This document shows positions 1-64,000 of a stretch of DNA of 64,000 nucleotides, one piece after another (within the stretch, counting starts at the first letter, position 1; every line of letters starts with the position of its first letter). The translations under genes were made by a program, and so were the position numbers. The DNA is taken from positions 40,280 through 104,279 of the forward strand of contig JAJEBW010000021.1 in assembly GCA_022822325.1 (NCBI GenBank). Reading direction: 5' to 3'. The notes under the pieces were generated by a model, which worked only from the letters and a program-made list of their open reading frames with translations, did not search any database and was not told where the DNA came from. This DNA comes from Gemmatimonadota bacterium. Its GTDB lineage: Bacteria; Gemmatimonadota; Gemmatimonadetes; Longimicrobiales; Gaopeijiaceae.

Positions 1-83
1 GGCAGCCGGCATGTCGTGGACCACGTGCCTCGGGTCAGCTGAGGTGTGGCGAAAAACCGGAACCGTGCATCACATCACCGAAG

Positions 84-702
84 TCACGCGGTAGTTGAAG
101 TCGCTGCCCGGATCCTGAGCCGATGCCGCACCGCGCACCGGATCTGCGGCAGATCAAGAACCTCGCACACACGGTCCCACACCGCCGATCTCGGCTTGCT
201 TCGCACACCTGCCAGCGCATTGTGGCACGCAAGCAACTCCAAGGCTTCGTCACGCCATAGCAACTCGACCAACGCACGTGGATCCTGGTCGGGATTCTCA
301 GCGGCTGGACGAAGCGACTCCAGCGAGATCCCCTCGACACCCTCCCGAACCACGAGTACGCCCCCACCACCCGGGAACGAGGGCGAGGGCAACTCTGATA
401 TGGTTCTTGCCCGCCACAACCGTAACGCGAACGAACACACGGCCGTACGTGATCGCCTGGGAGGTCAACCGACGCAGGCGGTCCCGATTTGACTTGATTT
501 CGCATCCATGAAACGCGCCGTTCATCGTCGCCATGTCGATTCGCGCCCGGCCTTGGTTGAGCCCCAGTTCCTCGATTACCGTCGTTTCGGCACCTCCCGG
601 CGCCCGTTGCTCCAGGTATTTCCGCAACGCCGGTCGTAGGTGCGCATCTCGGAACATGGACTCTGGAATGTCACGCGTGGCGCATGCCTCTCTCGTGATC
701 AT
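84..702 (-). pseudogene. Small PD-(D/E)XK-fold protein (resembles the 'sce7726'-type family); frame broken by one extra base in a C5/G5 run at 361-365
   Basis: ATG at 702, 17 nt after the S9 peptidase stop. Frame A (702->298) reads ...IEELGLNQGRARIDMATMNGAFHGCEIKSNRDRLRRLTSQAITYG...VPGWWG and then becomes nonsense. Frame B (track ORF 84..440) continues GVLVVREGVEGISLESLRPAAENPDQDPRALVELLWRDEALELL. Removing one G of the G5 run restores PGWWGVLVV. The D...E-I-K motif fits a restriction-endonuclease fold. Family name is from memory and not verified. Confidence 0.55.
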
Positions 703-719
703 CGCCCCTTGCCTCTTGC

Positions 720-2822
720 TCAGCTCGCCGCCGGCTCGACCCGGTACCTGTCGAACCAGGCCACAATGTTCGCGATTTTGGCCATCAACTGGCTCGGCCG
801 CCGGCTCATGTCGTGCGACGCGCCGGGCAGGCGAATGACCGCCGTGTCGATTCCGCGCATCTTGAGCGCGTGGTACATCTGGTAGGACTCCGACAGCGGC
901 GTGCGCAGATCTTCCTCGCCGGTGATGATCATCGTGGGGGTCTCCACATTGCCCACCAGCGAGAGCGGCGAAAACTCCCAGTAGGCGTCGGGGTTTTCCC
1001 ACGGCAACCCGTCGTAGCGGCTGAAGTAGTAGCCATACCAGTTGTCCGCCGTCAGCGTCTTGCTGATCCAGTTGATGACGGGCTTCTGCGCCACCGCCGC
1101 GCGGAAGCGATTGGTCTTGCCAACGATCCAGGCGGTCATGATTCCGCCCGCGCTTCCCCCGGTGACAAAGAGATTGTTTTCGTCGATATACCCCCGTTCG
1201 ATCACGGCGTCCACACCCGAGATCAGGTCGTCGTAGTCCTGGCCGGGATAGTTGTGGTAGAGGAGATCGCCGAACGCTTCGCCGTAGCTTGTGCTTCCCC
1301 TCGGGTTCGCGTAGAGCACAACGTAGCCAGCGGAGGCCATGAGCTGCATCTCGGCCGAGAAGCGGTCGCCGTAGTTGGAGATGGGCCCGCCGTGGATCTC
1401 CAGGATCAGCGGATGGCGCCGGGTGGCGTCGAAGTCGGGCGGCTTGACGATCCAGCCCTGAATCGGTAGACCGTCGAACGACGATTCCCACCAGATCTCC
1501 TCCACCTCGCCCAGAGTCCGGTTGGCCATGAGGTCGGCGTTGAGGCGGGTGACGGTCCTCGTTATCTGGGGCATGGCCTCGGGACGGCCCGATTCGGAGT
1601 ACTGCTGCTCGACGGGGCCGGTGGGACCGACCGCAAGCTCGCCGGGCATGTCGGGGCGGGTCTGGTTGAGGGCGAAGGTTCCGTCGTTGGCGACCGAGAA
1701 CGATCCGCCGCCATAGGGTCGTCCGTAGGAGGTGCCGCCGAGGTTTGCGGCCAGGACTGTGATGTCGCCATCGAGCGTGGCCTTGGCCACCTTGCCGTTG
1801 CCCTCGTCGTCGTACTGAAAGTAGATGCCGCTCCCGTCCGCCGCCCATACAGGGTTGGAGATGCTGCGGTCAAGGTCTGCGGTGATGACGCGGTGGCCGC
1901 TGCCGTCCAGGTTCATGACCTGGAGCCGACTGACCTGGTAGGTGCGGACGCGGTCCTCGTAGCCGACGAAGGCAATCCGGCGGCCATCCGGCGAGACGGC
2001 GGGGCTGGCGTCGGGGCCGGGGCGGTCGGTGAGCGCGCGAATCTCGCCGGTCAGGACGGACGCGATGTACAGCTCCGAGTTGCGGTAGTCGTGCACCCAG
2101 TCCGGGTTGCGGTTCGACGAGAAGACGAGGCGGGTGCCGTCGGGAGACCAGGCGGCCGCGCTGGAATGGTGGAAGTCGCCCGATGTGACCTGGGTGGGCG
2201 TACCCCCATCGACCGGGATCACGAAGATGTGACTGTAGCCGAAGTCGAGGTAGCCGACCCCGTCCTGCGTGCTCTTGAAGCGGTCCTCCATGATCGGCGG
2301 ATCGGCCCATTCGGCCCCCGGCGGCGCCTTCGGCGGTGCGGCGAGAGTGGGCGGCGCATAGGGCACCAGTTTGTTGAAGGCAAGGTGGCGTCCGTCGGGC
2401 GACCAGCGTAGTCCGCTCGGCGATTCGGTGAGTTGGGTGAGGGTCGCGGTCTCGCCGGTGTCCATCCAGCGCAGGTGAATCTGGCCGTCGGCGGTGTACG
2501 CGATGCGGGTGCCGTCGGGCGACCAGCGCGGCGAACTTCCCGCGTCCAGGCGGCGGTGACCGGTGCCGTCGGCGTTGACGATCCAGAGCTCGGCGCGTTT
2601 GCGGTCGCGCATGATGTCCATCGAGGTGCGGACATAGACGATCTGGCTGCCGTCGGGCGAGATCTGCGGGTCGGCGGCGTATTCGAGCTGAAAGACATCC
2701 ATGGGCTCGAAGCGCGACTGGGCAGCGGCCGGGGCGGAGGGCGCGAGGAGGGTGGCCGCGAGGGCGGTGGCCGCGAGGGACGGGGCCGTGGCGGGAAGGC
2801 CGGATGCGTGACGGTTCTTCAT
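720..2822 (-). CDS. S9 family serine peptidase (prolyl oligopeptidase / acylaminoacyl-peptidase type) with N-terminal TolB-like beta-propeller
   Basis: Track ORF 720..2897, start moved to ATG 2822 (MKNRH..., signal peptide ending AAAQ). Repeated (W/I/V)SPDG propeller motifs. Nucleophile elbow GGSAGG. C-terminal ...LPGASHD. Confidence 0.9.
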   Translation of the reverse strand: MKNRHASGLPATAPSLAATALAATLLAPSAPAAAQSRFEPMDVFQLEYAADPQISPDGSQIVYVRTSMDIMRDRKRAELWIVNADGTGHRRLDAGSSPRWSPDGTRIAYTADGQIHLRWMDTGETATLTQLTESPSGLRWSPDGRHLAFNKLVPYAPPTLAAPPKAPPGAEWADPPIMEDRFKSTQDGVGYLDFGYSHIFVIPVDGGTPTQVTSGDFHHSSAAAWSPDGTRLVFSSNRNPDWVHDYRNSELYIASVLTGEIRALTDRPGPDASPAVSPDGRRIAFVGYEDRVRTYQVSRLQVMNLDGSGHRVITADLDRSISNPVWAADGSGIYFQYDDEGNGKVAKATLDGDITVLAANLGGTSYGRPYGGGSFSVANDGTFALNQTRPDMPGELAVGPTGPVEQQYSESGRPEAMPQITRTVTRLNADLMANRTLGEVEEIWWESSFDGLPIQGWIVKPPDFDATRRHPLILEIHGGPISNYGDRFSAEMQLMASAGYVVLYANPRGSTSYGEAFGDLLYHNYPGQDYDDLISGVDAVIERGYIDENNLFVTGGSAGGIMTAWIVGKTNRFRAAVAQKPVINWISKTLTADNWYGYYFSRYDGLPWENPDAYWEFSPLSLVGNVETPTMIITGEEDLRTPLSESYQMYHALKMRGIDTAVIRLPGASHDMSRRPSQLMAKIANIVAWFDRYRVEPAAS

Positions 2823-3166
2823 GGGGCGGGGGGGTTGGTGGATCGGGGGGTCGGGGGATGACGCCTTAACCTTCGGATATGATCGAAGCGGCGGCAAGCG
2901 CGAACCGATTCGGCGACAGGCTTCCGCCGGTGGGCGACGCCGACCGCCAGCGCGAGCGGCACATCATCCAGGGTGCTCGTAGACTACCCGGGCATCCAGA
3001 CACCTGCTCGGCCATGCCCGAGCGCGAGGCGGCCAGCGCTGGCGGGCCGAGCGCCGACTCCCATGCAACATGGCTCTCCGCAGCCTGTCGGGCTCCGCTG
3101 AGCGAGTCCGAGCATTGTGAGAGAACGCTGCTGGTCGCCGCCCGATTGGCGGCCATCGATTCCGGC

Positions 3167-5830
3167 TCACTTCCCAGGAGATGGCGCCGTGGGCCGCGGG
3201 AGGCCGCGGCTGAAGAGGATCTCCACGTCCGGCTGCGGCTGCGCGACGCCGTCCGCGGCCCAGGCCGCTGGCAAGTCGCGCAGAAACGCCCGCACATGGC
3301 CTGTGGCTCGCTCCCGCACGATCGTCGTGGGCCGGTCCGTGTTGCGATCGATCGTGGCTGAACCGCCCGGGCCGAGCAGCTCAACGGTCACCAGTTCGCC
3401 TTCCCATTCCGGCCGGGACGGGATCGTGTAGGCGAAACCGGACCGCCCTTCTCGGTGGGCCACCGATTTCATGGCAAAGCTGTAGGAAAAGAGCGCGCTT
3501 CCATCGGCTGCCCGGCCCACAACTTCGTGGTCGCCGCCCGGCCCGGGCAGCGTCGGCGGCGCATCGGCCGCGAAGACGGGATTCAGATATGGTATCCCAT
3601 CGCCATCGGTGCCGCCCCAGACAAGGAGGACCGGAACAGGTACGGCCGAGCGCTCGGACGCTACCGCTTCGGACTTCAGGCGGTGGTTCATCGACCGGAA
3701 GAAGTTGTGTTCGCTGATCCATGCCGGGACGCAGTAGGACATGAGGTCCTTCCGCGACGGCGGCACGAGGACATCGGTGCCGGAGCGGACATCAAGACCC
3801 CATGATCCCGTTGCACCGCCGGGATAGGGATACCCCTGGTCCAGCACCGTTCCGGTGCCGCAGGGAGCGTGCCAGAGATCGAGATTATGCCCGAGCTCGT
3901 GCGCGATCGTGAGCGCCTCCTCTTCCTCGGTGACGATGCCGACGCGCACATAGCCGGTCCAGCCGCCGATCCAGGCGACACCCCAGGGCCCCGTGGCCGG
4001 GCCTGACAGCGCCCCCATCCAGTAGCCCCTTCCGCCCTCGAGCGCACGAATCGCGCTGGTCTCGTCGAGGAGAGCGTCCCCATCGTTGAACGATGAGAAC
4101 ACCGGTGGGTGCGCGGTCAAGGCCATCTCTCCGACGGGAAGCAGCGTGCGCGTATCCCACATCAGTCTGTGCCCTTCCGGATCCGCCACCATCTCCGTCA
4201 CAAGGCGCACGGCGGTCGAGTCCGGCCGCGCATCCCACAGGAACGGAATGAACGTCAGTCTCAGCGGTGGCATTTGCTCCACATGCACCTCCATCCGGCC
4301 CGACTCGGGGATCCGTTTCGCCACCGGTACATCGGCGTCCAGGATCCCGGCCGGATCGATCTCGACCACCATCTCGAGACCGGGACGCACCACCGAGGCG
4401 GGGATCTTGACGTTGCCCGAACGATCCAGCGAGGCTTCGGCCTGGGCGAGCGCGGTCGGAATGGGCTCGGACTGCCCGGGCACGTCGACCGTGTGCACTT
4501 CGGCCCCGCCGACGAAGAAGGTCGCGCGCGCCGGGGGGATCGCGGCCTCGGTCTCCTGAGCCGAGATCACAAAGACCCGCAGCAAGGCATCTTCGCCCGC
4601 CACAAGCGGCACGGGATACGCCGCCGACTGGATGGACTGGATCAGGTACGCGGTCGAACGCTCCGCCACCGGCTCACAGGAAGGCAGCCGGAAACGCCGG
4701 GCTATGGCCGGCGCGGCGAGGGGAGATTCCGGCGCGATGCAGAGTCCGGTGCCGGCCGCGTTGAAGTTGCCGAGGTTGCGGAGGTTTGCGTAGGACGCGG
4801 GCAGCGGTCCCGAGAGGGCCGGATTGTCAGACAGGTCAACCTGAGTAAGGCTGCGCATGCCTCCAAGCTCCGGCGGAAGCGGCCCCGAAAGGAGGTTGGA
4901 ACCGAGCCGGAGTTGCCGCAGGTTCTCGAGGTCCCCCAGCTCGGCGGGGATCGGCCCGGAGAGGCGGTTGCCGATCAGGTTGAGTTCGTCCGTGAGGGTC
5001 ACCAGGTTGCTCAGCTCACCGGGGATCAGTCCACTCAGGTCGTTGTCATCGAAGGCGATGGTGTACAGGTTCGGCAGGTTCCCAAGCTCGGGCGGGATCC
5101 GCCCGGACAGCTTGTTTTGGCCGGCGTAGAACGTCTCCAGGCTTGGCATGTTCCCAAGTTCGGGCGGGATCCGCGCGGTTCCGTCGGCCAGAGCCCGCAC
5201 CAGGCCTCCCTGGTCCACCGTCGCAACGTCTACATCGGTTGAATGCCACACGAACACCGCCGTGCCCACCCGATGGCTGTTCGCGTCGCGCGCCTCCGCC
5301 GAAAGCCGGAGCGTATCGCCCGCCATCAGCGTGTCCGCCGCGGGCGACACATCCACCTCCACCACCAATTGTCGGATGGTCGCGGTTGCGGTGCCGGAGG
5401 CCGCGCCGGCGACTGCCATGATGGTGGCCGAGCCGTTCGCCACCGCCGTCACCAGTCCGTTGCCGTCCACGGTGGCCAGCATTGCGTCGCTCGTGGACCA
5501 GTCCACGGGCGCGGTTGCCATGATCCGCCCGCGCTGGTCGCGGACCTCGGCGGAGAACCGGACGGTGTCGCCAAGCGCGCTCAGCGAAGCCGTTGCGGGA
5601 CTGACCAATACCGTCGCCGGAACGGAGGTATCCGGTGAAGCCGGAGACAATGTGGTCGAGGACTCGCCACAACCGAGCAGCAACGGCAGCCAGGCGGCGC
5701 AGAAGCCCCCAATCGCGCCTCTCCGCCTATCGATCGTCACCTGACCGCCATCGGGAATCCCATCCGCGCAAACCAACTCGCTCGCCATCTTCGTTGTCCG
5801 TCCGTCCTTCGCCGGTAAGTAAAATACCAC
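3167..5830 (-). CDS. Lipoprotein with 2x Big_2 Ig-like domains, plant-type leucine-rich repeats and a C-terminal metzincin zinc-protease domain
   Basis: Track ORF of 887 aa; alternative ATG at 5788 (MASELV...). Lipobox LLLGC. Big_2-like repeats (VSPATASLSALGDTVRFSAEVRDQ; VSPAADTLMAGDTLRLSAEARDA). About six 24-residue LRRs of the LSGxIPxELGNLxNL type. Zinc motif HELGHNLDLWH followed by Met-turn DLMSYC. Confidence 0.85.
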   Translation of the reverse strand: MVFYLPAKDGRTTKMASELVCADGIPDGGQVTIDRRRGAIGGFCAAWLPLLLGCGESSTTLSPASPDTSVPATVLVSPATASLSALGDTVRFSAEVRDQRGRIMATAPVDWSTSDAMLATVDGNGLVTAVANGSATIMAVAGAASGTATATIRQLVVEVDVSPAADTLMAGDTLRLSAEARDANSHRVGTAVFVWHSTDVDVATVDQGGLVRALADGTARIPPELGNMPSLETFYAGQNKLSGRIPPELGNLPNLYTIAFDDNDLSGLIPGELSNLVTLTDELNLIGNRLSGPIPAELGDLENLRQLRLGSNLLSGPLPPELGGMRSLTQVDLSDNPALSGPLPASYANLRNLGNFNAAGTGLCIAPESPLAAPAIARRFRLPSCEPVAERSTAYLIQSIQSAAYPVPLVAGEDALLRVFVISAQETEAAIPPARATFFVGGAEVHTVDVPGQSEPIPTALAQAEASLDRSGNVKIPASVVRPGLEMVVEIDPAGILDADVPVAKRIPESGRMEVHVEQMPPLRLTFIPFLWDARPDSTAVRLVTEMVADPEGHRLMWDTRTLLPVGEMALTAHPPVFSSFNDGDALLDETSAIRALEGGRGYWMGALSGPATGPWGVAWIGGWTGYVRVGIVTEEEEALTIAHELGHNLDLWHAPCGTGTVLDQGYPYPGGATGSWGLDVRSGTDVLVPPSRKDLMSYCVPAWISEHNFFRSMNHRLKSEAVASERSAVPVPVLLVWGGTDGDGIPYLNPVFAADAPPTLPGPGGDHEVVGRAADGSALFSYSFAMKSVAHREGRSGFAYTIPSRPEWEGELVTVELLGPGGSATIDRNTDRPTTIVRERATGHVRAFLRDLPAAWAADGVAQPQPDVEILFSRGLPRPTAPSPGK

Positions 5831-5999
5831 CCGGCGCGGTTGCGTGCTTCCCTGGCGTCAGGGCGGGACCATGTTTACCGTCCATTGGGACGCTTCGCGC
5901 CGACCGCCAGGCGATCTTGTCCGTCCGCGAAATCCGTGCGTCCCGGCCAGCGAACTGGAGGAGCGTTGTTGGTGCGAGACGAGAAAATGCGGGCCCACG

Positions 6000-6623
6000 A
6001 TGAATGAACGCCTGAGGACACCCATGAAGCGGATGAATCCGGGCTCGACCCGGGATCGGATCCATCCCGGCGATCGGCCGGCGAGAGCGGAAGAGCCGGG
6101 GCCCGGGCGGCTGGGCGCCTCGACCGGTTGGGATCGGTTCACCGCCGACGTGGAACCGCTGCCCGCCGACAAACCGCCCGTGGATCCTGGAACGCTGGCG
6201 CGGGGCGCGGCGACCGTGCGCGAGGGAAACGCGGGAGCGAAGGCAGCCCGCCGGCAACTCGAAATCGGGAGGTTTGACGGACTGAACCGGCGCCAGGCCG
6301 ACCAGCTTCGACGCGGCGACTACCCGGTCCAGGGCCGTCTTGACCTGCATGGAAGCACAGCCGACGAGGCCAGGACGGAAATCGCCCGCTTCCTGCAATC
6401 CGCCGCCGCGCGGGAACTGCGTTGCGTTCTGGTGATTACCGGCCAGGGGCGCGATGACTTCGGTCGTCCGCGGGGGGTGTTGCGCGATTCGCTCGAGAAG
6501 TGGCTGAATGCACCCCGAACGCGACGGCTGGTGCTGGCGTGCGCACCGGCGCAACGGAAGGACGGCGGCCACGGCGCCTTCTACATTCTCCTGCGGCGGA
6601 AGCGACAACCTGCGCGGCGGTGA
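6000..6623 (+). CDS. Smr domain-containing protein
   Basis: Track ORF 5844..6623 trimmed to ATG 6000 (MNERL...). C-terminal Smr pattern VQGRLDLHGSTADEARTEIARFL...VLVITGQG...GVLRDSLEKWL. Confidence 0.8.
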   Translation: MNERLRTPMKRMNPGSTRDRIHPGDRPARAEEPGPGRLGASTGWDRFTADVEPLPADKPPVDPGTLARGAATVREGNAGAKAARRQLEIGRFDGLNRRQADQLRRGDYPVQGRLDLHGSTADEARTEIARFLQSAAARELRCVLVITGQGRDDFGRPRGVLRDSLEKWLNAPRTRRLVLACAPAQRKDGGHGAFYILLRRKRQPARR

Positions 6624-6669
6624 TCTTCCTGTCCTCCGGGCGGACCGGTTCCCCCGGTTTCGTCCCTTG

Positions 6670-7836
6670 CTACGACAGCGGCAAATCTCCCACCGCAACG
6701 CGCACAACGGCCCCGGCCTCGTTCGTCACGCCGACGAGGATGCGGGCGCCCGCGGCGTCGAACACGGTCCAGTTGGCCGGAAGCTGCACCGACCAACCCT
6801 CGCCCCCATCGATCGGGAGCAGATGCCAGGTGGCCACACTCTGCCCGGGCCGCAGGAACCGCCGCATCCACACCCGGTCGTCGCGGGCGGCGACAAGGCC
6901 GGAGATCCGCGGCGGAAGCGAGTTGGCGGGCGCATGGCGAATGGCTTCGATGCGGGCGGCGGCAAGCGCTTCGATCGCTTCCCGCACCCGGTCTTCCGGC
7001 AGAAGTTCGCTCAGGATGCTCTCCATCTGCGTGTCCAATCGTCTCTCCTTGCCACTTGGGCCGGAGTTCGCGATCAGGCGGGCGCGCTCCGCCTCCACCT
7101 CGTCCTCCGTGACGGCTTCGCCCTGCGGCGGCATGGCCAGTGCGGACATCGGCGTGCCATCCGCGGCGATCACGACGGCCTCTTCCCCCTCGGTCTGCGC
7201 CACCACGAAGCCGCGCCCTCCGGCGAGCCCGGCAGCCAGCGCACGATAGCCGAAAAGGACTGGCGCGCTCGACATGCCGTTGGCGGTTCGGTGCATCGCC
7301 GTTTCGCGTCCCTGGCCGACCCACAGCTCCCGCCGCGATCCGTCGGCCTTCACCGCCATGTAGCGGACCGGAAAACGCGGGGATCCCCCGGCCAGCAGCG
7401 CGAAGGGATTGCCGACATCGACCTCCTCGAAGAGCCCGGTCTCGCCCGGCAACCATGCCAGGAAGTCCACCTCGCCACTGCCCGGCCCCGGTTTGGGAAA
7501 GCGCAGGACGCCGCGCTCTCCCCCGTCTTCGGCAAAGGCGAAGGCCGCCCACAGCGAATCGTCCCAGACCGCCAGACCGCCATCCGGCCCGGGCAGTAGC
7601 CGGGTCACCCGCGTGAAGGGCCCGTCGATCGCGGTGGCCGGCGCCCCCGACGGCGGATAGAGCAGGATCCGTTCCCCCGCGGCGACCGCAACCGCGCCGC
7701 CATCCAGCAGCAACGCCCCCTGAACCTCGCCTTCGTGAATCGTCCGTTGCGCATCGCCGGGAGAGGCCGGCGCCCACGCCACAATCGCCGCGGCCACCGC
7801 GAGGCACGGAGGCCGCGACGGCACCCGCCAGGTCAT
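6670..7836 (-). CDS. Secreted hypothetical protein, probable beta-propeller; tandem partner of the upstream propeller gene
   Basis: Track ORF 6670..8037. ATG 7836 (MTWRVPS..., signal peptide ...ASPGDAQ) overlaps the stop of the upstream gene by 4 nt (ATGA at 7833-7836). No catalytic motif recognised. Confidence 0.65.
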   Translation of the reverse strand: MTWRVPSRPPCLAVAAAIVAWAPASPGDAQRTIHEGEVQGALLLDGGAVAVAAGERILLYPPSGAPATAIDGPFTRVTRLLPGPDGGLAVWDDSLWAAFAFAEDGGERGVLRFPKPGPGSGEVDFLAWLPGETGLFEEVDVGNPFALLAGGSPRFPVRYMAVKADGSRRELWVGQGRETAMHRTANGMSSAPVLFGYRALAAGLAGGRGFVVAQTEGEEAVVIAADGTPMSALAMPPQGEAVTEDEVEAERARLIANSGPSGKERRLDTQMESILSELLPEDRVREAIEALAAARIEAIRHAPANSLPPRISGLVAARDDRVWMRRFLRPGQSVATWHLLPIDGGEGWSVQLPANWTVFDAAGARILVGVTNEAGAVVRVAVGDLPLS

Positions 7837-9059
7837 CTCGCCGCCCGCACCGTCATGACAACCGCGCTCTGCCCCCCCAACGTGTCCGTCGTGCGCAGCA
7901 GCACCCGGTCGCCCAGCGCGTCCAGGAGGTAATGGTTTGGGAACAGCTCGATCGTCGCGTCGATCCTCCCCTCGCCTGGATTCCATCGTTGCCAGACCGG
8001 CGTCGTCGCTCCGGGGAGCGCGAATCGCTCCGCCCACACCCGTCCATCGCCGTCGACCAGGATCCGCGACAGCGCCGGCGCGCGCGCGTTCCCCTCGGCA
8101 TTTCGGTAGTACTCGCGTTCGGCGTCGCTGCCCATGCCGCGCAGCCCGCCCATCAACGCCGCCAACTCGGGAGGCGCGTTGCCCTGCGGCTGCGCCAGAG
8201 CACGGTTCCGCTCGCTCGTCCCCTCGATCTTCTCCTCGCGCCAGAGCCGGTCCGCCTCGCGCGTCACCTCTTCGCCCGGGCCGAAATCGAAGGTCGTGGT
8301 CACCTCGCCGGCGCGGTCCCAGGCCGACAGGATGCCCGTTTCGGTGTCCGCCACCAGCACCAGATCGCCTGCCACCGCCTCGACTGCCGAGTACGAAAAG
8401 GGCTTGTCGAAGGACGAGAAGCCGCCGTCATGGTTCCGCCGCTCCTTCTCCATGCCGTCCGCCCGGGCGATCGTGGCGCTCTCACCGTCCGCCGTCATCG
8501 CCACATAGCCGATCTCTTCGCGGTAGGGACCGTCGGGACGCTCGGAGAAGAGCGGTTCGCCATCGCGAAAGACGATCGCGCCGTCGGAATGGACGCCGAT
8601 CGCGCGCAGCACGAATGGACCGCTGCGAAAGGCGGTGGGATTGTAGCCGACGGTGTTGAGGAGCGACCCGTCCGCGGCGAAGACGGTCACCCGCCCGGTC
8701 ATGAAATCATCGACGAAGAAGCCACCCATCGCTGTGCGCCTGGGACCCCGGATGCGCTGGAACTCGCCCGGCCCTTCGCCGCTGCGACCCACCGGTTGCA
8801 CCTCGTCGGACTCGATGTCGATCAGGAAGAGCTGCGCGCCCCTGGAATCGCCGAGCACGATGCGCCCGGAATCCAGGAGGAGGCCGCCGGAGATGCGCCA
8901 GACGGTGGAGACGTCCTCGTGGGGGGAATTCACGGACTTGAAGAGAATTTCGGCGGGATGGAGGGTGACGCCGCCGGTCTGCGCAAGGGCGGGGGAAGCC
9001 TGGGCCGCGAGGAGAAGGAGGCCGATCGCGGGGAGGAGGGGGGCGGGTCGGATTGGCAT
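7833..9059 (-). CDS. Secreted 6-bladed beta-propeller (NHL-like) family protein
   Basis: Track ORF 7833..9311. ATG 9059 (MPIRPAPLL..., signal peptide ...PALAQ). Contains a GEGPGEF motif, shared with the paralogue at 51705..53018 ([10 protein letters not shown]). Confidence 0.7.
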   Translation of the reverse strand: MPIRPAPLLPAIGLLLLAAQASPALAQTGGVTLHPAEILFKSVNSPHEDVSTVWRISGGLLLDSGRIVLGDSRGAQLFLIDIESDEVQPVGRSGEGPGEFQRIRGPRRTAMGGFFVDDFMTGRVTVFAADGSLLNTVGYNPTAFRSGPFVLRAIGVHSDGAIVFRDGEPLFSERPDGPYREEIGYVAMTADGESATIARADGMEKERRNHDGGFSSFDKPFSYSAVEAVAGDLVLVADTETGILSAWDRAGEVTTTFDFGPGEEVTREADRLWREEKIEGTSERNRALAQPQGNAPPELAALMGGLRGMGSDAEREYYRNAEGNARAPALSRILVDGDGRVWAERFALPGATTPVWQRWNPGEGRIDATIELFPNHYLLDALGDRVLLRTTDTLGGQSAVVMTVRAAR

Positions 9060-9299
9060 GGGGACGGGCTCCGCGGGCGGAAGCGATGTGGCCGGGGAAT
9101 ACGGGGAAGCTAACGGTCGGTGGGACGCGCCGGACAGCCCTTTGGGATGCTTGCGCCCGGAACCGCGGCAACGACTGCCCCACCCCTGACGCGCCAGCCA
9201 CTCGGGGCGCCGCTCGGCCGATGCGCGGGCCGGTCTTCTCCTGCGATGGAAGCCCTTTGCGCCGCCCCGCCGCAGCCGACTTGCGCGGCAAACCCAAGG

Positions 9300-9355
9300 C
9301 TTGTTTTCCAAAACCGCTTTTCCAAAAATCGCTTTTCCCGGTTCGCCCTTCGCGG
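9300..9355. repeat. Tandem 14-bp repeat, 3-4 units (cttgttttccaaaa / ccgcttttccaaaa / atcgcttttcccgg / ttcgcccttcgcgg)
   Basis: Read directly. Lies immediately 3' of the CocE/NonD stop (9357-9359) and upstream of the propeller gene start at 9059. Confidence 0.7.
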
Positions 9356-9356
9356 C

Positions 9357-11252
9357 CTACCCCGGATTCACCATGACCGTGATGTGCGTGGGGTGCGCCG
9401 CCGATCTGTACACGCGCTGGGTCGCCTTCCGGAAATCGCTCTCCACCGCCTCGAAGATGTTGGGCACCCAGCTTTGGGGATTGCGGTCGATGACGGGGAA
9501 CCAGGTGCTCTGGACGTGCACCATGATCCTGTGGCCGGCCTGAAAGTGGTGGTCGCGGTGGTGCAGGCTGAAGGAGTATTCGGTGATTTCGTTCGGGACA
9601 ACGGGTTCGGGGATGCGGAAGCTGTTGCGGAAGCGCGCCCGGAAAACCTCGCCGGCGACCATGTACTGGTATCCTCGCAACGCCGGATCGGGATGATCTT
9701 CGGGATAGACGTCGATCAGCTTGACGATCCAGTCGGCCCCGCCCCCGCTTGTCGACGCGAACAGATTCGCCATGATGTCGCCGGTGATCGAGAAGCCGTC
9801 CGCAAGGGGCTCCGATTCCCAGGTGAGCACATCGGGCCGGCCATCGACGAAGCGCTGGTCCTCGGCCTGCCAGAGGTGCCAGCGGTCGTAGTGAATGGGG
9901 CGGTGCTGGAAGGGGACGGGATTGTCGGGATCGGAGACGTACTCGTCGTAGGCCGTTTCGGCCGCGGTGGCGGGCGGCGGATCGAAGGACACGATCCCAT
10001 CCGCGCGCAGATGGAGGTTGCGCGGCTCCATGCCCTCGGGGGGCCAGCTTTCGTAGTGCTTCCACTCGTTGGAGCCGGTGCGGAAGGTGATGGCCTCGGC
10101 GGCGGGCAGCGAACCCTTGTCCTTCAGCCAGTATGCGAACCAGGGGGCGTGAATCTCGTAGCGGAAGTGGCGCGCGGTCTCGTGCACAAGATCGAAGTCG
10201 AGCACCCGCCGTCCCACCTCGTCGAAGGTCCAGCCGCCGTGCCGCCAGGGACCCAGCACAAGGAAGTTCTCGTTGTCGGCGTCGTCGGCCTCGAGCTGCC
10301 TGTACACCTCGATGGGGCCGTAGAAGTCCTCGGCGTCGTACCAGCCGGTGACGTGGAGCGCGGGAACGGTCATGCCCTGCAGAAAGGGGAAGACGCCGCA
10401 CATCTCCGTCTCCCAGTATTCGTCCATGTTCGGATGCGCCACAAAGTCGTTCCACATGCGGGAGCGGCCATGCAGGATTTCGCGATTGACGCGCGAGAGC
10501 GGGCCCATCTTCAGGTAGCGGCTGTACTTGTCCCAGTCGCCCTCCGGAGGCCACTCCTCGGGAGGCATCTCGAAGCGCACCGCGGCCTCGTAGGCGTAGT
10601 GAAGGCGGAAGGCGCCGTTGTGGTGGAAGTCGTCCCCGACGAACATGTCGGCGCAGGTCGCTTGCGGCGAGACGGCGGCCAGCGCGGGGTGCGGATCGAC
10701 CATGGCGCGCGTGGCGAGGAAGCCGCCGTAGGAGATCCCCCAGGTGCCGACGCGGCCGTTGTTGGCGGGCACATTGTTGACGAGCCACTCGATGGTGTCG
10801 TAGAAGTCGGTGGATTCGTCGATGGCGTCCGCGTCGTCCGGATCGCGGTTGGGGCGCAGCGTGACGAACTCGCCCTCGGATTCGTAGCGTCCGCGCAGAT
10901 CCTGGAGAACGAAGATGTAGCCCTCGTCGAAGAACTCCTCGTACCAGTCGAGCCGGATCGAGTATTCCTGGTCCTGCGGATTGGCGTAGTAGGGGGTGCG
11001 CTCGAGCATGATCGGGAGCGGCTCGGTGCGGTCCCGCGGAATGTAGATCTCGGTGTGAAGCCGCACGCCGTCCCGCATGGGTATCATCACGTCCCATTTC
11101 GGTTCGAAGATCGCGGCCAGATCGAGGTCGGCGCGGTCCTCGTAGGGGTAGCGCGTCATGAGCTCCTGGGCGTAAGCGGGGGCGGGGGAAGGGAGGGCCA
11201 GGAGGGCGGCGGGGAGGGCCAGGAGGAAGCTGGGGAATCGGGGGCGCGTCAT
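9357..11252 (-). CDS. CocE/NonD family hydrolase (X-Pro dipeptidyl-peptidase, S15 type)
   Basis: Track ORF 9357..11345, start at ATG 11252 (MTRPRFPSFLL..., signal peptide ...PAYAQ). Nucleophile motif GISYGG. Long C-terminal beta-sandwich region. Confidence 0.9.
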   Translation of the reverse strand: MTRPRFPSFLLALPAALLALPSPAPAYAQELMTRYPYEDRADLDLAAIFEPKWDVMIPMRDGVRLHTEIYIPRDRTEPLPIMLERTPYYANPQDQEYSIRLDWYEEFFDEGYIFVLQDLRGRYESEGEFVTLRPNRDPDDADAIDESTDFYDTIEWLVNNVPANNGRVGTWGISYGGFLATRAMVDPHPALAAVSPQATCADMFVGDDFHHNGAFRLHYAYEAAVRFEMPPEEWPPEGDWDKYSRYLKMGPLSRVNREILHGRSRMWNDFVAHPNMDEYWETEMCGVFPFLQGMTVPALHVTGWYDAEDFYGPIEVYRQLEADDADNENFLVLGPWRHGGWTFDEVGRRVLDFDLVHETARHFRYEIHAPWFAYWLKDKGSLPAAEAITFRTGSNEWKHYESWPPEGMEPRNLHLRADGIVSFDPPPATAAETAYDEYVSDPDNPVPFQHRPIHYDRWHLWQAEDQRFVDGRPDVLTWESEPLADGFSITGDIMANLFASTSGGGADWIVKLIDVYPEDHPDPALRGYQYMVAGEVFRARFRNSFRIPEPVVPNEITEYSFSLHHRDHHFQAGHRIMVHVQSTWFPVIDRNPQSWVPNIFEAVESDFRKATQRVYRSAAHPTHITVMVNPG

Positions 11253-11398
11253 GGGCGGATCTCTGCTTTTCGGCGGATGGCGTGTGGTTCGCTGGCGATG
11301 GCGTGCCCGTGAACTGGTGCGGGCGGGGTTGCTCCCCGCGCCCACTTCCGCAATGATGTAGTCCCCTGATAACCGCGATTCGGATCCCAGAGGCGAAT

Positions 11399-11632
11399 GT
11401 GACCTATATCATCACCGAGCCGTGCATCGGCACCAAGGATGCGAGCTGCGTGGAAGTGTGTCCAGTGGACTGCATCTACGAGGCTGGCGACCAGTACCTC
11501 ATCCACCCGGACGAGTGCATTGACTGCGGCGCCTGCGAGCCCGAGTGTCCGGTGCAGGCGATCTTCCCCGACACCGACGTTCCGCCGGAATGGAGCGATT
11601 ATATCGAGAAGAACGCGGTCCACTTCGAGTGA
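11399..11632 (+). CDS. fdxA: 7Fe ferredoxin ([3Fe-4S][4Fe-4S])
   Basis: 77 aa, GTG start, MTYIITEPC... Cys patterns Cx7Cx3CP and CxxCxxCxxxCP. Confidence 0.9.
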
Positions 11633-11639
11633 GCGGGTT

Positions 11640-11654
11640 GCGCCCCCGGGGCGC
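11640..11654 (+). terminator. GC-rich hairpin (gcgccc-ccg-gggcgc) 8 nt after the ferredoxin stop; no U-tract
   Basis: Perfect 15-nt palindrome read directly. The absence of a T-run makes its function uncertain. Confidence 0.3.
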
Positions 11655-11715
11655 CGCGGCAGGCAACCGCAACGCCCAGGGGGGCCGAGTCGTGGGAATC
11701 AGATTGTCGCGGGAA

Positions 11716-11898
11716 TCAGATTCCGAGTTCCCGCAGGCGCTCGAGCCGGATCGTCCCCGGAGCCTTCTCGCCCGGAGGCACATCCCCGGACCAGTCGGCC
11801 GCGTTTCCGTCGGGACGAGGGACACCCTGACGGAGAAGGGCCACACCCGCGGCGATGAGCGCCGCGGCGCCCAGCAGGTTGACGGGGAACTTGCGCAT
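11716..11898 (-). CDS. Small hypothetical protein (60 aa) with N-terminal hydrophobic segment
   Basis: Internal ATG 11898 of track ORF 11716..12132 (MRKFPVNLLGAAALIAAGVALL...). No homology recognised; may not be expressed. Confidence 0.3.
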   Translation of the reverse strand: MRKFPVNLLGAAALIAAGVALLRQGVPRPDGNAADWSGDVPPGEKAPGTIRLERLRELGI

Positions 11899-12125
11899 CG
11901 CACTTCTCCTTCCCGTTTTCAGGTGATGCGGCGCCGTATTGGGGACCGACCTCCGCGTTTGATTGGGCCCGTTTGGTATGCAAGTCACGTACCGTTTTTC
12001 GGGAAGGGGGAGCCGCGACTCCTCGAAAAGCATTGAAGATGTTGCGGCCGTTGGATTTCCGCGCTTTCGACCTCGTGCCGTCCGTTTCCCGCATCGTTCC
12101 TTCGCCCGCCCGAGTTTCCCGCGCC

Positions 12126-13310
12126 ATGGCAAGATTTGAACCCGTTGGGCTACGCGCCGATCCCGTGGAGATGACCCGCATTCTCGTGCGGACGCCCTCG
12201 GTCAATCCGGCGCTGGAGGAGGGTGGCGCGGGCGAGAGCGAGGTGGCGGAGATCACCGCGCGGTGGCTGCGCGGGTGGGGCTACCGAACCGAGGTGACCG
12301 AGATCGCGCCGGGACGCTGCAATGTGGTGGGAAGACGGGGATCGCGGCGCGGAGGACGGTCGCTCCTTCTCAACGGCCATCTCGATACGGTGGGGGTCGC
12401 GGGCGCGGTCGATCCCTTCTCGGGGCGAATTCGCGATGGAAAGCTCTACGGGCGCGGCGCCGCGGACATGAAATCGGGGGTGGCATGCGCGCTGGCCGCC
12501 GCCGCGGAGCTGGCCGGCCGCGAGATTCCGGGAGAGCTCGTCGTGGCGCTGACCTGCGACGAGGAACACGCCTCGGTGGGAATGGCGGCCCTGGTCGAGG
12601 GCGGATTCCGGGCCAACGGGGCCGTGGTCTGCGAACCGACGGAGCTTGCGGTCATGCCGGCGCACAAGGGCTTCCTCTGGATCGACGCCACGGTGCGGGG
12701 GCGGGCGGCGCACGGATCGCGGCCGGAGCTGGGGGTGGACGCGATCGCGCAGATGGGCCACCTCCTGATCGCGCTGGACGAGGAAGGGCGGCGGCTGGGA
12801 GAGGGAACGCGCCACGAGCTCCTCGGTCCCGCATCGGTGCACGCCGGAACGATCCGGGGCGGAAGCGCTCCCTCGGTCTATCCGGACCGGTGCGATCTGG
12901 TGGTGGAGCGCAGAACCCTGCCGGGCGAGACGGCGGCAGGAGCGATGCGCGAGATGGAGGCCGTGCTGGGGCGAGCCCGGGAGCGGTGCCCGGAGCTGAA
13001 TGCGGAGATTGCGCCGGGGCTCTACCGCGCGGCCACCGAAGTGCCGGTGGGATCGCCGCTGGTGCGGGGGCTGATGGCCGCGTGCGTGCGCGGGGGGCTG
13101 CGGGGGGAGGTGGGGGGAATGTCCGCGTGGGTGGACGCCTGCTTCCTCAACGAGACGGGGACACCGGCGATCTGCTTCGGTCCCGGCTCGATCGCGCAGG
13201 CCCACACCGACGACGAATGGGTGAGCGTGGCCGAGATCGAGGCGGCGGCGCGGGTGCTGGCCGACTTCGCCGCCGATTTCCTGGAGTGCGGCCCGGATCC
13301 GGACCGGTGA
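12126..13310 (+). CDS. M20 family metallopeptidase (ArgE/DapE/acetylornithine deacetylase-like)
   Basis: Track ORF 11973..13310 trimmed to ATG 12126 (MARFEP...). Motifs LNGHLDTV, GRGAADMKSG, CDEE. Confidence 0.85.
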   Translation: MARFEPVGLRADPVEMTRILVRTPSVNPALEEGGAGESEVAEITARWLRGWGYRTEVTEIAPGRCNVVGRRGSRRGGRSLLLNGHLDTVGVAGAVDPFSGRIRDGKLYGRGAADMKSGVACALAAAAELAGREIPGELVVALTCDEEHASVGMAALVEGGFRANGAVVCEPTELAVMPAHKGFLWIDATVRGRAAHGSRPELGVDAIAQMGHLLIALDEEGRRLGEGTRHELLGPASVHAGTIRGGSAPSVYPDRCDLVVERRTLPGETAAGAMREMEAVLGRARERCPELNAEIAPGLYRAATEVPVGSPLVRGLMAACVRGGLRGEVGGMSAWVDACFLNETGTPAICFGPGSIAQAHTDDEWVSVAEIEAAARVLADFAADFLECGPDPDR

Positions 13311-13370
13311 AGGGGCCGGCCGCCGATCCGGCGAGGATGCCGCCGACCCGGGCCGCTTGACCCCCGCCGG

Positions 13371-13778
13371 CTACCTGGCCCGGCTGGTCACCATGATCGC
13401 GCCGCCCGGGAAGTTGGTTCCGAATCGCATCGTGGCATCGGAGGCATTGAGGTAGCGAAGCTCCTGGATATCCGAGACCGGCAGCGTCCGGAGTCCTTCC
13501 TGGGCATTCCCCATCCGGGCCCCGTCGACGATGAGTTGCGGCAGGTTCGTGCCCCCCGTCCCCGCACCGCGCCCCTGCAACCAGCGCGGCCGCAGACGCC
13601 GCACGACGTCGAGCGCCGAGAGGGTGGTGTGGTCGGCCAACTCCTCGAGCGTAATGATGTTCGGGTTGCGGCGCGGTCCGCCTCCGCCCCCCGTTCCGCT
13701 GGCGCAGGCCGCGAGCACCGTCAGGAGCGCAAAGGCCGCGACGAAGAGAAATCGGCTTCGGGAATCGATCGTACGCAT
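13371..13778 (-). CDS. Small lipoprotein with a TonB-dependent-receptor Plug-like domain and no barrel
   Basis: ATG 13778 (MRTIDSRSRFLFVAAFALLTVLAAC, lipobox LAAC); an alternative ATG at 13790 (MEKTMRT...) is possible. The pattern ...LSALDVVRRLRP...LIVDGARMGN...VSDIQELRYLNASDATMRFGTNFPGGAIMVTSR resembles Plug domains. Confidence 0.6.
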   Translation of the reverse strand: MRTIDSRSRFLFVAAFALLTVLAACASGTGGGGGPRRNPNIITLEELADHTTLSALDVVRRLRPRWLQGRGAGTGGTNLPQLIVDGARMGNAQEGLRTLPVSDIQELRYLNASDATMRFGTNFPGGAIMVTSRAR

Positions 13779-14002
13779 GGTTTTCTCCATTGAGGGTTGC
13801 TTGCTGAGGACTCGTCCCATATGGACCGTCTCCCACATGGACCGTCCGGGTGGACTGTCCGCCACCGCACCACTATATCCCGTCGAGCGAGGCGGGAGCA
13901 AGCGCCCGGCATCGACACTTGCGGGATCGCCCCGCGCGGGGGAAGCTGTCCCGTGGGATCTGTTTCCTGCCGCGCCATTCGCCCGCGAGGTCCACCGCCG
14001 TC

Positions 14003-15487
14003 ATGCCCGCACCCCCCCGCCCCATCCTCCGCCGCGCGGTCGGCCGCCTTCAGTTCTTCACCGTCGCCTTCGGCACGATCATCGGGGTCGGATGGATGGT
14101 ATATCTGGGGGAATGGCTGGCGCGCTCGGGACCGGTCGGGGCGGCGATCGGCTTCGGCGCGGGAACGCTCCTGATCGCGCTGATCAGCATCTGCTACGCG
14201 GAGATGGCGTCGATGTTCCCGGTGTCGGGGGGCGAGCTGGCCTACGCCTTCGAGGCCTTCGGAACGGGAACCGGCTTCATCACGGCATGGGTGCTGGCCT
14301 TCATCTACACGGCGGTGGCGGGTTGGGAAGGAATCGCGATCGGGGTGGTGATCCAGAGCATGTTCCCCGGGTTCGGCGGTCCGATTCTGTACACGATCCT
14401 GGACACGCCGGTGCGCATCGGCACTCTGGCGCTCGGCCTCGGCCTGATGCTCTTCATCGTCTGGCTGAACATTCGCGGCGTCGCCAGAGCCGCCCGCCTA
14501 CAGGACTGGCTGACCTGTGGATTCCTCGCGCTCTCGGCGCTCTTCATCGGCGCCTCCTTCCTCTACGGCGACCCGGGCCACCTGGAACCCGCGATCCTGC
14601 GCGGCGAGGGCGGATCGGTGCTGCCCGGGATCATCGCCGCCTTCGTCACCGCCCCCTTCTTTCTGGCCGGCTTCGACGTCGTTCCCCAACTGATGGAGGA
14701 GCGTTCGCCGGGCACATCGGTCCGCTCCGCCGCGCTGATGAGCGTTCTGGCCGTCCTGGGAGCGGGGGTCTTCTACATCCTGATCATCCTGTCGGGCTCG
14801 ATGATCGTCCCCTGGCGCGACCTGCTCGCCTTCGACCGGCTGCCGGCCGCCACCGCCTTCCTGGAGGTCTTCTCCTCGCCTCTGCTCGCTCGCGTGATCC
14901 TCGCCGCCGGCGTCATCGGCATTCTCACCACCTGGAACGCCGTGGTGATCGCCGCCTCGCGGGTGCTCTTCGCGATGAGCCGCGCCCGTCTTCTGCCCGG
15001 ATTCCTCGGCGTGGTGCACGGGCGCCATGGCACGCCGCACGGGGCCCTCGTCTTCGTCGGGATTCTGGGGGGACTCGCGGTGATTCTGGGGGAGGGAGCG
15101 ATCGCGCCGCTGGTCGCCGCGTCCTCGATCTGCTTCGGGATCGTCTTCGGTCTGGTCGCGATCGGAGTCGTTCGGCTGCGCATCGCCCGCCCCGGCGCGC
15201 GACGGCCATTCCGCGTTCCGGGGGGCATCGTCACCGCGGTTGCGGCATCGCTGGCGGCGGCGCTCTTCGTCGGGCTGGCGGTCCACGATTCATTGGGCCA
15301 GGGGGGCATCCCCGTCGTCTGGATCGTTATCGTGAGTTGTTGTGCGCTGGGCATCCTCTTCTGGTTCATCTCCACACCGTTGCGCCGATCGCTCGACCAC
15401 GCCGCGCGGCGCGAGATGATCCTGGGCGAGGCATCGGTCCACATTCAAACGCCGTCCCCAACGAACGGCAACCGCCGTCCCCAATGA
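14003..15487 (+). CDS. APC superfamily amino-acid permease
   Basis: Track ORF 13850..15487, start at ATG 14003 (MPAPPRP...). About 12 hydrophobic helices. N-terminal motif FGTIIGVGWMVYLGEW...YAEMASMFPVSGGELAY. Confidence 0.85.
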   Translation: MPAPPRPILRRAVGRLQFFTVAFGTIIGVGWMVYLGEWLARSGPVGAAIGFGAGTLLIALISICYAEMASMFPVSGGELAYAFEAFGTGTGFITAWVLAFIYTAVAGWEGIAIGVVIQSMFPGFGGPILYTILDTPVRIGTLALGLGLMLFIVWLNIRGVARAARLQDWLTCGFLALSALFIGASFLYGDPGHLEPAILRGEGGSVLPGIIAAFVTAPFFLAGFDVVPQLMEERSPGTSVRSAALMSVLAVLGAGVFYILIILSGSMIVPWRDLLAFDRLPAATAFLEVFSSPLLARVILAAGVIGILTTWNAVVIAASRVLFAMSRARLLPGFLGVVHGRHGTPHGALVFVGILGGLAVILGEGAIAPLVAASSICFGIVFGLVAIGVVRLRIARPGARRPFRVPGGIVTAVAASLAAALFVGLAVHDSLGQGGIPVVWIVIVSCCALGILFWFISTPLRRSLDHAARREMILGEASVHIQTPSPTNGNRRPQ

Positions 15488-15500
15488 GCGACAGATCCCC

Positions 15501-16100
15501 ATGAAAACGGATTCCCGCATCGCCTCCGCGGCCGACGCTCCATCTCCGTCCGCCGCCGGCTCCGCTTCCCCCACCACTTCCCCGTCCGCCCCCGACACAC
15601 GCCCTCCCGGCGACGACCCGGGCGCCCCCGGCGATTTCATCACCCCCGAGACGATTCACCAGGCCGTCGGGCGCACCTTCGCGTCGGACTGGATTCGGGT
15701 CGATCAGGAACGCATCAGCGAGTTCGGACGAATCACCGAGGATCCGGATCCGCACCACATCGATCCCGAGTACGCCGCTCGCCACAGCCCCTGGGGACGC
15801 ACCATCTCCTTCGGCTTCCTGACGATGTCGCTGATGACGCCGATGCTCTACCAGATCTACCGGTATCCAATGGACGGGAAGGAGGGCGACGGCTATCCGG
15901 CCAGCTATGGATTCGAGCGGGTGCGGCTGGTGGCGCCGGTGCTGTCGGGGTCGCGGATTCGGGGGCACTTCACCGTGAAGGAGGTGCGCGAGCGGAAACC
16001 GGGTCAGCTTCTGGCGGTCTTCGGGTGCCGGGTGGAGATCAAGGGGGAAGAGCGGCCCGCGCTGGTGGGGGACTGGCTCTCGCTCTGGCTGAAGCCGTGA
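15501..16100 (+). CDS. MaoC-like (R)-specific enoyl-CoA hydratase / hotdog-fold protein
   Basis: 199 aa. Low-complexity N-terminus, then ...DQERISEFGRITEDPDPHHIDPEYAARHSPWGRTISFGFL..., typical of MaoC dehydratases. Confidence 0.8.
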   Translation: MKTDSRIASAADAPSPSAAGSASPTTSPSAPDTRPPGDDPGAPGDFITPETIHQAVGRTFASDWIRVDQERISEFGRITEDPDPHHIDPEYAARHSPWGRTISFGFLTMSLMTPMLYQIYRYPMDGKEGDGYPASYGFERVRLVAPVLSGSRIRGHFTVKEVRERKPGQLLAVFGCRVEIKGEERPALVGDWLSLWLKP

Positions 16101-17767
16101 GGACGATCGCGACCGAGCTGGCACGGCGGGCGCGGGAGTTACCCGACCGGCTCTTTGTGCGCTTTCCCGACGCCGACCTGAGCTACCGGCAGTTCGAGGC
16201 CCGCACCCGTGCGCTGGCCGCGGGGCTGACACGCTGGCGGGTGGGCGCTCCGATGGTCCCCACTCTCCTTCCCAACTGCGCCGATGCGGCCCTCTTCTGG
16301 TTTGCCGCCAACCATGCCGGGCGGGTGTGGGCGCCGCTGAACACCGAATTCCGCGGCCGGGGACTGGCCCACGCGATCAACCTCACCGGCTCGCGCGATC
16401 TGGTGGTGGACGCCTCGATGCTGGAGCCGGTCCTGGAGATCCGGGATCGCCTGCAGCATGTCGAGCGCCTCATCGTGCGAGAGGGCGACGCGGGCAAGGC
16501 AGGCGACGGGGCCCGCGACATCGGCCCGCACGCAAGGCCGGCGACCGCCGCCGCCGCCCACCCCCTCCCCACCCTTCCCCTGGAGGCCCTCTTCCTGGAG
16601 GACGACGGCGCGGATCCGATCCTTCCCGCGCGCGAATCGGCGCCCTCCCTCCTCATCTATACTTCCGGCACCACCGGCGTCTCGAAGGCCTGCGAGCTCT
16701 CGCACCGGTACGTTCTGGGCCACGGCGCGATCCTTGCCGAGGCAACCGGAATGCGCATGGGCGATGTCCTCTTCTGCCCCTACCCGATCTTCCACTGGGA
16801 CGCCACGATCGGCACGATCGCGCCCGCGCTGCACCTGGGGATCGCCGCCGTCGTGACCGAGCGCTTCAGCGTCTCGCGCTTCTGGAGCGATGTGCGGCGC
16901 TATGGCGTCACCATCTTCGATTTCATGGGCGCCACCCTCACCTTTCTGCACAAGCAGCCGGCCCGGCCCGACGACGCCGACAATCCCGCCCGTCTGGGTT
17001 GGGGTGTGCCGATGCCCGCCTTCAAAGAGGACTTCGAGAGGCGTTTCGGCGTCGCGCTGATCGAGGGCTACGGCTCGACCGAGGTGGGAATCGTGGTCTG
17101 CCAGGAACCGGGCGCAGCCTACCCCCCGGGCTCGTGCGGCCGCTGTTCCCCCACCTTCCGGCTGCGCATCGTGGATGAAAACGACCGGACGCTGCCCCCC
17201 GGCGAGATCGGCGAGATCGTGGTGCGCGCGGCCGCCCCCGAGGACCGTCATTTGTTGCTGAACGGCTACTACGGGATGGAGTCGCTCAACCGCGAGGCCT
17301 TCCGCGGCGGCTGGTTCCACACCGGCGACCTGGGCCGGCTCGACGAGGCGGGCAACCTGTACTTCGAGGGACGCAGCAAGGACGCGATCCGGCGGCGGGG
17401 CGAGAACATTTCGGCCTTCGAGATCGAGCAGGTGATCGAGGCGCACCCGGCCGTGCTCGAGGTGGCGGCCTACGGCTTGCCAAGCGAGTTTACCGAGGAG
17501 GAGGTGGCGGCTTCGGTTGTGCCCAGACCCGGCCATGCCCTCGATGCCGACGATCTGCGCAAGTATTGCGAGGGACGAATGGCGCGCTACATGGTGCCCG
17601 TGCATCTGCGGTTCCTGAAGGAGTTGCCGCGGACGCCCACGGAAAAGGTGGAGAAGGCGGCGCTGAGGCGGCGGCATCTGCGCGCGCTGGGCGGAGAGCC
17701 GGGCGGGGCCGCGAAGGTAGCCGGACGACGGGCGGCAGCCGAAGGGACAGGGGCGCGAGAGCGATGA
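16097..17767 (+). CDS. AMP-dependent acyl-CoA synthetase/ligase
   Basis: GTG 16097 overlaps the MaoC stop (GTGA). Motifs YTSGTTGVSKA, GWFHTGDLG, PRTPTEKVEK. Confidence 0.9.
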   Translation: MRTIATELARRARELPDRLFVRFPDADLSYRQFEARTRALAAGLTRWRVGAPMVPTLLPNCADAALFWFAANHAGRVWAPLNTEFRGRGLAHAINLTGSRDLVVDASMLEPVLEIRDRLQHVERLIVREGDAGKAGDGARDIGPHARPATAAAAHPLPTLPLEALFLEDDGADPILPARESAPSLLIYTSGTTGVSKACELSHRYVLGHGAILAEATGMRMGDVLFCPYPIFHWDATIGTIAPALHLGIAAVVTERFSVSRFWSDVRRYGVTIFDFMGATLTFLHKQPARPDDADNPARLGWGVPMPAFKEDFERRFGVALIEGYGSTEVGIVVCQEPGAAYPPGSCGRCSPTFRLRIVDENDRTLPPGEIGEIVVRAAAPEDRHLLLNGYYGMESLNREAFRGGWFHTGDLGRLDEAGNLYFEGRSKDAIRRRGENISAFEIEQVIEAHPAVLEVAAYGLPSEFTEEEVAASVVPRPGHALDADDLRKYCEGRMARYMVPVHLRFLKELPRTPTEKVEKAALRRRHLRALGGEPGGAAKVAGRRAAAEGTGARER

Positions 17768-18411
17768 GGAGGGGGGCCGGGACGATGGCGGGGGCTCGGT
17801 GGACCGCGTTTGCGAGCGTGGCCGCGCTTGTGGCGGGGTGGCCGGGGGGGGCGGGGGGGCAGGCCTCGGTGGGGTTCATCGGCGGCGCGTCGATCTCGAG
17901 CTTTACCGGAAGCGGCGCAGTCGATGTGATGGCCGGCGTGGGGCCGCTCTTCGGGCTCTCGGGCGCGGTCCCGCTGGGCGAGGCGCTGGCGCTGCGGCCC
18001 GAACTGTACCTCGTTCGCAAGGGCGCTCATGTAAACACCCGTTTGGGGGACTTCGGGGCCGGGCCCAGGAAGGAGTTCACGCTTGGCTATCTGCAGATGC
18101 CGCTGTTGCTGGAGTTGCGAACGGGATCGGACGGGGCGATTCGCCCGCGTCTCTTCGGCGGCGTCGCGGCCGGGCTGCTCGTCCAGTGCAAGCTGGAGGA
18201 CGACCGTTGCGAACAGATCGCCGAGATCAACTATCGCCGGGCGGATCTGGGGGTGATGGTGGGCGGAGAGCTGGAATGGCGAAGCTGGTCGCTCGGCGCC
18301 CGCTACGAGGCGGCGGTGCGGACCTTCGAGGTCTCCACCCCGGGGGCCGAGCTGTACAATGGGGCGCTCTCGGTCACGCTCCGCTTCCAGCCGCGAAGAA
18401 CTCCGCAATGA
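17764..18411 (+). CDS. Small outer-membrane beta-barrel protein (porin-family / OmpW-like size)
   Basis: ATG 17764 overlaps the ligase stop (ATGA). Signal peptide present. Alternating-hydrophobicity strands. Ends in an aromatic-rich terminal strand ...LSVTLRF followed by QPRRTPQ. Confidence 0.7.
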   Translation: MRRGAGTMAGARWTAFASVAALVAGWPGGAGGQASVGFIGGASISSFTGSGAVDVMAGVGPLFGLSGAVPLGEALALRPELYLVRKGAHVNTRLGDFGAGPRKEFTLGYLQMPLLLELRTGSDGAIRPRLFGGVAAGLLVQCKLEDDRCEQIAEINYRRADLGVMVGGELEWRSWSLGARYEAAVRTFEVSTPGAELYNGALSVTLRFQPRRTPQ

Positions 18412-19114
18412 ACCCGGTGGCGGGGGAGGCCGCCAGCTCCTCCGGCGCTCCCCGCTGCACGATCTCTCCCCCTTCGAGGGCGTAGACGCGGGGCGCTCCC
18501 AGGGCGAACACGTCGCGGGCATCGTGCGTGACCACGATCGCCGGGCGGCCTCCGTCCAGCAGGCGCCGCGCCAGACTCGCGCGCAGCGTGCGCCGGGCGG
18601 CCGGGTCCATGGCGGCCAGCGGTTCATCGAGAAGAAGGATTGCGGGCCGGGCAATGAGGGCGCGGGCAAGGGCGACGCGTTGCTTCTCCCCACCGGACAG
18701 CGTGGCGGGGTAGCGGTTCGCGATGGCTTCGCATCCCGTCTCGGCGAGGGCGTCCCGGGCCAGCCGCCGTCGCTCGACCCTGGAAGGCGCGGCCGCGGCC
18801 GGAATCCCGAAGGCCACATTGCCGGCGACGGTCAGGTGCGGAAAGAGACCGTAGCCCTGCGGCACATACCCCACCCGGCGCGCCTCCGGGGGAAGCGCGA
18901 TCTCCCCTTTCGCGTCGAAGAGAACCGCGTCCCCCACCTCGATCCGGCCCAATTCCGGCGCGCGTGCGCCCACGATGGCGCGCAGCAGGGTGGTCTTCCC
19001 CGATCCATTCGGCCCGATCACCACGACCGGCGCGGCATCGCCCCGCATCCGGGCCGCGACGCGAAAGTCGCCCGCCCGCACCACGATATCGACCCGCCAG
19101 GAGGCCGCGCTCAC
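18374..19114 (-). CDS. modC: Molybdate ABC transporter ATP-binding protein
   Basis: C-terminal part of track ORF 18374..20053. GTG 19114 overlaps the modB stop (GTGA). Walker [10 protein letters not shown], signature [15 protein letters not shown], Walker B LLLDEP. Confidence 0.85.
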
Positions 19115-19950
19115 GAGGGGGATCTGTGGTGGGGGGAGGCGGGATCCGGGGCGCCGAGGCGGCGCGAGACCAGCGCGGGAACGGCGCGCAGGGGAAGCAG
19201 GAGGAGCGCGCTTGCGCCGACCAGCACGACCGCCAGCGCAATGGCGAGGCGGGTGTCGGATTCCAGCGCCGTGTAGATCGCGAGCGGCATCGTCTGGGTC
19301 ACGCCGGTGAAGTTGCCCGCGAAGAAGAGGGTGGCGCCGAACTCGCCCAGCGCCCGGGCCCAGGCCAGCGCCGCCCCCGCGATCATGCCCGGCAGCGCGA
19401 GGGGCAGCACGACGCGCAGGAAGGCGCCCGCGGCCGACTTTCCGAGAGAACGCGCGACGAGGATCAGCTCGGGGTCGATGCGCCGGAAGGCGGCCGCCGA
19501 ACCCTGGATGTAGAAGGGCGCGGCCACGACGAGCTGCGCGAGGATCACCGCGGGGGTGGTGAAGGGAATGCGCACCCCGACCGCGGCGAGCGCCGGACCG
19601 AGGAGACCGTTGCGCCCGAAGGCCTCCAGGAGCGCGATCCCCATGACCGCGGGCGGAACCACAATCGGGAGATCGACCAGAACCTCGACGATGCGCGGGG
19701 CGCGTCCCGGGCGGGTGGCCAGCCACCAGGCGGCGGGGGTGCCGGCCAGAACGATGATCGCGACCGTGACGACGGTGGTGCGCGCACTCAGCCAGAGCGC
19801 CGGAAGGAAGAGGGGGTGGCGCGCGCCCACCGCAATGTCGCCGGGCGACGACGCTCCCGCCAGCGCGACCAGGGGCAGCGCGAGGAGGGCCAGCATGGGG
19901 AGGGCGGCCAGGAGGGGGACGCGCGCCGTGGGGGGTTGTGGGGGGGTCAC
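19111..19950 (-). CDS. modB: Molybdate ABC transporter permease
   Basis: C-terminal part of track ORF 19111..20742. GTG 19950 overlaps the modA stop (GTGA). EAA-type loop [23 protein letters not shown]. Confidence 0.85.
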
Positions 19951-20828
19951 TCGTGCCGGGCCCCCGCGTTGTCGTTTGCGACGAAGTCGGCGGGAGAGTC
20001 GGTGATGAAACCGTGCCGGGAGAGCAGATCCCGACCCTGCGACGAAGCCGCAAACCCCACCCACCGCCCCGCCGCCTCCGTCTTTCGCGTGCCCTTCACC
20101 ACCCCGATCAGGTAGCGCGCCCGCACATTCGCCCCGGCGGGCACGGCCACCGCCCTCACCGGGGCGGTCGCGGCATCGGTCCGGTACACGATCGCGGCAT
20201 CGGCCTCGCCCATCTCCACCTTGGCGCGCAACTGGCGCACATTGCTCTCCTGCGAAACCACCCGCCCCAGCACCGCTTCGGCAAAGCCCGGTGGCCCCCC
20301 CGCCTCGGCGCGGCGCAGAATCTCGCGCGCATAGCTTCCCACCGGCACGCCCGGCGACCCCAGCACCAGCCGCTCGGCCCGGACCAGATCGCCAAAGCGC
20401 TCGATTCCGGCCGGATTCGACGGCGGCACAATCACCACCAGCTCGTTTCCCGCCAGCAGTTGCGGTTCCGCCACGAGTCCGGCGCGCTGCAACGCCTTCA
20501 TCTGTCCGGGGTCCGCCGACGCAAAGACATCGGCCGGCGCCCCCCGCTCGATCTGCGCCCGGAGCACCTGACTGCCCGCAAAGACCAGCACGACCTCGGT
20601 CTCGGGGTGAAGCCGCTCGAATGCGACGGCCATCTCGCCAAAGGCGTCGGTCAGCGACGAGGCCGCGAATACGCGCAGCGGCTCCGGACCGGATTCGGTG
20701 GATCCGCAGGCGCCGGCGGCCAGGATCGCCGCCGGAAGCCACGCCGAAAAAGCCCGACCGACCGGCCTGGGCAGGCCACCCGCGCCCGGCCCACGAGTCC
20801 CCCGCCCAACAACGACAGCCGCGCCCAT
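19947..20828 (-). CDS. modA: Molybdate-binding periplasmic protein
   Basis: Track ORF 19947..20921, start at ATG 20828. Lipobox LAAGAC. Pattern [12 protein letters not shown]...VFASAD typical of ModA. Confidence 0.8.
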
Positions 20829-20862
20829 CCGGCCCGGCCTCTGCGCGCGCACCGGCAAGGAG

Positions 20863-21519
20863 CTAGCCAAAGTGCGGACGGATCGCCTGGGCAAGCGACA
20901 CCTCGATGTCCCACACGGCATCCGTGACCGCGCGGCCGATCAGGTCCATCTTGCGCAGGAAGCGAATCCGCGGCGAGACGTGCTGGAGCTCCCGGTGCGA
21001 GAGGATGTGCGGCAGGATCCCGCAGGCGTCCGCCAGACAGATGATCACGACATCGCGCGGCGTCGGAATCATGTCGCTGAAGAGAAGCTCCATGATGCGC
21101 AGCTTGACCTCGCGCTCGGCGGTGCCCTCGTCGGCCACCGGGTAGCGACGCGAACGGAAGACCCAGAGGAAGCGGTCCTCGCGGCGTTCCAGGATCCCCC
21201 GCGCAATGAGCCGGTCCACGGCCGCGCTCCGGATCTCGCCGGACCGGGCCGCTGCGCGCTCCACCCAGAAACGGGCGTCGTGCGAATCGGTCTCGGCGGC
21301 GATCTCGGCCAGCGCCGGATCCAGAATGTCGTCGCCCAGGGGCGTGGAATCGACCAGGGTGAGCCTGTCCAGATCGGTGTCGATCCGGTCCTCCAGCGCC
21401 AGATCCATCAACACGGCGCCGCCCAGCGCATAGCGCAGCGACCAATCGGGCACGCGCAGAAAACGCTCTTCCTCGTCGTCCATCAGGAGCAACATGACCT
21501 CTTCGGCAAATCGCAGCAT
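20863..21519 (-). CDS. GPP34/GOLPH3-like family protein (bacterial)
   Basis: Track ORF 20863..21597, start at ATG 21519 (MLRFAEEVMLLLMDDEEERF...). N-terminal pattern typical of bacterial GPP34 proteins. Stop is 34 nt before the modA start. Confidence 0.7.
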   Translation of the reverse strand: MLRFAEEVMLLLMDDEEERFLRVPDWSLRYALGGAVLMDLALEDRIDTDLDRLTLVDSTPLGDDILDPALAEIAAETDSHDARFWVERAAARSGEIRSAAVDRLIARGILERREDRFLWVFRSRRYPVADEGTAEREVKLRIMELLFSDMIPTPRDVVIICLADACGILPHILSHRELQHVSPRIRFLRKMDLIGRAVTDAVWDIEVSLAQAIRPHFG

Positions 21520-21540
21520 GGATCCTTCCGTGAGAAGATT

Positions 21541-21604
21541 GGGTCTTGCCGTCAATCGGGGTCCGCCCCCCGTCGAGGGACCGGGTCTTGCCGTCAACCG
21601 GGGT
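21541..21604 (-). promoter_or_regulatory. Two 22-bp direct repeats (gggtcttgccgtcaa[t/c]cggggt), 42-bp period, upstream of the GPP34 gene
   Basis: 21541-21562 and 21583-21604 are 21/22 identical. On the coding (-) strand each contains TTGACGGCAAGACCC. A third partial copy (cccgtcaa) is at about 21610. Confidence 0.45.
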
Positions 21605-21612
21605 GTGGCCCG

Positions 21613-22806
21613 TCAAAAGATATGGGCTTCGTGGGGAACTCCGCCGCTGTCGAACCTTCCATGGCGGAAGGCGGTCGCGTCAAGGGTGTGCGCGCTTCCG
21701 TCGGCAACAAGCTCCGCCACGCAGAGACCGGTCGCCGGGGCATGCATGATCCCGTGTCCGGAAAAGCCGCAGGCGTCCACCCAGCGTCCGGCCCCCGGAT
21801 TGAATCCGATCACCGGATTGTGGTCCGGCGTGACGCCGTAGTATCCCCACCAGCTTCCGCCGCGGTCCACCCCGAGATCCACCCACCAGGGGAAGCGATC
21901 GACCCCGGTCAGCAGCACATCCTCCAGCCAGCCCCAGTCGACCCCCTCGGTGAAGCCGTCGTCGGCGTGGGTGTCGCGGCCGAAGATGACCCGTTCGCCC
22001 TCGCTGCGCAGATAAACGCCGGTCTCCAGGTCGATCGTGAGGGGATAGACGCGTTCGTCGGCGACGGGAGCGCTGAGGAAGATCTGGATCCGCTTGGGAC
22101 GCACCGGCACCGCCAGGCCGGCCATGCGCCCGACCAGCCCCGACCAGGCCCCGGCCGCATTGACGATGTGGCCGCAGGAGAAGTCGGTGTCCCCGCAGGA
22201 GATCCGCCAGCCGCGGGGCTCGGGCTCGATGCGGGTCGCGGCGGCGCCGAAGTGGTAGGCGACCTTGCGAGCGCGCCCCATCGCCACCCAGGCGTGCGTG
22301 GCCATGTGTGGATCGATCACCCCGTCCCAGGGACCGTAGGTGGCGCCGGCCAGCCCCTCGGTGGCCACGGGAAGGAAGCGCCGCGCCTCGCCGGGGGCCA
22401 TGACCTCGACCGGGGCCCCCATGCGTCGCTGCAGCGCGACCGCGGCCAAGTGATCGTCCCAGCGTGCGGGGGGAACCAGCAACAGATACCCGATGTCGCG
22501 GTACCCGATCTCGTGGCCGTGGTGATCGTGGAAGTCCCGGAACACAGGCAGCGAATGCATCGAAAAGGCAATGTTCGCTTCGGTGGTGAACTGAACCCGC
22601 ACGCCCGCCGCGCTTCTTCCGGTCGAACCCAGGGCGGGCGCAGCTTCCCGCTCGACGACGGCCACCGAGAGGCCCCGGCGGGCCAGATGCCAGGCGCAGG
22701 AAGCTCCCACGATCCCGGCTCCAATCACCACCACATCGGCTGTGCGGGCGCTCCGTCCGCGATCCGTGCGGCCAGGCGGCGTCCCGGGCGTTTCGGCGCG
22801 AGTCAT
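21613..22806 (-). CDS. FAD-dependent oxidoreductase (DAO family; sarcosine/glycine/D-amino-acid oxidase-like)
   Basis: 397 aa. Dinucleotide fold VVVIGAGIVGASCAWHLARRG. Confidence 0.85.
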   Translation of the reverse strand: MTRAETPGTPPGRTDRGRSARTADVVVIGAGIVGASCAWHLARRGLSVAVVEREAAPALGSTGRSAAGVRVQFTTEANIAFSMHSLPVFRDFHDHHGHEIGYRDIGYLLLVPPARWDDHLAAVALQRRMGAPVEVMAPGEARRFLPVATEGLAGATYGPWDGVIDPHMATHAWVAMGRARKVAYHFGAAATRIEPEPRGWRISCGDTDFSCGHIVNAAGAWSGLVGRMAGLAVPVRPKRIQIFLSAPVADERVYPLTIDLETGVYLRSEGERVIFGRDTHADDGFTEGVDWGWLEDVLLTGVDRFPWWVDLGVDRGGSWWGYYGVTPDHNPVIGFNPGAGRWVDACGFSGHGIMHAPATGLCVAELVADGSAHTLDATAFRHGRFDSGGVPHEAHIF

Positions 22807-22845
22807 TGCGAATGCGGGAAGTGCGCGATATGGGCGCAGCGCGCG

Positions 22846-24408
22846 CTACCGCCGCCGGAAGGGAACGCTTCCCTCGATCTCGGCGTGCAGGACCGCCACC
22901 TTGCCATCGCTGCCGATCTCGAAACGGAGAAACTCGCCGCCCTCGCCGGCGCCTCCCCAGCGGGTGCGGAAGGTGTCGTAGTGCCAGTGTTCGAGCGTCC
23001 CCGAAAACCCGGCGCCGAAGGTCGCGCTCAGAACGCCCGCCTCCTCCGCGACCGCGATCTCGCCGTACATCTCGTTGCGGTAGCTGCCCGCGTACTCGGC
23101 CGGCGGCAGCGTCGGCGCCGTGCCCGCCACCCGGCCGTCCTCGATCTCCTGCGCCCTTTCGCGGGCCTCTTCCTCCAGCTCGCGTTGCCGCGCCAGCATC
23201 GTCTGGTGCCAGGGCAGCCCGTCGCCGCCCTCCAGAAGATCGATGATGCGGTGCGCGAGCGCGGAGCTGAAGGCGTTGGCGCCATTCATGTTGGCCAGAA
23301 TCACCAGTCCGTAGCCGCGCCGCGGAACGAATCCGACAAAGGCGGTCATGCCGTCGATGTTGCCGCCATGGCTGATCAGCGTCAGGTCGCGGTAGCTGCT
23401 GAGGAACCATCCCAGTCCGTAGGTCAGGAAGTCCGATTCGGAGAAGATCAGCGCCCAGCTTCCCGTCTTGCGCATGATCATCTGGCCGGTGTGCGTCTCG
23501 CGAATCGCTTCCTCGGAGATCAGCCGTTCGCCCTCGAACTCGCCCTCGCCGAGCTGCAACCGAATCCACTGCGCCATCTGCAACGCGCTGGAGTTGATCG
23601 ACCCGGCCGGACCCGCGTTGTCGATGTTGCGGTAGGGGATCGCCTCCACCGTGCCGTCGAGGCGGGCGACATGCGGAGTGGCCACATTGTCGAGCCGGTC
23701 CAGCGGTCCCAGCAGCGTCGTGCTGCGCGCCATTCCCAGGGGACGGAAGATGCGGCTGGCCACAAAGTCGTCCCAGCTCATGCCCGACAGAAGCTCGATG
23801 ACTTCGCCCGCGGTGATCCAGGTCGTGTTGTTGTACTGAAAGGTGGATCTGAGGGGAAAGGTGACCGGCTGGTGGCGAATCCGGCGAACGACCTCTTCGC
23901 GGCTGCGTCCGCTCGCGTACCAGATGCGGTCGCCGCGCAGGAGCCCGGAGTTGTGGCTCATGAGATCGCGGATGCGCAGATCGCGGGTGATGTAGGGGTC
24001 GCTGAGGCGGAAATCGGGGAGGTGGTCGATGACCGGATCGTCCCAGGCAACCTTGCCTTCGTCGACGAGGATCGCCATCGAGGCGGCGGTGAAGGCCTTC
24101 GAGGTGGAGCCGACCGCAAAGACGGTGTGCTCGTCCACCGGCTCGGCGCCGCCGACTTCACGCACCCCGAACCCTTCCGCAAAGGCGATCGCGTCGTCCT
24201 GCACCACGACGACCGCCACCCCGGGAATGGCCCAGTCGCGCCGCATCCGCTCGATCTCGTCGCCGAGCCCGTCAAGTCCCTGCTGCGCGGCGAGCGCCGG
24301 GGAAAGGGTGAGAAGGGCGATCAGGGCCAGCAAGGAGGCAGTCCGCGTGGCGGGGGACTCGGTGGCGCGGCGCGGGGGGAGTGGGGCGGCTCGCTGGGAT
24401 ATCCGCAT
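22846..24408 (-). CDS. Serine hydrolase, beta-lactamase/D-aminopeptidase fold (class C-like) with C-terminal extra domain
   Basis: Track ORF 22846..24681, start at ATG 24408 (MRISQRAAPL..., signal peptide ...ALAAQ). Motifs S-T-S-K (GSTSKAF), Y-N-N, HGG. Confidence 0.85.
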   Translation of the reverse strand: MRISQRAAPLPPRRATESPATRTASLLALIALLTLSPALAAQQGLDGLGDEIERMRRDWAIPGVAVVVVQDDAIAFAEGFGVREVGGAEPVDEHTVFAVGSTSKAFTAASMAILVDEGKVAWDDPVIDHLPDFRLSDPYITRDLRIRDLMSHNSGLLRGDRIWYASGRSREEVVRRIRHQPVTFPLRSTFQYNNTTWITAGEVIELLSGMSWDDFVASRIFRPLGMARSTTLLGPLDRLDNVATPHVARLDGTVEAIPYRNIDNAGPAGSINSSALQMAQWIRLQLGEGEFEGERLISEEAIRETHTGQMIMRKTGSWALIFSESDFLTYGLGWFLSSYRDLTLISHGGNIDGMTAFVGFVPRRGYGLVILANMNGANAFSSALAHRIIDLLEGGDGLPWHQTMLARQRELEEEARERAQEIEDGRVAGTAPTLPPAEYAGSYRNEMYGEIAVAEEAGVLSATFGAGFSGTLEHWHYDTFRTRWGGAGEGGEFLRFEIGSDGKVAVLHAEIEGSVPFRRR

Positions 24409-24556
24409 GACGAGGGTCCGTGGGGTTGTGGGGGGAGCGGGGATCTTTCCGGCTGCGGCGGGCGCGCGCAAGTCGTCGGGGGCGCGTTCAGCGTGGGGGG
24501 AAGACGGTCGGCCGCCGGGCGCGTTCAGTCCGGTGGAGACAACCCGCCGCCGGGAG

Positions 24557-25252
24557 CTACCAGCTTCCCAGTTCGCCCGCCTGCGCAATGAAACTACTAA
24601 GCCGCTCCGCGGCGTTGCGCCAGTTGGTGCGGACCGCATCCTGCGCACCGTCGCCGTCGCCCGCCTCGATCGCCAGCACAATCGAGCGGTGTTCCTCGGC
24701 CGAGAGCGAGATCCGGTCCAGCAAAGCGTCGATGTAGAGCCGGGTGTAGCGCTCCGCCTGCGGCTTGATCGAATCGTGCAGCGCCAGCAGACGCGGTCCC
24801 GCTCCCCCCTCCACGTAGCGGCGGTGGAAGTGATTGTCTAGCTGAAAGATCCTCTCCCGCGAGGGGTGCGCGCTCCATGCCTCGGAGAGCATCTCGGCGT
24901 TGGCTCGCTTGAGGTCGGCGACCAGCGCCGCGCGGTCCTCCCCCCGGGCTGCGGACCAGGCCGCGAGTCCCTCCACTTCGCCCACGATATGGAGCAGTTC
25001 GCGCGCATCCTCCCGCGTGAGCGGCGCGACGAAGGGGCGGGTCTGCCGTCCCCCGCCGGTGTCGGCGATGTAGCCTTCCTGCCTGAGGCGCTGCAGGGCG
25101 CTGCGAATCGGGGTGCGACTCAGCCCCAGCCGGTCGGCGATCTCGGTCTCGATCAGCCGCGAACCGGGCGCGATCTGGCCATGCACGATCAGCTCCCGGA
25201 GCCGTTCGTAGGCCTGGGTGCCGCGATCTATCGGTAGTGTTCTCAGGGTCAT
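24557..25252 (-). CDS. GntR family transcriptional regulator (FadR/FCD subfamily)
   Basis: Track ORF 24557..25483, start at ATG 25252 (MTLRTLPIDRGT...). wHTH region ETEIADRLGLSRTPIRSALQRLRQEGYI. Helical C-terminal FCD-like domain. Confidence 0.85.
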   Translation of the reverse strand: MTLRTLPIDRGTQAYERLRELIVHGQIAPGSRLIETEIADRLGLSRTPIRSALQRLRQEGYIADTGGGRQTRPFVAPLTREDARELLHIVGEVEGLAAWSAARGEDRAALVADLKRANAEMLSEAWSAHPSRERIFQLDNHFHRRYVEGGAGPRLLALHDSIKPQAERYTRLYIDALLDRISLSAEEHRSIVLAIEAGDGDGAQDAVRTNWRNAAERLSSFIAQAGELGSW

Positions 25253-25360
25253 GCCGGAGGTTCCTGCGTCCTGCGTCGTGCGTCCTGCGCGGGGGGCTGC
25301 AAATGTAACACGGGCCGGCGGGCGAATGTTCCCGCTTGCTCCGCCAATCCCCGAATGGCT

Positions 25361-25392
25361 AGTATCGCCCCATGACCAGTATCGCCCCATGA
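25361..25392 (+). repeat. Tandem 15-bp duplication (agtatcgccccatga x2, 17-bp period) covering the GNAT start codon
   Basis: 25361-25375 and 25378-25392 are identical. Each copy contains ATGA. The first ATG (25372) opens only a 6-codon ORF that stops at the TGA of the second copy. Confidence 0.8.
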
Positions 25393-26300
25393 AACGATCC
25401 CCCGCCTCCGCTTCGCCCCGAATGGCAACGGGCCCGCCTCCGGAATTCGAGGTGCGCCCGGTGCGCGCGCGCGAAGAGTTCATCGCCTGCGTCGAGCTTC
25501 AGCGCGACACCTGGGGCCGTTCCTTCTCCGATGTCGTGCCGCTTAGCATGCTCCAGATCACCGCCCGGATGAAGGGTGTGGTGACCGGCGCATTCGCCTC
25601 CGACGGCGCCCTGCTCGGCTTTGTCTATGGGGTGACCGGACTGCGGCGCGGCGAGTTGGCGCACTGGTCGCACATGCTGGCGGTACGGCCCGAGGCCCGC
25701 GACCGCGGAATCGGGCGGCGGCTCAAGCTGGCCCAGAAGGAAGAGCTGCGCGCCGTCGGGGTGCGGACGATGTACTGGACCTACGATCCGCTGGTCGCGC
25801 GCAACGCCCACCTCAACCTCAATCTGCTGGGCGCCGAGGTCGATGAATTCGTGCCGAACATGTACGGCGAATCGGACAGCCTCCTGCACCAGTTGGGCAC
25901 CGATCGCTTCATTGTAAGGTGGGATCTGACGGGGGAAGCAACCCCTTCCCGGCCACCGCCCCACGCGCCCGGGCTCGCTTCCCATCCGGCCCCGCTCCTC
26001 TGGGCGCCGGGAACGCCCGGGGCGGAGTGGCCGCCGAACGAGGGTGCGGACGCCCCTTCCAGCGCCGGCCACCCGCCCGCCGCCGATCAACCTTCGCCGC
26101 CCGCGGGCGACCCTCCGGACGCGATCGCGGTCAGAATTCCGCGCGACATCGAGGTCGTCGAGGCGCGTTCCGTCCGGGAGGCGCTCGCCTGGCGCCACTC
26201 CACCCGGGCCGCCTTCGTCCGCTTCCTTCCCCTTTACCGCATCCGCGCATTCACCCGCGGCGACCGCCACGGCGCCTACCTGCTCGCGCGCGCCCCCTGA
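25389..26300 (+). CDS. GNAT family N-acyltransferase with Pro-rich insert
   Basis: Track ORF 25218..26300, start at ATG 25389 (MKRSPAS...). Acyl-CoA motif A-like HMLAVRPEARDRGIGRRLKLAQK. Divergent from the GntR gene. Confidence 0.7.
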   Translation: MKRSPASASPRMATGPPPEFEVRPVRAREEFIACVELQRDTWGRSFSDVVPLSMLQITARMKGVVTGAFASDGALLGFVYGVTGLRRGELAHWSHMLAVRPEARDRGIGRRLKLAQKEELRAVGVRTMYWTYDPLVARNAHLNLNLLGAEVDEFVPNMYGESDSLLHQLGTDRFIVRWDLTGEATPSRPPPHAPGLASHPAPLLWAPGTPGAEWPPNEGADAPSSAGHPPAADQPSPPAGDPPDAIAVRIPRDIEVVEARSVREALAWRHSTRAAFVRFLPLYRIRAFTRGDRHGAYLLARAP

Positions 26301-26382
26301 CCCCCGCGGCGCGCCGCCTTCCCCAATTCGCCTTCGCCACTCTCCGTTGCCCCCCAGAGTCACCACCCAGGAGTTTCCTCTC

Positions 26383-28479
26383 ATGAGACCACGGCCCGCT
26401 CACCCGACCGCTCACGCCACCGCCCTCGCGGCCACCCTCGCCGCCCTCGCCACCGCCGCCCTTCCCCCCACCGCCCTCGCTCAGAGCGAGATGGCCGTCC
26501 TCACCGCCGAGGACGTCTTCGACCTGGAGTACGTCAGCGAGCCGCGGATGTCGCCCGATGGCGACCGGATCGTCTTCGTGCGCGAATGGGCCGATCCCCA
26601 CACCGACCGCCGCTTCGCCAATCTCTGGATCATGAATGCGGACGGCTCCGATCAGCGCCCCCTCACCTCCGGGAAGCAATCCGACACCTGGCCCCGCTGG
26701 TCGCCCGACGGAGGCAGGCTGCTCTACCTCTCCGACCTCTCCGGGTCGTCGCAGATTCACATTCGCTGGATGGACACCGGGGCCACCAACCAGATCACCA
26801 ATCTCGCGCAGCCTCCGCGCGTTCCCGCCTGGTCGCCCGACGGTTCGCGGATCGTCTACTCCGCCTTCGTGTCCGATCCCGGCTTGCAGCTCATCTCGAT
26901 GCCGAGCCCCCCGGAGGGCGCCGAGTGGGCCGAACCCGCCCGCGTGATCGACGAACTCGTCCACCGCTTCGACGGCGCCGGCGATCTCGACCATGGCTTC
27001 ACCCACCTCTTCGTCATTCCCTCGGAGGGAGGCGCCCCGCGGCAGCTCACGAGCGGCGACTTCCATCATGGCGGCTACGTGGGGCGTTCGGGTGCGGGCA
27101 GGCCGGTCTGGTCCGCCGACGGCAACTCGGTTCTCATCTCCGCCAATCGCCACCCGGACGGGGAGCTGGAGAATCGCAACACCGAGGTCTACGAGATTTC
27201 GCTCGACGGCCGGATCCGCGCGCTGACCGATCGCGAGGGACCCGACGGCGGCGTGGCCGCATCGCCCGACGGCCGCTGGATCGCCTACGCCGGCTACGAC
27301 GACCGCTACCAGGGTTACCAGGTGACGGGATTGTACATGGCCAATCGCGACGGATCGGGGGCGCGCCAGGTCGCGGCGGAGCTCGACCGTTCGGTGGGAG
27401 GGCTGGCGTGGTCGCCCAACTCGGAGCGGCTCTACTTCTCCTACGCCGACCACGGCAACACGAAGATCGCCTGGGTCGAGCCCGGCAGCGACGAGGTTCA
27501 CATCGCGGCCGACGACATGGGCGGGACCGGTTCGGCCTATGGCGGGGGAAGCTTCTCGGTTGGCCCCGGCGGGACGATTGCCTTCACCCACTCCACGCCC
27601 ACCGTGCTGAGCGAGGTGGCGGTCGCGCGGGATGGCGCGGGGGCGCGGGTGCTGACCGCCGTCAACGACGATGTGCTCGCGCACCGGACCCTGGGCGAGG
27701 TGGAGGAGATCCGGTGGCCCTCGTCGCACGACGGGCTCGAGATGCAGGGATGGATCATCAAGCCGCCCGGATTCGATCCTGCGCGGCGCTATCCCCTCAT
27801 CCTGGAGATTCACGGGGGACCCTTCGCCAACTACGGCGACCGCTTCGACGTCGAGAAGCAGGCGATGGCCTCTGCGGGCTACGTCGTTCTCTACACCAAT
27901 CCCAGGGGAAGCACCAGCTACGGCGAAGAGTTCGGCAATCTCATCCACCACGCCTATCCCGGCAACGACTTCCACGATCTTGACTCGGGGGTTGACGCGG
28001 TCGTTGCACTGGGCTATGTGGACCCGGACCAGCTTTACATAACCGGTGGCAGCGGCGGGGGTGTGCTGTCGTCCTGGTCGATCGGCAAGACCGACCGCTA
28101 CCGCGCGGCCGCCGTCCTCTACCCCGTCATCAACTGGTACAGCTTCGCGGTCAGCTCCGACATTCCGATCACCGTGGCGAAGTACTGGTTCCCGGCCATG
28201 CCCTGGGATGATCCCGAGCACTACATGTCGCGCTCGCCGATCTCGCTCGTCGGCAATGTGACGACGCCCACCATGGTGATGACCGGCGTGGAGGACTACC
28301 GCACGCCGATGTCGGAATCGGACCAGTACTACCAGGCGCTCAAGCTGAAGGGGGTGGAGGCTGTGCTGGTCAAGGTTCCCGGCGAGCCGCATGGAATCCG
28401 CGTCCGCCCGAGCCACTTCATGCAGAAGATCAAGTACATCGTGGGCTGGTTCGACCGGTACCGGGGGATGGCGTCGTGA
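26383..28479 (+). CDS. S9 family serine peptidase, paralogue of 720..2822
   Basis: Track ORF 26044..28479, start at ATG 26383 (MRPRPAHP..., signal peptide ...ALAQ). SPDG propeller repeats. Nucleophile GGSGGG. Collinear with the first S9 protein along its whole length. Confidence 0.9.
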   Translation: MRPRPAHPTAHATALAATLAALATAALPPTALAQSEMAVLTAEDVFDLEYVSEPRMSPDGDRIVFVREWADPHTDRRFANLWIMNADGSDQRPLTSGKQSDTWPRWSPDGGRLLYLSDLSGSSQIHIRWMDTGATNQITNLAQPPRVPAWSPDGSRIVYSAFVSDPGLQLISMPSPPEGAEWAEPARVIDELVHRFDGAGDLDHGFTHLFVIPSEGGAPRQLTSGDFHHGGYVGRSGAGRPVWSADGNSVLISANRHPDGELENRNTEVYEISLDGRIRALTDREGPDGGVAASPDGRWIAYAGYDDRYQGYQVTGLYMANRDGSGARQVAAELDRSVGGLAWSPNSERLYFSYADHGNTKIAWVEPGSDEVHIAADDMGGTGSAYGGGSFSVGPGGTIAFTHSTPTVLSEVAVARDGAGARVLTAVNDDVLAHRTLGEVEEIRWPSSHDGLEMQGWIIKPPGFDPARRYPLILEIHGGPFANYGDRFDVEKQAMASAGYVVLYTNPRGSTSYGEEFGNLIHHAYPGNDFHDLDSGVDAVVALGYVDPDQLYITGGSGGGVLSSWSIGKTDRYRAAAVLYPVINWYSFAVSSDIPITVAKYWFPAMPWDDPEHYMSRSPISLVGNVTTPTMVMTGVEDYRTPMSESDQYYQALKLKGVEAVLVKVPGEPHGIRVRPSHFMQKIKYIVGWFDRYRGMAS

Positions 28480-29669
28480 GCGTTCTCCCCCGCCGAGCGA
28501 TCCTCAGGGCCGCCGCCGGGGCCGCGGGAGCCGCCCTCGCCGCGCCCTTCCTCAACCTGGGACGCGTTCGCCTGCACGCCCGCAGCTCCGCGAATCCCGC
28601 CCTTTCCCCCGTTCTGCAGGAATACTCCACCCGCTGCGTCGATCTGGTCACCGGTTCGCTCGTGATCGACATGCTCGCGCCGCTGGCCATCGCCCGCTCG
28701 ATTCAGCAACGCTGGGGACCGGACCTGAGCGGCATGACCGCCGCCGAGGAACGGGAGTTTCGCGATTCCCGCATCGACGTCTTCCACATTGCCGTCGGGA
28801 TCGGGGGGCGCGACTCCGCCGACCAGGCCCGCAACTCGCTCCTCTTCGTCTCGGGCTACAACGCCTCCATCGCGGCGCGTCCCGATCTCTTCGTGCGCAT
28901 CGATTCCGCCGGGGACCTGGCCCGCGTGCACGGCTCCGGCCGCATCGGCATTCTGATCGGGCTCCAGACCTCGTCCCACTTCCACAGCCTCGACGACGTC
29001 AACATGTACCACGGTCTCGGCCAGCGCGTCTCGCAACTCACCTACAACTCCCGCAACATGATCGGCAACGGCGCCACCGAGCGGGTCGACGGGGGCGTTT
29101 CGGACTTCGGGATGGCGATCATCGGGCGCATGAACGAGGTGGGGATGGCGGTCGACGTCTCGCACTCGGGCGACCGCACCACCCTCGACGCCTGCGAGAT
29201 CTCGTCGCGGCCGGTCCTCTTCACCCACTCGAACTCGCGCGTGCTCTCCGGCGGCCACCCCCGCACCAAGACCGACGAGGCGATCCGCGCCATGGCGGCG
29301 ACCGGCGGCGTGATGGGGATGACGGGCGTGCGCATGTTCGTAAAGGACCGCGAGCCGACCACGATCGAGGACTACATCGACCACTTCGACCATGTGCGCG
29401 ATCTCGTCGGCGTGGAGCACCTGGGCGTGGGCAGCGACGTGGACCTGCACGGCTACGACGACATGCCGGCCGACGAATACGCCGCGCTCAAGGCCGCCTA
29501 CAAGGACTCCTACGCCTTCCGCGACAAGATCGACATCGAGGGCGTGGACCACCCCAAACGCATGTTCGACCTGACCGAGGCGCTGATCCGGCGCGGCTAC
29601 ACCGACGAGCACATCCGCGGGATCCTGGGCGGGAACTTTCAGCGGGTGCTGGGCGAGATCTGGGGGTGA
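28476..29669 (+). CDS. Membrane dipeptidase (peptidase M19) with Tat-type signal
   Basis: GTG 28476 overlaps the S9 stop (GTGA). Twin-arginine PRRAILRAAAGAAGAALA. Motifs DVSHSGD, LFTHSNSR. Confidence 0.85.
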   Translation: MSVLPRRAILRAAAGAAGAALAAPFLNLGRVRLHARSSANPALSPVLQEYSTRCVDLVTGSLVIDMLAPLAIARSIQQRWGPDLSGMTAAEEREFRDSRIDVFHIAVGIGGRDSADQARNSLLFVSGYNASIAARPDLFVRIDSAGDLARVHGSGRIGILIGLQTSSHFHSLDDVNMYHGLGQRVSQLTYNSRNMIGNGATERVDGGVSDFGMAIIGRMNEVGMAVDVSHSGDRTTLDACEISSRPVLFTHSNSRVLSGGHPRTKTDEAIRAMAATGGVMGMTGVRMFVKDREPTTIEDYIDHFDHVRDLVGVEHLGVGSDVDLHGYDDMPADEYAALKAAYKDSYAFRDKIDIEGVDHPKRMFDLTEALIRRGYTDEHIRGILGGNFQRVLGEIWG

Positions 29670-29859
29670 GGGGCGGACCGGCCTGTATGAGGGTCGACGG
29701 GCGGCGGCGGACCGGAACCAGCGGGTGCCAGGGCGGAGCAGCCGGGCCGCATTGCCGCTGTCCCCGCGCGGGGCCGAGGGGAAAATTGCGGATTCCGCGT
29801 GTGGGGACTCCACTATCTGGAGCAAACCATCCTCACCACTGCACATGGAGAGAATCGAC

Positions 29860-30300
29860 ATGATGACTCGGAACCCGAAAACCACCGGTATCGCATTCGT
29901 CGTCGGAGCGCTCGCGCTGATCGTCGTTGGCTGCGACTCCTCCGGTTCCGCTGGACCGGAAACTCCCGCGGAGGCTACACCCACCATCACGGTCTTCGAC
30001 GGCAGTGATCCGGCTCGCGTCGAGATCAATGCACCGAAAGGCCATCGTGGACCCTTCAGGGTTCGCAGCATTTCCCAGGCCGGTGAGGTTCTCACGGAAA
30101 CGACCTTCGACCCGGCAAATCCAACTGCCAACCTTCCTTTTGCCACCCGGCAAATTGTGAACGATCCCGGATTGGCGGAAGTTATTCGCGAATTGCGACA
30201 GCAAGGACTTACGGTCCCGGAAATAGTTGATCGAGTACAAGAGTCCGTTGAATCGGGCGACGATCCACGGCTGGGCACAGTTCGCGAAAGGATCAAATGA
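29860..30300 (+). CDS. Hypothetical lipoprotein (low-GC islet)
   Basis: Track ORF 29725..30300. ATG 29860 is preceded by GGAGAG at 7 nt. MMTRNPKTTGIAFVVGALALIVVGC lipobox. No family recognised. Hand-counted 60-nt rows give about 50-57% GC against about 70% in the flanks. Confidence 0.6.
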   Translation: MMTRNPKTTGIAFVVGALALIVVGCDSSGSAGPETPAEATPTITVFDGSDPARVEINAPKGHRGPFRVRSISQAGEVLTETTFDPANPTANLPFATRQIVNDPGLAEVIRELRQQGLTVPEIVDRVQESVESGDDPRLGTVRERIK

Positions 30301-30804
30301 ATGAAAATGGTGATCCTGGGACTTGCCTTGGCAGCGATAACCTCACCCGCATTCGTTGCGGATTTGCGATCGGACGATGCGCCGGAAGTTTCCGCGTGTG
30401 CAATCCCCGATCGTGCGGCGTGCGCGATTCCTTTTGCGTCACAGACGGTTTGTCCCGAGTGCGAGGCGTGTACGAGAGTATGCGACGAACTCACCCGACT
30501 CGCTGCTGCGATTTGTATAGCCGCCGCCGCCGTTCCACACCCGGCTTCGGCGGCTACCTGCGCCGCGGCAGAGGCCGTTGCATTCGCGACGTGTCTTGAG
30601 TGCGACCGGATCTGCGAAGAATGCGCTGACGACGACGATGGACCAGGTGGGGGTGGGAACCGTGGTGGCGGCGACGATGATCCGCCACCGGGTGAGATCT
30701 GCGAATCCGGGCACTATTCTTCACAGGGCTTTTGCTGTGACGAGTGGTACCACGTACCCAAACCGGGAGGCGGATTTGCGGAAATGTGCGTGGTGTACAG
30801 CTGA
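30301..30804 (+). CDS. Secreted cysteine-rich protein (16 Cys in 167 aa) with two CxxC-containing repeat modules and a Gly/Asp linker
   Basis: The ATG follows the lipoprotein stop directly (TGA-ATG). Signal peptide MKMVILGLALAAITSPAFVA. Module A: C41-x9-C-x2-C-x2-C-x3-C. Module B: C87-x10-C-x2-C-x3-C-x2-C. Linker DDDDGPGGGGNRGGGDDDPPPGE. No family recognised. Confidence 0.6.
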   Translation: MKMVILGLALAAITSPAFVADLRSDDAPEVSACAIPDRAACAIPFASQTVCPECEACTRVCDELTRLAAAICIAAAAVPHPASAATCAAAEAVAFATCLECDRICEECADDDDGPGGGGNRGGGDDDPPPGEICESGHYSSQGFCCDEWYHVPKPGGGFAEMCVVYS

Positions 30805-31108
30805 CGCCGGGCAGGTCGTATAAGCGCCACCGATTTGGAGGCCGAGCGCTGCAGCATTCCGGCCATTGACGCAGGCCAGCGCCCTGCCGTGGATCCGGGT
30901 GGGTCCATCCGGATCAAGTCTGCTCCTTACCCTGCTCACAGACCGACGCTTCCGCAACCTGCTCAAGTCATTGGTCACTGGGATTTCCAGGAGCCACCAG
31001 CGCGTCCCACCGTAGGCACTGAAGGTCCATGAGGTAATCGCCGGGATACCGAGTGAATTCAAAGCGCGCCGTCCGTCTCATCGTCAATCTGCTTGCGGAG
31101 CCATCCGC

Positions 31109-31275
31109 GTGAGCCCCGTCTCCGAAACCATCGTCGAAGCCGCCGCCCTCGAATGGCTCGCCGCTCTCGGTTGGCAGGTCGCCCACGGCCCCCGACAATG
31201 CCCCGCACGCGGCGGGCGCACTACGAACAGACCACTCCGCGGTCGCTCTGGAGAACCAGTTGCGCGACGCCCCGT
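31109..31275 (+). pseudogene. hsdR: Remnant of a type I restriction enzyme R subunit (hsdR) N-terminus, frameshifted and truncated
   Basis: VSPVSETIVEAAALEWLAALGWQVAHGP matches the common HsdR N-terminus pattern (..E..lVE.pAl.wl..LGW....G). After a C5 run (31189-31193), dropping one base gives DNAPHAAGALRTDHSAVALENQLRDA, which resembles the usual ...ER.dY.eVVLe.rLRdAL continuation. The remaining roughly 1000 codons are absent. Confidence 0.55.
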
Positions 31276-31382
31276 CAAGACGAAGTTGGTCCGGACATCC
31301 TTCGCGTGGTCCGCCGCCACACCCCTATCTTGACCGGACCTGTCTTCACCCGACCCGCACGCCACAGGGAGAGCCCAACGGA

Positions 31383-32750
31383 ATGAAAGACGTCGGAAGC
31401 AACAGCAGAGGGGGTGCGCGCGCACCCGGTCCACACGGCCGCCATCCGGGCCGGCCCGCGCAGGGGCCGGAGGCCGGACCCCACACGGAACAGGGAACGG
31501 AGCCATGCGCTGCGCGCACGGCAATCCGAAGGGCGGCGACGGCGGCGTTGGCCCACGTGAGCCTGGTCCTGATCGCGCTGGCCGCCGCCCCTGACCCCGC
31601 CCCCGCCACCCCCCAGCCCACCCCCATCGCGCTGGTCGGCGCCCGCATCCACACCGCCGCGGGACCCGCCATCGAGAACGGCGCGATCGTCTTTCAAAAC
31701 GGGACGATCACCGCCATCGGCGAGGGCCTCGTTCCGCCCGCCGACGCCGAGACGGTGGACCTGAGCGGCATGGTCGTCATGCCCGGAATGCTCGACAACC
31801 ACTCCCACATCGGCGCCGACATCCGCGACCTCAACGAATTCCCGATTCGCTTCGGCCCGCAGCACCGCATCCGCGACGTGCTCTCGCCCGACGACGCCTT
31901 CTGGAACGACGCCGTAAAGGGCGGCGTGACGACGATCATTACCGGGCCCGGCAGCGGCGAGGTCTCGAGCGGCCAGGCGATCGTGGTCAAGACCTGGGGC
32001 CCGTCGCTCGAGGAGCGGATCGTGAAGGAGCGCGGCGGACTCAAGATCGCGATGGGGCGCAAACGGCCCGGCCAGTCGCCAACCACGAGCATGGCCGTCA
32101 CTGCGATGCTGCGCGCCAAGTTCATCGAGGCGCAGGAGTACCAGGCGAAGTGGGATGCGTGGGAAGCGGGCGGCCGGGAAGGCCCGGCCCCGCCGCGCGA
32201 TCTGGGAATGGAGGCGGTGGTCCGCGTCCTCGTCGGCGAGGACCGGATCCGCGCGCACGTCCACCAGGCGCACGACATCCTCTCGATCATCCGCCTCTCG
32301 CAGGAGTTCGACTTCCACCTGACCATTCATCACTCCACCGAAGCGTACAAGGTGGCCGACGAGATTGCCGAGTCCGGGACCGATGTGGTGGGAATGCCGC
32401 TCTTCACCCGCATCGCGCTGTCCGACGAGGTCATGACCACCGGCACGCTGATGAACGAGATGGGCGTGCGCTTCACCTTCCACACCGACGACCCGGTGGT
32501 GGGCTCGAAGTGGCAGCGGGGCAACGCGGGGCTCGGGATTCGCCATGGAATGACCGAACAGGACGCGCTGGAGGCGGTGACGATCAACCCGGCCGCGATC
32601 GCCGGAATCGAGGACCGGGTGGGCAGCCTGGAGGTGGGCAAGGACGCCGACGTCGTGGTGCTGAACGGAACCTGGTACGAGGTCAGCACATTGGTGACGC
32701 GAGTGTACGTCGATGGGACGCTCGCCTACGACCGGGAGGAGGAACGATGA
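31383..32750 (+). CDS. Amidohydrolase family metallohydrolase (secreted; metal ligands intact)
   Basis: Track ORF 31260..32750. ATG 31383 is the first ATG, but the true start could be an internal non-ATG codon before the hydrophobic segment LAHVSLVLIALAAA. HxH motif MPGMLDNHSHIG. Later AHVH, IHHSTEA, FHTDDP. Confidence 0.8.
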   Translation: MKDVGSNSRGGARAPGPHGRHPGRPAQGPEAGPHTEQGTEPCAARTAIRRAATAALAHVSLVLIALAAAPDPAPATPQPTPIALVGARIHTAAGPAIENGAIVFQNGTITAIGEGLVPPADAETVDLSGMVVMPGMLDNHSHIGADIRDLNEFPIRFGPQHRIRDVLSPDDAFWNDAVKGGVTTIITGPGSGEVSSGQAIVVKTWGPSLEERIVKERGGLKIAMGRKRPGQSPTTSMAVTAMLRAKFIEAQEYQAKWDAWEAGGREGPAPPRDLGMEAVVRVLVGEDRIRAHVHQAHDILSIIRLSQEFDFHLTIHHSTEAYKVADEIAESGTDVVGMPLFTRIALSDEVMTTGTLMNEMGVRFTFHTDDPVVGSKWQRGNAGLGIRHGMTEQDALEAVTINPAAIAGIEDRVGSLEVGKDADVVVLNGTWYEVSTLVTRVYVDGTLAYDREEER

Positions 32751-34135
32751 GCCGGACTCGGCGGAGCGGGAACCGACGCGGCAAATCGGCGGAGCGGGGC
32801 GGCGCCATGGCTGAATGGGCCAGGGGCGGCGCCATGACCAGGGCGATGACGCTCGCCGCGGTCGCCATGGTCGCTCTCAGTGGCGGCGGGACCGGGGTCC
32901 GGGCACAGGCTGTCGCTCTTTCCGGGGGGCTCGTTTTCCCCATCTCCTCGGGCCCGATCGAAGGGGGCACGGTGCTGATGGTGGACGGCCGGATCGCCGC
33001 GGTGGGCGCGAATGTCCAAATCCCTGCGGGCGCGGAAGTTGTGGATGTGAGCGGGAGCGTGGTCATGCCCGGGATCATCGACGCCATGAGCTACTACGGG
33101 ATCGCCGGCGAGGATCTGAACGAGGTGCCGACCCCGCTGACGCCGGAGCTCAGGATCATCGAGGCCTTTTCGCCCTTTGGAACCTTCGGATCGGGTGCGG
33201 CGGGCGAGATTCGGGTTCGCGAGCTGCTGGCGGGAGGGGTGACGGCTACCTATATCGCGCCCGCGGACGCCACGGTGATCGGTGGACAGGGAGCGGTGGT
33301 GAAGACGGCGGGTGCGCGCTTCGACGACCTGATCGTGCGGGAGCCGGCGGCGATCGACATCACCCTGGGCGGGCGCCCGGCCTCGACTTACCGCGAACAG
33401 TCGCGGTCGCCCTCGACGCGGATGGCGGTGGTGGCGCAGTTGCGCGATCTGCTGGTGAGGACGCAGGAGTGGATGGCGGCGCGCGCAGGCGAGGCGAGCG
33501 AGGACGCGGAAGCCGGCGGGGCTGGCGCGGCCCCCCGCAACCTGGGGATGGAGGCGATGGCGCGGCTGCTGAATGGCGAAATTCCCGCCCGCGTGCAGGC
33601 CAACGCGACGCGCGACATCCGGGTGGCGATCGAGCTGGCCGAGGAGTTCGGCTTCGAGCTGGCGATCGACGGGGGCGCGGAGGCGCACGAGATGCGCGAC
33701 GAGCTTGCCGATCGCGGAATTCCGGTCGTTCTGGGGCCGATCTCGCACCCCTACATCTCGGGCGAGGAGATTCCCGACGCGGCCGAATACGGCGCGGTGG
33801 ACGAGCGCAACGCCCTCTGGCTGCACGAGGCCAGCGTCCACATCTCGCTGGCCAGCTTCTCGCGCGGCTTCGGGAGCTTCGGGCCGGGCGCGGCGGGCCA
33901 GTGGCTGCTGATCGACGCCTCGATCGCGCATGGTCACGGGATGAGCCAGGCCGATGTCCTGCGGGCGGTGACGCTGAGCCCGGCCGAGGCGCTGGGGGTG
34001 GACGACCGCCTGGGAAGCCTCGAGGTGGGCAAGGACGCGGACGTGGTCGTCTTCGACGGCGATCCGCTGAGCATTCGCACCTGGGCGACCCGCGTGTACG
34101 TCGGCGGGCGGCTGGTTCACGAGAGGGAGAACTGA
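32747..34135 (+). CDS. Amidohydrolase-fold paralogue lacking the metal-binding residues (probable pseudoenzyme)
   Basis: ATG 32747 overlaps the upstream stop (ATGA). Aligns with the upstream protein, but HSH is replaced by MSY (MPGIIDAMSYYG, nt 33080-33094). The later His/Asp positions read ARVQAN, IDGGAEA, ASFSRG. Confidence 0.75.
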   Translation: MSRTRRSGNRRGKSAERGGAMAEWARGGAMTRAMTLAAVAMVALSGGGTGVRAQAVALSGGLVFPISSGPIEGGTVLMVDGRIAAVGANVQIPAGAEVVDVSGSVVMPGIIDAMSYYGIAGEDLNEVPTPLTPELRIIEAFSPFGTFGSGAAGEIRVRELLAGGVTATYIAPADATVIGGQGAVVKTAGARFDDLIVREPAAIDITLGGRPASTYREQSRSPSTRMAVVAQLRDLLVRTQEWMAARAGEASEDAEAGGAGAAPRNLGMEAMARLLNGEIPARVQANATRDIRVAIELAEEFGFELAIDGGAEAHEMRDELADRGIPVVLGPISHPYISGEEIPDAAEYGAVDERNALWLHEASVHISLASFSRGFGSFGPGAAGQWLLIDASIAHGHGMSQADVLRAVTLSPAEALGVDDRLGSLEVGKDADVVVFDGDPLSIRTWATRVYVGGRLVHEREN

Positions 34136-34151
34136 AGGGATGGCCCGCTGA

Positions 34152-35387
34152 ATGCGCGTCGGCATTGTCGGTGGCGGGATCGTCGGCCTCGCGACGGCCT
34201 GGTATCTGCGGAAGCTCGGCGCGGTCCCGGTCGTGATCGAGACCTGGAAGCTCGGCGGCGGCTGCTCTTTCGGGAACGCGGGCTGGATCTGTCCCTCGAT
34301 CTCGACGCCGCTGCCCGCCCCCGGCCTCACCTGGAAGTCGCTCCTCTGGACGATGCGGCGCGACAGCCCGCTCTACATCCGGCCACGCGCCCTCCCCCGG
34401 CTGGCCCCATGGCTGATGCGCTTCCGTTCGCACTGCAACCACGCCGATCACGAGCGCGGAATCCGAGCGCTGGCGGCGCTCAATGCGGTCACGATGGCGC
34501 GCTACGACGAGTTGGCGGCCGACGGCGTCGATTTCGAGATGGAACGCGCCGGGATCCTCATGGTCTTTCCCGATTCGGGGAAGGCGGCCGAGGCACGGGC
34601 CGAGGTGGAAGCGGTGGCGGAGGCGGGGGCCGCGGCCTGCCGCGAGGTGGATGCAGCCGAGCTCTACGAGATGGAACCACTGCTGCGCCCCGGCTTCCGC
34701 CATGGCGTCTTCGTCGAGGGCGAGCGACATCTTCGTCCCGACACCCTGACGGCGGGACTGGGCGCGGCGCTGCTGCGGGCGGGGGCGGAGATCCACGAGG
34801 GCGCGCTGGCGACCGGCTTTCGCAGCGAGGGACGGCGGGTGAGGGCGATCGTGACATCCCGGGGCGACCTGGAGGTGGACGCCGTGGTGGTGGCGGCGGG
34901 CGCGCAGAGCGGAACCCTGAGCCGCGCCCTCGGCTGCCCCATTCCGCTGACCGCCGGCAAGGGCTATTCCGTCACGATTGACGAGCCGGTCAACCAGTTG
35001 CGGCAGCCGCTCTACCTGGGTGGCGCCAAGATCGGGATGACTCCCTTCGCGGGGACGCTCCGCTTCTCGGGAACGATGGAACTCTCGGGAATCAACCGCC
35101 GCCTGGACAGCGCGCGCGTCGAATCGCTGCGGCGGCAGGTCGCTCAAGCGGTGCAGATTCCCGAAGCTCGCACGGGGGGACGCGCCTGGGTGGGGATGCG
35201 ACCGATGACGCCGGATACGCTGCCGGTGATCGGGGCGCTGCCGACGCGCGACAACGCCTACCTGAACACCGGCCACCAGATGCTGGGTCTGACGCTGGGT
35301 CCGAGCAGCGGCTGGGCGCTCGCCGCGATGGTGGCCGAGGGGCGACGAGGGGTGGATCTGGGGGCCTTTTCGCCGGGGCGGTGGTAG
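34152..35387 (+). CDS. D-amino-acid dehydrogenase-like FAD oxidoreductase
   Basis: MRVGIVGGGIVGLATAWYLRKLG..., ...PLTAGKGYSVTI..., ...WVGMRPMTPDTLPVIG...NTGH. Collinear with DadA proteins. Confidence 0.8.
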   Translation: MRVGIVGGGIVGLATAWYLRKLGAVPVVIETWKLGGGCSFGNAGWICPSISTPLPAPGLTWKSLLWTMRRDSPLYIRPRALPRLAPWLMRFRSHCNHADHERGIRALAALNAVTMARYDELAADGVDFEMERAGILMVFPDSGKAAEARAEVEAVAEAGAAACREVDAAELYEMEPLLRPGFRHGVFVEGERHLRPDTLTAGLGAALLRAGAEIHEGALATGFRSEGRRVRAIVTSRGDLEVDAVVVAAGAQSGTLSRALGCPIPLTAGKGYSVTIDEPVNQLRQPLYLGGAKIGMTPFAGTLRFSGTMELSGINRRLDSARVESLRRQVAQAVQIPEARTGGRAWVGMRPMTPDTLPVIGALPTRDNAYLNTGHQMLGLTLGPSSGWALAAMVAEGRRGVDLGAFSPGRW

Positions 35388-35445
35388 ATTGGGCGTTGAA
35401 TCGCCGCCGCAACCGCAACCACCAGGACTAAGGGACTACCGAACG

Positions 35446-36039
35446 ATGAACCCCGACACTCTGTCGCGCCGCCGCCGCCGCGCATCCCGCAGGCGCGCCG
35501 CCGCCGCCCACCTGACGGTCGCGCTGGCGATCGTGGCCGTGGCGATGCCGTCGCCCTCCTCCCCCCAACCCCCCGCCCCCCCGCCCGCAAACCCCGCCGA
35601 CGTGGAATCGATCGACGCCATCATGAAGGCCGTCTACGAGGTCATCTCCGGCGACGCCGGCGTGCCGCGCGACTGGGACCGCTTCCGCTCGCTCTTCGCG
35701 CCCGGAGCCACCCTGAGCCCGACCGGCTTCGACGGCGAACGCTATCAGCGCAACATCATCACCCCGGCCGAGTACGCCGAGCGCGTCGGATCGTCGCTTG
35801 AGCAAAACGGCTTCCACGAGGTCGAGATCCACCGCGTCACCGAGCGGTACGGCGTCATTGCGCACGCCTTCAGCACCTACGAATCGCGGCGGCTGGAGTC
35901 CGACCCCGAACCCTTCGCCCGCGGCATCAACTCCTTTCAGCTCCTCAACGACGGATCGCGCTGGTGGGTCGTCTCGATCTTCTGGCTGGGCGAGAGCGAG
36001 GACCACCCGATTCCGGCGCAGTATCTGCCTGGAGGGTAG
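35446..36039 (+). CDS. Hypothetical exported protein, possibly NTF2/SnoaL-like fold
   Basis: Track ORF 35389..36039, start at ATG 35446 (MNPDTLSRRRRRASRR..., Arg-rich then hydrophobic segment). The fold assignment is only a guess from size and pattern. Confidence 0.5.
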   Translation: MNPDTLSRRRRRASRRRAAAAHLTVALAIVAVAMPSPSSPQPPAPPPANPADVESIDAIMKAVYEVISGDAGVPRDWDRFRSLFAPGATLSPTGFDGERYQRNIITPAEYAERVGSSLEQNGFHEVEIHRVTERYGVIAHAFSTYESRRLESDPEPFARGINSFQLLNDGSRWWVVSIFWLGESEDHPIPAQYLPGG

Positions 36040-36051
36040 GGAGAAACGAAA

Positions 36052-36525
36052 ATGGAGACGGCGACATTCGAGGGACCGGACGAGTTCGACGCCGGCCAGT
36101 ACGAAGACGATGCGCGGCAGCGGTGGGGCGGCACCGATGCCTACCGGGAATCGATGCGCCGCACGAAGCGCTACGGAAAGGGGGACTGGGCCCGGATCCG
36201 GCAGGAGGGCGAGGAGATCGTGGCCGCGATGGCCGCGCTGCTGGCCGAAGGAGCCCACGCCGCCAGCCGCGCCGCGATGGATCGGGCCGAGGCGCACCGC
36301 CGCCACATCGACCGTTGGTTCTACCCGTGCAGCCGCGCCATGCACGTGAACCTGGCCGGGATGTACACCGCCGATCCGCGCTTCAGGGAGTACTTCGAGA
36401 AACGCGCCGCGGGGCTGGCGGTCTTCGTGCAGGACGCGATCCGGGCCAATGCGGCCAGACACCGGGCGCGGGGCCGGGCGGGCGCGGGTTCAGATTCGGG
36501 TTCGCGCGCGGACGCGGCCTCGTGA
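36052..36525 (+). CDS. Stand-alone TipAS-like antibiotic-recognition domain protein (no MerR DNA-binding domain)
   Basis: 157 aa. ...YEDDARQRWGGTDAYRESMRRTKRYGKGDW...AHRRHIDRWFYPCSRAMHVNLAGMYTADPRFREYFEKRAAGLAVFVQDAI matches the TipAS pattern. Confidence 0.7.
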   Translation: METATFEGPDEFDAGQYEDDARQRWGGTDAYRESMRRTKRYGKGDWARIRQEGEEIVAAMAALLAEGAHAASRAAMDRAEAHRRHIDRWFYPCSRAMHVNLAGMYTADPRFREYFEKRAAGLAVFVQDAIRANAARHRARGRAGAGSDSGSRADAAS

Positions 36526-36641
36526 TGGCCACCGGCAAGGACCGGGACGCCCGCTTCGGCGTTGCGCTGGGGCGGGTGCTTCTGGTGCAGGCGGTGGCGC
36601 TGGCGCTGCTGTGGTGGCTGCAGAGCGCATTTCACCGGTAA
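36525..36641 (+). CDS. Possible 38-aa single-TM peptide upstream of the symporter
   Basis: The ATG overlaps the TipAS stop by 1 nt (TGATG). MATGKDRDARFGVALGRVLLVQAVALALLWWLQSAFHR. Stops 7 nt before the symporter ATG. Too short for the ORF track; not verified. Confidence 0.35.
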   Translation: MATGKDRDARFGVALGRVLLVQAVALALLWWLQSAFHR

Positions 36642-36648
36642 GCCGCCC

Positions 36649-38427
36649 ATGCACCCCGTCAACTGGCTGATCGTCGCCGCCTATCTCGGTTACGTCGTCG
36701 TCGACGGCATTCGCCGGTCGCGCGGCACCCGCGAGATCGAAGGCTACTTCCTCGCGAGCCGCTCCCTTCCCTGGTGGGCGGTCGGTCTCTCGGTCATGGC
36801 CACGCAGCTCTCCGCCGTCACCATGATCGGCACCACCGGACAGGGCGCCACCGACGGCATCCGCTTCGTCCAGTTCTACTTCGGGCTGCCGCTCGCGATG
36901 GTCATCCTGGGGGTCACGCTGGTCCCCTTCCTGCGCGGCGAGGGCGTCTACACCGCCTACGAATACCTGCAACGCCGCTTCGGTCCCGGCACCCGCACCA
37001 TGACCGCCGCCCTCTTTCTGCTCTCGCGCGGAATGTCCTGCGGCGTCATCATCGCGGCGCCGGCGGTCGTCTTCTCGGCCGTCTTCGGCTGGCCGCTGGT
37101 CTGGTGCGTCGCGCTGATCGGCATCCCCACCGTCGCCTACACCATGATCGGCGGCATACAGGCGGTCACCTGGGCCGACGTCAAGCAGATGATCCTCATT
37201 GTGGCCGCGCTCCTGGTCATTGTGGTCGCGCTCTTTGTGCAGATGCCGGTATCACCCGGCGAGGCGCTGCAGATCGCGGGAGCCACCGGGCGCCTCCAGG
37301 TCTTCGACTTCAGCTTCAACCTCAACGAAACGTACACCTTCTGGTCCGGCCTGATCGGCGGCACCTTCCTCATGTTGTCCTACTTCGGCACCGACCAGAG
37401 CCAGGTTCAACGCTACCTTGCCGCAAAATCGGTCGACGCCGCGCGCACATCGCTCCTGATGAGCGCCTACTGGAAGATCCCGCTTCAGGCGCTTGTGCTT
37501 CTTGTGGGCGTCATGGTGTTTGTATATTACCAGTTCCAGATGCCGCCGCTCCTGTACAATCCCGCGCATGAACAAACCGTTGCGGCTGCGCGCCAGACCG
37601 AATATCAGGCGTTGCAGAACCGGTATGCCGATGCATGGGAGGGGAGGGAGCGCGCCGCTCGCCGCGCGGCCGCGTTGGCCGGTCAGGATGGGCCGGATTC
37701 GCCAAACGGAGAGAGTTCGGCTGCGGCGCCGCAGGCGGCGCCAACGCCGGAAGCGCGGCCACCGGTCGGCCAGGAGGCTGCCATGGCGGCCGCCTTCGAC
37801 GACTTCCTCGCGCGGGAGGCGTCCGTCCAGGAGATCCGTTCGGAGGCGCTCGCCATGGCCGAAGAGGTGACGGGCGAGCCCTCGCGCGACGTCAACTACA
37901 TCATCCCCAACTTTGTGTTGAACGATCTTCCGGTCGGACTGGCGGGCATCTTCATCGCCGCAATTCTGGCGGCCGCCATGTCGAGCATCTCGTCGGAGCT
38001 CAACGCCCTCTCGACCACGACCATCATCGACTTCTACCGCCGCTGGTTCGGGGCCGGCGCCAACGATCGCCACCACCTGATCGCGTCGAAGATCGCCACC
38101 GCATTCTGGGGCGTCTTCGCCTGCGTGGTGGCGCTCTACGCCGTCAGCCTGGGGTCGCTCATCGAAGTCGTCAACCGCTTCGGGTCGTTCTTCTACGGTT
38201 CGATTCTGGGGGTGTTCCTCCTGGCCATGGTGCCGCGCGCGGGCGGAATCGGCGCGCTCCTTGGCCTCATCGCGGGAATGGTGGCGGTCGCGGCGACGGG
38301 CATCTGGGCGCCATCGGTGTCCTTCCTCTGGCACAATGTGATCGGCGCGGCGACGGTGCTCGCGGTGGGGTTCCTCTGCAGGCCCCTGGAGGGGGCTTGG
38401 GCGGCCGATCCGGGGAATCTCTCGTGA
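36649..38427 (+). CDS. Sodium:solute symporter (SSF) family transporter with a roughly 110-aa hydrophilic insert
   Basis: Track ORF 36562..38427, start at ATG 36649 (MHPVNWLIVAAYLGYVV...). SSF-type N-terminus ...GYFLASRSLPWWAVGLSVMATQLSAVTMIG. Hydrophilic loop ...EQTVAAARQTEYQAL...SRDVNY. Confidence 0.85.
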   Translation: MHPVNWLIVAAYLGYVVVDGIRRSRGTREIEGYFLASRSLPWWAVGLSVMATQLSAVTMIGTTGQGATDGIRFVQFYFGLPLAMVILGVTLVPFLRGEGVYTAYEYLQRRFGPGTRTMTAALFLLSRGMSCGVIIAAPAVVFSAVFGWPLVWCVALIGIPTVAYTMIGGIQAVTWADVKQMILIVAALLVIVVALFVQMPVSPGEALQIAGATGRLQVFDFSFNLNETYTFWSGLIGGTFLMLSYFGTDQSQVQRYLAAKSVDAARTSLLMSAYWKIPLQALVLLVGVMVFVYYQFQMPPLLYNPAHEQTVAAARQTEYQALQNRYADAWEGRERAARRAAALAGQDGPDSPNGESSAAAPQAAPTPEARPPVGQEAAMAAAFDDFLAREASVQEIRSEALAMAEEVTGEPSRDVNYIIPNFVLNDLPVGLAGIFIAAILAAAMSSISSELNALSTTTIIDFYRRWFGAGANDRHHLIASKIATAFWGVFACVVALYAVSLGSLIEVVNRFGSFFYGSILGVFLLAMVPRAGGIGALLGLIAGMVAVAATGIWAPSVSFLWHNVIGAATVLAVGFLCRPLEGAWAADPGNLS

Positions 38428-39086
38428 GCTGTTGCGGCCAGTGCCGGGGGATCGAAGCGGTCTTCGACGATTCGGCTGCCCGCCGCGACCTCCGTCGCTA
38501 CCGGCGCAAGGGGGCGACCGGTTCCACGCGCCAACTGATCGACGCGATTGCGGCCGAGGGGGTGGCCGGGCTGACCTTCCTGGACATTGGCGGCGGAATC
38601 GGCCAGGTGCAGCACGAGCTGATGGCGTGCGGCGCGAGGGGCGGAACCAGTGTGGATGCGTCGCCGGCGTATCTGCAAACGGCCCGGGACGAGGCGGTCC
38701 GGCGGGGCTACGGCGACCGGATGCGCTATCTCGGCGGCGATTTCGTCACCAGGGCAAACGACGTCGAGGCGGCGGAGATCGTCACGCTCGACCGCGTGAT
38801 CTGCTGCTACCCCGACATGCCCGCGCTGCTCGGCGCGGCGGCACCCCTCGCGCGCCGCACCCTGGGGATCGTCTTTCCGCGCAACACCCCCTTCATTCGC
38901 GCCGGCGTGGCGATCGTCAACTTCGTGCAGCGCCTCCGCCGCCACCCCTTCCGCGGCTACATCCACGACCCGGACGAGGTGGAGGCCGTGCTCGCGCGAC
39001 ATGGCCTCCGGCGGCGGTCTCTGCGCGAAGGATTCCTGTGGCGGGTGATGGTGTACGGACGCAACCGGCAATCGCCTGCCGCTTGA
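38424..39086 (+). CDS. Class I SAM-dependent methyltransferase with N-terminal CCGxC motif
   Basis: GTG 38424 overlaps the symporter stop (GTGA). VSCCGQCRGIEAVFD... SAM motif I FLDIGGGIGQV. Confidence 0.7.
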   Translation: MSCCGQCRGIEAVFDDSAARRDLRRYRRKGATGSTRQLIDAIAAEGVAGLTFLDIGGGIGQVQHELMACGARGGTSVDASPAYLQTARDEAVRRGYGDRMRYLGGDFVTRANDVEAAEIVTLDRVICCYPDMPALLGAAAPLARRTLGIVFPRNTPFIRAGVAIVNFVQRLRRHPFRGYIHDPDEVEAVLARHGLRRRSLREGFLWRVMVYGRNRQSPAA

Positions 39087-39132
39087 CCGTCACGCCCGCG
39101 AATGGCGACATTTTGGCATCGCCACCTCCACT

Positions 39133-40314
39133 TTGCAACGCAAAATGAACCTGGTACGTCGATTTTTCGCGATTCCGGAGCAGAGCTTCTTCCTCTTCGG
39201 CCCGCGCGGGACCGGAAAGTCCACCTGGCTCCGGGAGCGGCTTCCCGATGCGCTGGTCGTGGATCTGCTGGAGCCGAGCGTTCACCGCGCGCTGTCGGCA
39301 CGGCCGGAGCGGCTGCGCAACCTCCTGGCGGGCTCGCCGGATGCCCGCACTGTCGTGATCGACGAAGTTCAACGTGTGCCGGAGCTCTTGTCGGTAGTCC
39401 ATTCCATCCTCGAGGAGCCTTCGCCCCCACGCTTTGCGCTGACCGGATCCAGCGCTCGCAAACTGCGCCGGGGAGATGTCAACCTTCTGGGCGGACGCGC
39501 TCTTCATCAGACGCTGCACCCCTTCATGGCGGCGGAGCTCCCGGACTTCGATCTCGAACGGGCGCTTCGGTTCGGTCTTGTCCCCCTGATTCTGGATTCG
39601 GCGGCGCCGGAACGAACGCTCACCGCGTATTCGAGCCTCTATATCGACCAGGAGGTGCAAGCGGAAGGCATGACGCGCGATGTGGGCGCCTTTGCCCGTT
39701 TCCTGGAGGCGATCAGCTTTTCCCACGGCGGTCAGTTGAATCTGGCGTCCGTGGCCAGGGAGTGCGAGGTGTCGCGACGGATGGTTGAGGGGTATGTGGG
39801 CATCCTGGAGGACCTGTTGATGGCCTTTCGGTTGCCGGTCTTCCGCAAGCGCGCCAAACGGGCCACGGTAGCTCGGAACAAGTTCTATCTCTTCGATGCC
39901 GGCGTCTTTCGCTCGTTGCGGCCCACCGGTCCGCTGGACCGGCCAGGCGAAATCGACGGCCAGACGCTGGAGGGGCTGGTGGCTCAACACCTCAGGGCCT
40001 GGGCGGCCTATTCGGTTGGTGACGCGTCCCTGTACTACTGGCGGACGAGATCGGGTGTCGAGGTAGACTTCATCGTGTACGGACAGCACGCTTTCCATGC
40101 GATCGAGGTCAAGAATGCCCGCCGGGTGCACAGCGTCGATCTGCGCGGTTTGCGGAGCTTTCGCAAGGACTATCCGGAAGCGGACTGCGTCATGCTCCAT
40201 CGGGGGCGCGAACGGCTGAAGATCGATGGAATCCGGTGCGTGCCCGTGTCGGAGTTCCTGCCGCGAATGATTCCCGATCGCGGTTTGCTGGATTGGCTGA
40301 CAGTCCGCGGATAA
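39133..40314 (+). CDS. AAA+ ATPase with C-terminal DUF4143 / PD-(D/E)XK-like domain
   Basis: 393 aa. Walker A GPRGTGKST, Walker B VVIDEVQ. C-terminal EVDFIV...AIEVKN nuclease-fold-like motif. Hand-counted rows give 52-58% GC against about 70% in the flanks. Confidence 0.8.
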   Translation: MQRKMNLVRRFFAIPEQSFFLFGPRGTGKSTWLRERLPDALVVDLLEPSVHRALSARPERLRNLLAGSPDARTVVIDEVQRVPELLSVVHSILEEPSPPRFALTGSSARKLRRGDVNLLGGRALHQTLHPFMAAELPDFDLERALRFGLVPLILDSAAPERTLTAYSSLYIDQEVQAEGMTRDVGAFARFLEAISFSHGGQLNLASVARECEVSRRMVEGYVGILEDLLMAFRLPVFRKRAKRATVARNKFYLFDAGVFRSLRPTGPLDRPGEIDGQTLEGLVAQHLRAWAAYSVGDASLYYWRTRSGVEVDFIVYGQHAFHAIEVKNARRVHSVDLRGLRSFRKDYPEADCVMLHRGRERLKIDGIRCVPVSEFLPRMIPDRGLLDWLTVRG

Positions 40315-40334
40315 TTTGGCAGTCTGCGGATAAT
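40301..40334 (+). repeat. Tandem 15-bp duplication (cagtc[c/t]gcggataat x2, 19-bp period) including the ATPase stop codon
   Basis: 40301-40315 and 40320-40334 are 14/15 identical. The first copy carries the TAA stop at 40312-40314. Confidence 0.8.
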
Positions 40335-40391
40335 GCCGGCCGGTGTCTGTTCCACGGCTGCCGGGACCTGTCCCGACGCCGGCGCTCCCCC

Positions 40392-42410
40392 CTACCCCGG
40401 CAACCGCAGCGCCACCAGCCTTCCCGGCCGCCCCACCTGCACCACCACATGCTGCTGCCCTTCGTGGCTGTAGGTCATCATGCCGTACTGGCCCGCGCCG
40501 GGCATCTCGACCGTGCCGACGCGCTCGCCGGTTCGCTTGTCCCATGCATTGAGCACCGGCGGTCCGTTGGCGCCCTCGGTCGTGTAGAGCAGATCGCCCG
40601 CCACCATCTGAATCGAGAGTCCGCCGCCGCCCGCGCGCGATAGATCCACCCCCTGCGCGGCCGGGTGATTGCGGACATTTTCGGCGACTTCGCCGATCGG
40701 GATCCACCAGAGGCGCTCGCCGGTGTTCATGTCGTAGGCCGAGAGACGGTTGTAGGGCGGTTTGGGGATCGGCAATCCCTGCACCCGGGGCAGTCCGCCG
40801 CCCGGGCCCGCGACCCAATCGGCTATTGTGATGCCCGTTGTCGCAGGATCGTCGGGATCGTCGGCGTCGGCACCCGGGCCCACTCGTCCGCCGCTACAGT
40901 TGCGCCGGTGCGAAGCGTAGAGGATCCCGGTCGTGGGGTCCAGGGTGGCCGGATGGGTGATGTTGAGTCCGCCGTAGCAGCGAATGTTCTCGGCGAAGGG
41001 GCCGTCGTAGCCTGTGTGCAGACGGGGAACGAAGGGTCCGCCGACCCGGTAGCGCGCCAAAATTTCCTTCGCCTCGTCGAAGAGCTCCGGCGCAAAGTCG
41101 ATGATCTGGTCGTCGTCAAGCCCCAGCGGCTCCATCGGCTCGGGCCAGGTGGGAACGGGTTGCGTCGCGGCGGTCCAGTTGCCGGGAACCTCGGTCTGCG
41201 CCACCGGCACCTCCTCGATCGGCCAGACGGGATCGCCGGTCTCGCGGTTGAAGGCGAAGATCAGCCCGGTCTTGGTTGTCTGCACCAGCGCGGGCACGGG
41301 CAACCCATCCACGGTCAGGTCCGCCAGAATCGGAACATTGGGAAGGTCGTAGTTCCACTGGTCGTTGTGCACGATCTGGTAGTGCCAGACGCGTTCGCCG
41401 GTCGACGCCCGAAGCGCGATCACACTGGTCGAGAAGAGATTGTGGCCCGGACGGAAGCCGCCGAAATAGTCGATCGTGGGCGGATTGGTGGGAATATAGA
41501 CGATGCCGCGCTCGTAGTCGGCCGACATCGGCGCCCACGACGACACGTCTCCGGTGTACTCCCAGGCGTCGTTCTCCCACGTCTCGTGTCCAACCTCGCC
41601 CGGCCGCGGAATCACGTGAAACTTCCACCGGTGCTCCCCGGTGCGCGCGTCGAATCCCAGAATGTCGCCCGGCACATTCTCGATCCGCGTCTGGTAGTAG
41701 CCCTGCTCGGCGGAGTTGCCCACCACGACGATGCCATCCACCACAATCGGCGGCGACGACGTGGTGATGTAGCCCAGCTCGCGCGGAATCCCGAAGTCGG
41801 GATCGTAGTTCTCTTCGGCGCCCTCCCAGGGTCCCCAGCCGCTCAGAAGGGGCGGCAGCATGTCCACAACGCCCGTTTCCGGGAAGCCGTCGACAGGTAC
41901 GGGCTGGCCGAAGCCCTCAAGGTGGCGCCCGGTCTTCGCGTCGAGCGCGTGCAGGAAGAAGGCGGGCGAGGTGTAGTAGATGACGCCCCGGCCGTCGATC
42001 TCCCCGTAGGCCACGCCCTTCCCGTAGTTCTGTCGCATCGAGCGTTCCCAGCGCGTGGTGTTGGGCTCGCGGTAGCTCCAGAGCGTCTCGCCCGTTGCCG
42101 GATCGATCGCCGCGACGGTGCGCCGCTGCCCCGCCACCGTGTAGAGGATTCCGTCGATGTAGGTGGGGGTCGATTTCATCTGCTGATCGACGTCGGGGCC
42201 GAAGTTGTCGGCGCGCCAGACCCAGGCCACCTCCAGATCGTTGAAGTTCTCCGCGTTGATCTGGTTGACGGGAGAGAAGCGCGTCCCCCAGGCGTCGGCG
42301 CTCTGGTACCGCCACTCGCCATCCGGATTGCGGCGTTCCTGGGCCGGGAGCGAGGCGGCGAAGGCGAAGGCGATCAGCAGGGTGGGAAGAATGATCGGGT
42401 GCGGGCGCAT
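40392..42410 (-). CDS. PQQ-dependent dehydrogenase (soluble periplasmic quinoprotein, 8-bladed propeller)
   Basis: Track ORF 40392..42548, start at ATG 42410 (MRPHPIILPTLLIAFAFAASLPAQ). N-terminal ...GEWRYQSADAWGTRFSPVNQINAENFNDLEVAW... and repeated W-motifs typical of PQQ enzymes. No cytochrome c domain. Confidence 0.85.
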   Translation of the reverse strand: MRPHPIILPTLLIAFAFAASLPAQERRNPDGEWRYQSADAWGTRFSPVNQINAENFNDLEVAWVWRADNFGPDVDQQMKSTPTYIDGILYTVAGQRRTVAAIDPATGETLWSYREPNTTRWERSMRQNYGKGVAYGEIDGRGVIYYTSPAFFLHALDAKTGRHLEGFGQPVPVDGFPETGVVDMLPPLLSGWGPWEGAEENYDPDFGIPRELGYITTSSPPIVVDGIVVVGNSAEQGYYQTRIENVPGDILGFDARTGEHRWKFHVIPRPGEVGHETWENDAWEYTGDVSSWAPMSADYERGIVYIPTNPPTIDYFGGFRPGHNLFSTSVIALRASTGERVWHYQIVHNDQWNYDLPNVPILADLTVDGLPVPALVQTTKTGLIFAFNRETGDPVWPIEEVPVAQTEVPGNWTAATQPVPTWPEPMEPLGLDDDQIIDFAPELFDEAKEILARYRVGGPFVPRLHTGYDGPFAENIRCYGGLNITHPATLDPTTGILYASHRRNCSGGRVGPGADADDPDDPATTGITIADWVAGPGGGLPRVQGLPIPKPPYNRLSAYDMNTGERLWWIPIGEVAENVRNHPAAQGVDLSRAGGGGLSIQMVAGDLLYTTEGANGPPVLNAWDKRTGERVGTVEMPGAGQYGMMTYSHEGQQHVVVQVGRPGRLVALRLPG

Positions 42411-42621
42411 GACAAGACTCCTGATCGTGGAGCGGGCGTGGGACAGGTCGCTGGCGCAGGTTCGTTGGCGCGGGTGAAGACCGTGTCTGCCAAGGTAGGA
42501 TGGCGGGGCCGGTCGCGCCAAGAAAGGTTGCGCGGCCATGGTTGGCATCCTTGGGGATTGCGCGGGCGGGTGGCGCGAGAAGTGGGGGCTCGCAATCTTG
42601 GGCGCTGAATGGTCGCTGTCG

Positions 42622-42671
42622 CATCGACATCTGCCGCGAGGAGGCCGAAACCATGCTTTCCGCCCGCATCC
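42622..42671 (+). repeat. Copy 1 of a 50-bp direct repeat (30-nt perfect core acatctgccgcgaggaggccgaaaccatgc) containing SD GAGGAGG plus ATG
   Basis: Compared by eye with 46928-46977: 45/50 identical, and core 42627-42656 is identical to 46933-46962. The ATG at 42653 starts the small ORF. Confidence 0.9.
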
Positions 42672-42853
42672 GCCATTTCTCGGAAGCCGGCCTGGAATCC
42701 TCGGAGTGCCGGCGGGCGACGGAGCGCCGGGACCGATTCCACCGGAATGAGCGATACGGCCTCCTTGGCCCGGACCGGCGGCTCGCGTCGCGGCAAGTCG
42801 CCGGATCGCCGCAATCCTGCGGCCCCGTTTGGTTGCGCGAGCGGGTGGAGTGA
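42653..42853 (+). CDS. Small basic protein (66 aa) translationally adjacent to the NirB-like gene
   Basis: GAGGAGG lies 7 nt upstream of the ATG. MLSARIRHFSEAGLESSECRRATERRDRFHRNERYGLLGPDRRLASRQVAGSPQSCGPVWLRERVE. High GC3. Stop is 3 nt before the ATG at 42857. No family recognised. Confidence 0.45.
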   Translation: MLSARIRHFSEAGLESSECRRATERRDRFHRNERYGLLGPDRRLASRQVAGSPQSCGPVWLRERVE

Positions 42854-42856
42854 GCG

Positions 42857-44779
42857 ATGGGACGCATCGTCGTCGTCGGCTTCGGGATGGTTGCGCACCG
42901 GTTTGTGGGACGGCTGCGCGCGCTGGGCGGACTGGACCGGCACAGCGTCACCGTAATTGGCGAGGAGCCCTGTCCGGCCTACGACCGCGTCCACCTCACC
43001 GGCTGGCTCGGGCGCCGCGACCGGAAAGGTCTCGAGCTGCCGATCCGCGACTGGAACGAAGACGAGCGGATTCGGGTGATCACCGGCGATGCGGCAACCT
43101 CGATCAAGCGGGCGGAGAGGCGCGTGGAGACGGCGGCCGGGCGGCGGATTCCCTACGACAAGCTGGTGCTCGCGACCGGTTCGACGCCCATCGTGCCCTC
43201 CATCGCGGGTGTGGACCGCGACGGCGTCTTCGTGTATCGCAGCCTGGAGGATCTGCGGCGCATCCGTGCGCGAGCGGTGGGTGCGACGGCGGTGGGTGAA
43301 GGCGCGGCGGTGGTTGTCGGCGGCGGCCTGCTGGGGATCGAGGCGGCGGCCGCGCTCGGGCGGCTGGGGCTCGACGTCGCGATCGTGGAGAGGGGTCCCC
43401 GGCTCATGGCGCGGCAGTTGAACGAAGTGGCGGCGGCGCTGGTGCGGGAGCAGCTCGAGGATCTGGGGATTCGCACCCTCGCGGCCACGGTCGCGCGGCG
43501 CATCGAGGAGCGCGAGGGACGGCTGGCGATCTCGGTCGCGGGCCGCGCGTCTCCCCTGACCGCCGATCTGGTCGTGATCGCGACGGGCATGCGTCCCAGA
43601 GACGAGCTTGCTGTGGCGTGCAGGCTGGCTGTGGGGACGCGCCCCGGGGGAATCATCGTCAACAACGAACTCCGCACCTCGGATTCCTTCATCTACGCGA
43701 TCGGGGAATGCGCCTGGTACCGCGGCTTCGTCCACGGACAGATCGCTCCCGGGTACGAGATGGCCGACACCCTCGCCGAAGTCATGGCGACCGGGCGGGG
43801 ACGGTTCCGGCCGCGGACCACCGCGACCCGTTTGCGGCTTGAGGGCATCGAGGCATGGGCGCTCGGGGATCCCGCGCTGCTGGGCAGGAATGTCGATTTC
43901 CGGGGCGAGGGCGCCTACCGTCGGATCACCCTGCGCGCCGGACAGATTGTTGCGGCCCGTTCGGTGGGCCCATGGGAGGGGATGGGGGTCGTGCAGGACT
44001 TCATCGAGCGCGCCCGTCCGGTGTGGGAGTGGCAGTTGCGGCGCTTTCGGCGCACCGGCGAGCTGTTGGCGGGACCGGGAAATCTGCCCGTGGCCGAGTG
44101 GCCCGCGTCGGCGCCGGTCTGCAACTGCCTGGCGGTCACGCGCGGGTCGTTGACCGCGGCGATCGAGCGGGGGTGCGCAACGGTGGATTGTCTCGTGGCG
44201 GAAACGGGCGCCTCGACGGTGTGCGGCGCCTGCCTGCCCCGTTTGGCGGAGTTGGCGCGCGATCCGGCGGCAACCGTGTTCGACAGGGGGCGCGGTTGGC
44301 TGCTGGGCACGGCCGCGCTTGCCGCCGCCCTTGCACTCGCCTTCGTCGCCGGTTCCCCGCTGCCCCTGGCGACGAGCTTTGCCGACTTCGGCGCGACCGA
44401 TCTCCTTTACCGCAGCGGAGGCTGGCGGTTGGCGACCGGGTTCACCCTGCTCGCGCTGTTGCTGGGGACGACGGCGCTGTCGCTCAGAAAGCGTTGGCCG
44501 CGCTTGCGCTTTGGCGACACCGCCTCCTGGCGAATCGCGCATGGAGCATTGGCCGCGCTCAGCCTGGTCGTGCTGGTTGCGCACACCGGGCTCCGGCCGG
44601 GATCGGGCATCAACCTGGCGCTGACCTGCGCGCTCCTGACCGCGAGCGTTTTGGGGGCGGCGGCGGCATTGGGATTCGCGGGGCGCCGGGCCCGCCTGAC
44701 CTTCTGGCTCCACCTGATGGCGGTCTGGCCGCTGCCGGTCCTCATCGCCTTCCACATCGTCGCGGCCTTCTACTTCTGA
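42857..44779 (+). CDS. NirB-type NAD(P)H/FAD pyridine-nucleotide-disulfide oxidoreductase with BFD-like [2Fe-2S] domain, fused to a C-terminal 5-TM domain bearing two His-x13-His pairs
   Basis: 640 aa. N-terminus MGRIVVVGFGMVAHRF..., second Rossmann fold AAVVVGGGLLGIEAA, and IYAIGECA are collinear with the first roughly 470 aa of nitrite reductase large subunit. Cys422-x-Cys424...Cys456-xx-Cys459. The sulfite/nitrite-reductase haemoprotein domain is absent and replaced (aa about 481-640, nt 44297-44779) by 5 hydrophobic helices. TM3 carries H562/H576 and TM5 carries H619/H633. Confidence 0.85.
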   Translation: MGRIVVVGFGMVAHRFVGRLRALGGLDRHSVTVIGEEPCPAYDRVHLTGWLGRRDRKGLELPIRDWNEDERIRVITGDAATSIKRAERRVETAAGRRIPYDKLVLATGSTPIVPSIAGVDRDGVFVYRSLEDLRRIRARAVGATAVGEGAAVVVGGGLLGIEAAAALGRLGLDVAIVERGPRLMARQLNEVAAALVREQLEDLGIRTLAATVARRIEEREGRLAISVAGRASPLTADLVVIATGMRPRDELAVACRLAVGTRPGGIIVNNELRTSDSFIYAIGECAWYRGFVHGQIAPGYEMADTLAEVMATGRGRFRPRTTATRLRLEGIEAWALGDPALLGRNVDFRGEGAYRRITLRAGQIVAARSVGPWEGMGVVQDFIERARPVWEWQLRRFRRTGELLAGPGNLPVAEWPASAPVCNCLAVTRGSLTAAIERGCATVDCLVAETGASTVCGACLPRLAELARDPAATVFDRGRGWLLGTAALAAALALAFVAGSPLPLATSFADFGATDLLYRSGGWRLATGFTLLALLLGTTALSLRKRWPRLRFGDTASWRIAHGALAALSLVVLVAHTGLRPGSGINLALTCALLTASVLGAAAALGFAGRRARLTFWLHLMAVWPLPVLIAFHIVAAFYF

Positions 44780-44804
44780 TGGGAGCGCTGCTTCCGACGG
44801 GAAT

Positions 44805-46214
44805 GTGACGATTTCGATGAGAACGCGCCTGTTGACCCCGACACCGTCCTCGGCCGCCGGCCGGTATGCGGCTTCCGGCGGGAACCCGGCGATGACGCGC
44901 GGCGGTCGCTTCTCCCGTCTGTGGCTGATCCTCAGCCTCGCGGCCTGCGTCTATCTCGGCGCGCGGATCGGTGGCGATGACAAGACGCTTTTCATTCCCG
45001 GAGCGATGACCGACGGACATCACCAGATCGAGATGGCCTGCGCAAGCTGTCACACCCCCTTTGGGGGCGTTGCCCAGGCGTCCTGCCTGGTCTGCCACGA
45101 AGCGGAGCTGGCCGAGGCACTCGACGCGCACGGCAACCGCAAGTTCCTCAATCCCCGCAACGCGGTGCAGCTCGAACGACTGGATGTGCGCCGGTGCATC
45201 GTCTGCCACACCGAACACCGCCCCGCGATCACCGGTGAGATGGGAGTGACGCTGCCCCTCGATTACTGCTCCGTCTGCCACGAAAACGTCGCTCGCGTCC
45301 GGCCGTCGCACGAAGGCATGTCCTTCGTCAGTTGCGCCTCGGCCGGCTGTCACAACTTTCACGACAACCGGGCGCTCTACGAGGACTTTTTGCTTGCTCA
45401 TGCGCGCGAACCCTCCGGCGATCCGCCGATGCCCGGCGCCGACCCCCACCCTGCCACCTTTCCCGGCCGCTTCCCGCCGCGCCGTACACCGATCGCAGTG
45501 GAACCGGGAGACCGTCGCTCCCTGACCGCCGCCGACGCCGATGCTCCGGCCGCTTCCGCCAGGGGGGAGTTGGTGGAACGATGGGCGGGATCGGCGCATG
45601 CCCGCGCGGGAATCAACTGCGGCGACTGCCATGGGGCACCCTGGACCGACGATCCCCCCGAAGAGCTGTGCGGCACCTGCCATGTGGAGGAACCGCGGGG
45701 ATTTCGCGCGGGCAAGCACGGCATGCGACTGGCGGCCGGCTTCGGTCCGATGACGCCCGCGCTGGCCCGCCTGCCGATGAAGTCTGAGGCGTCGTCGTTC
45801 GCCCTCGGTTGCGGTTCCTGCCACGATGTCCACGATGTGGATCTGCGCCCCGCTGCGGCCGCTGCCTGCCTGAGCTGTCATGCCGACGAACATTCCGAGT
45901 CATATCCCGCTTCTCCCCACGGACGAAGTTGGGAGAGCGAACTGGCCGGCCTGGGCACGCCCGGCAGCGGGGTAAGTTGCGCATCCTGCCACATGCCGCG
46001 GTTGCAGGAAGGGGATGCCATCCTGGTTCAGCACAATCAGAACGCCAACCTTCGTCCCAACGAGAAGATGATCCGCGAGGTCTGTCTGACCTGCCATTCG
46101 CTCGGGCTGACGATCGACGCGCTGGCCGATCCCGAATCGATCCGCCGCAACTTCCCCGGGCCGCCGGCGCTGCATGTGGAGAGTCTGGAGATGGCGCGGG
46201 CGAGAAGGAGATAG
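44805..46214 (+). CDS. Membrane-anchored multihaem cytochrome c (10 CxxCH plus 1 Cx4CH)
   Basis: 469 aa; alternative start ATG 44892. TM anchor RFSRLWLILSLAACVYLGA. Haem motifs CASCH, CLVCH, CIVCH, CSVCH, CASAGCH, CGDCH, CGTCH, CGSCH, CLSCH, CASCH, CLTCH. Confidence 0.9.
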   Translation: MTISMRTRLLTPTPSSAAGRYAASGGNPAMTRGGRFSRLWLILSLAACVYLGARIGGDDKTLFIPGAMTDGHHQIEMACASCHTPFGGVAQASCLVCHEAELAEALDAHGNRKFLNPRNAVQLERLDVRRCIVCHTEHRPAITGEMGVTLPLDYCSVCHENVARVRPSHEGMSFVSCASAGCHNFHDNRALYEDFLLAHAREPSGDPPMPGADPHPATFPGRFPPRRTPIAVEPGDRRSLTAADADAPAASARGELVERWAGSAHARAGINCGDCHGAPWTDDPPEELCGTCHVEEPRGFRAGKHGMRLAAGFGPMTPALARLPMKSEASSFALGCGSCHDVHDVDLRPAAAAACLSCHADEHSESYPASPHGRSWESELAGLGTPGSGVSCASCHMPRLQEGDAILVQHNQNANLRPNEKMIREVCLTCHSLGLTIDALADPESIRRNFPGPPALHVESLEMARARRR

Positions 46215-46216
46215 CG

Positions 46217-46912
46217 ATGACGAAGGATTCCGTCGTGAGAGGTGGGGGAAGTCCGATGAGCGGGATGGGACGCAGGATCGGTTGGATCGCCTCGCGCATG
46301 CGCCGGGCGCGGCGAGGCGTGGGGATTGGTCGCGCCGCTGCCGCCGCCGGCCTGGTGGTCGCGGGCACGGTCGCGCTGGGCACCTGCGGCCCGAGCGCAT
46401 CCGATGGGGACCTGGAGGAAGGCGGAATCTCGCCGCGGGTGATGGCCGACGCGCTCCACACGGTGATCGAGGCCGACCGCACCATCTACGCCCGCCATGT
46501 CGTGAACCGGCTCCAGGATGAGGAGGGCGTCATCGCCGCGAGCGAGCACTGGCTCGACGACAAGGCGCTGCCGCTGCCCGCGCAGGTCTTCCGGATGGGC
46601 GCCGAGCTGGCCGCCGAGAAGAGCGACGACTTCTACTACGCGCTGATCTCCAAATGGCCGATCAACATCCAGAACGAGCCGCGCACCCCGATGGAGGCGG
46701 AGGGACTGGACAGCCTGGCCGCGGACCCGTCGCGCCCCTTCTACGGAAACGAGACGCTCGCCGGCACCACCTATTTCACAGCCGTTTACCCGGATGTGGC
46801 CGTGGCCGAGGCCTGCGTGACCTGCCACAACGCCCACCGCGACAGCCCGCGCGACGACTTTCGCGTAGGCGAGGTGATGGGGGCGGTGGTGGTGCGCATT
46901 CCGCTACGGTAG
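46217..46912 (+). CDS. DUF3365 (Tll0287-like) c-type haem protein
   Basis: Track ORF 45809..46912, start at ATG 46217, 2 nt after the cytochrome stop. TM/signal segment, then ...VFRMGAELAAEK...TYFTAVYPDVAVAEACVTCHNAHRDSPRDDFRVGEVMGAVVVRIPL, typical of DUF3365. Single CVTCH. Confidence 0.8.
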   Translation: MTKDSVVRGGGSPMSGMGRRIGWIASRMRRARRGVGIGRAAAAAGLVVAGTVALGTCGPSASDGDLEEGGISPRVMADALHTVIEADRTIYARHVVNRLQDEEGVIAASEHWLDDKALPLPAQVFRMGAELAAEKSDDFYYALISKWPINIQNEPRTPMEAEGLDSLAADPSRPFYGNETLAGTTYFTAVYPDVAVAEACVTCHNAHRDSPRDDFRVGEVMGAVVVRIPLR

Positions 46913-46927
46913 CAGTCCGACCGCGCC

Positions 46928-46977
46928 CATCAACATCTGCCGCGAGGAGGCCGAAACCATGCGTTCCGTCTGCGTCC
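46928..46977 (+). repeat. Copy 2 of the 50-bp direct repeat, 15 nt after the DUF3365 stop
   Basis: See copy 1. Same SD-ATG (ATG 46959), but the downstream reading frame is antisense to the aminotransferase gene and diverges from copy 1 after about 19 nt. Confidence 0.9.
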
Positions 46978-47168
46978 CTTCCTGCCGCGTGACGTCAGAG
47001 CCTGGAAGGCCGCGACCGACCTGGGTGGGCCGGGGACTCGTCGGTTGGCCTCTCGCCTCGATGGCCCTCCTCGCGGGTGCCCTCGGGAGATCTGCGGGTG
47101 CGGGTCATGAGGCCCCTGATTGTGGACGCCGACGGAGAACCCTGGAACTGACCGCTGCGCCCGTGCCG

Positions 47169-48341
47169 TTACCGGGCGTCCCGCCACGCCCGCGCCGCCG
47201 CGATCACCCGTCCGATGTCGTTGTCGTCGTTGTAGACGCCGACCGAGAAGCGAAGGGCGCCGCTGCGAATCGCCAGCCGTATTCCCGCCGCCGCGAGATG
47301 ATCGTGCAAGGAATTCATCGCGGGATCGTCGGCGGTGTAGTGCCGGCCGCCGCCGCTCCTGCCAACGCAGACGATGTGGGCCAGGTGGGGACCGGGCGGA
47401 CCGCCGGCAACCGGAAGGCCAAGGTCGCCGAGCGCGTCCGCCAGGGTGGCCGCGAGGCGGCGGAGGTGTCGCTCCACGCGCCCGATTCCCCACTCCTCGA
47501 GCAGAGTCAGCGCCGCGCCCGCCGCCGCCGCGCCCAGATAGTTGTAGTTCCCGACATCGAAGCGAAGCGCGCCCGGACGGTAGCGGAGCGAGCCGACCGT
47601 GTAGGCGGTTTCGTGCGCATCCAGATCGACCCCGAACCGCGCCAGGTGAATCGGCGCCATCCTGTCCGCGACCTCGCGCCGCACATACAAAAAACCGAAG
47701 CCGTACTCGGCCAGGAGACACTTCTGCGTCGCGACCGCCAGGGCGTCGATCCCCAGCTTGCGCACATCGGTCTCCAGCGCCCCGATCGACTGCGCCGCAT
47801 CGACCAGCGTCAGCGCGCCCACCCGCCGCGACGCAGCCGCAATCCCCCTCAGGTCGGTGATGAATCCGGGCGCGAACGAGACGCTGGGAACGGTCACCAG
47901 GCGGGTGCGTTCATCCATGGCCGCGCCCATCGTCCCGACGCAGATGCGACCGTCGACAGGCGCCACCGTTCGCACCTCGATCCCGTGCAGTCTCGCCAGG
48001 TTGTGCCAAAGATAGATGTTGTTGGGATGTTCCACCGCAGGACAGAGCACAACGTTGTCCCCCGCCCTCCAGGGCAGACTCGCGCCGAAGAGATTCAGTC
48101 CCTCGGAGACGTTCTTGACAATCGCGATTTCGTCCGTTCGCGCCCCGATCAGCCGCGCAAAGGACGACCGCGTTCGCTCCACAACGGCTCGCATGGCGTC
48201 CTTGTCGCCGCCGCCCATTCGCATCCGCAGATGGTCCGCGATCGCCGCCCGCACCGGCTCCGCAATGAGCGTTCGCGCCGAAATATCGAGATAGACCTGA
48301 CGCTGCGCCCCGGGGAACAGCGATCGGATTTCCGCGTTCAT
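47169..48341 (-). CDS. Aminotransferase class V-fold PLP-dependent enzyme
   Basis: C-terminal part of track ORF 47169..49013. ATG 48341 (MNAEIRSLFPGAQRQVYLD...) overlaps the upstream transporter stop (ATGA). PLP-Lys region LAVATQKCL. Confidence 0.8.
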   Translation of the reverse strand: MNAEIRSLFPGAQRQVYLDISARTLIAEPVRAAIADHLRMRMGGGDKDAMRAVVERTRSSFARLIGARTDEIAIVKNVSEGLNLFGASLPWRAGDNVVLCPAVEHPNNIYLWHNLARLHGIEVRTVAPVDGRICVGTMGAAMDERTRLVTVPSVSFAPGFITDLRGIAAASRRVGALTLVDAAQSIGALETDVRKLGIDALAVATQKCLLAEYGFGFLYVRREVADRMAPIHLARFGVDLDAHETAYTVGSLRYRPGALRFDVGNYNYLGAAAAGAALTLLEEWGIGRVERHLRRLAATLADALGDLGLPVAGGPPGPHLAHIVCVGRSGGGRHYTADDPAMNSLHDHLAAAGIRLAIRSGALRFSVGVYNDDNDIGRVIAAARAWRDAR

Positions 48342-49600
48342 TCCGACGGTTTCCCTCCATTTGCGTTCCCCCTGTCCGCACGCCGCGTCTCCGAGCGAAC
48401 CACAAGCGCGGTTCCCACCATGTCGCCCATGATGTTCACCGTCGTGTTGCCGATATCGACCAGCCGGTAGATGCCGCCCACGATGGCCGCCACCTCGATC
48501 GGCAGCCCGAACGCCTGCACATGGATGAGCGCGATGACGAATCCCCCGCCGGGAATTCCCCCCGATCCCTCCGACAACAAGAGCCCAAGCAGAAGGATTG
48601 CGACGAAATCGGCGGGCGCGAAGGTCACTCCCGCGGCCTGTGCGGTGAAGATGAAGACCGCGCCCAGCATCGCGGAGGTTCCATCCTTGTTGAGTTGGGC
48701 GCCAAGGGGAAGGGTGAAGGCGTACACGCTGCGGGGAAAGCCAAGTCTTCGCGCCGTCTCCATCCCGACGGTGAGCGACGCCAGGCTGGAAGTTGTGGCC
48801 GCGGTCGTTGCCCACAGCGAACCCGTGCCGCGCAGGAAACGCGCCGGAGAGAAGTCGCCGAAGAAACGCAGCAGCGTCATGTACCCGGCGAAGACGACAA
48901 GTTGCGCGGCCCAGAGACCGCCCAGAAAACGCGCCATCGGCCCGAGCAGCTCGGCTCCGTAGCGCCCCACCGTCACCGCGATGAGAGCGCCGATCCCGAC
49001 TGGCGCCGTCCACAGGATCAGGTGGACGAGACGGCGGAAGAGGCTGGCCAGATCCTCGTAGAGGGTGGCGAGGCGGTCGCGCGCACCGCCCCCGAGCGCC
49101 ATGGTCGCCGCACCGAGAAAGAGCGCCAGGACGACCAGTTGCACCACATTCCCGTCAACGAAGGCGCGAAAGACATTCGTCGGAACCAGACCGAGGAGGA
49201 TTTCGGCGACCGAGGGCGCATCCCCCACCGGCCCCGCCACCGCTTCGGTGAGCTGCATTCCCACACCCGGCGCCAGGAGCGTCGCGGCCCCCATCCCCAG
49301 AGCCAGCGCGACAAGATCCGTCGTCAGGTAGTACCCGACCGTCTTTCCGGCGAGGCGTCCCAGGGTGCGCTTGTCGGCAAGGGCGGTGAGGCCCGCGAGC
49401 AGGTTGAAGAAGACCAGCGGCACGGCCGCCAGCACCAGCAGGGAAATGAAGAGGTCGCCCACCGGCTGCAGCGCGACGACCCGCTCGCCCATGACCGCGC
49501 CCGCCACGATCCCCACCAGCATGCCCGCAAGAATGCGCGTTCCGGGACCGGTGCGGCGCCGACCGTTGCCGCGTTCGGCTTCGGCGGCCGTCGTTGTCAT
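48338..49600 (-). CDS. Dicarboxylate/amino acid:cation symporter (DAACS family)
   Basis: 420 aa. Multiple TM segments. ...GTSAMLGAVFIFTAQA... and ...NIMGDMVGTALV... are typical of GltP/SstT-type carriers. Confidence 0.85.
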   Translation of the reverse strand: MTTTAAEAERGNGRRRTGPGTRILAGMLVGIVAGAVMGERVVALQPVGDLFISLLVLAAVPLVFFNLLAGLTALADKRTLGRLAGKTVGYYLTTDLVALALGMGAATLLAPGVGMQLTEAVAGPVGDAPSVAEILLGLVPTNVFRAFVDGNVVQLVVLALFLGAATMALGGGARDRLATLYEDLASLFRRLVHLILWTAPVGIGALIAVTVGRYGAELLGPMARFLGGLWAAQLVVFAGYMTLLRFFGDFSPARFLRGTGSLWATTAATTSSLASLTVGMETARRLGFPRSVYAFTLPLGAQLNKDGTSAMLGAVFIFTAQAAGVTFAPADFVAILLLGLLLSEGSGGIPGGGFVIALIHVQAFGLPIEVAAIVGGIYRLVDIGNTTVNIMGDMVGTALVVRSETRRADRGNANGGKPSE

Positions 49601-49853
49601 CGCGCGACCGGCCTCACCCTTCCGCCTCTTCCACCCCCATCAGCTCCAGCGCCCGCGCCGGCATCTCGGAGTAGTACGTCCGACGACCGGCCGGTCGGCG
49701 CCCGGGAAGGCCGGCGACCAGCGCAATCGCTTCGCGGCGAATCTGCACTAAGACGTTGTCTCATCCCGACAACTTGCGTCCTGGGCGGAGCACCGGCAAA
49801 CTTCGTGCGGCTTGGCTCCGAACCCGGGGCGCCCCTGAAATCGAGGAGACGAA

Positions 49854-50666
49854 ATGACCCGGACTGTCCGACTCGCCGCGGTCGGAAGCGCGATGCTCTG
49901 CGCGGCCGCCTCCGCCACCGCGCAGTCTCTCGATAGTGCCCATGCGGCCTACGCAGATGGACGTTTCGTCGAGGCGGCCGATACCGCCGAGGCGCTCGGA
50001 ACCTCCGGCGCCTATGCCCTGGCGGCCAAGTCACTCGCGGTCTACGCCCACTATGAAGCGTCCGACGAAGAGTTCGGCGAGGTCGTCGAGCGCGCCATGC
50101 GGATGGGCGAGGCGGCCGTAAGCGCCGATCCGGCCAACCCCGATGCGCACTACCAGTCCGCCCACGCGGTCGGCCGGTATGCTCAACGGGTCGGTGCGTT
50201 CAGGGCGCTTCGCGAAGGACTTGCGGGCAAGATCCGTGATCTGCTTGAAGCGACGATCGCCCTTGATCCCGAGTATGTCGATGCCATCCTTGCCCTCGGC
50301 GGGTGGCACGCGGACATCGCCGCGGAGGGTTTCGTGGCGCGAACGATGTACGGGGGAAGCGAGGAGGAGGCCGTCTTCCTCTTCGAGCGAGCTCTCGCGC
50401 TGGCGCCGGACTCGAAAGTCGTGCTGCACGCATACGCCATTCGGCTACCCCGGCTCGACGAGGAAAATGGAGTCGAACGGGCGCGTGAGATGCTGGAGAG
50501 GGCGTTGAGCATCGTCCCCAGGGACGCCTACGAGGACTACGTTCACCTCGACATTCTGGACGCGGTGGATGAGTTGAACCGCACTCACCCCTCGACGATC
50601 GTCGCGCTCACCACATGGTCCAGCATCGGGAAATCGTCATCCAGGTATGCGTTGCCTTCGGACTGA
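49854..50666 (+). CDS. Secreted all-helical (TPR-like) hypothetical protein
   Basis: 270 aa. Signal peptide ...AASATAQ. Helical Ala/Glu-rich repeats. The 3' end overlaps the convergent PPIase gene by 82 nt, so the true stop and extent are uncertain. Confidence 0.55.
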   Translation: MTRTVRLAAVGSAMLCAAASATAQSLDSAHAAYADGRFVEAADTAEALGTSGAYALAAKSLAVYAHYEASDEEFGEVVERAMRMGEAAVSADPANPDAHYQSAHAVGRYAQRVGAFRALREGLAGKIRDLLEATIALDPEYVDAILALGGWHADIAAEGFVARTMYGGSEEEAVFLFERALALAPDSKVVLHAYAIRLPRLDEENGVERAREMLERALSIVPRDAYEDYVHLDILDAVDELNRTHPSTIVALTTWSSIGKSSSRYALPSD

Positions 50667-51259
50667 ATCTGTCCCTGGCTGGGGCCGTTCCCGCCCGGCG
50701 CGCCCTCTCCGTACCCGGAGTGGATCTGGTCGACCACCTCCATCCCCTCGATCACCTGCCCGAAGGGCGAGAACCCCATCCCGTCCAGCCGGCTGTTGTC
50801 GACGAAGTTGATGAAGAGTTGGGTCGTGCGGGTGTTGGGTCCGCCCATGGCGTAGCTTACGAAGCCGCGGGCGTTGCTCTGCATGACGGGATCGTCGGGG
50901 ATCTGCGCACCGCGCCAGGCGGCCGCGACCTCCGGATTGCCGTGGATGCCGAACTGGGCCATGAAGCCCTCGATGACGCGGAAGAAGCGCACGTCGTCGT
51001 AGAAGCCGTTCGACACCAGGTTGTAGAAGCGGTCGGCGCCGTTGGGCGACCAGTCGCGGTGGACCTCGATGACGAAGTCGCCCTTGCTGGTCTCGAAGCG
51101 GGCCTGGAAGATGTCGGGGGCGGTGGCTGCGAGCGCGTCGGGTGTGAGAAGCATGGGATTGAATTCGGGCCCGGATTCGCAGGCCGTGAGGATGAAGGTG
51201 GCCGCGAGGGCGAGGGCGGTGGCGGGGAAGGGGGCAGGGGTGCGATGGCGATCGATCAT
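50585..51259 (-). CDS. Cyclophilin-type peptidyl-prolyl cis-trans isomerase (lipoprotein)
   Basis: Track ORF 50585..51799, start at ATG 51259 (MIDRHRT..., lipobox LTAC). Motifs [13 protein letters not shown]-like ([13 protein letters not shown]), [17 protein letters not shown]. Confidence 0.9.
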
Positions 51260-51704
51260 GGGAAGCTCAGGCGAAGGTGGACTCCGTGGGCGCCGAAGTG
51301 CCCGAATGCCCTCACAATGTAGCGATCCGGCCGAAAACCGCGAACCAAAGCGGGATTTTTGGGAGGCCGCGCGACCAGCGAACTCAACGATGCACCTGCG
51401 TCGGGAGCCGGGCGGACCGGCCATACGGCTCAGGCGGACCGGCCACCCCTTCCGGCGGACGAACCATCCCGCCGGCAAACGGAAGCCCTCGACATTCGGG
51501 CAACCCTTTTCCGAGGCCGCGCGCTCCAACCACAGTCCCTTGGACCTCATTCCCTCCGGGCAACGATCCAGTCCCCACTCCCGTCTTCCGATCCCTGATT
51601 CGTCGCGTCCCTCCCATCCTGATCGTCGCTGGACATCGGGCCGCCGTTCCTTCCCCATTCGCCATGAATTCGGCTCTTGCCGCCCCGACCCCAAGGAGTT
51701 TCCC

Positions 51705-53018
51705 ATGAAGCGCCGCCGTCTCCCCCTCCTCGCCGCCTTCGCCCTCGCGCTCGCGGCCATCCCCGCCTGCCTGGCCCCCACCGACTCCGATCCGGCCACC
51801 GACCGCCCCCTCGATCCCGACTTCGAGGAGCTCTACCGCGTCGGGGTCATGGAAGGCGAGTCCTGGGAAATGCTGGGGCGCGTGGCCCGCGTCGCCTTCG
51901 ACCAGCGCGGCCGTCTCTACGTCTTCGACACCACCGGCGGCTTCCTCTCCTCGGGGCTGCGCGTTCTGGTGTTCGACGACTCCGGCGGCTTCCTGCACGA
52001 GTTCGGCGAGAGCGGCGAGGGTCCCGGCGAGTTCAACCGGCCGAGCCAAACGTTGGTCATGCGGGATGGAACGGTGGTGGTCGGCGATGTGGGCGCGCGC
52101 GGCTATCACATCTTCGATCCGGAGGGCAACTTCGTGCGGACGGTGCTGAACGATTCCGGCGGGACCGAAGGAAACACGAGAACGACGACGGTGAGCTCCA
52201 CGGACCTTCTTCCCGATCCGGCGGGCGGCGCCTTCTGGTCCGTTGCGACGGGGATCAGCATGGGCGGCGGCAGGGAGACTCCCACCTCGCGGCCGATTAC
52301 CCGCAACCTCCTGGGGGGCGAGGTGCTTGCCACCGAAGATGTGGTGGAGGGATGGATGCCCCCGCGCGAATCCGGTAGCGGGGTGTCGGTGTCGGGGGCG
52401 CCCGCCGACCTCGCGGCCATGCTTTCGGGGATGTCGCGCCCTGCGAACCTGGAGCCGCGGTTGCTCATGGGCGTGCTCCCCGACGGCAACCTGATCTATT
52501 CCGATTCCTCCGCCTATGTGCTGAAGGTCGCGTCGGCGGAAACGGGCGAGGTTCTGCGCCGGATCGGGCGGCCGATCCATCCGCTCCCGGTGACCGAAGC
52601 GGTGGAGGAGGAGTATGGCGCGCAGCGGGCCGAACGACGCGCGGGCGGCACCGGCGTCCCGTCCGGTGGCATGGTCGTGGCCGGAATGTCGGCGAGTTCG
52701 GGGGCGAACGCGCCACCGGGCCAGCAGATGTCCTTCGCGATCCCCGATCCGCCCTTCTACCCCGAGATTCCGGTGTTGCGCGAGCTCTTCGCCACCTGGG
52801 ACGGACGGATCTGGACGATACGCCAGGGCGACGATTTCTTCGGCGACGGCCCCATCGACGTGCTGACCGCAGAGGGCGACTACATCGGCACCTACCCGGT
52901 CGGCGAGACCCCGATGCCCGACGCCTTCGGACCCGGTGGACTGGCGGCGTTCATCGAGTTGGACGAATATGACGTGGCCAGCGTCGTGGTCCGGAGGTTG
53001 CCCGAATCCGTTCGTTGA
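51705..53018 (+). CDS. 6-bladed beta-propeller (NHL-like) lipoprotein, paralogue of 7833..9059
   Basis: Track ORF 51042..53018, start at ATG 51705 ([22 protein letters not shown]). Contains the [10 protein letters not shown] motif. Confidence 0.7.
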
Positions 53019-53181
53019 GGACGGCGGGTTCCATCGGCCCGGCGGTCTCGCCCCTTGCGGTCCGCCGATTCGTGACGGATCGCCCGGGCGCGGGAAAAGA
53101 CGGCGTCCCCCGGAACTCCGCGCGCGCTGGCCGGCCCCCGCCGTCCCCCTGCAACCGCACCACACCGCCCGGAGAAATGAC

Positions 53182-54447
53182 ATGCCGCGCACCGCGCCCC
53201 GAATTTCCACCCTCTTCCCCCTCCTCCTTATCATCCTGGCCACGGCGTCGAGCCTTCTTGCCCCGGGAATCCCGCTCCCGGGAACCGGTCTCGCCGCCCA
53301 GGACTACTTTCCCGGCCGACACCCCGACTGGGAGCGCCGCACGCCCGAGGAAGCGGGATTCGACCCGGCCGGGATCCAGCGCGCCATCGAGCTCGCGATC
53401 GCCGGAGAATCGCAGTCCCCCCGCGACCTCGCCTTCAACCACCTGGGCACCTTCGGACGCGAGCCGCTGGGCGACGCGGTTGGGCCCTTCACCGTGCGCG
53501 GGCCGCAGACGGGATTGATCGTCCACAAGGGCTATATCGTTGCGGAGTGGGGAGATCCGGCGAAGGCCGACAACACCTTCAGCGTGTCGAAGAGCTTCCT
53601 GTCCACAACGGTCGGGCTGGCCTGGGACCGCGGGCTGATTGGCAGCGTCGACGACCTTGTGCGCGCCTACATGCCGCCGATCATCCTGGGCGATGGCGAC
53701 GGCGAACCGGGCGACGAGAACGGGCGGCGGCCGAAGCTGCTCTTCGAGTCCGAGCACAATCGCGGAATCACCTGGAACCATCTGCTGCGCCAGACAAGCG
53801 ACTGGGAGGGAACGCTTTGGGGCAAGCCGGAGTGGGCCGACCGGCCGGACCAGGACCGCTCCACCTGGGGGACGCGCGCGCGCAACGCACCCGGCACCGC
53901 GTACGAATACAACGACACGCGGGTGAATCTCCTGGCGCTGGCGGCAACGGCGGTGTGGCGACGGGCGCTGCCGGAGGTTCTGCGCGAACATGTGATGGAT
54001 CCGATCGGCGCCTCCACGACCTGGGGCTGGCACGGATACGACAACTCCTGGGTGATCCTGGATGGACGCGAGGTGCAGGCGGTCAGCGGCGGTGCGCATT
54101 GGGGCGGCGGCATGATTCTGAATGCCTACGACCAGGCGCGCTTCGGTCTCTTCACCATGCACAAGGGCAAGTGGGATGGACAACAACTTGTGTCGGAAGA
54201 ATGGATCGACATGGCCACGACGCCCGGCATGGTCAACCGCGGCTACGGCTTCATGAACTTCTCGCTCAACACCGGACAGAGACGCTACGGGGAGGCGCCG
54301 GAGTACACCTGGACGCACACGGGTGCGGGGTCGAATCTGATCTATGTCGATCCAGAGAACGAGCTGGTGATCGTCTGCCGCTGGATTCAGGGCGGGGCCT
54401 TTACGGATGTTGTGCATGCGGTGCTGGGGGCGATGGAGGAGCGTTAG
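53182..54447 (+). CDS. Serine hydrolase, beta-lactamase fold
   Basis: Track ORF 52936..54447, start at ATG 53182 (MPRTAPRISTLFPLLLIILA...). SxxK motif FSVSKSF. Confidence 0.8.
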   Translation: MPRTAPRISTLFPLLLIILATASSLLAPGIPLPGTGLAAQDYFPGRHPDWERRTPEEAGFDPAGIQRAIELAIAGESQSPRDLAFNHLGTFGREPLGDAVGPFTVRGPQTGLIVHKGYIVAEWGDPAKADNTFSVSKSFLSTTVGLAWDRGLIGSVDDLVRAYMPPIILGDGDGEPGDENGRRPKLLFESEHNRGITWNHLLRQTSDWEGTLWGKPEWADRPDQDRSTWGTRARNAPGTAYEYNDTRVNLLALAATAVWRRALPEVLREHVMDPIGASTTWGWHGYDNSWVILDGREVQAVSGGAHWGGGMILNAYDQARFGLFTMHKGKWDGQQLVSEEWIDMATTPGMVNRGYGFMNFSLNTGQRRYGEAPEYTWTHTGAGSNLIYVDPENELVIVCRWIQGGAFTDVVHAVLGAMEER

Positions 54448-54450
54448 GCC

Positions 54451-54557
54451 AAAGTTTTCGCGCCAACGATGTTTCTCGCGCCAAAGCGGTTTCTTGCGCC
54501 AACCATGCTTCTCCCGCCAACAACATTTCTCGCGCCGAGCGGTTTCTTGTGCGCCGG
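54451..54557. repeat. Six tandem ~18-bp units (consensus nnnnGTTTCTcGCGCCAA; individual units 16-19 bp) starting 4 nt after the hydrolase stop
   Basis: Units: aaagttttcgcgccaa / cgatgtttctcgcgccaa / agcggtttcttgcgccaa / ccatgcttctcccgccaa / caacatttctcgcgccga / gcggtttcttgtgcgccgg. They are contiguous with no spacers. Confidence 0.85.
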
Positions 54558-54784
54558 GACGGACAACGTTCGCGGACGGAAGCCCGCCTGACGATTCACG
54601 GGCAGACGACGAGGATCGGGGGTTGCGCGCGCGCCCTTTTCGTCCGGCGCCGTCTTTGGGCCGGCCCGCGCAGGGGCCGGGTTGGGGGCTGCGCGACATC
54701 TCGCAGGCCAGAAGGTCCGGGGGCGAGCCTGACCGCTCTTCCCTGGCGCCACGCGGCTGCGTTGCGCGGATGCCGAAAGGCTCG

Positions 54785-55789
54785 CTAGGCGTTCCTTCCA
54801 ACCCGCAGCGCCACCCCGGTCGGCGTGCGCACAATTGCGGGCCGCACCCGTCTGACGGGGCGATTGCGGTAGTGCGCGAGCAGCGTCTCGACGGTCGCGA
54901 AGCCGCATAGATCTTCCAGTGTGCGGATCGTGGGGAAGATCATGGGGAGGTGGCCGCAACGGTGGCGGGCGAGGGCGGCGGGGGGGGTGAGCCACACGGA
55001 ATCGGTCATCTCGCGCTCGTCGTGGATGGCGCGCGCGCGGCGCGGAACCCTTGCGGCAAAGAAGCGGGTGTCGTATCTGCGGGGCTCGACGACCGGCGTG
55101 ACCCAGTGGGCGATGTACTCGATGGCGGGGCCGTGCAGGCGGGCGTCCAGCTCTTCCAGCACCCGGGAGAAGGAGACGCCTCGCATAAGGTTCTCGCGGG
55201 CATCGCGCAAGTCCTCGTCGGTGACCTCGCCTCCCACCCTCACCCCCGGCCACAACCCCGTTTCCTCCGCCGCTTCGCGGATCGCGGCCGCGTAGTAGGC
55301 GATCGCCGGAGGGTCGGCGTCAGCGGCCAGCCCGAGCCGCGCGGTTGCCCCGGCCGCCGTCAGCGAATCCCACCGCCGCGCCAGCTTCTCGTCCCCATCG
55401 GCGCGGTCCACCCGCCCACCCGGAAAGACATAGGCCCCCGGCACGAACCCGGTCGCGCGGTTGCGCCGGAGAAGGAGAACCTCGGGGCCGTCATCGCCCT
55501 CGCGCATGACGACCACCGTCGCCGCGGCCACCGCCACCGCCGGCCTCTTCGGCGGGGCCTCCAGCGTATCGACGAACCCGGGAGGCAGCCGCTCGGCGGG
55601 GATTTCGTAGTCGGCTTCGCCCTCCGCGCCCGTCTCCGCATCCCGGGCCGGATCCGCCCTTCGCTTCCCGCTCACCGCCTCTTCGACTTCACCGGCCGCG
55701 CGCCTCCAATCGGTCGCATCCCGCGGCCCGCCCGCCCTCAGTTCCCCGCGGCATGCCCATCCTTCCTCGGCTCGGACGCCGCCGCCCAA
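54785..55789 (-). CDS. NUDIX hydrolase
   Basis: 334-aa track ORF. Nudix box GGRVD...AAIREAAEETGL. Start uncertain: ATG 55789 overlaps the GGT 3' end by 52 nt, and an alternative GTG is at 55675. Confidence 0.75.
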   Translation of the reverse strand: MGGGVRAEEGWACRGELRAGGPRDATDWRRAAGEVEEAVSGKRRADPARDAETGAEGEADYEIPAERLPPGFVDTLEAPPKRPAVAVAAATVVVMREGDDGPEVLLLRRNRATGFVPGAYVFPGGRVDRADGDEKLARRWDSLTAAGATARLGLAADADPPAIAYYAAAIREAAEETGLWPGVRVGGEVTDEDLRDARENLMRGVSFSRVLEELDARLHGPAIEYIAHWVTPVVEPRRYDTRFFAARVPRRARAIHDEREMTDSVWLTPPAALARHRCGHLPMIFPTIRTLEDLCGFATVETLLAHYRNRPVRRVRPAIVRTPTGVALRVGRNA

Positions 55790-57390
55790 CCCTTCTCCAG
55801 TCGCACAATCACCTGTGCGCCCCCGAAATCGGTGCGTTGCCAGTCGGCCAGCTCATGGCCGCGCGCCTCCAGATCGGCCGCCACCGCATCGCCGATCCTC
55901 TCGATCGCCACCCGCCTTCCCGAAAGGTGCCGGAAGCGCGCCGCGTCGACCGCCTCCTGCGGGTCCATTCCGAAGACGAGCATGTTGAGGAGAAGCTGCG
56001 TGTGGCCCTGCGGCTGCATCGAACCGCCCATCAGCCCGAAGGCCATCAGCGGCTCGCCCGCCTGCGTGACGAAGCCCGGAATGATCGTGTGGAAGGGACG
56101 CTTGCGCGGCGCGACCTGGTTGGGATGACCATCGTCAATGACGAAGCCGGCGCCCCGGTTCTGCAGGGCGAAGCCGAGTCCGGGAACCACGATCCCCGAA
56201 CCGAAGGACGAATAGACCGAGTTGATGAAGGAGACCATGTTCCCCTCCGCGTCGGCGACGGTCAGGTAGATGGTTTCGGAGTCGGTGATGGCGCGCCCCG
56301 GACCCACGCGGTCGGCGGCCGCATTCGGATCGATCAGCGCCCGGCGCGCATCGATGTAGGCGGGACCGAGGAGCGATTCGGGGTCGATCTCCATGGTCTC
56401 GGGGTCGGAGACGTAGCGGTGCAGATCGGCGAAGGCGAGCTTCTTGGCCTCGATCAGGTGGTGAAGATAGTCGGCGGAGTTGTGGCCCATTCCCTCCAGG
56501 TCGAAGGGTTCGAGCAGTTCGAGCATCTCCAGCGCGGCAATCCCCTGACCCGCCGGCGGCAGCTCCCAGACGGTGTAGCCGCGGAAGTCGGTGCTGAGCG
56601 GTTCCACCCAGCGCGGCTCGTGCGCGGCCAGGTCTTCGAGGGTGACGAAACCGCCCAGCTCGGCCAGCCCTTCCACCAGCTCGCGCCCCAGACGACCGCC
56701 GTACAGCGCGCCCGGCCCCTCGTCGGCAATCATCGAGAAGGAGCGCGCCAACCCCGGATTCGTGAACCATTCGCCGGCCCGGGGCGCTCTCTCGCCATCG
56801 ATCAGGTAGGTCTCGCGGGCTCCCCGGTCGCGGGACAGCTTCTCGGCGGCGCCCGCCCACTGCCGCGCAATCACCGGCGTTACCGGAAACCCGTCGCGCG
56901 CGATGCGGATGGCCGGTTGCAGCGCGTCCCCCAGCGTCAGCCTGCCGAAGCGATCGACCAGCGCATGCCACCCGGAAATCGCGCCCGGCACCGTCACCAC
57001 CTCCGCCCCGCTCCCCGGCACCCGTTCATGGCCTCGTTCCCGCAGCGCCTCCGCGGTCATGCCGCTCCCGCTGCGGCCGCTCGCGTCGATTCCGTAGAGG
57101 TCGCGCGTCTCGTTCCACCAGACGATCGCGAAGGCGTCACCGCCCATCCCGGTCATGTGCGGTTCGGTGACATTCAGCACGGCGGCCGCGGCGACCGCGC
57201 CATCGATCGCGTTTCCGCCCCGCTGCATGACCTCGAGGGCGGCGGCGGTGGCGAGCGGCTGGCTCGTCGCGGCGACGTTGCGGGGCGCATAAACGGTCGA
57301 GCGGCGCCCCATGTCCGGGTTCTGGGCGTGGAGATTCATGGGAAGGAGCGACGAGGCGGCGGCGAGCAGGAGGAGTGCACGGGACGACAT
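55738..57390 (-). CDS. ggt: Gamma-glutamyltransferase
   Basis: Track ORF 55738..57813, start at ATG 57390 (MSSRALLLLAAASSLLPMNLHAQ). Autoprocessing region ...DSE-T-IYLTVADAEGNMVSF and GLMGGSMQPQGH. Confidence 0.9.
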   Translation of the reverse strand: MSSRALLLLAAASSLLPMNLHAQNPDMGRRSTVYAPRNVAATSQPLATAAALEVMQRGGNAIDGAVAAAAVLNVTEPHMTGMGGDAFAIVWWNETRDLYGIDASGRSGSGMTAEALRERGHERVPGSGAEVVTVPGAISGWHALVDRFGRLTLGDALQPAIRIARDGFPVTPVIARQWAGAAEKLSRDRGARETYLIDGERAPRAGEWFTNPGLARSFSMIADEGPGALYGGRLGRELVEGLAELGGFVTLEDLAAHEPRWVEPLSTDFRGYTVWELPPAGQGIAALEMLELLEPFDLEGMGHNSADYLHHLIEAKKLAFADLHRYVSDPETMEIDPESLLGPAYIDARRALIDPNAAADRVGPGRAITDSETIYLTVADAEGNMVSFINSVYSSFGSGIVVPGLGFALQNRGAGFVIDDGHPNQVAPRKRPFHTIIPGFVTQAGEPLMAFGLMGGSMQPQGHTQLLLNMLVFGMDPQEAVDAARFRHLSGRRVAIERIGDAVAADLEARGHELADWQRTDFGGAQVIVRLEKGWAAASEPRKDGHAAGN

Positions 57391-57431
57391 GGCATGGTCC
57401 TTGGGAGCGGTTTTTCCAGATAAGGCTGAAC

Positions 57432-57471
57432 GGCGTTCGGAGGAACAAGCTGGCGTTCGGAGAAACAAGCT
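57432..57471. repeat. Tandem 20-bp repeat x2 (ggcgttcggag[g/a]aacaagct)
   Basis: 19/20 identical. The reverse complement reads agcttgtttctccgaacgcc and shares cttgtttc(t)cc..aa with the 9300 and 54451 arrays. Confidence 0.8.
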
Positions 57472-57839
57472 ACTGCGTCGCGCCTCCGTCGCGCCATGGA
57501 GAATGCGGTCGCCCAACCCGGAAATTGTGCGCGTCGGCGGCGCCCGAGAGATGCGGGCCAACCGAATCCCGCCCGGCCACCCTGGCCGACCGATCCGGCC
57601 ACGCCGCCCGCACGGCATCCGCCGAGGAGGCCAAATCGGCGGAATTCGCCGTCTCCCGCCCCACCCGCCCCCGCCCCCGCGTCCACCCCCGCCCTGTTCC
57701 CCACGCCGCGCGGATGGCAAGATTCCTGCATCGTGCCGCCGTTTCCATCTGCGGGCCGCGTCCCCCCGGGCCGCGCCGGTGCCGCCCGCGCCCCGATCCG
57801 GCCACATTTTCACCCGCGACTCCCTGCTTCATCCGTAAT

Positions 57840-57865
57840 TTCTTCACCCCGCTTCTTCACCCCGC
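57840..57865 (+). repeat. Perfect 13-bp tandem repeat x2 (ttcttcaccccgc) 54 nt upstream of the lon ATG
   Basis: Read directly at 57840-57852 and 57853-57865. Confidence 0.8.
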
Positions 57866-57918
57866 GAACCCTTGCAACCCCCCAATCATTCAGCCCAACC
57901 ACCAAGGAACAGGATTTC

Positions 57919-60468
57919 ATGAGCAGAAGACGATTCAGCCTGCCCGTTCTTCCCCTTCGCGATACCGTCGTCTATCCGGGAGTGGCCGTGCCCATCTCGG
58001 CGGGACGGCCCGGCACGGTGGAGGCGGTTCAGGAAGCGCTCGACGCCGACCGGAGGCTCTTCGCGGTCGCGCAACACGAAAACCAGGACGAACCCGATCC
58101 GCGCATCCTCTACCCGGTGGGCACGGTGGTGCGGATCATTCAGACGCACCGGGTACGCGGAGGAATTCAGCTTCTGGTCCAGGGCGAGCAGCGCGCCCGG
58201 GCCCTCGAATACGCCGACGACGGCGAGGCGATGCTGCGCGCCACCCTGGTCGCCATCAAGCGCCAACCCCCCGTGGACAGCGACGATCCCGGGTTCCGCG
58301 CCCTCGACCAGGAGCTCCGGGAACGCGCGGCGGAGCTCGGAACGCGCCGGGGAGTGTCGGCCGAGGCGCTCAACCAGCTTATCCAGGGGGTGGACGAACC
58401 GGGGGCCTTCGCCGATCTGGTGGCCTTCTACCTGGATCTCCCGACCTCGGAAAAGCAGGAGATTCTCGAAACGCTCGACGACGAGGAGCGCATGCGGTCG
58501 GCACTGCTGGCGGTGGAGCGCGAGCTGGCCAGCATCGAGGCCCACGAGGACATCCAGGCCAAGGTGCAGGAAGAGCTGGGCGAGCGTCAGCGCGAGATGA
58601 TTCTGCGCGAACAGATGAAGCAGATTCGCAAGGAGCTGGGCGAAGAGGGCGAACGCGAGGATGCCGACGATCTGCGCGAGCGAATTGCCGAGATGGAGCT
58701 TCCCGAGGTCGCCCGCAACGAGGTGGAGCGCGAACTCCGCCGCTTGAACCGAACCTCGCCGCAGTCGGCCGAATACCAGGTCATTCGCACCTATCTGGAC
58801 TGGATCATCGAGCTGCCCTGGAGCGAGCGCACCGAGGACAAGCTCAACCTGCACCGCGCCGGGGAAATCCTGGACGAAGACCACTACGGCCTGGAGGATG
58901 TGAAGGACCGCGTGCTCGAATTCCTGGCCGTGCGCAAGCTGCAGCAGGAACGTTTCGGCGAGGGTCAGGAGAAGGAGGAAGCGAAGGCCGGGGAAGAGGA
59001 ACGCCGCGGGGATTGGGAGACGCTGTTGCTTGAGGGCGGCGAGGACGGCGCCGGCACGGAGTCCGCGGCCGAAGCCGACGAGAGCGACGAGGACGCCGAA
59101 GGGCTTCCGGAGCGCCGGGGACGCGGACCGATCCTGCTCTTCGCGGGACCGCCGGGGGTGGGCAAGACGAGCATCGCGCAGTCGATCGCGCGGTCGGTGG
59201 GACGCAAGTACGTGCGCATCTCGCTGGGCGGCGCGCGCGACGAGGCCGATATCCGCGGTCACCGCCGCACCTATGTGGGGGCCATGCCGGGGCGAATCAT
59301 CCAGGGAATGAAGGAAGCCGGAACCCGCAACCCCGTCTTCCTCCTGGACGAGGTGGACAAGCTGGGCGTCTCCTTTCAGGGCGATCCGAGCTCGGCGCTC
59401 CTCGAGGTTCTCGACCCGGCGCAGAACTCGACCTTCATCGATCACTACATGGGGGTGCCCTTCGATCTCTCGGAGGTCCTCTTCATCGCGACCGCCAACT
59501 ACGAGGACCGGATCCCGGCGCCGCTCCTGGACCGAATGGAATCGGTGGAGTTTCGCGGCTACACCGAGCAGGAAAAGCTGGAAATCGCCCGCCGCTACCT
59601 GCTTCCGCGGCAGATGCGCGATTCGGGTCTCCGCGACGAGGAGCTGGTGATCGGCGACGAAGCGATCCTGGGCGTGATCCAGAGCTACACGCGCGAGGCG
59701 GGGGTCCGGCAGCTTGAACGGGAGCTGGGGAAGCTGGCGCGCAAGGTGGCCCGGAGTATCGCGTCGGAGGAGAGCGAGGGGATGACGATCACCGCCGATT
59801 CGGCCCGGGATCTGCTCGGCCGGCCGCGGGTCTTCCCGGAGCGGCGGGCGGCGGAGGATGCCGTCGGGGTCGCCACGGGGATGTTCTACACTCCGATGGG
59901 CGGCGACATCATGTTTGTCGAAGCCAGCGTGATGCCGGGCGAGGGAGGGCTGGTCCTCACCGGGCAGTTGGGCGATGTGATGAAGGAGTCGGCCCGGGCG
60001 GCGCTCTCCTACGCGAAGAGCCACTGCGATGCGCTGGGAATCGACGAAAGCCTGCTCGAGAAGCGCGAGATCCACATTCATGTGCCGGCGGGCGCGATCC
60101 CGAAGGACGGACCCTCGGCGGGAATCACGATGGCGACGGCGCTGATCTCGGCGGTCTCGGGGCAGCGGGTGCGCGCCGATGTGGCCATGACCGGCGAGCT
60201 CACGCTGACGGGCCGCGTCCTGCCGATCGGCGGGGTGAAGGAGAAGGTGCTCGGCGCCGTGCGGGCGGGGATTCAGGAGATCGTTCTGCCGCAGGACAAC
60301 GAATCGCACCTGGACGACCTGCCCGACGAGGTGCGCAAGGCGCTGACGGTCCACCTGGTCGAGGATCTGCACCGGGTGGTCGAGCTGGCGATCCGGCGGC
60401 GACCGAAGAAGGCGCCCAGGACGCGCGCCGCGGTGCGCACGGAGGAGGTGTCGCCGATTCAGGCCTGA
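57919..60468 (+). CDS. lon: ATP-dependent Lon protease (LonA) with an acidic ~55-60-aa insertion before the Walker A motif
   Basis: Track ORF 57496..60468, start at ATG 57919 ([21 protein letters not shown]). Walker [10 protein letters not shown]. Protease Ser in PKDGPSAG, Lys in GGVKEKV. Confidence 0.95.
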
Positions 60469-60537
60469 CCCCCACCCCTCGCGCTGCCCGCTCGCGCAAC
60501 CGGACGGGGGCCGCAGGATCGCAGTGGCGGGCGACTC

Positions 60538-61602
60538 CTACGCGACGACCTCGATCCGGCCCGCCCGCCCCGCCCCCACCCCCCCGATCACGGCTCCCGT
60601 CTCGCCCCGCGCGGCCAGCTCCCGCAGCAGCTCCGGCGTGCGCCCGGCCGCGATCGCGATCAACAGTCCCCCCGAGGTCTGCGCGTCGGCCAGCAGAATC
60701 CGGGTCGCTTCCGGCACGCCCGGGTCGTGGTTCACGCGGGAGGCCGAATCGGCTCGGTTGCGGCGCGTCCCCCCCGGCACATGCCCGGCCGCGATCAGCC
60801 CCGCCACCCCGCCCATCGCCGGAACGGCCCCCGCCTCGATCCTCGCGCTCGTCCCCGACGCGGCCATCATGTTGCCCAGGTGGCCGGTCAGGCCGTAGCC
60901 CGTCACATCGGTCGCCGCCCGCGCGCCCGCGGCCACCGCCGCCCCGGCCGCGCCCCGGTTCAGCCGCGCCATCGTCCGCACGGCCTCCTCCAGCACCTCC
61001 TCCGGGCAGGCGCCCGCCTTCACCGCGGTGGCCACGATCCCCGATCCCAGCGGCTTGGTCAGAACCAGATCGTCGCCGGCCCGCGCGCGGTCGTTGGCCA
61101 GGATGGCCGCGGGATCCACCTCGCCCACCGCGACCATTCCGTACTTGGGTTCGGGATCGTCGATCGAGTGGCCGCCCAGCACCGGAATTCCCGCCTCGGC
61201 CGCCTTCTCGGCGCCGCCCCGCACAATCTCTTCGGCGATTCCGTGCGACAGCAGCTTCCTCGGAAAGGAGAGCAGATTGAGCGCGAAAAGCGGGCGTCCC
61301 CCCATCGCGTAGACATCGGAGAGGGCATTGGCGGCGGCGATCCGCCCGAAGTCGCGGGGGTCGTCCACGATCGGGGTGAAGAAGTCGAGGGTCACGACCA
61401 GGGCCCGCCCCTCGTCGATCCGGTACACGGCGGCGTCGTCCCTCGTGGCGGCGTCCACCAGAACGCGAGGGTCGTGCGCGGGCAACAGGTGACGCAGAAC
61501 CTGCGCCAGCTCGGACTGGCCGAGCTTGCAGGCTCACCCGGCGCCGTGCGAAAGGGTGCTCAGCCGGATTCGGGGACGCTGGTCGCGCGGTTCGCTCTTC
61601 AT
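60538..61602 (-). CDS. selD: Selenide, water dikinase (selenophosphate synthetase), selenocysteine-containing (TGA at 61534-61536 read as Sec)
   Basis: The track ORF stops at 61485 only because of an in-frame TGA. Reading the same frame from ATG 61602 gives MKSEPRDQRPRIRLSTLSHGAG-U-ACKLGQSELAQVLRHLLPAHDPRVLVD... This aligns with E. coli [25 protein letters not shown], so Sec replaces Cys17. There is no other stop in the extension. Confidence 0.9.
61508..61526 (-). promoter_or_regulatory. Candidate bacterial SECIS hairpin downstream of the selD UGA
   Basis: The mRNA reads UGA GCCUGCA AGCUCGG-CCAGU-CCGAGCU GGCG. This forms a 7-bp perfect stem with a 5-nt loop containing GU, starting 8 nt after the UGA. 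Confidence 0.6.
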
Positions 61603-61722
61603 GGCCCCGAATCTAGCGAACGGCCCGGAGAGGGGAATCCCGGGGCGGCCGAACCCGGCCCGCGAGTCCCCCGAATGCGGTTCAAGGTTTACAGGGCGGC
61701 GCGCGGTGCCCATGCTTCAATC

Positions 61723-62553
61723 ATGAACACGCCGGCCTGGTCCACACGGAAGGATTTCGCCCGCGAAGTCGAGCGCCCCGACGACGAGCTGAACCTCGCG
61801 CGGGCCGCCCTCCTCGTGGCGCGGGAGGAGTATCCGCAGTTGCCGGTGGAGCGCTACCTGGTCCGCCTCGACATGCTGGCCGAGGAGACGCGCAACCGGC
61901 TCGGAACGGAGCGGGGGCCGCCGGTGGTTCTGGGCGAGGCGCTGGCCAATCTCTTCGGGAACCGCAAGCTGCGCGGCAATCGCAAGCGGTACAACGACCC
62001 GCGCAACTCCTTCCTCAACGATGTGCTGGACCGCGGCCTGGGGATTCCGCTCACCCTCTCGGTCGCGCTGCTCGAGGTGGGCTGGCGACTCGATCTGCCG
62101 CTGGAGGGGGTGGACTTTCCCGGTCACTTCATGGTCCGCTACCGGGGCGTGGCGGCCACCTTCCTGATCGACCCCTTCCACAGCGGCAAGGTGCGTCTGG
62201 AGTCGGAGGCGCAGGAGCTTCTGGATCGGCGGCATGGCGGAGTGGTGCGTCTGAAGAAGCGCCATCTGCGCACCGCGTCGCGCCACGACATGATTGTGCG
62301 GCTGCTGCTGAATCTGAAGGGGATCTATCACCGGTTGCGCGATCACAAGCGGGCGCTGGCCGTGGTGGAGCGCATTCTGATCGTGCGGCCGACGGCGCCC
62401 TCGCAGATCCGCGACCGCGGCTACCTGCTGGCCCGGCTGGGACGCGCCGAGGAAGCCGTGACCCAACTGGAGACCTACCTGAGCTTTGCGCCCGGCGCCC
62501 GCGATGTGCAGCGCGTGGAGGCGCTGGTGCGCGAGCTGAAGAGCCGGCCGTGA
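61723..62553 (+). CDS. SirB1/YchA-like protein (transglutaminase-like N-domain plus TPR)
   Basis: C-terminal part of track ORF 60727..62553. Start at ATG 61723, or ATG 61675 (MRFKVY...). ...NSFLNDVLDRGLGIPLTLSVALLEVGWRLDLPLEGVDFPGHFMVRY is typical of this family. Confidence 0.75.
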   Translation: MNTPAWSTRKDFAREVERPDDELNLARAALLVAREEYPQLPVERYLVRLDMLAEETRNRLGTERGPPVVLGEALANLFGNRKLRGNRKRYNDPRNSFLNDVLDRGLGIPLTLSVALLEVGWRLDLPLEGVDFPGHFMVRYRGVAATFLIDPFHSGKVRLESEAQELLDRRHGGVVRLKKRHLRTASRHDMIVRLLLNLKGIYHRLRDHKRALAVVERILIVRPTAPSQIRDRGYLLARLGRAEEAVTQLETYLSFAPGARDVQRVEALVRELKSRP

Positions 62554-62612
62554 CGGGTATGGGGCGGCGAATGGCGGTGCGGCGGCTCGCGCGGCGGCGG
62601 TGAGGGCGGCGA

Positions 62613-63620
62613 ATGGCGAGGCCGGCGAGGGAAGTGCGCCACTACGGCGACCCCGGGCGGGAATACCGGGCGGCGGTGGAGGGGTGCGGGGTGGTGGCGC
62701 GGGACGACCGGCGGCTGGTGCGGGTGTACGGGCGGGCGCCGGCGCAAATGCTGAACGGGATCGTGACGAACCGGATTCCGGATGCCCCGGTCGGCGGGGT
62801 GGGTGATGCCGCCTACGGGACGATCCTGACCGCAAAGGGCCGAATGGTCACCGACCTGGTGACGCTCTGGTTGGGGGCTGGCGGCGGGGAGGGGGTGGGG
62901 CTGAATCTCTCGGCGCGTGGGATGGAGGCCGCGTTGGGGCACTTCAAACACTTCCTCCCACCAAGAATGGCAAGGGCCGAGGAGCTGGCCGAGCGCACGC
63001 AACTCCTGACGGTCGTGGGTCCCGGCGCGGGCGAAGCGGTGGCGTCGGTCTTTGGCACGGTGCCGGAGGATGGATTTCAACTGGTGAATGGGGGGCCGCT
63101 GGAGGGCGGCGCGCTCGTCGCACGGGGGTTGCGCCAGATCGATTCCTGGGATTTGTGGACGAGCGCGGCGGGAGCGGAGGAGGCGTGGGACGGTCTGCGC
63201 GGCGCCGGCGCGTGGCCGGTGGGCGCGGGCGCATGGCAGACGTTGCGCGTGGAGGCGGGCTTTCCGGAGTTCGGGATCGACATGGACGCCGCGACCATCC
63301 CCATCGAGGCGGGCCTCGGCGAGTGCGCATTCGATCACGACAAGGGTTGCTATACCGGCCAGGAGGTGATTGTGCGAATTCGCCACCGCGGCCGCGTCAA
63401 CTGGTACCTGCGTTCGTTGCGCTTCGGCGAGGTTGCGGCGCGGCCGGGAATGCAGCTCTTCGAGACGGGGGGCGCCAAGGTGCGCGGCCGCGTGACTTCG
63501 GTGGCCGATTCGCCGCGCTTCGGCCAGGTGATCGGGCTGGGCTATGTGCGCCGCGAGGTGGAGGTCCCGGCGAAGTTGCGGCTGGGGAGCGGGGCGGGGG
63601 CGGAGGTGGGGGTGCGGTGA
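62613..63620 (+). CDS. ygfZ: Folate-binding YgfZ family protein (aminomethyltransferase fold)
   Basis: 335 aa. Signature KGCYTGQE. GcvT-like N-terminal region. Confidence 0.8.
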   Translation: MARPAREVRHYGDPGREYRAAVEGCGVVARDDRRLVRVYGRAPAQMLNGIVTNRIPDAPVGGVGDAAYGTILTAKGRMVTDLVTLWLGAGGGEGVGLNLSARGMEAALGHFKHFLPPRMARAEELAERTQLLTVVGPGAGEAVASVFGTVPEDGFQLVNGGPLEGGALVARGLRQIDSWDLWTSAAGAEEAWDGLRGAGAWPVGAGAWQTLRVEAGFPEFGIDMDAATIPIEAGLGECAFDHDKGCYTGQEVIVRIRHRGRVNWYLRSLRFGEVAARPGMQLFETGGAKVRGRVTSVADSPRFGQVIGLGYVRREVEVPAKLRLGSGAGAEVGVR

Positions 63621-63820
63621 TGGAACGGTAACGCTACGAATGAGGTATAGCGCTGGGGGGATCTCATGCCCACTAAACGGATGACGGCGCGATCGCGTCG
63701 TCACCGAGCCACCGAATGGGCTGGCCGGACAATCCACCCGGCTGGCGGCGGACGGGCCATCCAATTCGTCGGAAACCGCCGGGTGACGAAATCACACTTT
63801 TCCCAGAGAGGAAGAATCCA

Positions 63821-64000
63821 GTGACGCTGCGTTTGCTACGGATCCCCCTGCTGGCCGTCGTCCCCTTTCTCCTCGCCACATGCGGCGGTCCCGACAATGC
63901 CGGTGACGGACCGGCATACCCGACCTGGATCACCGAGCCGGAATTCCGGATTTCCGGGTCACCGGAGAGAGATGTGATCTTCGTCGGGCCGTATGTGCGA
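63821..64000 (+). CDS. Lipoprotein, 5' fragment (runs off the window); possibly another member of the propeller family
   Basis: GTG 63821 is preceded by GAGAGGAAG. VTLRLLRIPLLAVVPFLLATCGG lipobox, then ...EPEFRISGSPERDVIFVGPYVR, which resembles the N-terminal pattern of 51705..53018. Open to the window end. Confidence 0.5.
   Translation, partial: MTLRLLRIPLLAVVPFLLATCGGPDNAGDGPAYPTWITEPEFRISGSPERDVIFVGPYVR

Follow-up and report, generated by a model that had tools for sequence, protein, structure and literature searches.

Two-gene units in which a toxin is paired with a periplasmic lipoprotein as its immunity protein are familiar from the effector-immunity pairs of the type VI secretion system (T6SS) and from colicin M with Cmi. 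At the level of protein architecture, the alpha-hairpinins, plant antimicrobial peptides with the pattern C1XXXC2-(X)n-C3XXXC4, adopt a helix-loop-helix in which disulfides join the two helices (PMC4695807). In the copper storage proteins Csp1 and Csp3, Ala-rich helices present numerous cysteines on their inward face; Csp1 is an exported protein (PMC9484137). Here we describe a two-gene cassette, from the genome of an uncultured Longimicrobiales bacterium (Gemmatimonadota), that resembles each of these systems in part. Members of this phylum abound in soils and in marine hosts; to our knowledge, almost nothing has been learned of their envelope construction or of their dealings with neighbouring organisms. 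The account that we regard as the best, with somewhat less than an even chance of being right as a whole, is that of a foreign, coupled cassette whose product, a predicted disulfide-ladder hairpin protein, would act as an envelope effector together with a partner lipoprotein.

The window, by which we mean the whole 64-kb stretch of DNA that was analysed, has a mean GC of 0.684 (sd 0.036), and holds a foreign insert of no more than 1.7 kb that separates the M19 dipeptidase gene of one Longimicrobiales lineage from its amidohydrolase gene (Table 1). Measured over 300 nt at a time, GC falls to 0.54-0.60 over 29800-30550 and to 0.60-0.65 from there to about 31150, against 0.66-0.72 in the flanks; its minimum (0.543 at 30051, about 3.9 sd from the mean) is the lowest of the window, and the islet as a whole has a GC of 0.62. 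The GC at third codon positions (GC3) of the lipoprotein and Cys-rich genes is 0.58 and 0.59, respectively, versus 0.88-0.92 in the neighbouring genes for S9 peptidase, M19 dipeptidase and amidohydrolase. The DNA of the M19 gene is 82-87% identical to that of same-genus genomes and the DNA of the amidohydrolase gene 84-87% identical to that of relatives, and on the left the homology breaks off at 29663-29673 for every one of the nine relatives compared. At least 17 same-genus genomes match both genes with the two aligned blocks only about 85-250 bp apart (in G011 an 88-bp spacer stands where the window has the islet), and the intervening segment is therefore an insertion of no more than 1726 bp. 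Absence from the same site in relatives, together with atypical composition, marks the islet as horizontally acquired. The original prediction had suggested a horizontally acquired island; its hand-counted figure of 50-57% GC was slightly low and qualitatively right, the computed profile does deviate, and the flanking genes are adjacent in relatives.

Repeat scans of the islet junctions returned neither a target-site duplication nor terminal repeats beyond chance, and no integrase or transposase accompanies them. The REP-like repeat at the right junction has 41 further matches in the host genome (G000), at 82-92% identity, and also occurs upstream of the amidohydrolase orthologue in G011; neither it nor the islet matched any Rfam family. 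The true start of the amidohydrolase gene is uncertain, the listed ORF from 31260 reading through both insert and repeat.

Table 1. Features of the islet and its flanks, in window coordinates
Feature	Position	Strand	Basis or remark
M19 membrane dipeptidase gene, native left flank	28476..29669	+	Pfam Peptidase_M19, E 2e-69
Inserted segment (islet), <=1726 bp, missing from relatives	29674..31399	.	Synteny and GC
Lipoprotein gene, 146 aa	29860..30300	+	ORF; GGAGAG ribosome-binding site 7 nt upstream of start
Gene for the exported Cys-rich protein, 167 aa with 16 Cys	30301..30804	+	ORF
Sec-type signal peptide, aa 1-20, MKMVILGLALAAITSPAFVA	30301..30360	+	By eye; without twin-arginine motif
Predicted Cys-ladder helical hairpin, aa 51-108	30451..30624	+	AF2 helices 52-76 and 81-110, pLDDT 83-88
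Acidic Gly/Asp-rich flexible linker, aa 109-132	30625..30696	+	pLDDT <50
Predicted C-terminal four-Cys aromatic beta-hairpin knot	30697..30801	+	AF2 strands 145-153 and 159-165, pLDDT 71-82
hsdS 3' part, pseudogene remnant (type I restriction specificity gene)	30832..31063	+	tblastn
hsdR 5' end, pseudogene remnant, residues ~1-57, frameshifted	31109..31281	+	tblastn and eye
Dispersed intergenic repeat of ~65 bp, REP-like, one copy	31410..31474	.	Just inside native DNA at the right junction
Amidohydrolase gene, native right flank	31500..32750	+	Pfam Amidohydro_1, Amidohydro_3

Within the islet, the right third shows similarity to the C-terminal region of HsdS and the N-terminus of HsdR of related genomes, in the S-then-R order usual for type I restriction-modification operons. 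The roughly 300 bp downstream of the gene pair that had at first seemed unassignable can now be attributed to hsdS: residues ~385-510 (of 563) of the HsdS proteins of G047 and G009 align there by tblastn at 46-56% identity (E 2e-14 and 2e-8, 901-bp subject), spread over two frames and broken once by a frameshift and once by an in-frame stop, and the DNA itself matches G047, G044 and G009. The degraded hsdR fragment suspected earlier is real. Residues 27-57 of HsdR of G009 were recovered by tblastn (E 1e-7, 901-bp subject), the first 27 residues being aligned by eye only, against L020 HsdR; Pfam HSDR_N matches weakly (E 0.26), and the DNA is 81% identical to G000:C35. What survives amounts to about 230 bp of hsdS and 170 bp of hsdR, with frameshifts, a stop and no hsdM, so that the restriction system cannot function. 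The islet holds the dead hsdS-3'/hsdR-5' junction left by a type I restriction operon beside an intact cassette, and offers a clean, small case of foreign DNA and dead restriction genes gathering at one intergenic site by a dispersed repeat.

Defence genes are often clustered in variable islands, and the site had been suspected of being a defence island. Restriction debris is certainly present there, and one could imagine the neighbouring gene pair as an anti-phage component that works with, or replaces, the type I system whose remnants of hsdS and hsdR come immediately after it. That reading is highly improbable: no member of either protein family matches PADLOC or PHROGs, the three other contexts in which the pair occurs are free of defence genes, and most defence effectors act in the cytoplasm, unlike these two exported proteins.

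On comparative sequence grounds, the two ORFs are real, translationally coupled genes. They had been described as back-to-back, and so they are, the ATG of the second directly following the TGA of the first; in all four readable contexts the lipoprotein gene comes first and the coupling is by ATGA or TGA-ATG. That the ORFs might be spurious was considered and ruled out, both genes being conserved as a pair, with 25-47% identity across the three other contexts. A search of 1.84 billion representative proteins yielded homologues of the Cys-rich protein with E of 3e-21 to 1e-10, and a further copy lies in G008; about seven sequences are represented among 15 billion proteins. The Cys-rich gene occurs in two of the 314 genomes of the host's family, and among 401 genomes of the phylum both genes are confined to G000 and G008. 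A scan of genome contigs for family members returned the G008 copy only, and scans of metagenome and viral contigs found no further members. The cassette is a conserved and extremely rare unit, so far seen only in Gemmatimonadota-like DNA. The three other contexts differ from one another (G008, beside an IS3-family transposase fragment, and two metagenome contigs), and in each the cassette is compositionally foreign, with a GC3 of 0.50-0.68 against 0.76-0.92. In G008 an in-frame TAG interrupts the Cys-rich gene at codon 21, beside an intact lipoprotein gene; this is a single observation for which an assembly error is possible.

Such a distribution raises the question of whether the pair does anything in its present host. 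It could be passenger DNA that arrived by recombination along with restriction debris and is drifting to loss: it adjoins two dead genes, its codon usage is unadapted to the host, scans for sigma-70-like promoters and terminators around it gave nothing beyond chance, and the G008 copy is interrupted. We consider this improbable. Both frames are intact and have good ribosome-binding sites, the Cys-rich gene is retained in a second strain, from a different sample, where it differs by one conservative and one silent change, and all structural cysteines and the C-terminal knot are conserved throughout a family of only 38-47% overall identity.

The first gene encodes a lipoprotein of 146 residues, as had been recognized. 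Its N-terminus comprises, by eye, a signal peptide and the lipobox VVGC with Asp at +2 (...LIVVGC-DSS). The homologues (L009 7111-7605, L025 2977-3447 and L026 2104-2586) have 25-32% identity and a lipobox, and lie directly upstream of the Cys-rich gene in each case with a readable context; the lipoboxes of L025 (LAVAC-DG) and L026 (GLAC-EN), again judged by eye, are joined by that of G008 (MFAC-HD), a poorer fit, its -3 and -2 residues being Met and Phe. In three of the four members an acidic residue directly follows the lipid-modified Cys. In Escherichia coli, Asp at this +2 position causes retention in the inner membrane. The AF2 model of the window lipoprotein predicts a four-strand sheet and four short helices at a mean pLDDT of 67, and no family or fold match was obtained in Pfam (E <=1), NCBIfam, PADLOC, PHROGs, PDB profile searches, or Foldseek against the PDB and BFVD.

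The second gene was likewise described correctly: a 167-residue protein with a signal peptide, 16 Cys, the reported spacings and the reported C-terminal peptide. Its cysteines are arranged as C41-x9-C51-x2-C54-x2-C57-x3-C61 and C87-x10-C98-x2-C101-x3-C105-x2-C108. C51, C54, C57, C61 and C72 fall on the first arm of the predicted hairpin and C87, C98, C101, C105 and C108 on the second, C41 lying outside. Counted from the loop, the offsets on both arms are mirrored (0, 11, 14/15, 18, 21), and they are kept within one residue in four of the five full-length members, one rung of P0004 being out of register. The Cys of each arm fall within an arc of 120 degrees or less, and the number per arm changes in concert across the family, as 5+5 or 4+4. 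The earlier description of two similar CxxC modules stands as regards spacing; given the AF2 hairpin and the co-varying arm counts, a better reading than duplication is that the modules form the two mirrored arms of one predicted helix-loop-helix. The tip of this hairpin is Ala-rich and hydrophobic (mean Kyte-Doolittle 1.1-1.8; best 19-residue windows 1.6-2.5). A true transmembrane hairpin was considered and set aside, since the arms of the window protein hold Asp, Glu and Arg. Between window protein and G008 copy, 15 Cys are invariant, and across the family C72, C87, C101 and the four knot Cys never vary; a Gly-rich linker is present in every member. The mature protein of 147 residues has a pI of 4.05, with 26 Asp/Glu to 7 Lys/Arg, and in four of five members the pI is about 4.0-4.4. 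Most members have an odd total of 13 or 15 Cys, which implies at least one unpaired thiol.

After export by the Sec route, the protein would probably fold into an Ala-rich antiparallel hairpin carrying a ladder of four or five disulfides, with C72-C87 clamping the hydrophobic tip, followed by the Gly/Asp linker and an aromatic knot held by two disulfides. The two AF2 models on which this picture draws were built on 1 and 4 sequences and have mean pLDDT values of just 66-67. Counted against the ladder were the odd Cys totals, the misaligned rung of P0004 and the low confidence of these models. The host genome carries a VKOR gene with a DsbA-like gene adjacent, an oxidation system that could form the predicted disulfides.

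With the alpha-hairpinins and the twin Cx3C and twin Cx9C CHCH proteins, the window protein, as modelled, would share an antiparallel helix-loop-helix stapled by inter-helix disulfides between Cys one helical turn apart on each arm; CxxxC occurs on both arms (C57/C61 and C101/C105). No sequence homology to either group was detectable. The differences are considerable. Whereas alpha-hairpinins have two rungs and are short, rich in Lys/Arg and dedicated to plant defence, the protein described here is bacterial, Sec-exported and strongly acidic, with four to five predicted rungs, helices of 25-30 residues, an Ala-rich hydrophobic tip, an additional linker and four-Cys knot, and an obligatory lipoprotein partner gene. 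The predicted disulfide ladder would be denser than that in any hairpin family compared here and, if confirmed, would make the protein a small scaffold of unusual rigidity that may interest protein engineers.

The main rival to a disulfide ladder is a metal-thiolate protein, in which Cu(I) or some other soft metal would be held by reduced Cys, a pair of hairpins would assemble into a Cys-lined four-helix bundle like that of Csp1, and the lipoprotein would serve as a metal-handling partner. Ten (or eight) Cys on one face of two Ala-rich helices do recall the Csps, odd Cys totals suit ligands better than disulfides, and the protein is both acidic and, like Csp1, exported. Csps, however, are single-chain four-helix bundles with a Cys-lined core for many Cu(I) ions, whereas the predicted monomer here is a two-helix hairpin; neither Csp nor any other metal family was found in Pfam (E <=1), and the six-member family profile retrieved no Csp or metal-family protein from all PDB sequences at E <=10. 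The protein is almost without His or Met, none of the four contexts contains a metal transporter, sensor or resistance gene, and the Sec-type leader directs it to an oxidising periplasm equipped with VKOR and DsbA. The mirrored pairing of the two arms favours disulfides over Csp-like metal thiolates, and we judge metal binding unlikely. A cofactor of another kind was also considered and dropped. Ferredoxin-type 4Fe-4S proteins contain CxxCxxCxxxC(P) and receive their cofactor before Tat export; that spacing is present at C51-C61 and is lost in P0003, P0004 and P0005, the segment is predicted to be helical, there is no Fer4 match in Pfam, and the leader is of the Sec type.

Broader searches gave a consistent picture. 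Neither protein nor any homologue matched Pfam (E <=1), NCBIfam, PADLOC or PHROGs, no profile of a known bacteriocin, colicin or anti-phage defence family matched, and PDB sequence-profile searches with both family alignments did not retrieve Csp, colicin or hevein proteins. Foldseek returned nothing at E <=0.1, whether for the Cys-rich model against the PDB or for the lipoprotein model against the PDB and BFVD, the Cys-rich hairpin resembling generic helical hairpins only. The original prediction, in which neither protein was recognized, is borne out by these resources, and the cassette defines two protein families without detectable relatives.

The most conserved block of the Cys-rich family is the knot, with the motif C-x-SG-[HR]-[YW]-S-x2-G-x-CC-x16-C and a Cys spacing of 11/1/17 (16 in P0006). 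Small carbohydrate-binding knots have aromatics next to a CC pair, in a manner similar to the window knot. The hevein fold has eight Cys and the motif CCS-x-[WY]-G-[WY]-CG; a hevein-like (chitin-binding type 1) knot was rejected here, with four Cys, only the CC-then-aromatics feature in common, and no Chitin_bind_1 match at E <=1. The conserved aromatics beside the knot CC fit a module without any antagonistic role, namely a stable structural or adhesive protein, at the surface or in the periplasm, whose knot binds glycan or peptidoglycan and whose lipoprotein tethers or chaperones it, in cooperation with a secreted CarboxypepD_reg protein where one is present. The gene for such a protein lies 3-41 bp after the pair in two of four contexts (the metagenome contigs) and has a cassette-like composition; P0003 bears a lipobox and is thus apparently lipid-anchored itself; and acidic proteins are unusual as toxins. 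Arguing the other way, Pfam yields no carbohydrate-binding or adhesin family, presence in two of 314 family genomes, one with a nonsense codon, is a poor fit to housekeeping, and the CarboxypepD_reg paralogues of the host are unlinked to the pair. We give such an envelope module little credence. The CarboxypepD_reg gene was also dismissed as a key to function in its own right, as the host paralogues reside in unrelated housekeeping contexts and the remainder of the protein belongs to no family.

The interpretation that we favour, tentatively, is that the pair consists of an envelope effector and a partner or immunity lipoprotein. The knot would bind a ligand in the envelope, the clamped hydrophobic tip would engage a membrane or a partner protein, and, in the periplasm, the co-translated lipoprotein would associate with the hairpin protein and either neutralise it (an immunity-like role in interbacterial antagonism) or keep it at the membrane. 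With toxin/immunity pairs the cassette has in common a small, tightly coupled, mobile and fast-diverging two-gene unit with a periplasm-facing lipoprotein, and one copy in which the 'toxin' gene is broken and the lipoprotein gene intact; this state of the G008 copy is the pattern expected of an orphan immunity gene. It differs from those pairs in that homology to known families is absent, the candidate effector is acidic and has its own Sec signal, and no gene for delivery or release is present. The original prediction had listed a metal-binding or redox protein, a disulfide-rich toxin or bacteriocin, and an adhesin as possible roles; the pI of about 4.0-4.4 argues against a classical cationic bacteriocin, and the lipobox of P0003 suggests residence in the envelope rather than release.

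Weighed in favour of the effector interpretation were the sporadic, mobile distribution, the hydrophobic tip, the TAG in G008 and the neighbourhood in L025; weighed against it were the lack of any toxin, bacteriocin or immunity match in sequence or fold, an acidic pI unlike that of most membrane-active peptides, and the fact that nothing in the cassette accounts for passage across the outer membrane. As it stands, the cassette is a well-described orphan and no functional discovery. The pair could nonetheless represent a novel kind of envelope effector that acts with a lipoprotein partner. In its most specific form, which is more doubtful still, this would be a new class of exported effector, a hydrophobic-tipped hairpin of four to five rungs aimed by its aromatic knot and restrained by a dedicated inner-membrane lipoprotein, with this pair as its founding example and the cassette passing between Gemmatimonadota as a competition module. 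In L025, the pair is found among genes for an ABC exporter, NHL-like propellers and small secreted four-Cys peptides.

The low-GC islet between the M19 dipeptidase and amidohydrolase genes is a real, well-delimited and horizontally acquired segment of an uncultured Longimicrobiales genome (G000), and it carries a lipoprotein gene followed by a gene for an exported Cys-rich protein. In at least 17 same-genus genomes in which both flanking genes were matched, the two are adjacent, with aligned blocks approximately 85-250 bp apart. Against the closest relative, G011, homology ends at 29673, just beyond the M19 stop codon, and restarts at 31400, so that the interval between homology blocks is 1726 bp in the window and 88 bp in G011; homology is lost at 29663-29673 in eight more relatives. 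G011 itself has the M19-amidohydrolase region twice (C3:3006604-3009228 and C1:85743-88367, with near-equal scores), which is either a large duplication or the result of redundant contigs in that assembly. A search at the islet for a target-site duplication, terminal repeats, an integrase or a transposase found none. The repeat adjoining the right junction has 41 further matches in the host genome (82-92% identity) and copies in same-genus genomes, and gave no match to Rfam. A contig of another sample (L038) carries window positions 30204-31828, that is, the Cys-rich gene and the islet's right part, at 99.1-99.6% identity, apart from 35 missing bp (31334-31368), a strain-level indel in the islet's unassigned tail.

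The compositional drop flagged in the original prediction is borne out by 300-nt windows, in which GC falls to 0.54-0.60 over approximately 29800-30550 from 0.66-0.72 before the drop, recovers only past approximately 31150, and reaches at 30051 the lowest value anywhere in the 64-kb window (0.543; mean 0.684, sd 0.036). Third-codon-position GC (GC3) is 0.58 and 0.59 in the two islet genes, compared with 0.88-0.92 in the surrounding S9 peptidase, M19 dipeptidase and amidohydrolase genes. The two back-to-back genes that had been proposed here lie within the stated stretch and agree with ours in product lengths, cysteine count and the TGA/start junction.

Features of the islet and of related loci (window coordinates unless a locus is named)
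Feature	Location	Description
Gene 1, lipoprotein	29860-30300	146 aa; GGAGAG ribosome-binding site; signal peptide closing with lipobox VVGC
Gene 2, Cys-rich protein	30301-30804	167 aa; 16 cysteines; first base directly after gene 1 TGA
hsdS remnant	30832-31063	HsdS residues ~385-510 of 563 (C-terminal quarter), 46-56% identity; two frames, one in-frame stop
hsdR remnant	31188-31280	match to HsdR residues 27-57
Dispersed intergenic repeat	31410-31474	~65 bp; adjoins insertion's right junction; GC-rich, internal palindrome
G008 Cys-rich homologue	L009 7602-8105 (record OZ241864.1)	in-frame TAG at codon 21, within signal peptide
CarboxypepD_reg genes after pair	L025 3944-5791; L026 3094-4194	one of 366 aa, possibly truncated
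CarboxypepD_reg paralogues	G000:C15:73377-74360; G000:C2:136241-137191	stand alone
Tandem secreted peptides	L025 11124-11333; L025 11402-11611	69 aa and four cysteines each; YYYP end
VKOR and DsbA-like (Thioredoxin_4) matches	G000:C35:5007-5968	same strand, ~140 bp apart

Since matches to the 3' end of hsdS and the 5' end of hsdR follow in succession, the sequence directly 3' of the Cys-rich gene is a dead hsdS-hsdR operon junction. The stretch earlier called unassignable is in fact part of HsdS, as comparison with the HsdS proteins of related genomes reveals, while the degraded hsdR fragment reported beyond it was correctly recognized; a different frame of positions 31109-31192, compared by eye, reads as HsdR residues 1-27. 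In a related genome, G009, the intact type I system has a 117-aa ORF between hsdS and hsdR (L020 5612-5965), which is without counterpart in the window remnant.

Sequence comparison indicates that both ORFs are real genes forming a fixed pair. A word-indexed search returned near-identical copies only; for the Cys-rich protein, exhaustive phmmer against 1.84 billion representative proteins added four relatives (E 3e-21 to 1e-10, 40-54% identity), and a six-frame search one further homologue in the same-genus genome G008. Wherever the surrounding DNA could be read (beyond the window, G008 locus L009 and metagenome contigs L025 and L026), a lipoprotein homologue of 156-164 aa (25-32% identity, lipobox present) lies directly upstream, its stop overlapping the Cys-rich start as ATGA. 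Both profiles share one phyletic pattern, occurring only in G000 and G008 among 401 sampled Gemmatimonadota genomes (for the Cys-rich profile, two of 314 genomes of the family), and Cys-rich clusters are tiny: a set of 15 billion proteins yields approximately seven sequences, each of them an unnamed protein from a metagenome. The four genomic contexts bear no relation to one another, and in all four the cassette's GC3 is below that of its neighbours (0.50-0.68 versus 0.76-0.92). Our results show that the two exported proteins form a rare and mobile pair whose genes are translationally coupled, and that it was acquired in the window together with restriction-gene debris.

Neither protein found a match in Pfam, NCBIfam, PADLOC or PHROGs, nor in the PDB by sequence profile; Foldseek likewise found nothing for either model in the PDB or for the lipoprotein model in BFVD. 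The cassette thus holds two orphan families that are new, and their predicted cysteine-ladder design is unusual and testable. The AlphaFold2 model of the Cys-rich protein, built from one input sequence (mean pLDDT 66), places after a disordered N-terminal stretch two long helices (52-76 and 81-110, pLDDT 83-88). The Gly/Asp linker behind them is again disordered and leads to a beta hairpin (145-153 and 159-165, pLDDT 71-82). Counted from the loop, cysteines fall at offsets 0, 11, 15, 18 and 21 in arm 1 (C72, C61, C57, C54, C51) and 0, 11, 14, 18 and 21 in arm 2 (C87, C98, C101, C105, C108). This mirroring is kept within one residue in G008 and in the homologues P0003 and P0005, and on three rungs in P0004; the two arms' counts vary in step (5+5 or 4+4), and every arm cysteine lies within an arc of at most 120 degrees of its helix. 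Mirrored offsets, coupled counts and one-faced cysteines fit an inter-helix disulfide ladder, and are therefore better read as hairpin arms than as the tandem CxxC modules originally proposed, whose spacings were nevertheless correct; C41 is not part of the hairpin.

Between the 11-residue rungs the sequence is rich in Ala, Ile and Val (mean Kyte-Doolittle hydropathy 1.1-1.8; best 19-residue windows at the hairpin tip 1.6-2.5), and acidic parts occupy the hairpin's open end and the linker. The family's most conserved block is the C-terminal C-x-SG-[HR]-[YW]-S-x2-G-x-CC-x16-C; an additional conserved cysteine precedes the hairpin by approximately 10-16 residues, and most members have an odd cysteine total (13 or 15). 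With moderate confidence, we infer that the protein would fold into a hairpin braced by a disulfide ladder and hydrophobic at its tip, and would also carry an aromatic knot. The nearest structural idea would be a disulfide-stapled helical hairpin, as in the plant alpha-hairpinins, which are Lys/Arg-rich and hold CXXXC-(X)n-CXXXC with two disulfides (PMC4695807); the present protein, in contrast, is bacterial, acidic and far longer, with four to five predicted rungs and an extra knot. Because the host genome has VKOR and DsbA-like proteins, including a second DsbA-like protein, exported cysteines can be oxidised; no DsbB was detected in it, and this gene content suggests that the lineage forms envelope disulfides by a VKOR-type system.

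By analogy, the main functional alternative would be a metal store built of Cys-lined helices, like Csp1 (PMC9484137), but there is no sequence match, none of the four contexts has metal genes, and the predicted monomer is a hairpin and not a four-helix bundle. We tentatively favour the possibility that the Cys-rich protein is an effector and the lipoprotein an immunity-like or tethering partner, which would bind it in the periplasm. This reading is favoured by the sporadic, mobile distribution, by the fast divergence of both partners, by the stop codon in the G008 Cys-rich gene downstream of an intact lipoprotein gene, and by the L025 setting, in which the pair is surrounded by an ABC exporter (MsbA/HlyB-like), NHL/DUF5128-like propeller genes and the small secreted peptides. 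Against it count the acidity of the Cys-rich protein (pI 4.0-4.4 in four of five mature forms), the absence of an evident release route and the lipobox of P0003 itself.

The lipoproteins, modelled by AlphaFold2 from four sequences (mean pLDDT 67), are predicted to form a sheet of four strands and, after it, four short helices; they have pI values of 4.3-4.9. The lipidated Cys is followed by Asp in the window and L025, by Glu in L026, and by His then Asp in G008; Asp at +2 causes inner-membrane retention in E. coli, a rule that may not be this phylum's.

An IS3-family transposase fragment lies approximately 460 bp downstream of the G008 Cys-rich gene, on the opposite strand. On L025 and L026 a third gene of the same composition as the cassette closely follows the pair and encodes a secreted CarboxypepD_reg protein, of a family of approximately 600-700 aa in which this domain is N-terminal and the remainder is without assignment; the G000 paralogues are unlinked to the pair and occur in housekeeping contexts.

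Follow-up and report, generated by a model that had tools for sequence, protein, structure and literature searches.

Operons are well known to be amplified for gene dosage and then partly deleted. Direct repeats of tens of base pairs occur, as attL and attR, at both ends of acquired DNA in variable chromosomal spots. Integron cassettes are compact, repeat-bounded units, typically of ~0.5-1 kb, with no recognisable promoter and a short 5' leader, and transposons carry target-site duplications, usually of 2-14 bp, as direct repeats at the ends of an insertion or just beyond them. In the par (Fst) type I toxin-antitoxin system, convergent transcription over DNA direct repeats yields complementary RNAs; its DRa and DRb repeats lie within one small locus that gives rise to two convergent RNAs sharing a terminator (PMC7472228).

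The locus described here lies in a 64-kb window (the whole stretch of DNA analysed), in which two direct repeats bracket a redox module of three genes. Its features, in window coordinates, are as follows.

40392..42410, minus strand: PQQ-dependent dehydrogenase, a backbone gene, with its true start at the ATG at 42410 (MRPHP...)
42411..42520, minus strand: conserved upstream region of the PQQ dehydrogenase, host backbone, with the motif CC(C)TACC-TTGG
42556..42624, plus strand: CapA-like (PGA_cap) pseudogene fragment, corresponding to residues 250-275 of the relatives' protein
42622..42671, plus strand: repeat copy 1, CATCGACATCTGCCGCGAGGAGGCCGAAACCATGCTTTCCGCCCGCATCC, exact core 42627-42656
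42653..42853, plus strand: orphan leader ORF of 66 codons, called by the gene caller in L001 and L002
42857..44779, plus strand: membrane-anchored FAD/NAD(P) oxidoreductase with NirB-N-terminal-like and BFD-type 2Fe-2S domains
44892..46214, plus strand: multihaem cytochrome c, anchored in the membrane at its N-terminus, with ~10-11 CxxCH-type motifs
46217..46912, plus strand: last module gene, encoding a Tll0287-like (DUF3365) protein that has a single CxxCH motif and a signal resembling a lipobox
46928..46977, plus strand: repeat copy 2, CATCAACATCTGCCGCGAGGAGGCCGAAACCATGCGTTCCGTCTGCGTCC, exact core 46933-46962
46976..47020, plus strand: tentative candidate for the C-terminal tail of the CapA-like gene (residues 378-393)
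47169..48341, minus strand: class-V aminotransferase, a backbone gene converging on the module, 80-82% identical to many Gemmatimonadota orthologues

The two repeat copies are identical at 45 of 50 bases, lie 4306 bp apart from start to start and share a perfect 30-mer (42627-42656 and 46933-46962), in agreement with the preliminary description of this DNA, which had reported a 50-bp direct repeat with a 30-nt perfect core at this spacing. It had also stated that the repeat brackets the redox module exactly and that copy 2 begins 15 nt past the last stop codon, and both statements are borne out by the coordinates, the Tll0287-like stop codon lying at 46910-46912. With up to three mismatches allowed, the 64-kb window contains the 30-mer exactly two times and 100 dinucleotide-shuffled sequences not at all, which upholds the earlier view that the match is beyond chance; a 41-mer allowed up to nine substitutions likewise finds just copies 1 and 2 within the window. 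Similarity is confined to ~50 nt, with unrelated flanks on both sides: BLAST aligns 41 nt with two mismatches, the final 9 nt are weaker, and the left boundary is sharp, similarity breaking off abruptly with no more of a second unit beyond. Neither the window nor the loci of the relatives contained further copies, a 22-mer gave chance-level matches only in public genomes and metagenomes, and shorter sub-patterns of the repeat gave zero matches in viral collections. The check for a generic dispersed repeat thus came out against dispersal, and an element of the REP or MITE type was rejected because loose matching still gives just two copies in 64 kb and the collections yielded chance matches or none.

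Comparison with related genomes, which the preliminary description had suggested, placed the 4.3-kb unit in its genomic context. In five relatives a symporter and the aminotransferase are followed, in the interval toward the PQQ dehydrogenase, by a CapA-like gene; in four of the five, a ferredoxin/molybdopterin oxidoreductase pair comes next and then the PQQ dehydrogenase. In the window the CapA/ferredoxin/molybdopterin block is missing and the redox module stands in its place on the opposite strand; the conserved stretch upstream of the PQQ dehydrogenase stops at TGG, the position at which relatives carry the TAG that terminates the upstream molybdopterin oxidoreductase gene. The 4.3-kb unit is absent from the relatives' locus, and the module is, by comparison of gene order, an insert specific to this lineage within a conserved Gemmatimonadota backbone. 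The contrast in protein similarity is consistent with a foreign origin, since the proteins of the module share no more than 55% identity with any others whereas the flanking aminotransferase has orthologues at 80-82%. The relatives available for this comparison are distant, the closest ones being 59% identical at aminotransferase third codon positions. The stretch from the aminotransferase to the CapA-like gene differs in content among relatives and so is a variable spot.

Remnants of the CapA-like gene, a capsule-synthesis gene that is dead in this lineage, mark the edges of the insert. On the left, DCAGGWREKWGLAILGAEWSLSH aligns to DAGPGWQERWARAAIDAGADLYVAH and terminates at the first codon of copy 1, so that, by this alignment, the CapA fragment adjoins copy 1. 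Among 12000 random segments, 9 matched or exceeded its score (p ~7.5e-4), and the match holds for seven orthologues; in whole-window tblastn the fragment was in the top 10 for five of the six orthologues tested and 34th for the sixth, and it ranked 4th among 618 family-HMM matches. On the right, the candidate tail, PFLPRDVRAWKAATD, aligns to PLDVRDGRAWWAAPD of the orthologues L016/P0241 and begins in the last bases of copy 2. This tentative match (p ~0.003, for the two closest orthologues only) shares the best Smith-Waterman score in the window in a tie, and the family HMM gave no support for it. Since CapA remnants, the right one tentative, adjoin their outer edges, the repeats are the terminal direct repeats of an insert of ~4.36 kb. 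The repeat has no similarity to CapA, and ~100 CapA codons are absent between the left (250-275) and the tentative right (378-393) fragments, which suggests that illegitimate joining fits better than site-specific integration.

The repeat corresponds to a translation initiation region, extending from -31 to about +10/+18 and consisting of GAGGAGG, 8 nt and ATG, so the earlier statement that it includes a Shine-Dalgarno sequence, a start codon and a few codons is correct. In copy 1, GAGGAGG lies at 42638-42644 and the ATG at 42653, where the gene caller begins a 66-aa ORF. The preliminary description had taken copy 1 to supply the Shine-Dalgarno sequence and ATG of the first gene of the module; it does supply them, but to an orphan upstream ORF of 66 codons without homologues. 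This leader ORF has coding-like GC content by codon position (0.72/0.58/0.81), and it showed no match in Pfam or NCBIfam and no real homologue among 1.84 billion representative proteins. It is in the same frame as the oxidoreductase gene, and because its stop codon lies 4 nt before the oxidoreductase ATG (GAG TGA GCG ATG), it probably feeds ribosomes into the three-gene operon. The best reading of copy 1 is therefore a functioning ribosome-binding site and the start of a short upstream ORF.

Copy 2 sits in the 256-nt gap between convergent genes, with its ATG at 46959 and its Shine-Dalgarno sequence, 8-nt spacer and ATG all perfectly kept. The ORF that opens there runs for 503 codons antisense through the aminotransferase gene, with no stop codon in the gap, and over its first 210 nt its codon-position GC content (0.73/0.71/0.67) is non-coding-like. 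Copy 2 is unlikely to be functional because no coding-like ORF lies behind it. After the ATG, all four of the differences between the copies are non-synonymous, which argues against a shared peptide under conservation. The proposal that copy 2 is the 5' end of a second leader gene holds insofar as the head of the gene is kept; it is truncated, its body being missing, rather than decapitated as had been described.

We favour, with a probability of about 55%, the reading that the repeat is a neutral scar, the operon having arrived or been amplified as slightly more than one head-to-tail unit, the second of which was cut off after the ribosome-binding site. Of the four origins listed in the preliminary description (a tandem-duplication scar, a deletion remnant, att-like ends and a shared cis-regulatory element), which are only partly separable, a scar or truncated second copy is favoured because the insert is lineage-specific and has the repeats at its ends beside the CapA-like remnants. 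As in a tandem-duplication remnant or terminal redundancy, the copies point the same way at a distance of one unit (4306 bp), the second starts right past the unit end and homology breaks at a novel junction, although just 41-50 nt of a second unit is left. Under this reading, an operon foreign to the Gemmatimonadota backbone would have come to the locus, or been multiplied in it, as tandem or circular DNA a little longer than one unit, and copy 2 would be what is left of another head-to-tail 4306-bp unit, its first 41-50 nt, cut at the host junction. Illegitimate recombination may have joined the operon inside an already dying CapA-like gene, with ~100 CapA codons lost either at the joining or by a later deletion that also took the remainder of the second unit. 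Since unit and insert share their left edge, arrival as a fragment of more than one unit would fit better than later duplication in place. The repeat, its anatomy as a translation start, the lineage-specific insertion and the CapA fragment beside copy 1 are directly shown, and we infer the order of these events, the choice between terminal redundancy and duplication plus deletion, and the non-functionality of copy 2. Searches for a donor, a tandem array or an empty site found none. In our judgement the repeat is most probably a relic of the way in which this DNA came in, and not a new type of element.

If so, the locus would offer a clean, datable case of a complete respiratory-type operon grafted into a conserved neighbourhood of an uncultured Gemmatimonadota lineage, with the insert boundaries resolved within ~15 nt. 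The terminal repeat would record the form of the incoming DNA, more than one unit and hence tandem or circular. In addition, RecA-dependent recombination between the perfectly identical 30-bp direct repeats could on rare occasions remove the whole operon and leave one repeat behind, and such precise, low-frequency loss may matter for reading the presence or absence of the module among strains.

The foremost alternative, which we consider unlikely, is that the repeats are the attL and attR of a circularisable, integrase-less operon cassette with a core of 30-41 bp, at which the 4306-bp unit would be excised and integrated in circular form by a recombinase supplied in trans or by RecA. Like attL and attR, the repeats are tens of base pairs long and form the extreme ends of acquired DNA at a variable chromosomal site, where they exactly bracket a complete, promoterless-looking operon; the unit begins and ends within a combined spacer of just 46 nt. 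In other lineages, moreover, the three-gene module occurs in unrelated, partly defence- or mobile-like neighbourhoods. The cassette mechanism explains this tidy bracketing more naturally than does the neutral scar, for which survivorship of intact operons would have to account for it. Against it, Pfam searches of all module genes and the neighbours checked (31-61 kb) revealed no integrase, recombinase or transposase, the core has no hairpin or dyad symmetry, and there is no tRNA or conserved target. The core is also absent from the target gene and loci of six relatives (L011-L016), which are distant, and gave only chance matches in public collections. Site-specific integration would have left the CapA flanks contiguous, whereas they lie ~100 codons apart (the right one being tentative), and none of the other module loci has flanking repeats. 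For the earlier suggestion of att-like ends, no recombinase, dyad symmetry or target copy of the core was found.

A broader proposal, that the 4306-bp unit represents an operon cassette of a new kind, with neither integrase nor promoter, that circularises and re-inserts through the 30-41-bp core and has its own ribosome-binding site as joining sequence, with the copies as its functional ends, seems to us rather improbable. If true, it would explain why the trio of NirB-like oxidoreductase, multihaem cytochrome and Tll0287-like protein is found intact in neighbourhoods that are unrelated, across phyla. The unit resembles an integron cassette in being compact and repeat-bounded, with no recognisable promoter and a short 5' leader, but it has three genes in 4.3 kb, the repeat is no imperfect palindrome and has (by inspection) none of the RYYYAAC/GTTRRRY cores of attC, and there is no IntI gene. 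Direct repeats at the ends of inserted DNA also recall a target-site duplication; this candidate was rejected because 41-50 bp is far above the usual length, the repeat is not target-derived, and terminal inverted repeats and a transposase are lacking.

Copy 2 could be a second working ribosome-binding site in the 3' untranslated region of the operon, loading ribosomes on read-through transcripts antisense into the aminotransferase gene, or a decoy that titrates a Shine-Dalgarno-binding factor; we regard either version as very unlikely. The intact initiation signals of copy 2 and the lack of a detectable terminator past the last gene are compatible with such a role, as is the RNA folding, in which both copies are less stable than shuffled sequence (z = +1.1 for copy 1 and z = +2.5 for copy 2) and so accessible. 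A weak fold is expected at copy 1, which would be an open ribosome-binding site. However, the ORF behind copy 2 lacks any coding signal or in-gap stop, as is typical of a shadow frame in high-GC DNA, no homologous arrangement is found elsewhere and no factor is known for the decoy. The distribution of mismatches may also count against the neutral scar: the Shine-Dalgarno/ATG part has one mismatch in 35 nt and the following 15 nt have four (hypergeometric p ~0.02). Copy 2 could thus have been subject to constraint or gene conversion instead of decaying neutrally, but the pattern would also be expected with constraint on copy 1 alone or with a true repeat of just 41 nt.

The better conservation of the Shine-Dalgarno/ATG part also bears on a further, highly improbable reading, in which copy 2 would be a trans-antisense regulator whose minus-strand RNA pairs perfectly over 30-41 nt with the ribosome-binding site of the module and blocks translation. 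This RNA would either be the 3'-terminal part of the aminotransferase/symporter mRNA or be transcribed from a promoter of its own. The extent of the repeat coincides with the region where antisense pairing blocks ribosomes, the minus-strand aminotransferase gene reads toward copy 2 from 191 nt away with no intrinsic terminator detected between, and par (Fst) provides a precedent (PMC7472228), in that one repeat lies over a translation initiation region and the second where opposite-strand transcription gives the complement. In contrast to par, the copies are 4.3 kb apart rather than within a single small locus, the leader peptide is hydrophilic and rich in arginine, unlike a toxin membrane peptide, no bidirectional terminator was found, and the opposite-strand RNA is putative. 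No promoter-like or terminator-like site was found (terminator scan 42300-47300), Rfam gave nothing at gathering score in the window and nothing at E <= 1 in 42350-47250, and no RNA structure stands out in the intergenic region. The arrangement is, in addition, missing at other module loci: in three other lineages with the three-gene module there is neither a flanking repeat nor a conserved leader, so the architecture is probably not a conserved regulatory design, and the suggestion of a shared cis-regulatory element found no support there. A functional repeat, whether as cassette ends, antisense or decoy, would imply a more interesting mechanism, and no finding requires one.

Finally, a chance match or assembly artefact is effectively refuted by the shuffled sequences, by three assemblies identical base for base, among them two independent Logan assemblies (SRR16351688 and SRR16351689) that match the window at 100% identity over 6.5 kb and both contain the two copies, making the one-off assembly duplication raised earlier unlikely, and by the five differences between the copies and the different sequence after each, which exclude a collapsed or duplicated assembly path.

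As to the module itself, no close relative or donor was found, and the nearest homologues of the oxidoreductase are just 55% identical. The oxidoreductase C-terminus contains about five hydrophobic helices, and the multihaem cytochrome c has an alternative start at 44805. The three-gene module is widespread and uncharacterised, and is usually mislabelled 'nitrite reductase large subunit'.

Comparison of the two repeat copies bore out the preliminary description of a 50-nt direct repeat with a 30-nt perfect core that brackets the redox module. The same-strand copies, at 42622-42671 and 46928-46977, are identical at 45 of 50 bases with starts 4306 bp apart, and the exact 30-mer ACATCTGCCGCGAGGAGGCCGAAACCATGC occupies 42627-42656 and 46933-46962. 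Alignment of 320 nt around each copy revealed no similarity beyond the 50 nt; on the left it stops abruptly, on the right it tapers off (four of the five mismatches fall in the last 15 nt), and BLAST scoring gives a repeat of 41 nt with two mismatches. It ranks best among the non-coding repeats of the whole window, which has a G+C content of 68%. The 30-mer occurs at only two sites in the 64 kb with ≤3 mismatches allowed and did not occur in 100 dinucleotide-preserving shuffles, upholding the earlier view that a match of this length is not due to chance.

Two concerns raised with that description, a duplication made in assembly and, for the sequence searched, a generic dispersed repeat, were rejected. 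Two independent Logan assemblies from different runs (SRR16351688 and SRR16351689) each hold both copies, with 100% identity to the window over ~6.5 kb, and exact and fuzzy searches of the window and loci L001-L017, including a 41-mer search allowing ≤9 substitutions, gave no third copy. The search for further copies covered the 64-kb window and ~2 kb of the adjoining source contig. Genome and metagenome collections yielded two matches each, limited to the 22-mer in unrelated sequence with dissimilar flanks, and scans of viral collections were empty. A weak similarity of 20-31 nt between 42559-42578 and 42834-42853 (repeat family D4) was judged to be GC-rich chance, because its third copy lies inside the oxidoreductase gene.

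The genes on either side of and between the copies are the following.

40392-42410, minus strand, PQQ-dependent dehydrogenase (true start set by alignment)
42653-42853, plus strand, 66-codon leader ORF
42857-44779, plus strand, FAD/NAD(P) oxidoreductase (NirB-N-terminal-like, BFD 2Fe-2S domain, about five C-terminal hydrophobic helices)
44892-46214, plus strand, cytochrome c with ~10-11 haem motifs
46217-46912, plus strand, Tll0287-like single-haem lipoprotein
47169-48341, minus strand, class-V aminotransferase, convergent with the module
48338-49600, minus strand, dicarboxylate/amino-acid symporter

Copy 1 contains GAGGAGG (42638-42644) and, after an 8-nt spacer, the ATG that starts the 66-codon ORF. 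Relative to a start codon the repeat thus runs from −31 to about +10/+18, which we judge to be roughly the extent of a ribosome footprint. The RNA folds of the copies were less stable than those of shuffled sequence (z = +1.1 for copy 1 and +2.5 for copy 2), as would be the behaviour of an open initiation region. Codon-position G+C of the leader ORF (0.72/0.58/0.81) is coding-like, and its end, GAG TGA GCG ATG, lies 4 nt before the oxidoreductase start in the same frame, a junction that suggests translational coupling. Alternatively, with the two frames parted only by TGA GCG at 42851-42859, the leader could be a split or readthrough N-terminal extension of the oxidoreductase. A family-profile search gave no match for the leader, and no real homologue was found among 1.84 billion representative proteins; a conserved leader peptide was rejected because the 66-aa ORF is an orphan and no ORF upstream of the module at other loci is related to it.

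Many Gemmatimonadota orthologues of the aminotransferase share 80-82% identity with it, and no relative of the oxidoreductase exceeds 55%. In all five relatives' loci that were read, the symporter and aminotransferase genes are followed by a convergent CapA-like (PGA_cap) gene, and in four of the five by ferredoxin, molybdopterin oxidoreductase and PQQ dehydrogenase genes. In the window this CapA/ferredoxin/molybdopterin block is absent, and its position is occupied by the redox module, encoded on the other strand. Upstream of the PQQ dehydrogenase, sequence homologous to that of the relatives extends to ~42520, where the window reads TGG versus the TAG stop of the relatives' molybdopterin gene. 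Because even the closest backbone relatives are far removed from the window (59% identity at third codon positions of the aminotransferase), arguments from empty sites or on dating carry little weight.

Next to the two copies lie a remnant of the CapA-like gene (left) and a tentative second one (right). On the left, translation of the 104-nt stretch from the backbone boundary to copy 1 yields, on the expected strand, DCAGGWREKWGLAILGAEWSLSH (42556-42624). This peptide aligns to residues 250-275 (DAGPGWQERWARAAIDAGADLYVAH) of the CapA-like protein in the relatives and stops at the opening codon of copy 1. An equally good score was reached by only 9 of 12000 random 104-nt segments of the window, six further orthologues gave the same outcome, and the site is the fourth-best family-HMM match in the six-frame window and among the top whole-window tblastn matches for several orthologues. 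Protein comparison found no ferredoxin or molybdopterin oxidoreductase remnants in this flank. On the right, PFLPRDVRAWKAATD (46976-47020), which begins in the last bases of copy 2, resembles PLDVRDGRAWWAAPD, the extreme C-terminus of the two closest CapA-only orthologues, and is tentatively assigned as the CapA C-terminal tail; with those two orthologues only, p is ~0.003 and the site shares the top score of the window, and neither the other orthologues, whose tails differ, nor the family HMM supported it. From these sequence matches we infer that the 4356 bp from copy 1 through copy 2 form an insert that is bounded by direct repeats and lies within a CapA-like pseudogene, the right flank being tentative. 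On the same tentative right flank, ~100 CapA codons would have been lost between the flanks; the CapA N-terminus and the ferredoxin and molybdopterin oxidoreductase genes are lost as well. From the remnants, one operon-sized acquisition can be traced with useful precision. The repeat itself has no similarity to CapA or to the relatives' CapA translation starts, and its derivation from either was rejected.

We propose, with a probability of roughly 55%, that the repeat is a structural scar. Copy 1 would be the working initiation region, and copy 2 the opening 41-50 nt of another unit in head-to-tail order, cut short where it joins host DNA. Such a structure could arise by terminal redundancy, if the incoming DNA were slightly over one unit of a tandem or circular form, or by duplication in place followed by a single deletion that took the remainder of the second unit and CapA codons ~276-377; the former route is preferred because it needs no coincidence of unit edge and insert edge. 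The missing target codons, together with the lack of a recombinase in the module or the neighbours checked, point to illegitimate joining, and the repeat resembles known rearrangement scars and direct repeats flanking acquired DNA. Against a scar stand the very tidy bracketing of the module and the better preservation of the Shine-Dalgarno/ATG part of copy 2 than of the next 15 nt (p ~0.02), a skew that constraint on copy 1 alone, or a true repeat length of 41 nt, would also produce. RecA requires roughly 25-30 bp of identity, and the 30 bp of perfect direct identity may therefore permit rare precise loss of the operon.

The three-gene module is kept as a unit in three other lineages with very different neighbourhoods. 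No flanking direct repeats were found at these loci, and a conserved flanking-repeat design was rejected; a search for plasmid-borne relatives of the module gave only generic NirB N-terminal similarity. That the copies are att-like ends of an integrase-less cassette is unlikely: in its favour are the location of the copies at the ends of the insert and the mobility of the module between lineages, but besides the missing recombinase, the core lacks dyad symmetry and is missing from the relatives' target, and the host flanks are non-contiguous. A mobile operon cassette bounded by a ribosome-binding site is a little less likely again. Judged by their defining features, the repeat does not qualify as an att site, an integron attC site, a transposon target duplication, a dispersed repeat or a par-type locus, and it fits no Rfam family.

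The module block lies at 42857-46912 in the window, 8001-11868 in L003, 3385-7223 in L004 and 8001-11864 in L006, the module-bearing records being labelled Gemmatimonadota, Verrucomicrobiota and Planctomycetota with unrelated neighbourhoods. The three products are a NirB-like FAD oxidoreductase that is anchored in the membrane and has a BFD 2Fe-2S domain, a cytochrome c with roughly ten haems, and a haem lipoprotein that is Tll0287-like; together they look like an uncharacterised NAD(P)H-to-periplasm electron-export module. Annotations usually call the first gene of the module 'nitrite reductase (NADH) large subunit'; the window oxidoreductase is without the C-terminal half of NirB and scores far under the NirB cut-off.

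Copy 2 starts 15 nt past the last stop codon of the module, within the 256-nt gap that separates the module from the convergent aminotransferase gene. From the ATG of copy 2 (46959) an open frame of 503 codons extends antisense through the aminotransferase; the initial 210 nt of this frame have no coding signature (codon-position G+C 0.73/0.71/0.67), and all four post-ATG differences between the copies, as read from the sequence, change an amino acid, so that no common peptide is preserved. It is improbable that copy 2 acts in the 3' untranslated region as a functional second ribosome-binding site or as a decoy. Slightly more doubtful is a minus-strand antisense RNA from copy 2 that would block the initiation region of copy 1, by analogy with the logic of par/Fst direct repeats (PMC7472228): the orientation of the aminotransferase gene permits minus-strand reading across copy 2, but there is no toxin-like peptide, no terminator was found and the arrangement is not conserved at other loci. 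Neither promoter-like nor terminator-like sites were found around the repeat and module, and folding revealed nothing unusual in the convergent gap. A known RNA family or structured element was rejected, with no Rfam match for the repeat region and folds weaker than shuffled sequence. Chance or artefact as the origin of the repeat is negligible. A 37-codon ATG ORF on the minus strand of the gap (46995-47108), in the frame of the aminotransferase end, was rejected as a gene, its GC3 trend being the only support; high third-position G+C runs ~140 nt beyond the aminotransferase stop and may reflect chance or what remains of a longer C-terminus.

Small and varied extra inserts adjoin the aminotransferase in relatives' loci, and the spot downstream of this gene looks like a local insertion hot spot. 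Every relative differs there: L011 carries an AT-rich 343-aa gene (10195-11291), L018 a CarboxypepD_reg gene (3244-4130) and L016 nothing, and the contigs of two relatives, L013 and L014, end just downstream of the aminotransferase. The Logan contigs L001 (window 41955-48521) and L002 (41950-48446) break at nearly identical positions, within the PQQ dehydrogenase at one end and close to the border of the aminotransferase and symporter genes at the other, which may reflect co-occurring related strains that diverge there.

Upstream of the PQQ dehydrogenase, all relatives share a non-coding motif, TAGCGCGAC...CCCTACCATTGGGGTGAC...CCACGA-CAGGAGTC-ATG, a possible promoter or operator (window 42411-42520, minus strand; L016 ~6983-7048; L011 ~18406-18469; L015 ~17212-17276; L012 ~14290-14355); in the window, an insertion of 41 nt separates the motif from the Shine-Dalgarno sequence. 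Between a TPR gene and the symporter, relatives also carry a gene of 547-570 aa that lacks any Pfam domain (L011 6138-7793; L013 6121-7764; L015 5833-7482), and the window has only ~250 nt at this place (49601-49853); this gene was therefore also lost in the window lineage. Elsewhere, a 489-nt inverted repeat with 75% complementarity (1062-1550 and 27655-28143) corresponds to paralogous prolyl-oligopeptidase (S9)/PD40 beta-propeller genes on opposite strands at 720-2897 and 26044-28479.

Follow-up and report, generated by a model that had tools for sequence, protein, structure and literature searches.

In Escherichia coli, selenophosphate synthetase (SelD) requires Cys17 and Lys20 for its activity, and the SelD proteins of Aquifex aeolicus and Haemophilus influenzae naturally carry selenocysteine (Sec); the Aquifex aeolicus SelD structures (PDB 2yye and 2zod) are those of a Sec-to-Cys variant. 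The winged-helix domains of SelB are the part of the protein that binds SECIS RNA. Among bacterial selenoprotein families FdhA is the most widespread and SelD the second (PMC1794560; PMC13188914). Sec-SelD is an ordinary, well-known type of selenoprotein, and gene callers routinely truncate the genes that encode such proteins. In the consensus for the bacterial SECIS (bSECISearch model, via PMC13188914), an apical loop of 3-9 nt with a G in its first two positions caps a stem of 4-16 bp, the loop lies 16-37 nt from the UGA and the minimum free energy (MFE) is -7.5 kcal/mol or lower.

The selD gene described here lies on the minus strand of the window, the whole 64,000-nucleotide stretch of DNA that was analysed. 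In the table-11 open reading frame (ORF) list the gene begins only at a TTG (61483..61485), giving a truncated product of 315 aa without the catalytic loop. A sequence-only reading of the same DNA had claimed that selD is cut at 61485 and that extension of the frame to an ATG at 61602 restores the missing N-terminus, and both claims were borne out. The ATG (61600..61602) is followed 22 codons later by an in-frame TGA (61536-61534), which is the sole internal stop in a frame closed by a TAG at 60540-60538. The full-length coding sequence (60538..61602, minus strand) comprises 354 codons plus the TAG, with one in-frame UGA that would be read as Sec. With Sec at the TGA, the translation product is 354 aa long and starts with MKSEPRDQRPRIRLSTLSHGAG-U-ACKLGQSELAQVLR...; in its longer form, the N-terminus of the read-through product is MKSEPRDQRPRIRLSTLSHGAG-U-ACKLGQSELAQVLRHLLPAHDPRVLVDAATRDD.

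The read-through protein is a full-length match to the NCBIfam SelD equivalog TIGR00476 (380.3 bits, cut-off 125), scores 361.8 bits against a further SelD equivalog, NF002098 (cut-off 299), and contains the Pfam domains PF00586 (AIRS, 108.5 bits) and PF02769 (AIRS_C, 52.2 bits). It matches E. coli SelD (PDB 3u0o) with an E-value of 4.6e-79 (residues 11-350). In this alignment U23, encoded by the UGA at 61534..61536, is opposite Cys17, as the sequence-only reading had proposed, and K26 is opposite Lys20. Both residues belong to the N-terminal Gly-rich catalytic loop, SHGAG-U-ACK (residues 18-26, 61525..61551), which aligns to SHGAGCGCK of 3u0o and is invariant among relatives. This is the only copy of selD in the genome.

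The nearest public relatives of the genome are metagenome-assembled genomes labelled Longimicrobiales/Gemmatimonadota. From a draw of 40 related genomes, 24 belong to the same genus and eight to one sister family, and selD is present in all of them (24/24 and 8/8). In each of the 33 selD copies from these 32 genomes, even at a protein identity of only 60%, a single TGA is the sole internal stop, and it occupies the same codon in 33/33. The 22-codon N-terminus upstream of the TGA is conserved as protein (DQRPRIRLSxLSHGAG), the initiating Met is kept in relatives, and in five of them (loci L025, L030, L031, L033 and L037) a stop two codons 5′ of the ATG fixes that codon as the start. The TTG at 61485 is not the biological start of selD. 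In other lineages the same position carries either of two kinds of codon: among 80 more distant loci, 60 selD genes could be classified, of which 43 have TGA (Sec-type) and 17 have TGC or TGT (Cys-type).

These observations bear on the reading in which the TGA is a true stop and selD is either a pseudogene or a truncated protein translated from TTG 61485, with a separate 22-codon ORF upstream. Such a reading draws on the fact that table-11 ORF calling yields exactly this picture, and that TGA is the commonest stop in the genome. A disabling stop would not persist at a single codon across 33 copies in 32 genomes, and in dozens of further lineages, nor would the 22 codons before it remain conserved as protein. 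Neither a pseudogene nor a downstream start can explain a UGA at the same codon behind a conserved peptide. Nor would relatives be expected to retain the Gly-rich loop along with the UGA, as they do, if their proteins started after it; the truncated product would lack this loop and with it the residues aligned to Cys17 and Lys20. This is moreover the sole selD of a genome in which selA, selB, tRNA-Sec and about eight genes with a UGA are all retained. We regard a true stop as extremely improbable.

The machinery for Sec incorporation, which the sequence-only reading had expected as selA, selB and selC, is present in the same genome. SelA (474 bits) contains the SelA and Se-cys_synth_N domains, and SelB (289 bits, encoded on contig C28 at about 49.7-51.6 kb) the GTP_EFTU, Beta-barrel_SelB, SelB-wing_2 and SelB-wing_3 domains. 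A tRNA scan of the window returned none; the tRNA-Sec is on another contig, where it scores 79.7 bits against the Rfam model and is called by ARAGORN as tRNA-SeC with anticodon tca (UCA). The selenouridine synthase gene selU/mnmH (TIGR03167) was not found in the genome, which is 94% complete, so that Sec is the selenium trait detected in it. Since selD is present in a single copy, synthesis of SelD depends on its own product. It would presumably have to be started by enzyme inherited from the parent cell or by miscoding of the UGA at a low level.

In another reading, a suppressor tRNA or a reassignment of the code would cause the UGA to be translated as a standard amino acid (Trp, Cys or Gly) in place of Sec. 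In bacteria, Trp-tRNA and Cys-tRNA read through UGA as a near-cognate codon at a low level, which could supply a little Cys- or Trp-SelD. Against a change of code, TGA is the commonest stop and ends 301 of the 476 high-confidence long ORFs (63%), and the code is therefore not reassigned. The genome encodes a bona fide tRNA-Sec with anticodon UCA together with selA and selB, and in the candidate genes UGA is found only at redox or catalytic Cys positions. An amino acid other than Sec is accordingly hardly credible. The gene is predicted, almost beyond doubt, to encode a selenophosphate synthetase with Sec at the active site, itself a selenoprotein.

The sequence-only reading had also anticipated further selenoprotein genes among truncated or split ORFs. 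The genome was scanned by codon usage for TGAs with a coding signal on both sides, followed by Pfam searches, and six genes were recovered in which a single domain extends across a UGA at a redox Cys position. Two are of the AhpC/TSA family, on contigs C29 (39138-39836, Sec context WUPYC) and C49 (82115-82705, GUT); two are OsmC-like, on contigs C20 (154806-155363, AATAGU) and C32 (25495-26145, AATGGU); and two are CMD/AhpD-like, on contigs C4 (CFYU) and C42 (CRYU). OsmC-like selenoproteins are known. When 30 other genomes of the genus were searched with an OsmC-like query, every match to either paralogue had the TGA except one marginal match (E 3.6e-4), and the OsmC UGA is kept in 30/30 of the genomes. 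A gene for the formate dehydrogenase alpha subunit (fdhA), with Sec context NCSRA-U-HAPTV, is cut off by the end of contig C8. Its candidate SECIS, GUCGCC-GGUCU-GGCGGC, lies 18 nt after the UGA and is like that of E. coli. The scan missed fdhA, and the list is therefore a lower bound: besides selD there are at least seven further candidate selenoprotein genes (FdhA, two AhpC/TSA, two OsmC and two AhpD-like), split by table-11 ORF calling. Peroxiredoxin and Prx-like oxidoreductases are among the selenoproteins already described (PMC1794560) and AhpD-like is a named selenoprotein family in BSepDB; the BSepDB text makes no mention of OsmC.

Other products of the scan were rejected. On inspection of the translations, the candidate at C12:19225-21840 appeared to consist of the last part of a membrane permease and, after it, sequence that does not look coding, and that at C45:26699-28030 looked like two adjacent genes in the same frame, of MotA/TolQ/ExbB type and ExbD type. 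The candidate on contig C25 is a spurious GC-rich frame, that on contig C33 is a fragment at the contig end, and the candidate at C12 +88032 is followed in the same frame by the start of the next gene, apparently for a DNA methylase. In the immediate vicinity of the selD UGA codon usage is poor, and selD was missed under a stricter scan threshold.

Two hairpins follow the selD UGA. The one nearest to it (H1, AGCUCGG-CCAGU-CCGAGCU, 61508..61526, minus strand) has a 7-bp stem that starts at the eighth nucleotide after the UGA and a 5-nt loop, as the sequence-only reading had described. Folded alone it has an energy of -10.0 kcal/mol (z -3.3), and 1/200 shuffles is equally good. The second hairpin (H2, GGCGCAG-GUU-CUGCGUC, 61491..61507, minus strand) directly abuts H1 and has a 7-bp stem (-8.6 kcal/mol, z -4.3) closed by the triloop GUU (61500-61498), 33 nt after the UGA. 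H2 was missed in the sequence-only reading and lies partly outside the positions which that reading covered. Searches of the whole window against Rfam gave no match at the gathering thresholds, and a permissive search (E up to 10) of 61440-61620 gave only chance-level hits (E of 1.7 or higher) to a Brucella sRNA, an lncRNA and a snoRNA; there is thus no curated model behind either H1 or H2.

Compared with the consensus, H2 agrees in all four respects, namely its loop (GUU, 3 nt), stem (7 bp), distance from the UGA (33 nt) and energy (-8.6 kcal/mol). H1 agrees in stem (7 bp), loop length (5 nt) and energy (-10.0 kcal/mol) and departs from the consensus in two respects: its loop, CCAGU, lacks the G, and the UGA-loop distance of 14 nt falls short of the 16-37 nt range. 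The H1 loop is also variable in other genes (CCAGU, CCAGG, CCGGG, GAUAG, CUCGU and others), with no conserved G at the first two positions. At 33 nt, H2 is almost as far from the UGA as the consensus allows, and farther than any other candidate SECIS of the genome (16-26 nt, and 18 nt for fdhA). The fdhA SECIS loop and H2 have a GGU start in common if the closing G-C pair of H2 opens.

The two structures were compared in a gap-free alignment of 73 Sec-type selD genes, from UGA-3 to UGA+48. For H2, 91% of the cells are paired and compensatory double changes are found in six of the seven pairs (variants include GCGCAG/CUGCGC, GCCCAG/CUGGGC, GCUCAC/GUGAGC and UUCGCAG/CUGCGAA), while for H1 85% of the cells are paired, with double changes in four of the seven. 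At least six of the seven H2 pairs form in 39/41 Gemmatimonadota genes and in 26/32 from other phyla. The H2 loop starts with GU in 71 of the 73 genes, and its third position is free (1.56 bits). RNAalifold, applied to the whole alignment, predicts H2 as the sole helix. For H1 and H2 together, none of 500 shuffles matches the observed scores on four of five measures and one of 500 reaches the observed value on the fifth (pairs changed on both sides), values that overstate significance as the sequences are related. In the 17 Cys-type genes H2 is degraded, averaging about 3.9 of its seven pairs. One Cys-type gene of the Gemmatimonadota (locus L054) retains a remnant of H1.

Constraint on this region is also evident at synonymous sites. 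In 36 Gemmatimonadota selD genes, which are related and so not independent, the lowest synonymous variation of the whole gene is found in the 12 conserved codons right after the UGA (0.55 vs 1.13 bits, Mann-Whitney p 2.5e-4). Codons within the stems show no variation (CTC 36/36, GAG 36/36, GCG 29/29 and CAG 34/34), the CTC being the Leu codon of H1, kept even though CTG is preferred. The Arg codon CGT, rare at 4.8% of all Arg codons in the genome, is retained by 30 of the 36 genes; it lies in the 3′ arm of H2 and closes that hairpin. The conserved peptide AQVLR also constrains the H2 stem and is itself typical of Sec-type genes, so that cause and effect are not fully separable here.

It is possible to accept the Sec-containing SelD and yet assign the SECIS to H1, either alone or on top of an extended hairpin that contains the UGA, as in E. 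coli fdhF, with H2 a by-product of AQVLR. H1 is the more stable of the two hairpins, is formed with at least six of its seven pairs in 39/41 Gemmatimonadota, covaries at four pairs and holds its CTC codon against the CTG preference. In two other Gemmatimonadota genes (loci L075 and L078), and in the Acetomicrobium example of BSepDB, the sole good hairpin is at the H1 position, where it has a G-rich triloop and is predicted as the SECIS, so that in some lineages a SECIS can occupy this site. The free mRNA also favours an extended form: an alternative hairpin (61497..61535, minus strand), with a lower stem of 61535-61528 paired to 61504-61497 stacked under H1, is the MFE fold of 61536-61489 (-25.1 kcal/mol), takes in the GA of the UGA and cannot form together with H2. 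This lower stem is 77% paired across the alignment, with two pairs broken in most sequences and a double change at only one, and as a conserved element the extended hairpin was rejected: it is the MFE fold here, but its lower stem is not conserved. Apart from the loop and the spacing, which disfavour H1, the Sec-type genes outside the Gemmatimonadota retain H1 in register in 16/32 cases, against 26/32 for H2, and H1 does not appear in the RNAalifold prediction on the full set. An SECIS at H1 is, on this evidence, unlikely.

H2 rather than H1 is therefore the probable SelB-binding SECIS. The two parts of the proposal taken together, a Sec-containing SelD with H2 as the site for SelB, are likely correct. 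The hairpin put forward in the sequence-only reading as the bacterial SECIS is thus real and conserved in the clade, but the function assigned to it there fits H2 better; H1 is probably an accessory or spacer hairpin and not the SelB site.

In the mechanism that we propose, which follows the known bacterial pathway, the UGA (61536-61534) in the ribosomal A site would be met by SelB-GTP carrying Sec-tRNA(Sec), tethered through the C-terminal winged-helix domains of SelB to a downstream SECIS within the coding sequence, and SelB would deliver Sec in competition with RF2. The tether would be H2, with its GU-initiated triloop 33 nt after the UGA. H1, between the UGA and H2, may act either as a spacer element that absorbs the long distance or as a pause element that stalls the ribosome where the mRNA enters its channel. 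We infer Sec insertion itself, the binding of SelB to H2 over H1 and any role of H1 from comparison of sequences. A more elaborate scheme, doubtful but worth stating, is a two-state, two-hairpin recoding device in this selD clade. The extended hairpin built on H1 would sequester the UGA and the 5′ arm of H2 in free mRNA, the ribosome would melt the lower stem and so free H2 to present its GU loop to SelB, and H1, still folded at the mRNA entrance, would make the 33-nt spacer effectively shorter or cause the ribosome to pause. The SECIS also appears able to change place among lineages, lying at the H1 site in L075, L078 and Acetomicrobium and at the H2 site in the rest.

The known distribution of Sec-containing SelD gains a lineage, and the understanding of Sec decoding is unchanged. 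No specific description of Gemmatimonadota selenoproteomes was found in the literature searched, which reflects a gap in coverage and not conceptual novelty. For annotation the consequences are more direct. Standard ORF calling leaves the only selD of the genome without its catalytic loop, and at least seven other genes (FdhA, peroxiredoxin-like, OsmC-like and AhpD-like) are likewise split or truncated, so that metabolic reconstructions of uncultured Gemmatimonadota would miss the selenium dependence and a part of the redox defence. It is not the hairpin closest to the UGA that resembles the consensus SECIS and is phylogenetically conserved, and the coexistence of two adjacent hairpins may be of modest interest to those who model bacterial SECIS elements.

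The SECIS of E. coli fdhF is, like H2, a hairpin within the coding sequence downstream of the UGA with an apical loop that contains G-U, and the sequences compare as ...GCAG-GUU-CUGC... in H2 and ...GCA-GGUC-UGC... in fdhF. In fdhF the UGA is in the lower stem, as it is in the free-mRNA fold of the Gemmatimonadota selD. The distance from UGA to loop is 33 nt for H2, where the 19-nt H1 fills the interval, and about 18 nt for fdhF, and no bulged U is evident in H2. E. coli SelD (3u0o) belongs to the same family and fold and has the same SHGAG-x-xCK loop with the same Lys; it differs in having Cys17 where the Gemmatimonadota protein has U23, and its gene has neither a UGA nor a SECIS. The closest resemblance is to the Sec-containing SelD of other bacteria, which share the UGA-encoded Sec at the same loop position, an intragenic SECIS after the UGA and a machinery dependent on its own product; the Gemmatimonadota gene differs from these only in its host lineage, an uncultured Longimicrobiales-like group of the Gemmatimonadota, and in the local arrangement of two hairpins.

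The two adjoining hairpins downstream of the active-site UGA of the window selD, H1 (61526-61508, nearest the UGA) and H2 (61507-61491, the proposed SECIS), each with a 7-bp stem, are altered in some selD genes of other Gemmatimonadota. The selD of a Gemmatimonadetes MAG (L054:1531-1584) is of the Cys type (TGC) and retains the peptide ELAQVLR, with a perfect H1 (7/7 pairs) and a decayed H2 (5/7 pairs). The pattern suggests that Sec was recently replaced by Cys in this gene and that its SECIS persists as a fossil, a process that has been described (PMC1794560). Two Sec-type selD genes (L075:1534-1587 and L078:1534-1587) lack H2, forming one or two of its seven pairs with GCG as the loop, and the hairpin AGGUCC-GGC-GGACCU occupies the H1 position; the SECIS position of selD therefore seems to vary from lineage to lineage.

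Sec-type selD was found in all 24 genomes of the window's genus and in 8/8 genomes of family f3. In f2, a second family of the same order, seven of the eight genomes gave no selD match and the remaining one gave only a weak AIR-synthase-type match; a loss of the selenium trait in this family is possible. One relative (G011) has two near-identical selD copies (C1:110646-111704 and C3:2983288-2984346), each 90% identical to the window SelD and with the TGA, which represent either a duplication or assembly redundancy.

In the source genome selD, selA, selB and tRNA-Sec are unclustered, being spread over three contigs (C16, C47 and C28), and selenouridine synthase (selU/mnmH, TIGR03167) was not found in this assembly (94% complete). 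The selD neighbours (window 57496-63620) include no selenium-related gene (0/3). They are a convergent Lon protease gene (57496-60468, plus strand), likely to start at the Met of MSRRRF inside the listed ORF, a divergent transglutaminase-like/TPR_9 gene (61718-62553, plus strand), separated from selD by an intergenic region of ~115 nt, and, next to the latter, a GCV_T/YgfZ-like folate-binding protein gene (62613-63620, plus strand).

Outside the window, the source genome contains six additional candidate selenoprotein genes, two each of the AhpC/TSA, OsmC and CMD/AhpD-like types (minus strand, C29:39138-39836, C49:82115-82705, C20:154806-155363 and C32:25495-26145; plus strand, C4:21277-23088 and C42:19977-20837). 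Each has a single in-frame TGA at a redox Cys position within one Pfam domain, and a SECIS-like hairpin 16-26 nt 3' of it. Among the 30 other genomes of the genus, all significant OsmC-like matches carry the TGA; one marginal match (E 3.6e-4) lacks it.

A Sec-containing formate dehydrogenase alpha subunit (Sec context NCSRA-U-HAPTV; L128:1735-1803) is encoded at the end of C8, preceded by a NuoF-like gene and cut by the contig end. Its SECIS (GUCGCC-GGUCU-GGCGGC), 18 nt 3' of the UGA, resembles that of E. coli fdhF.
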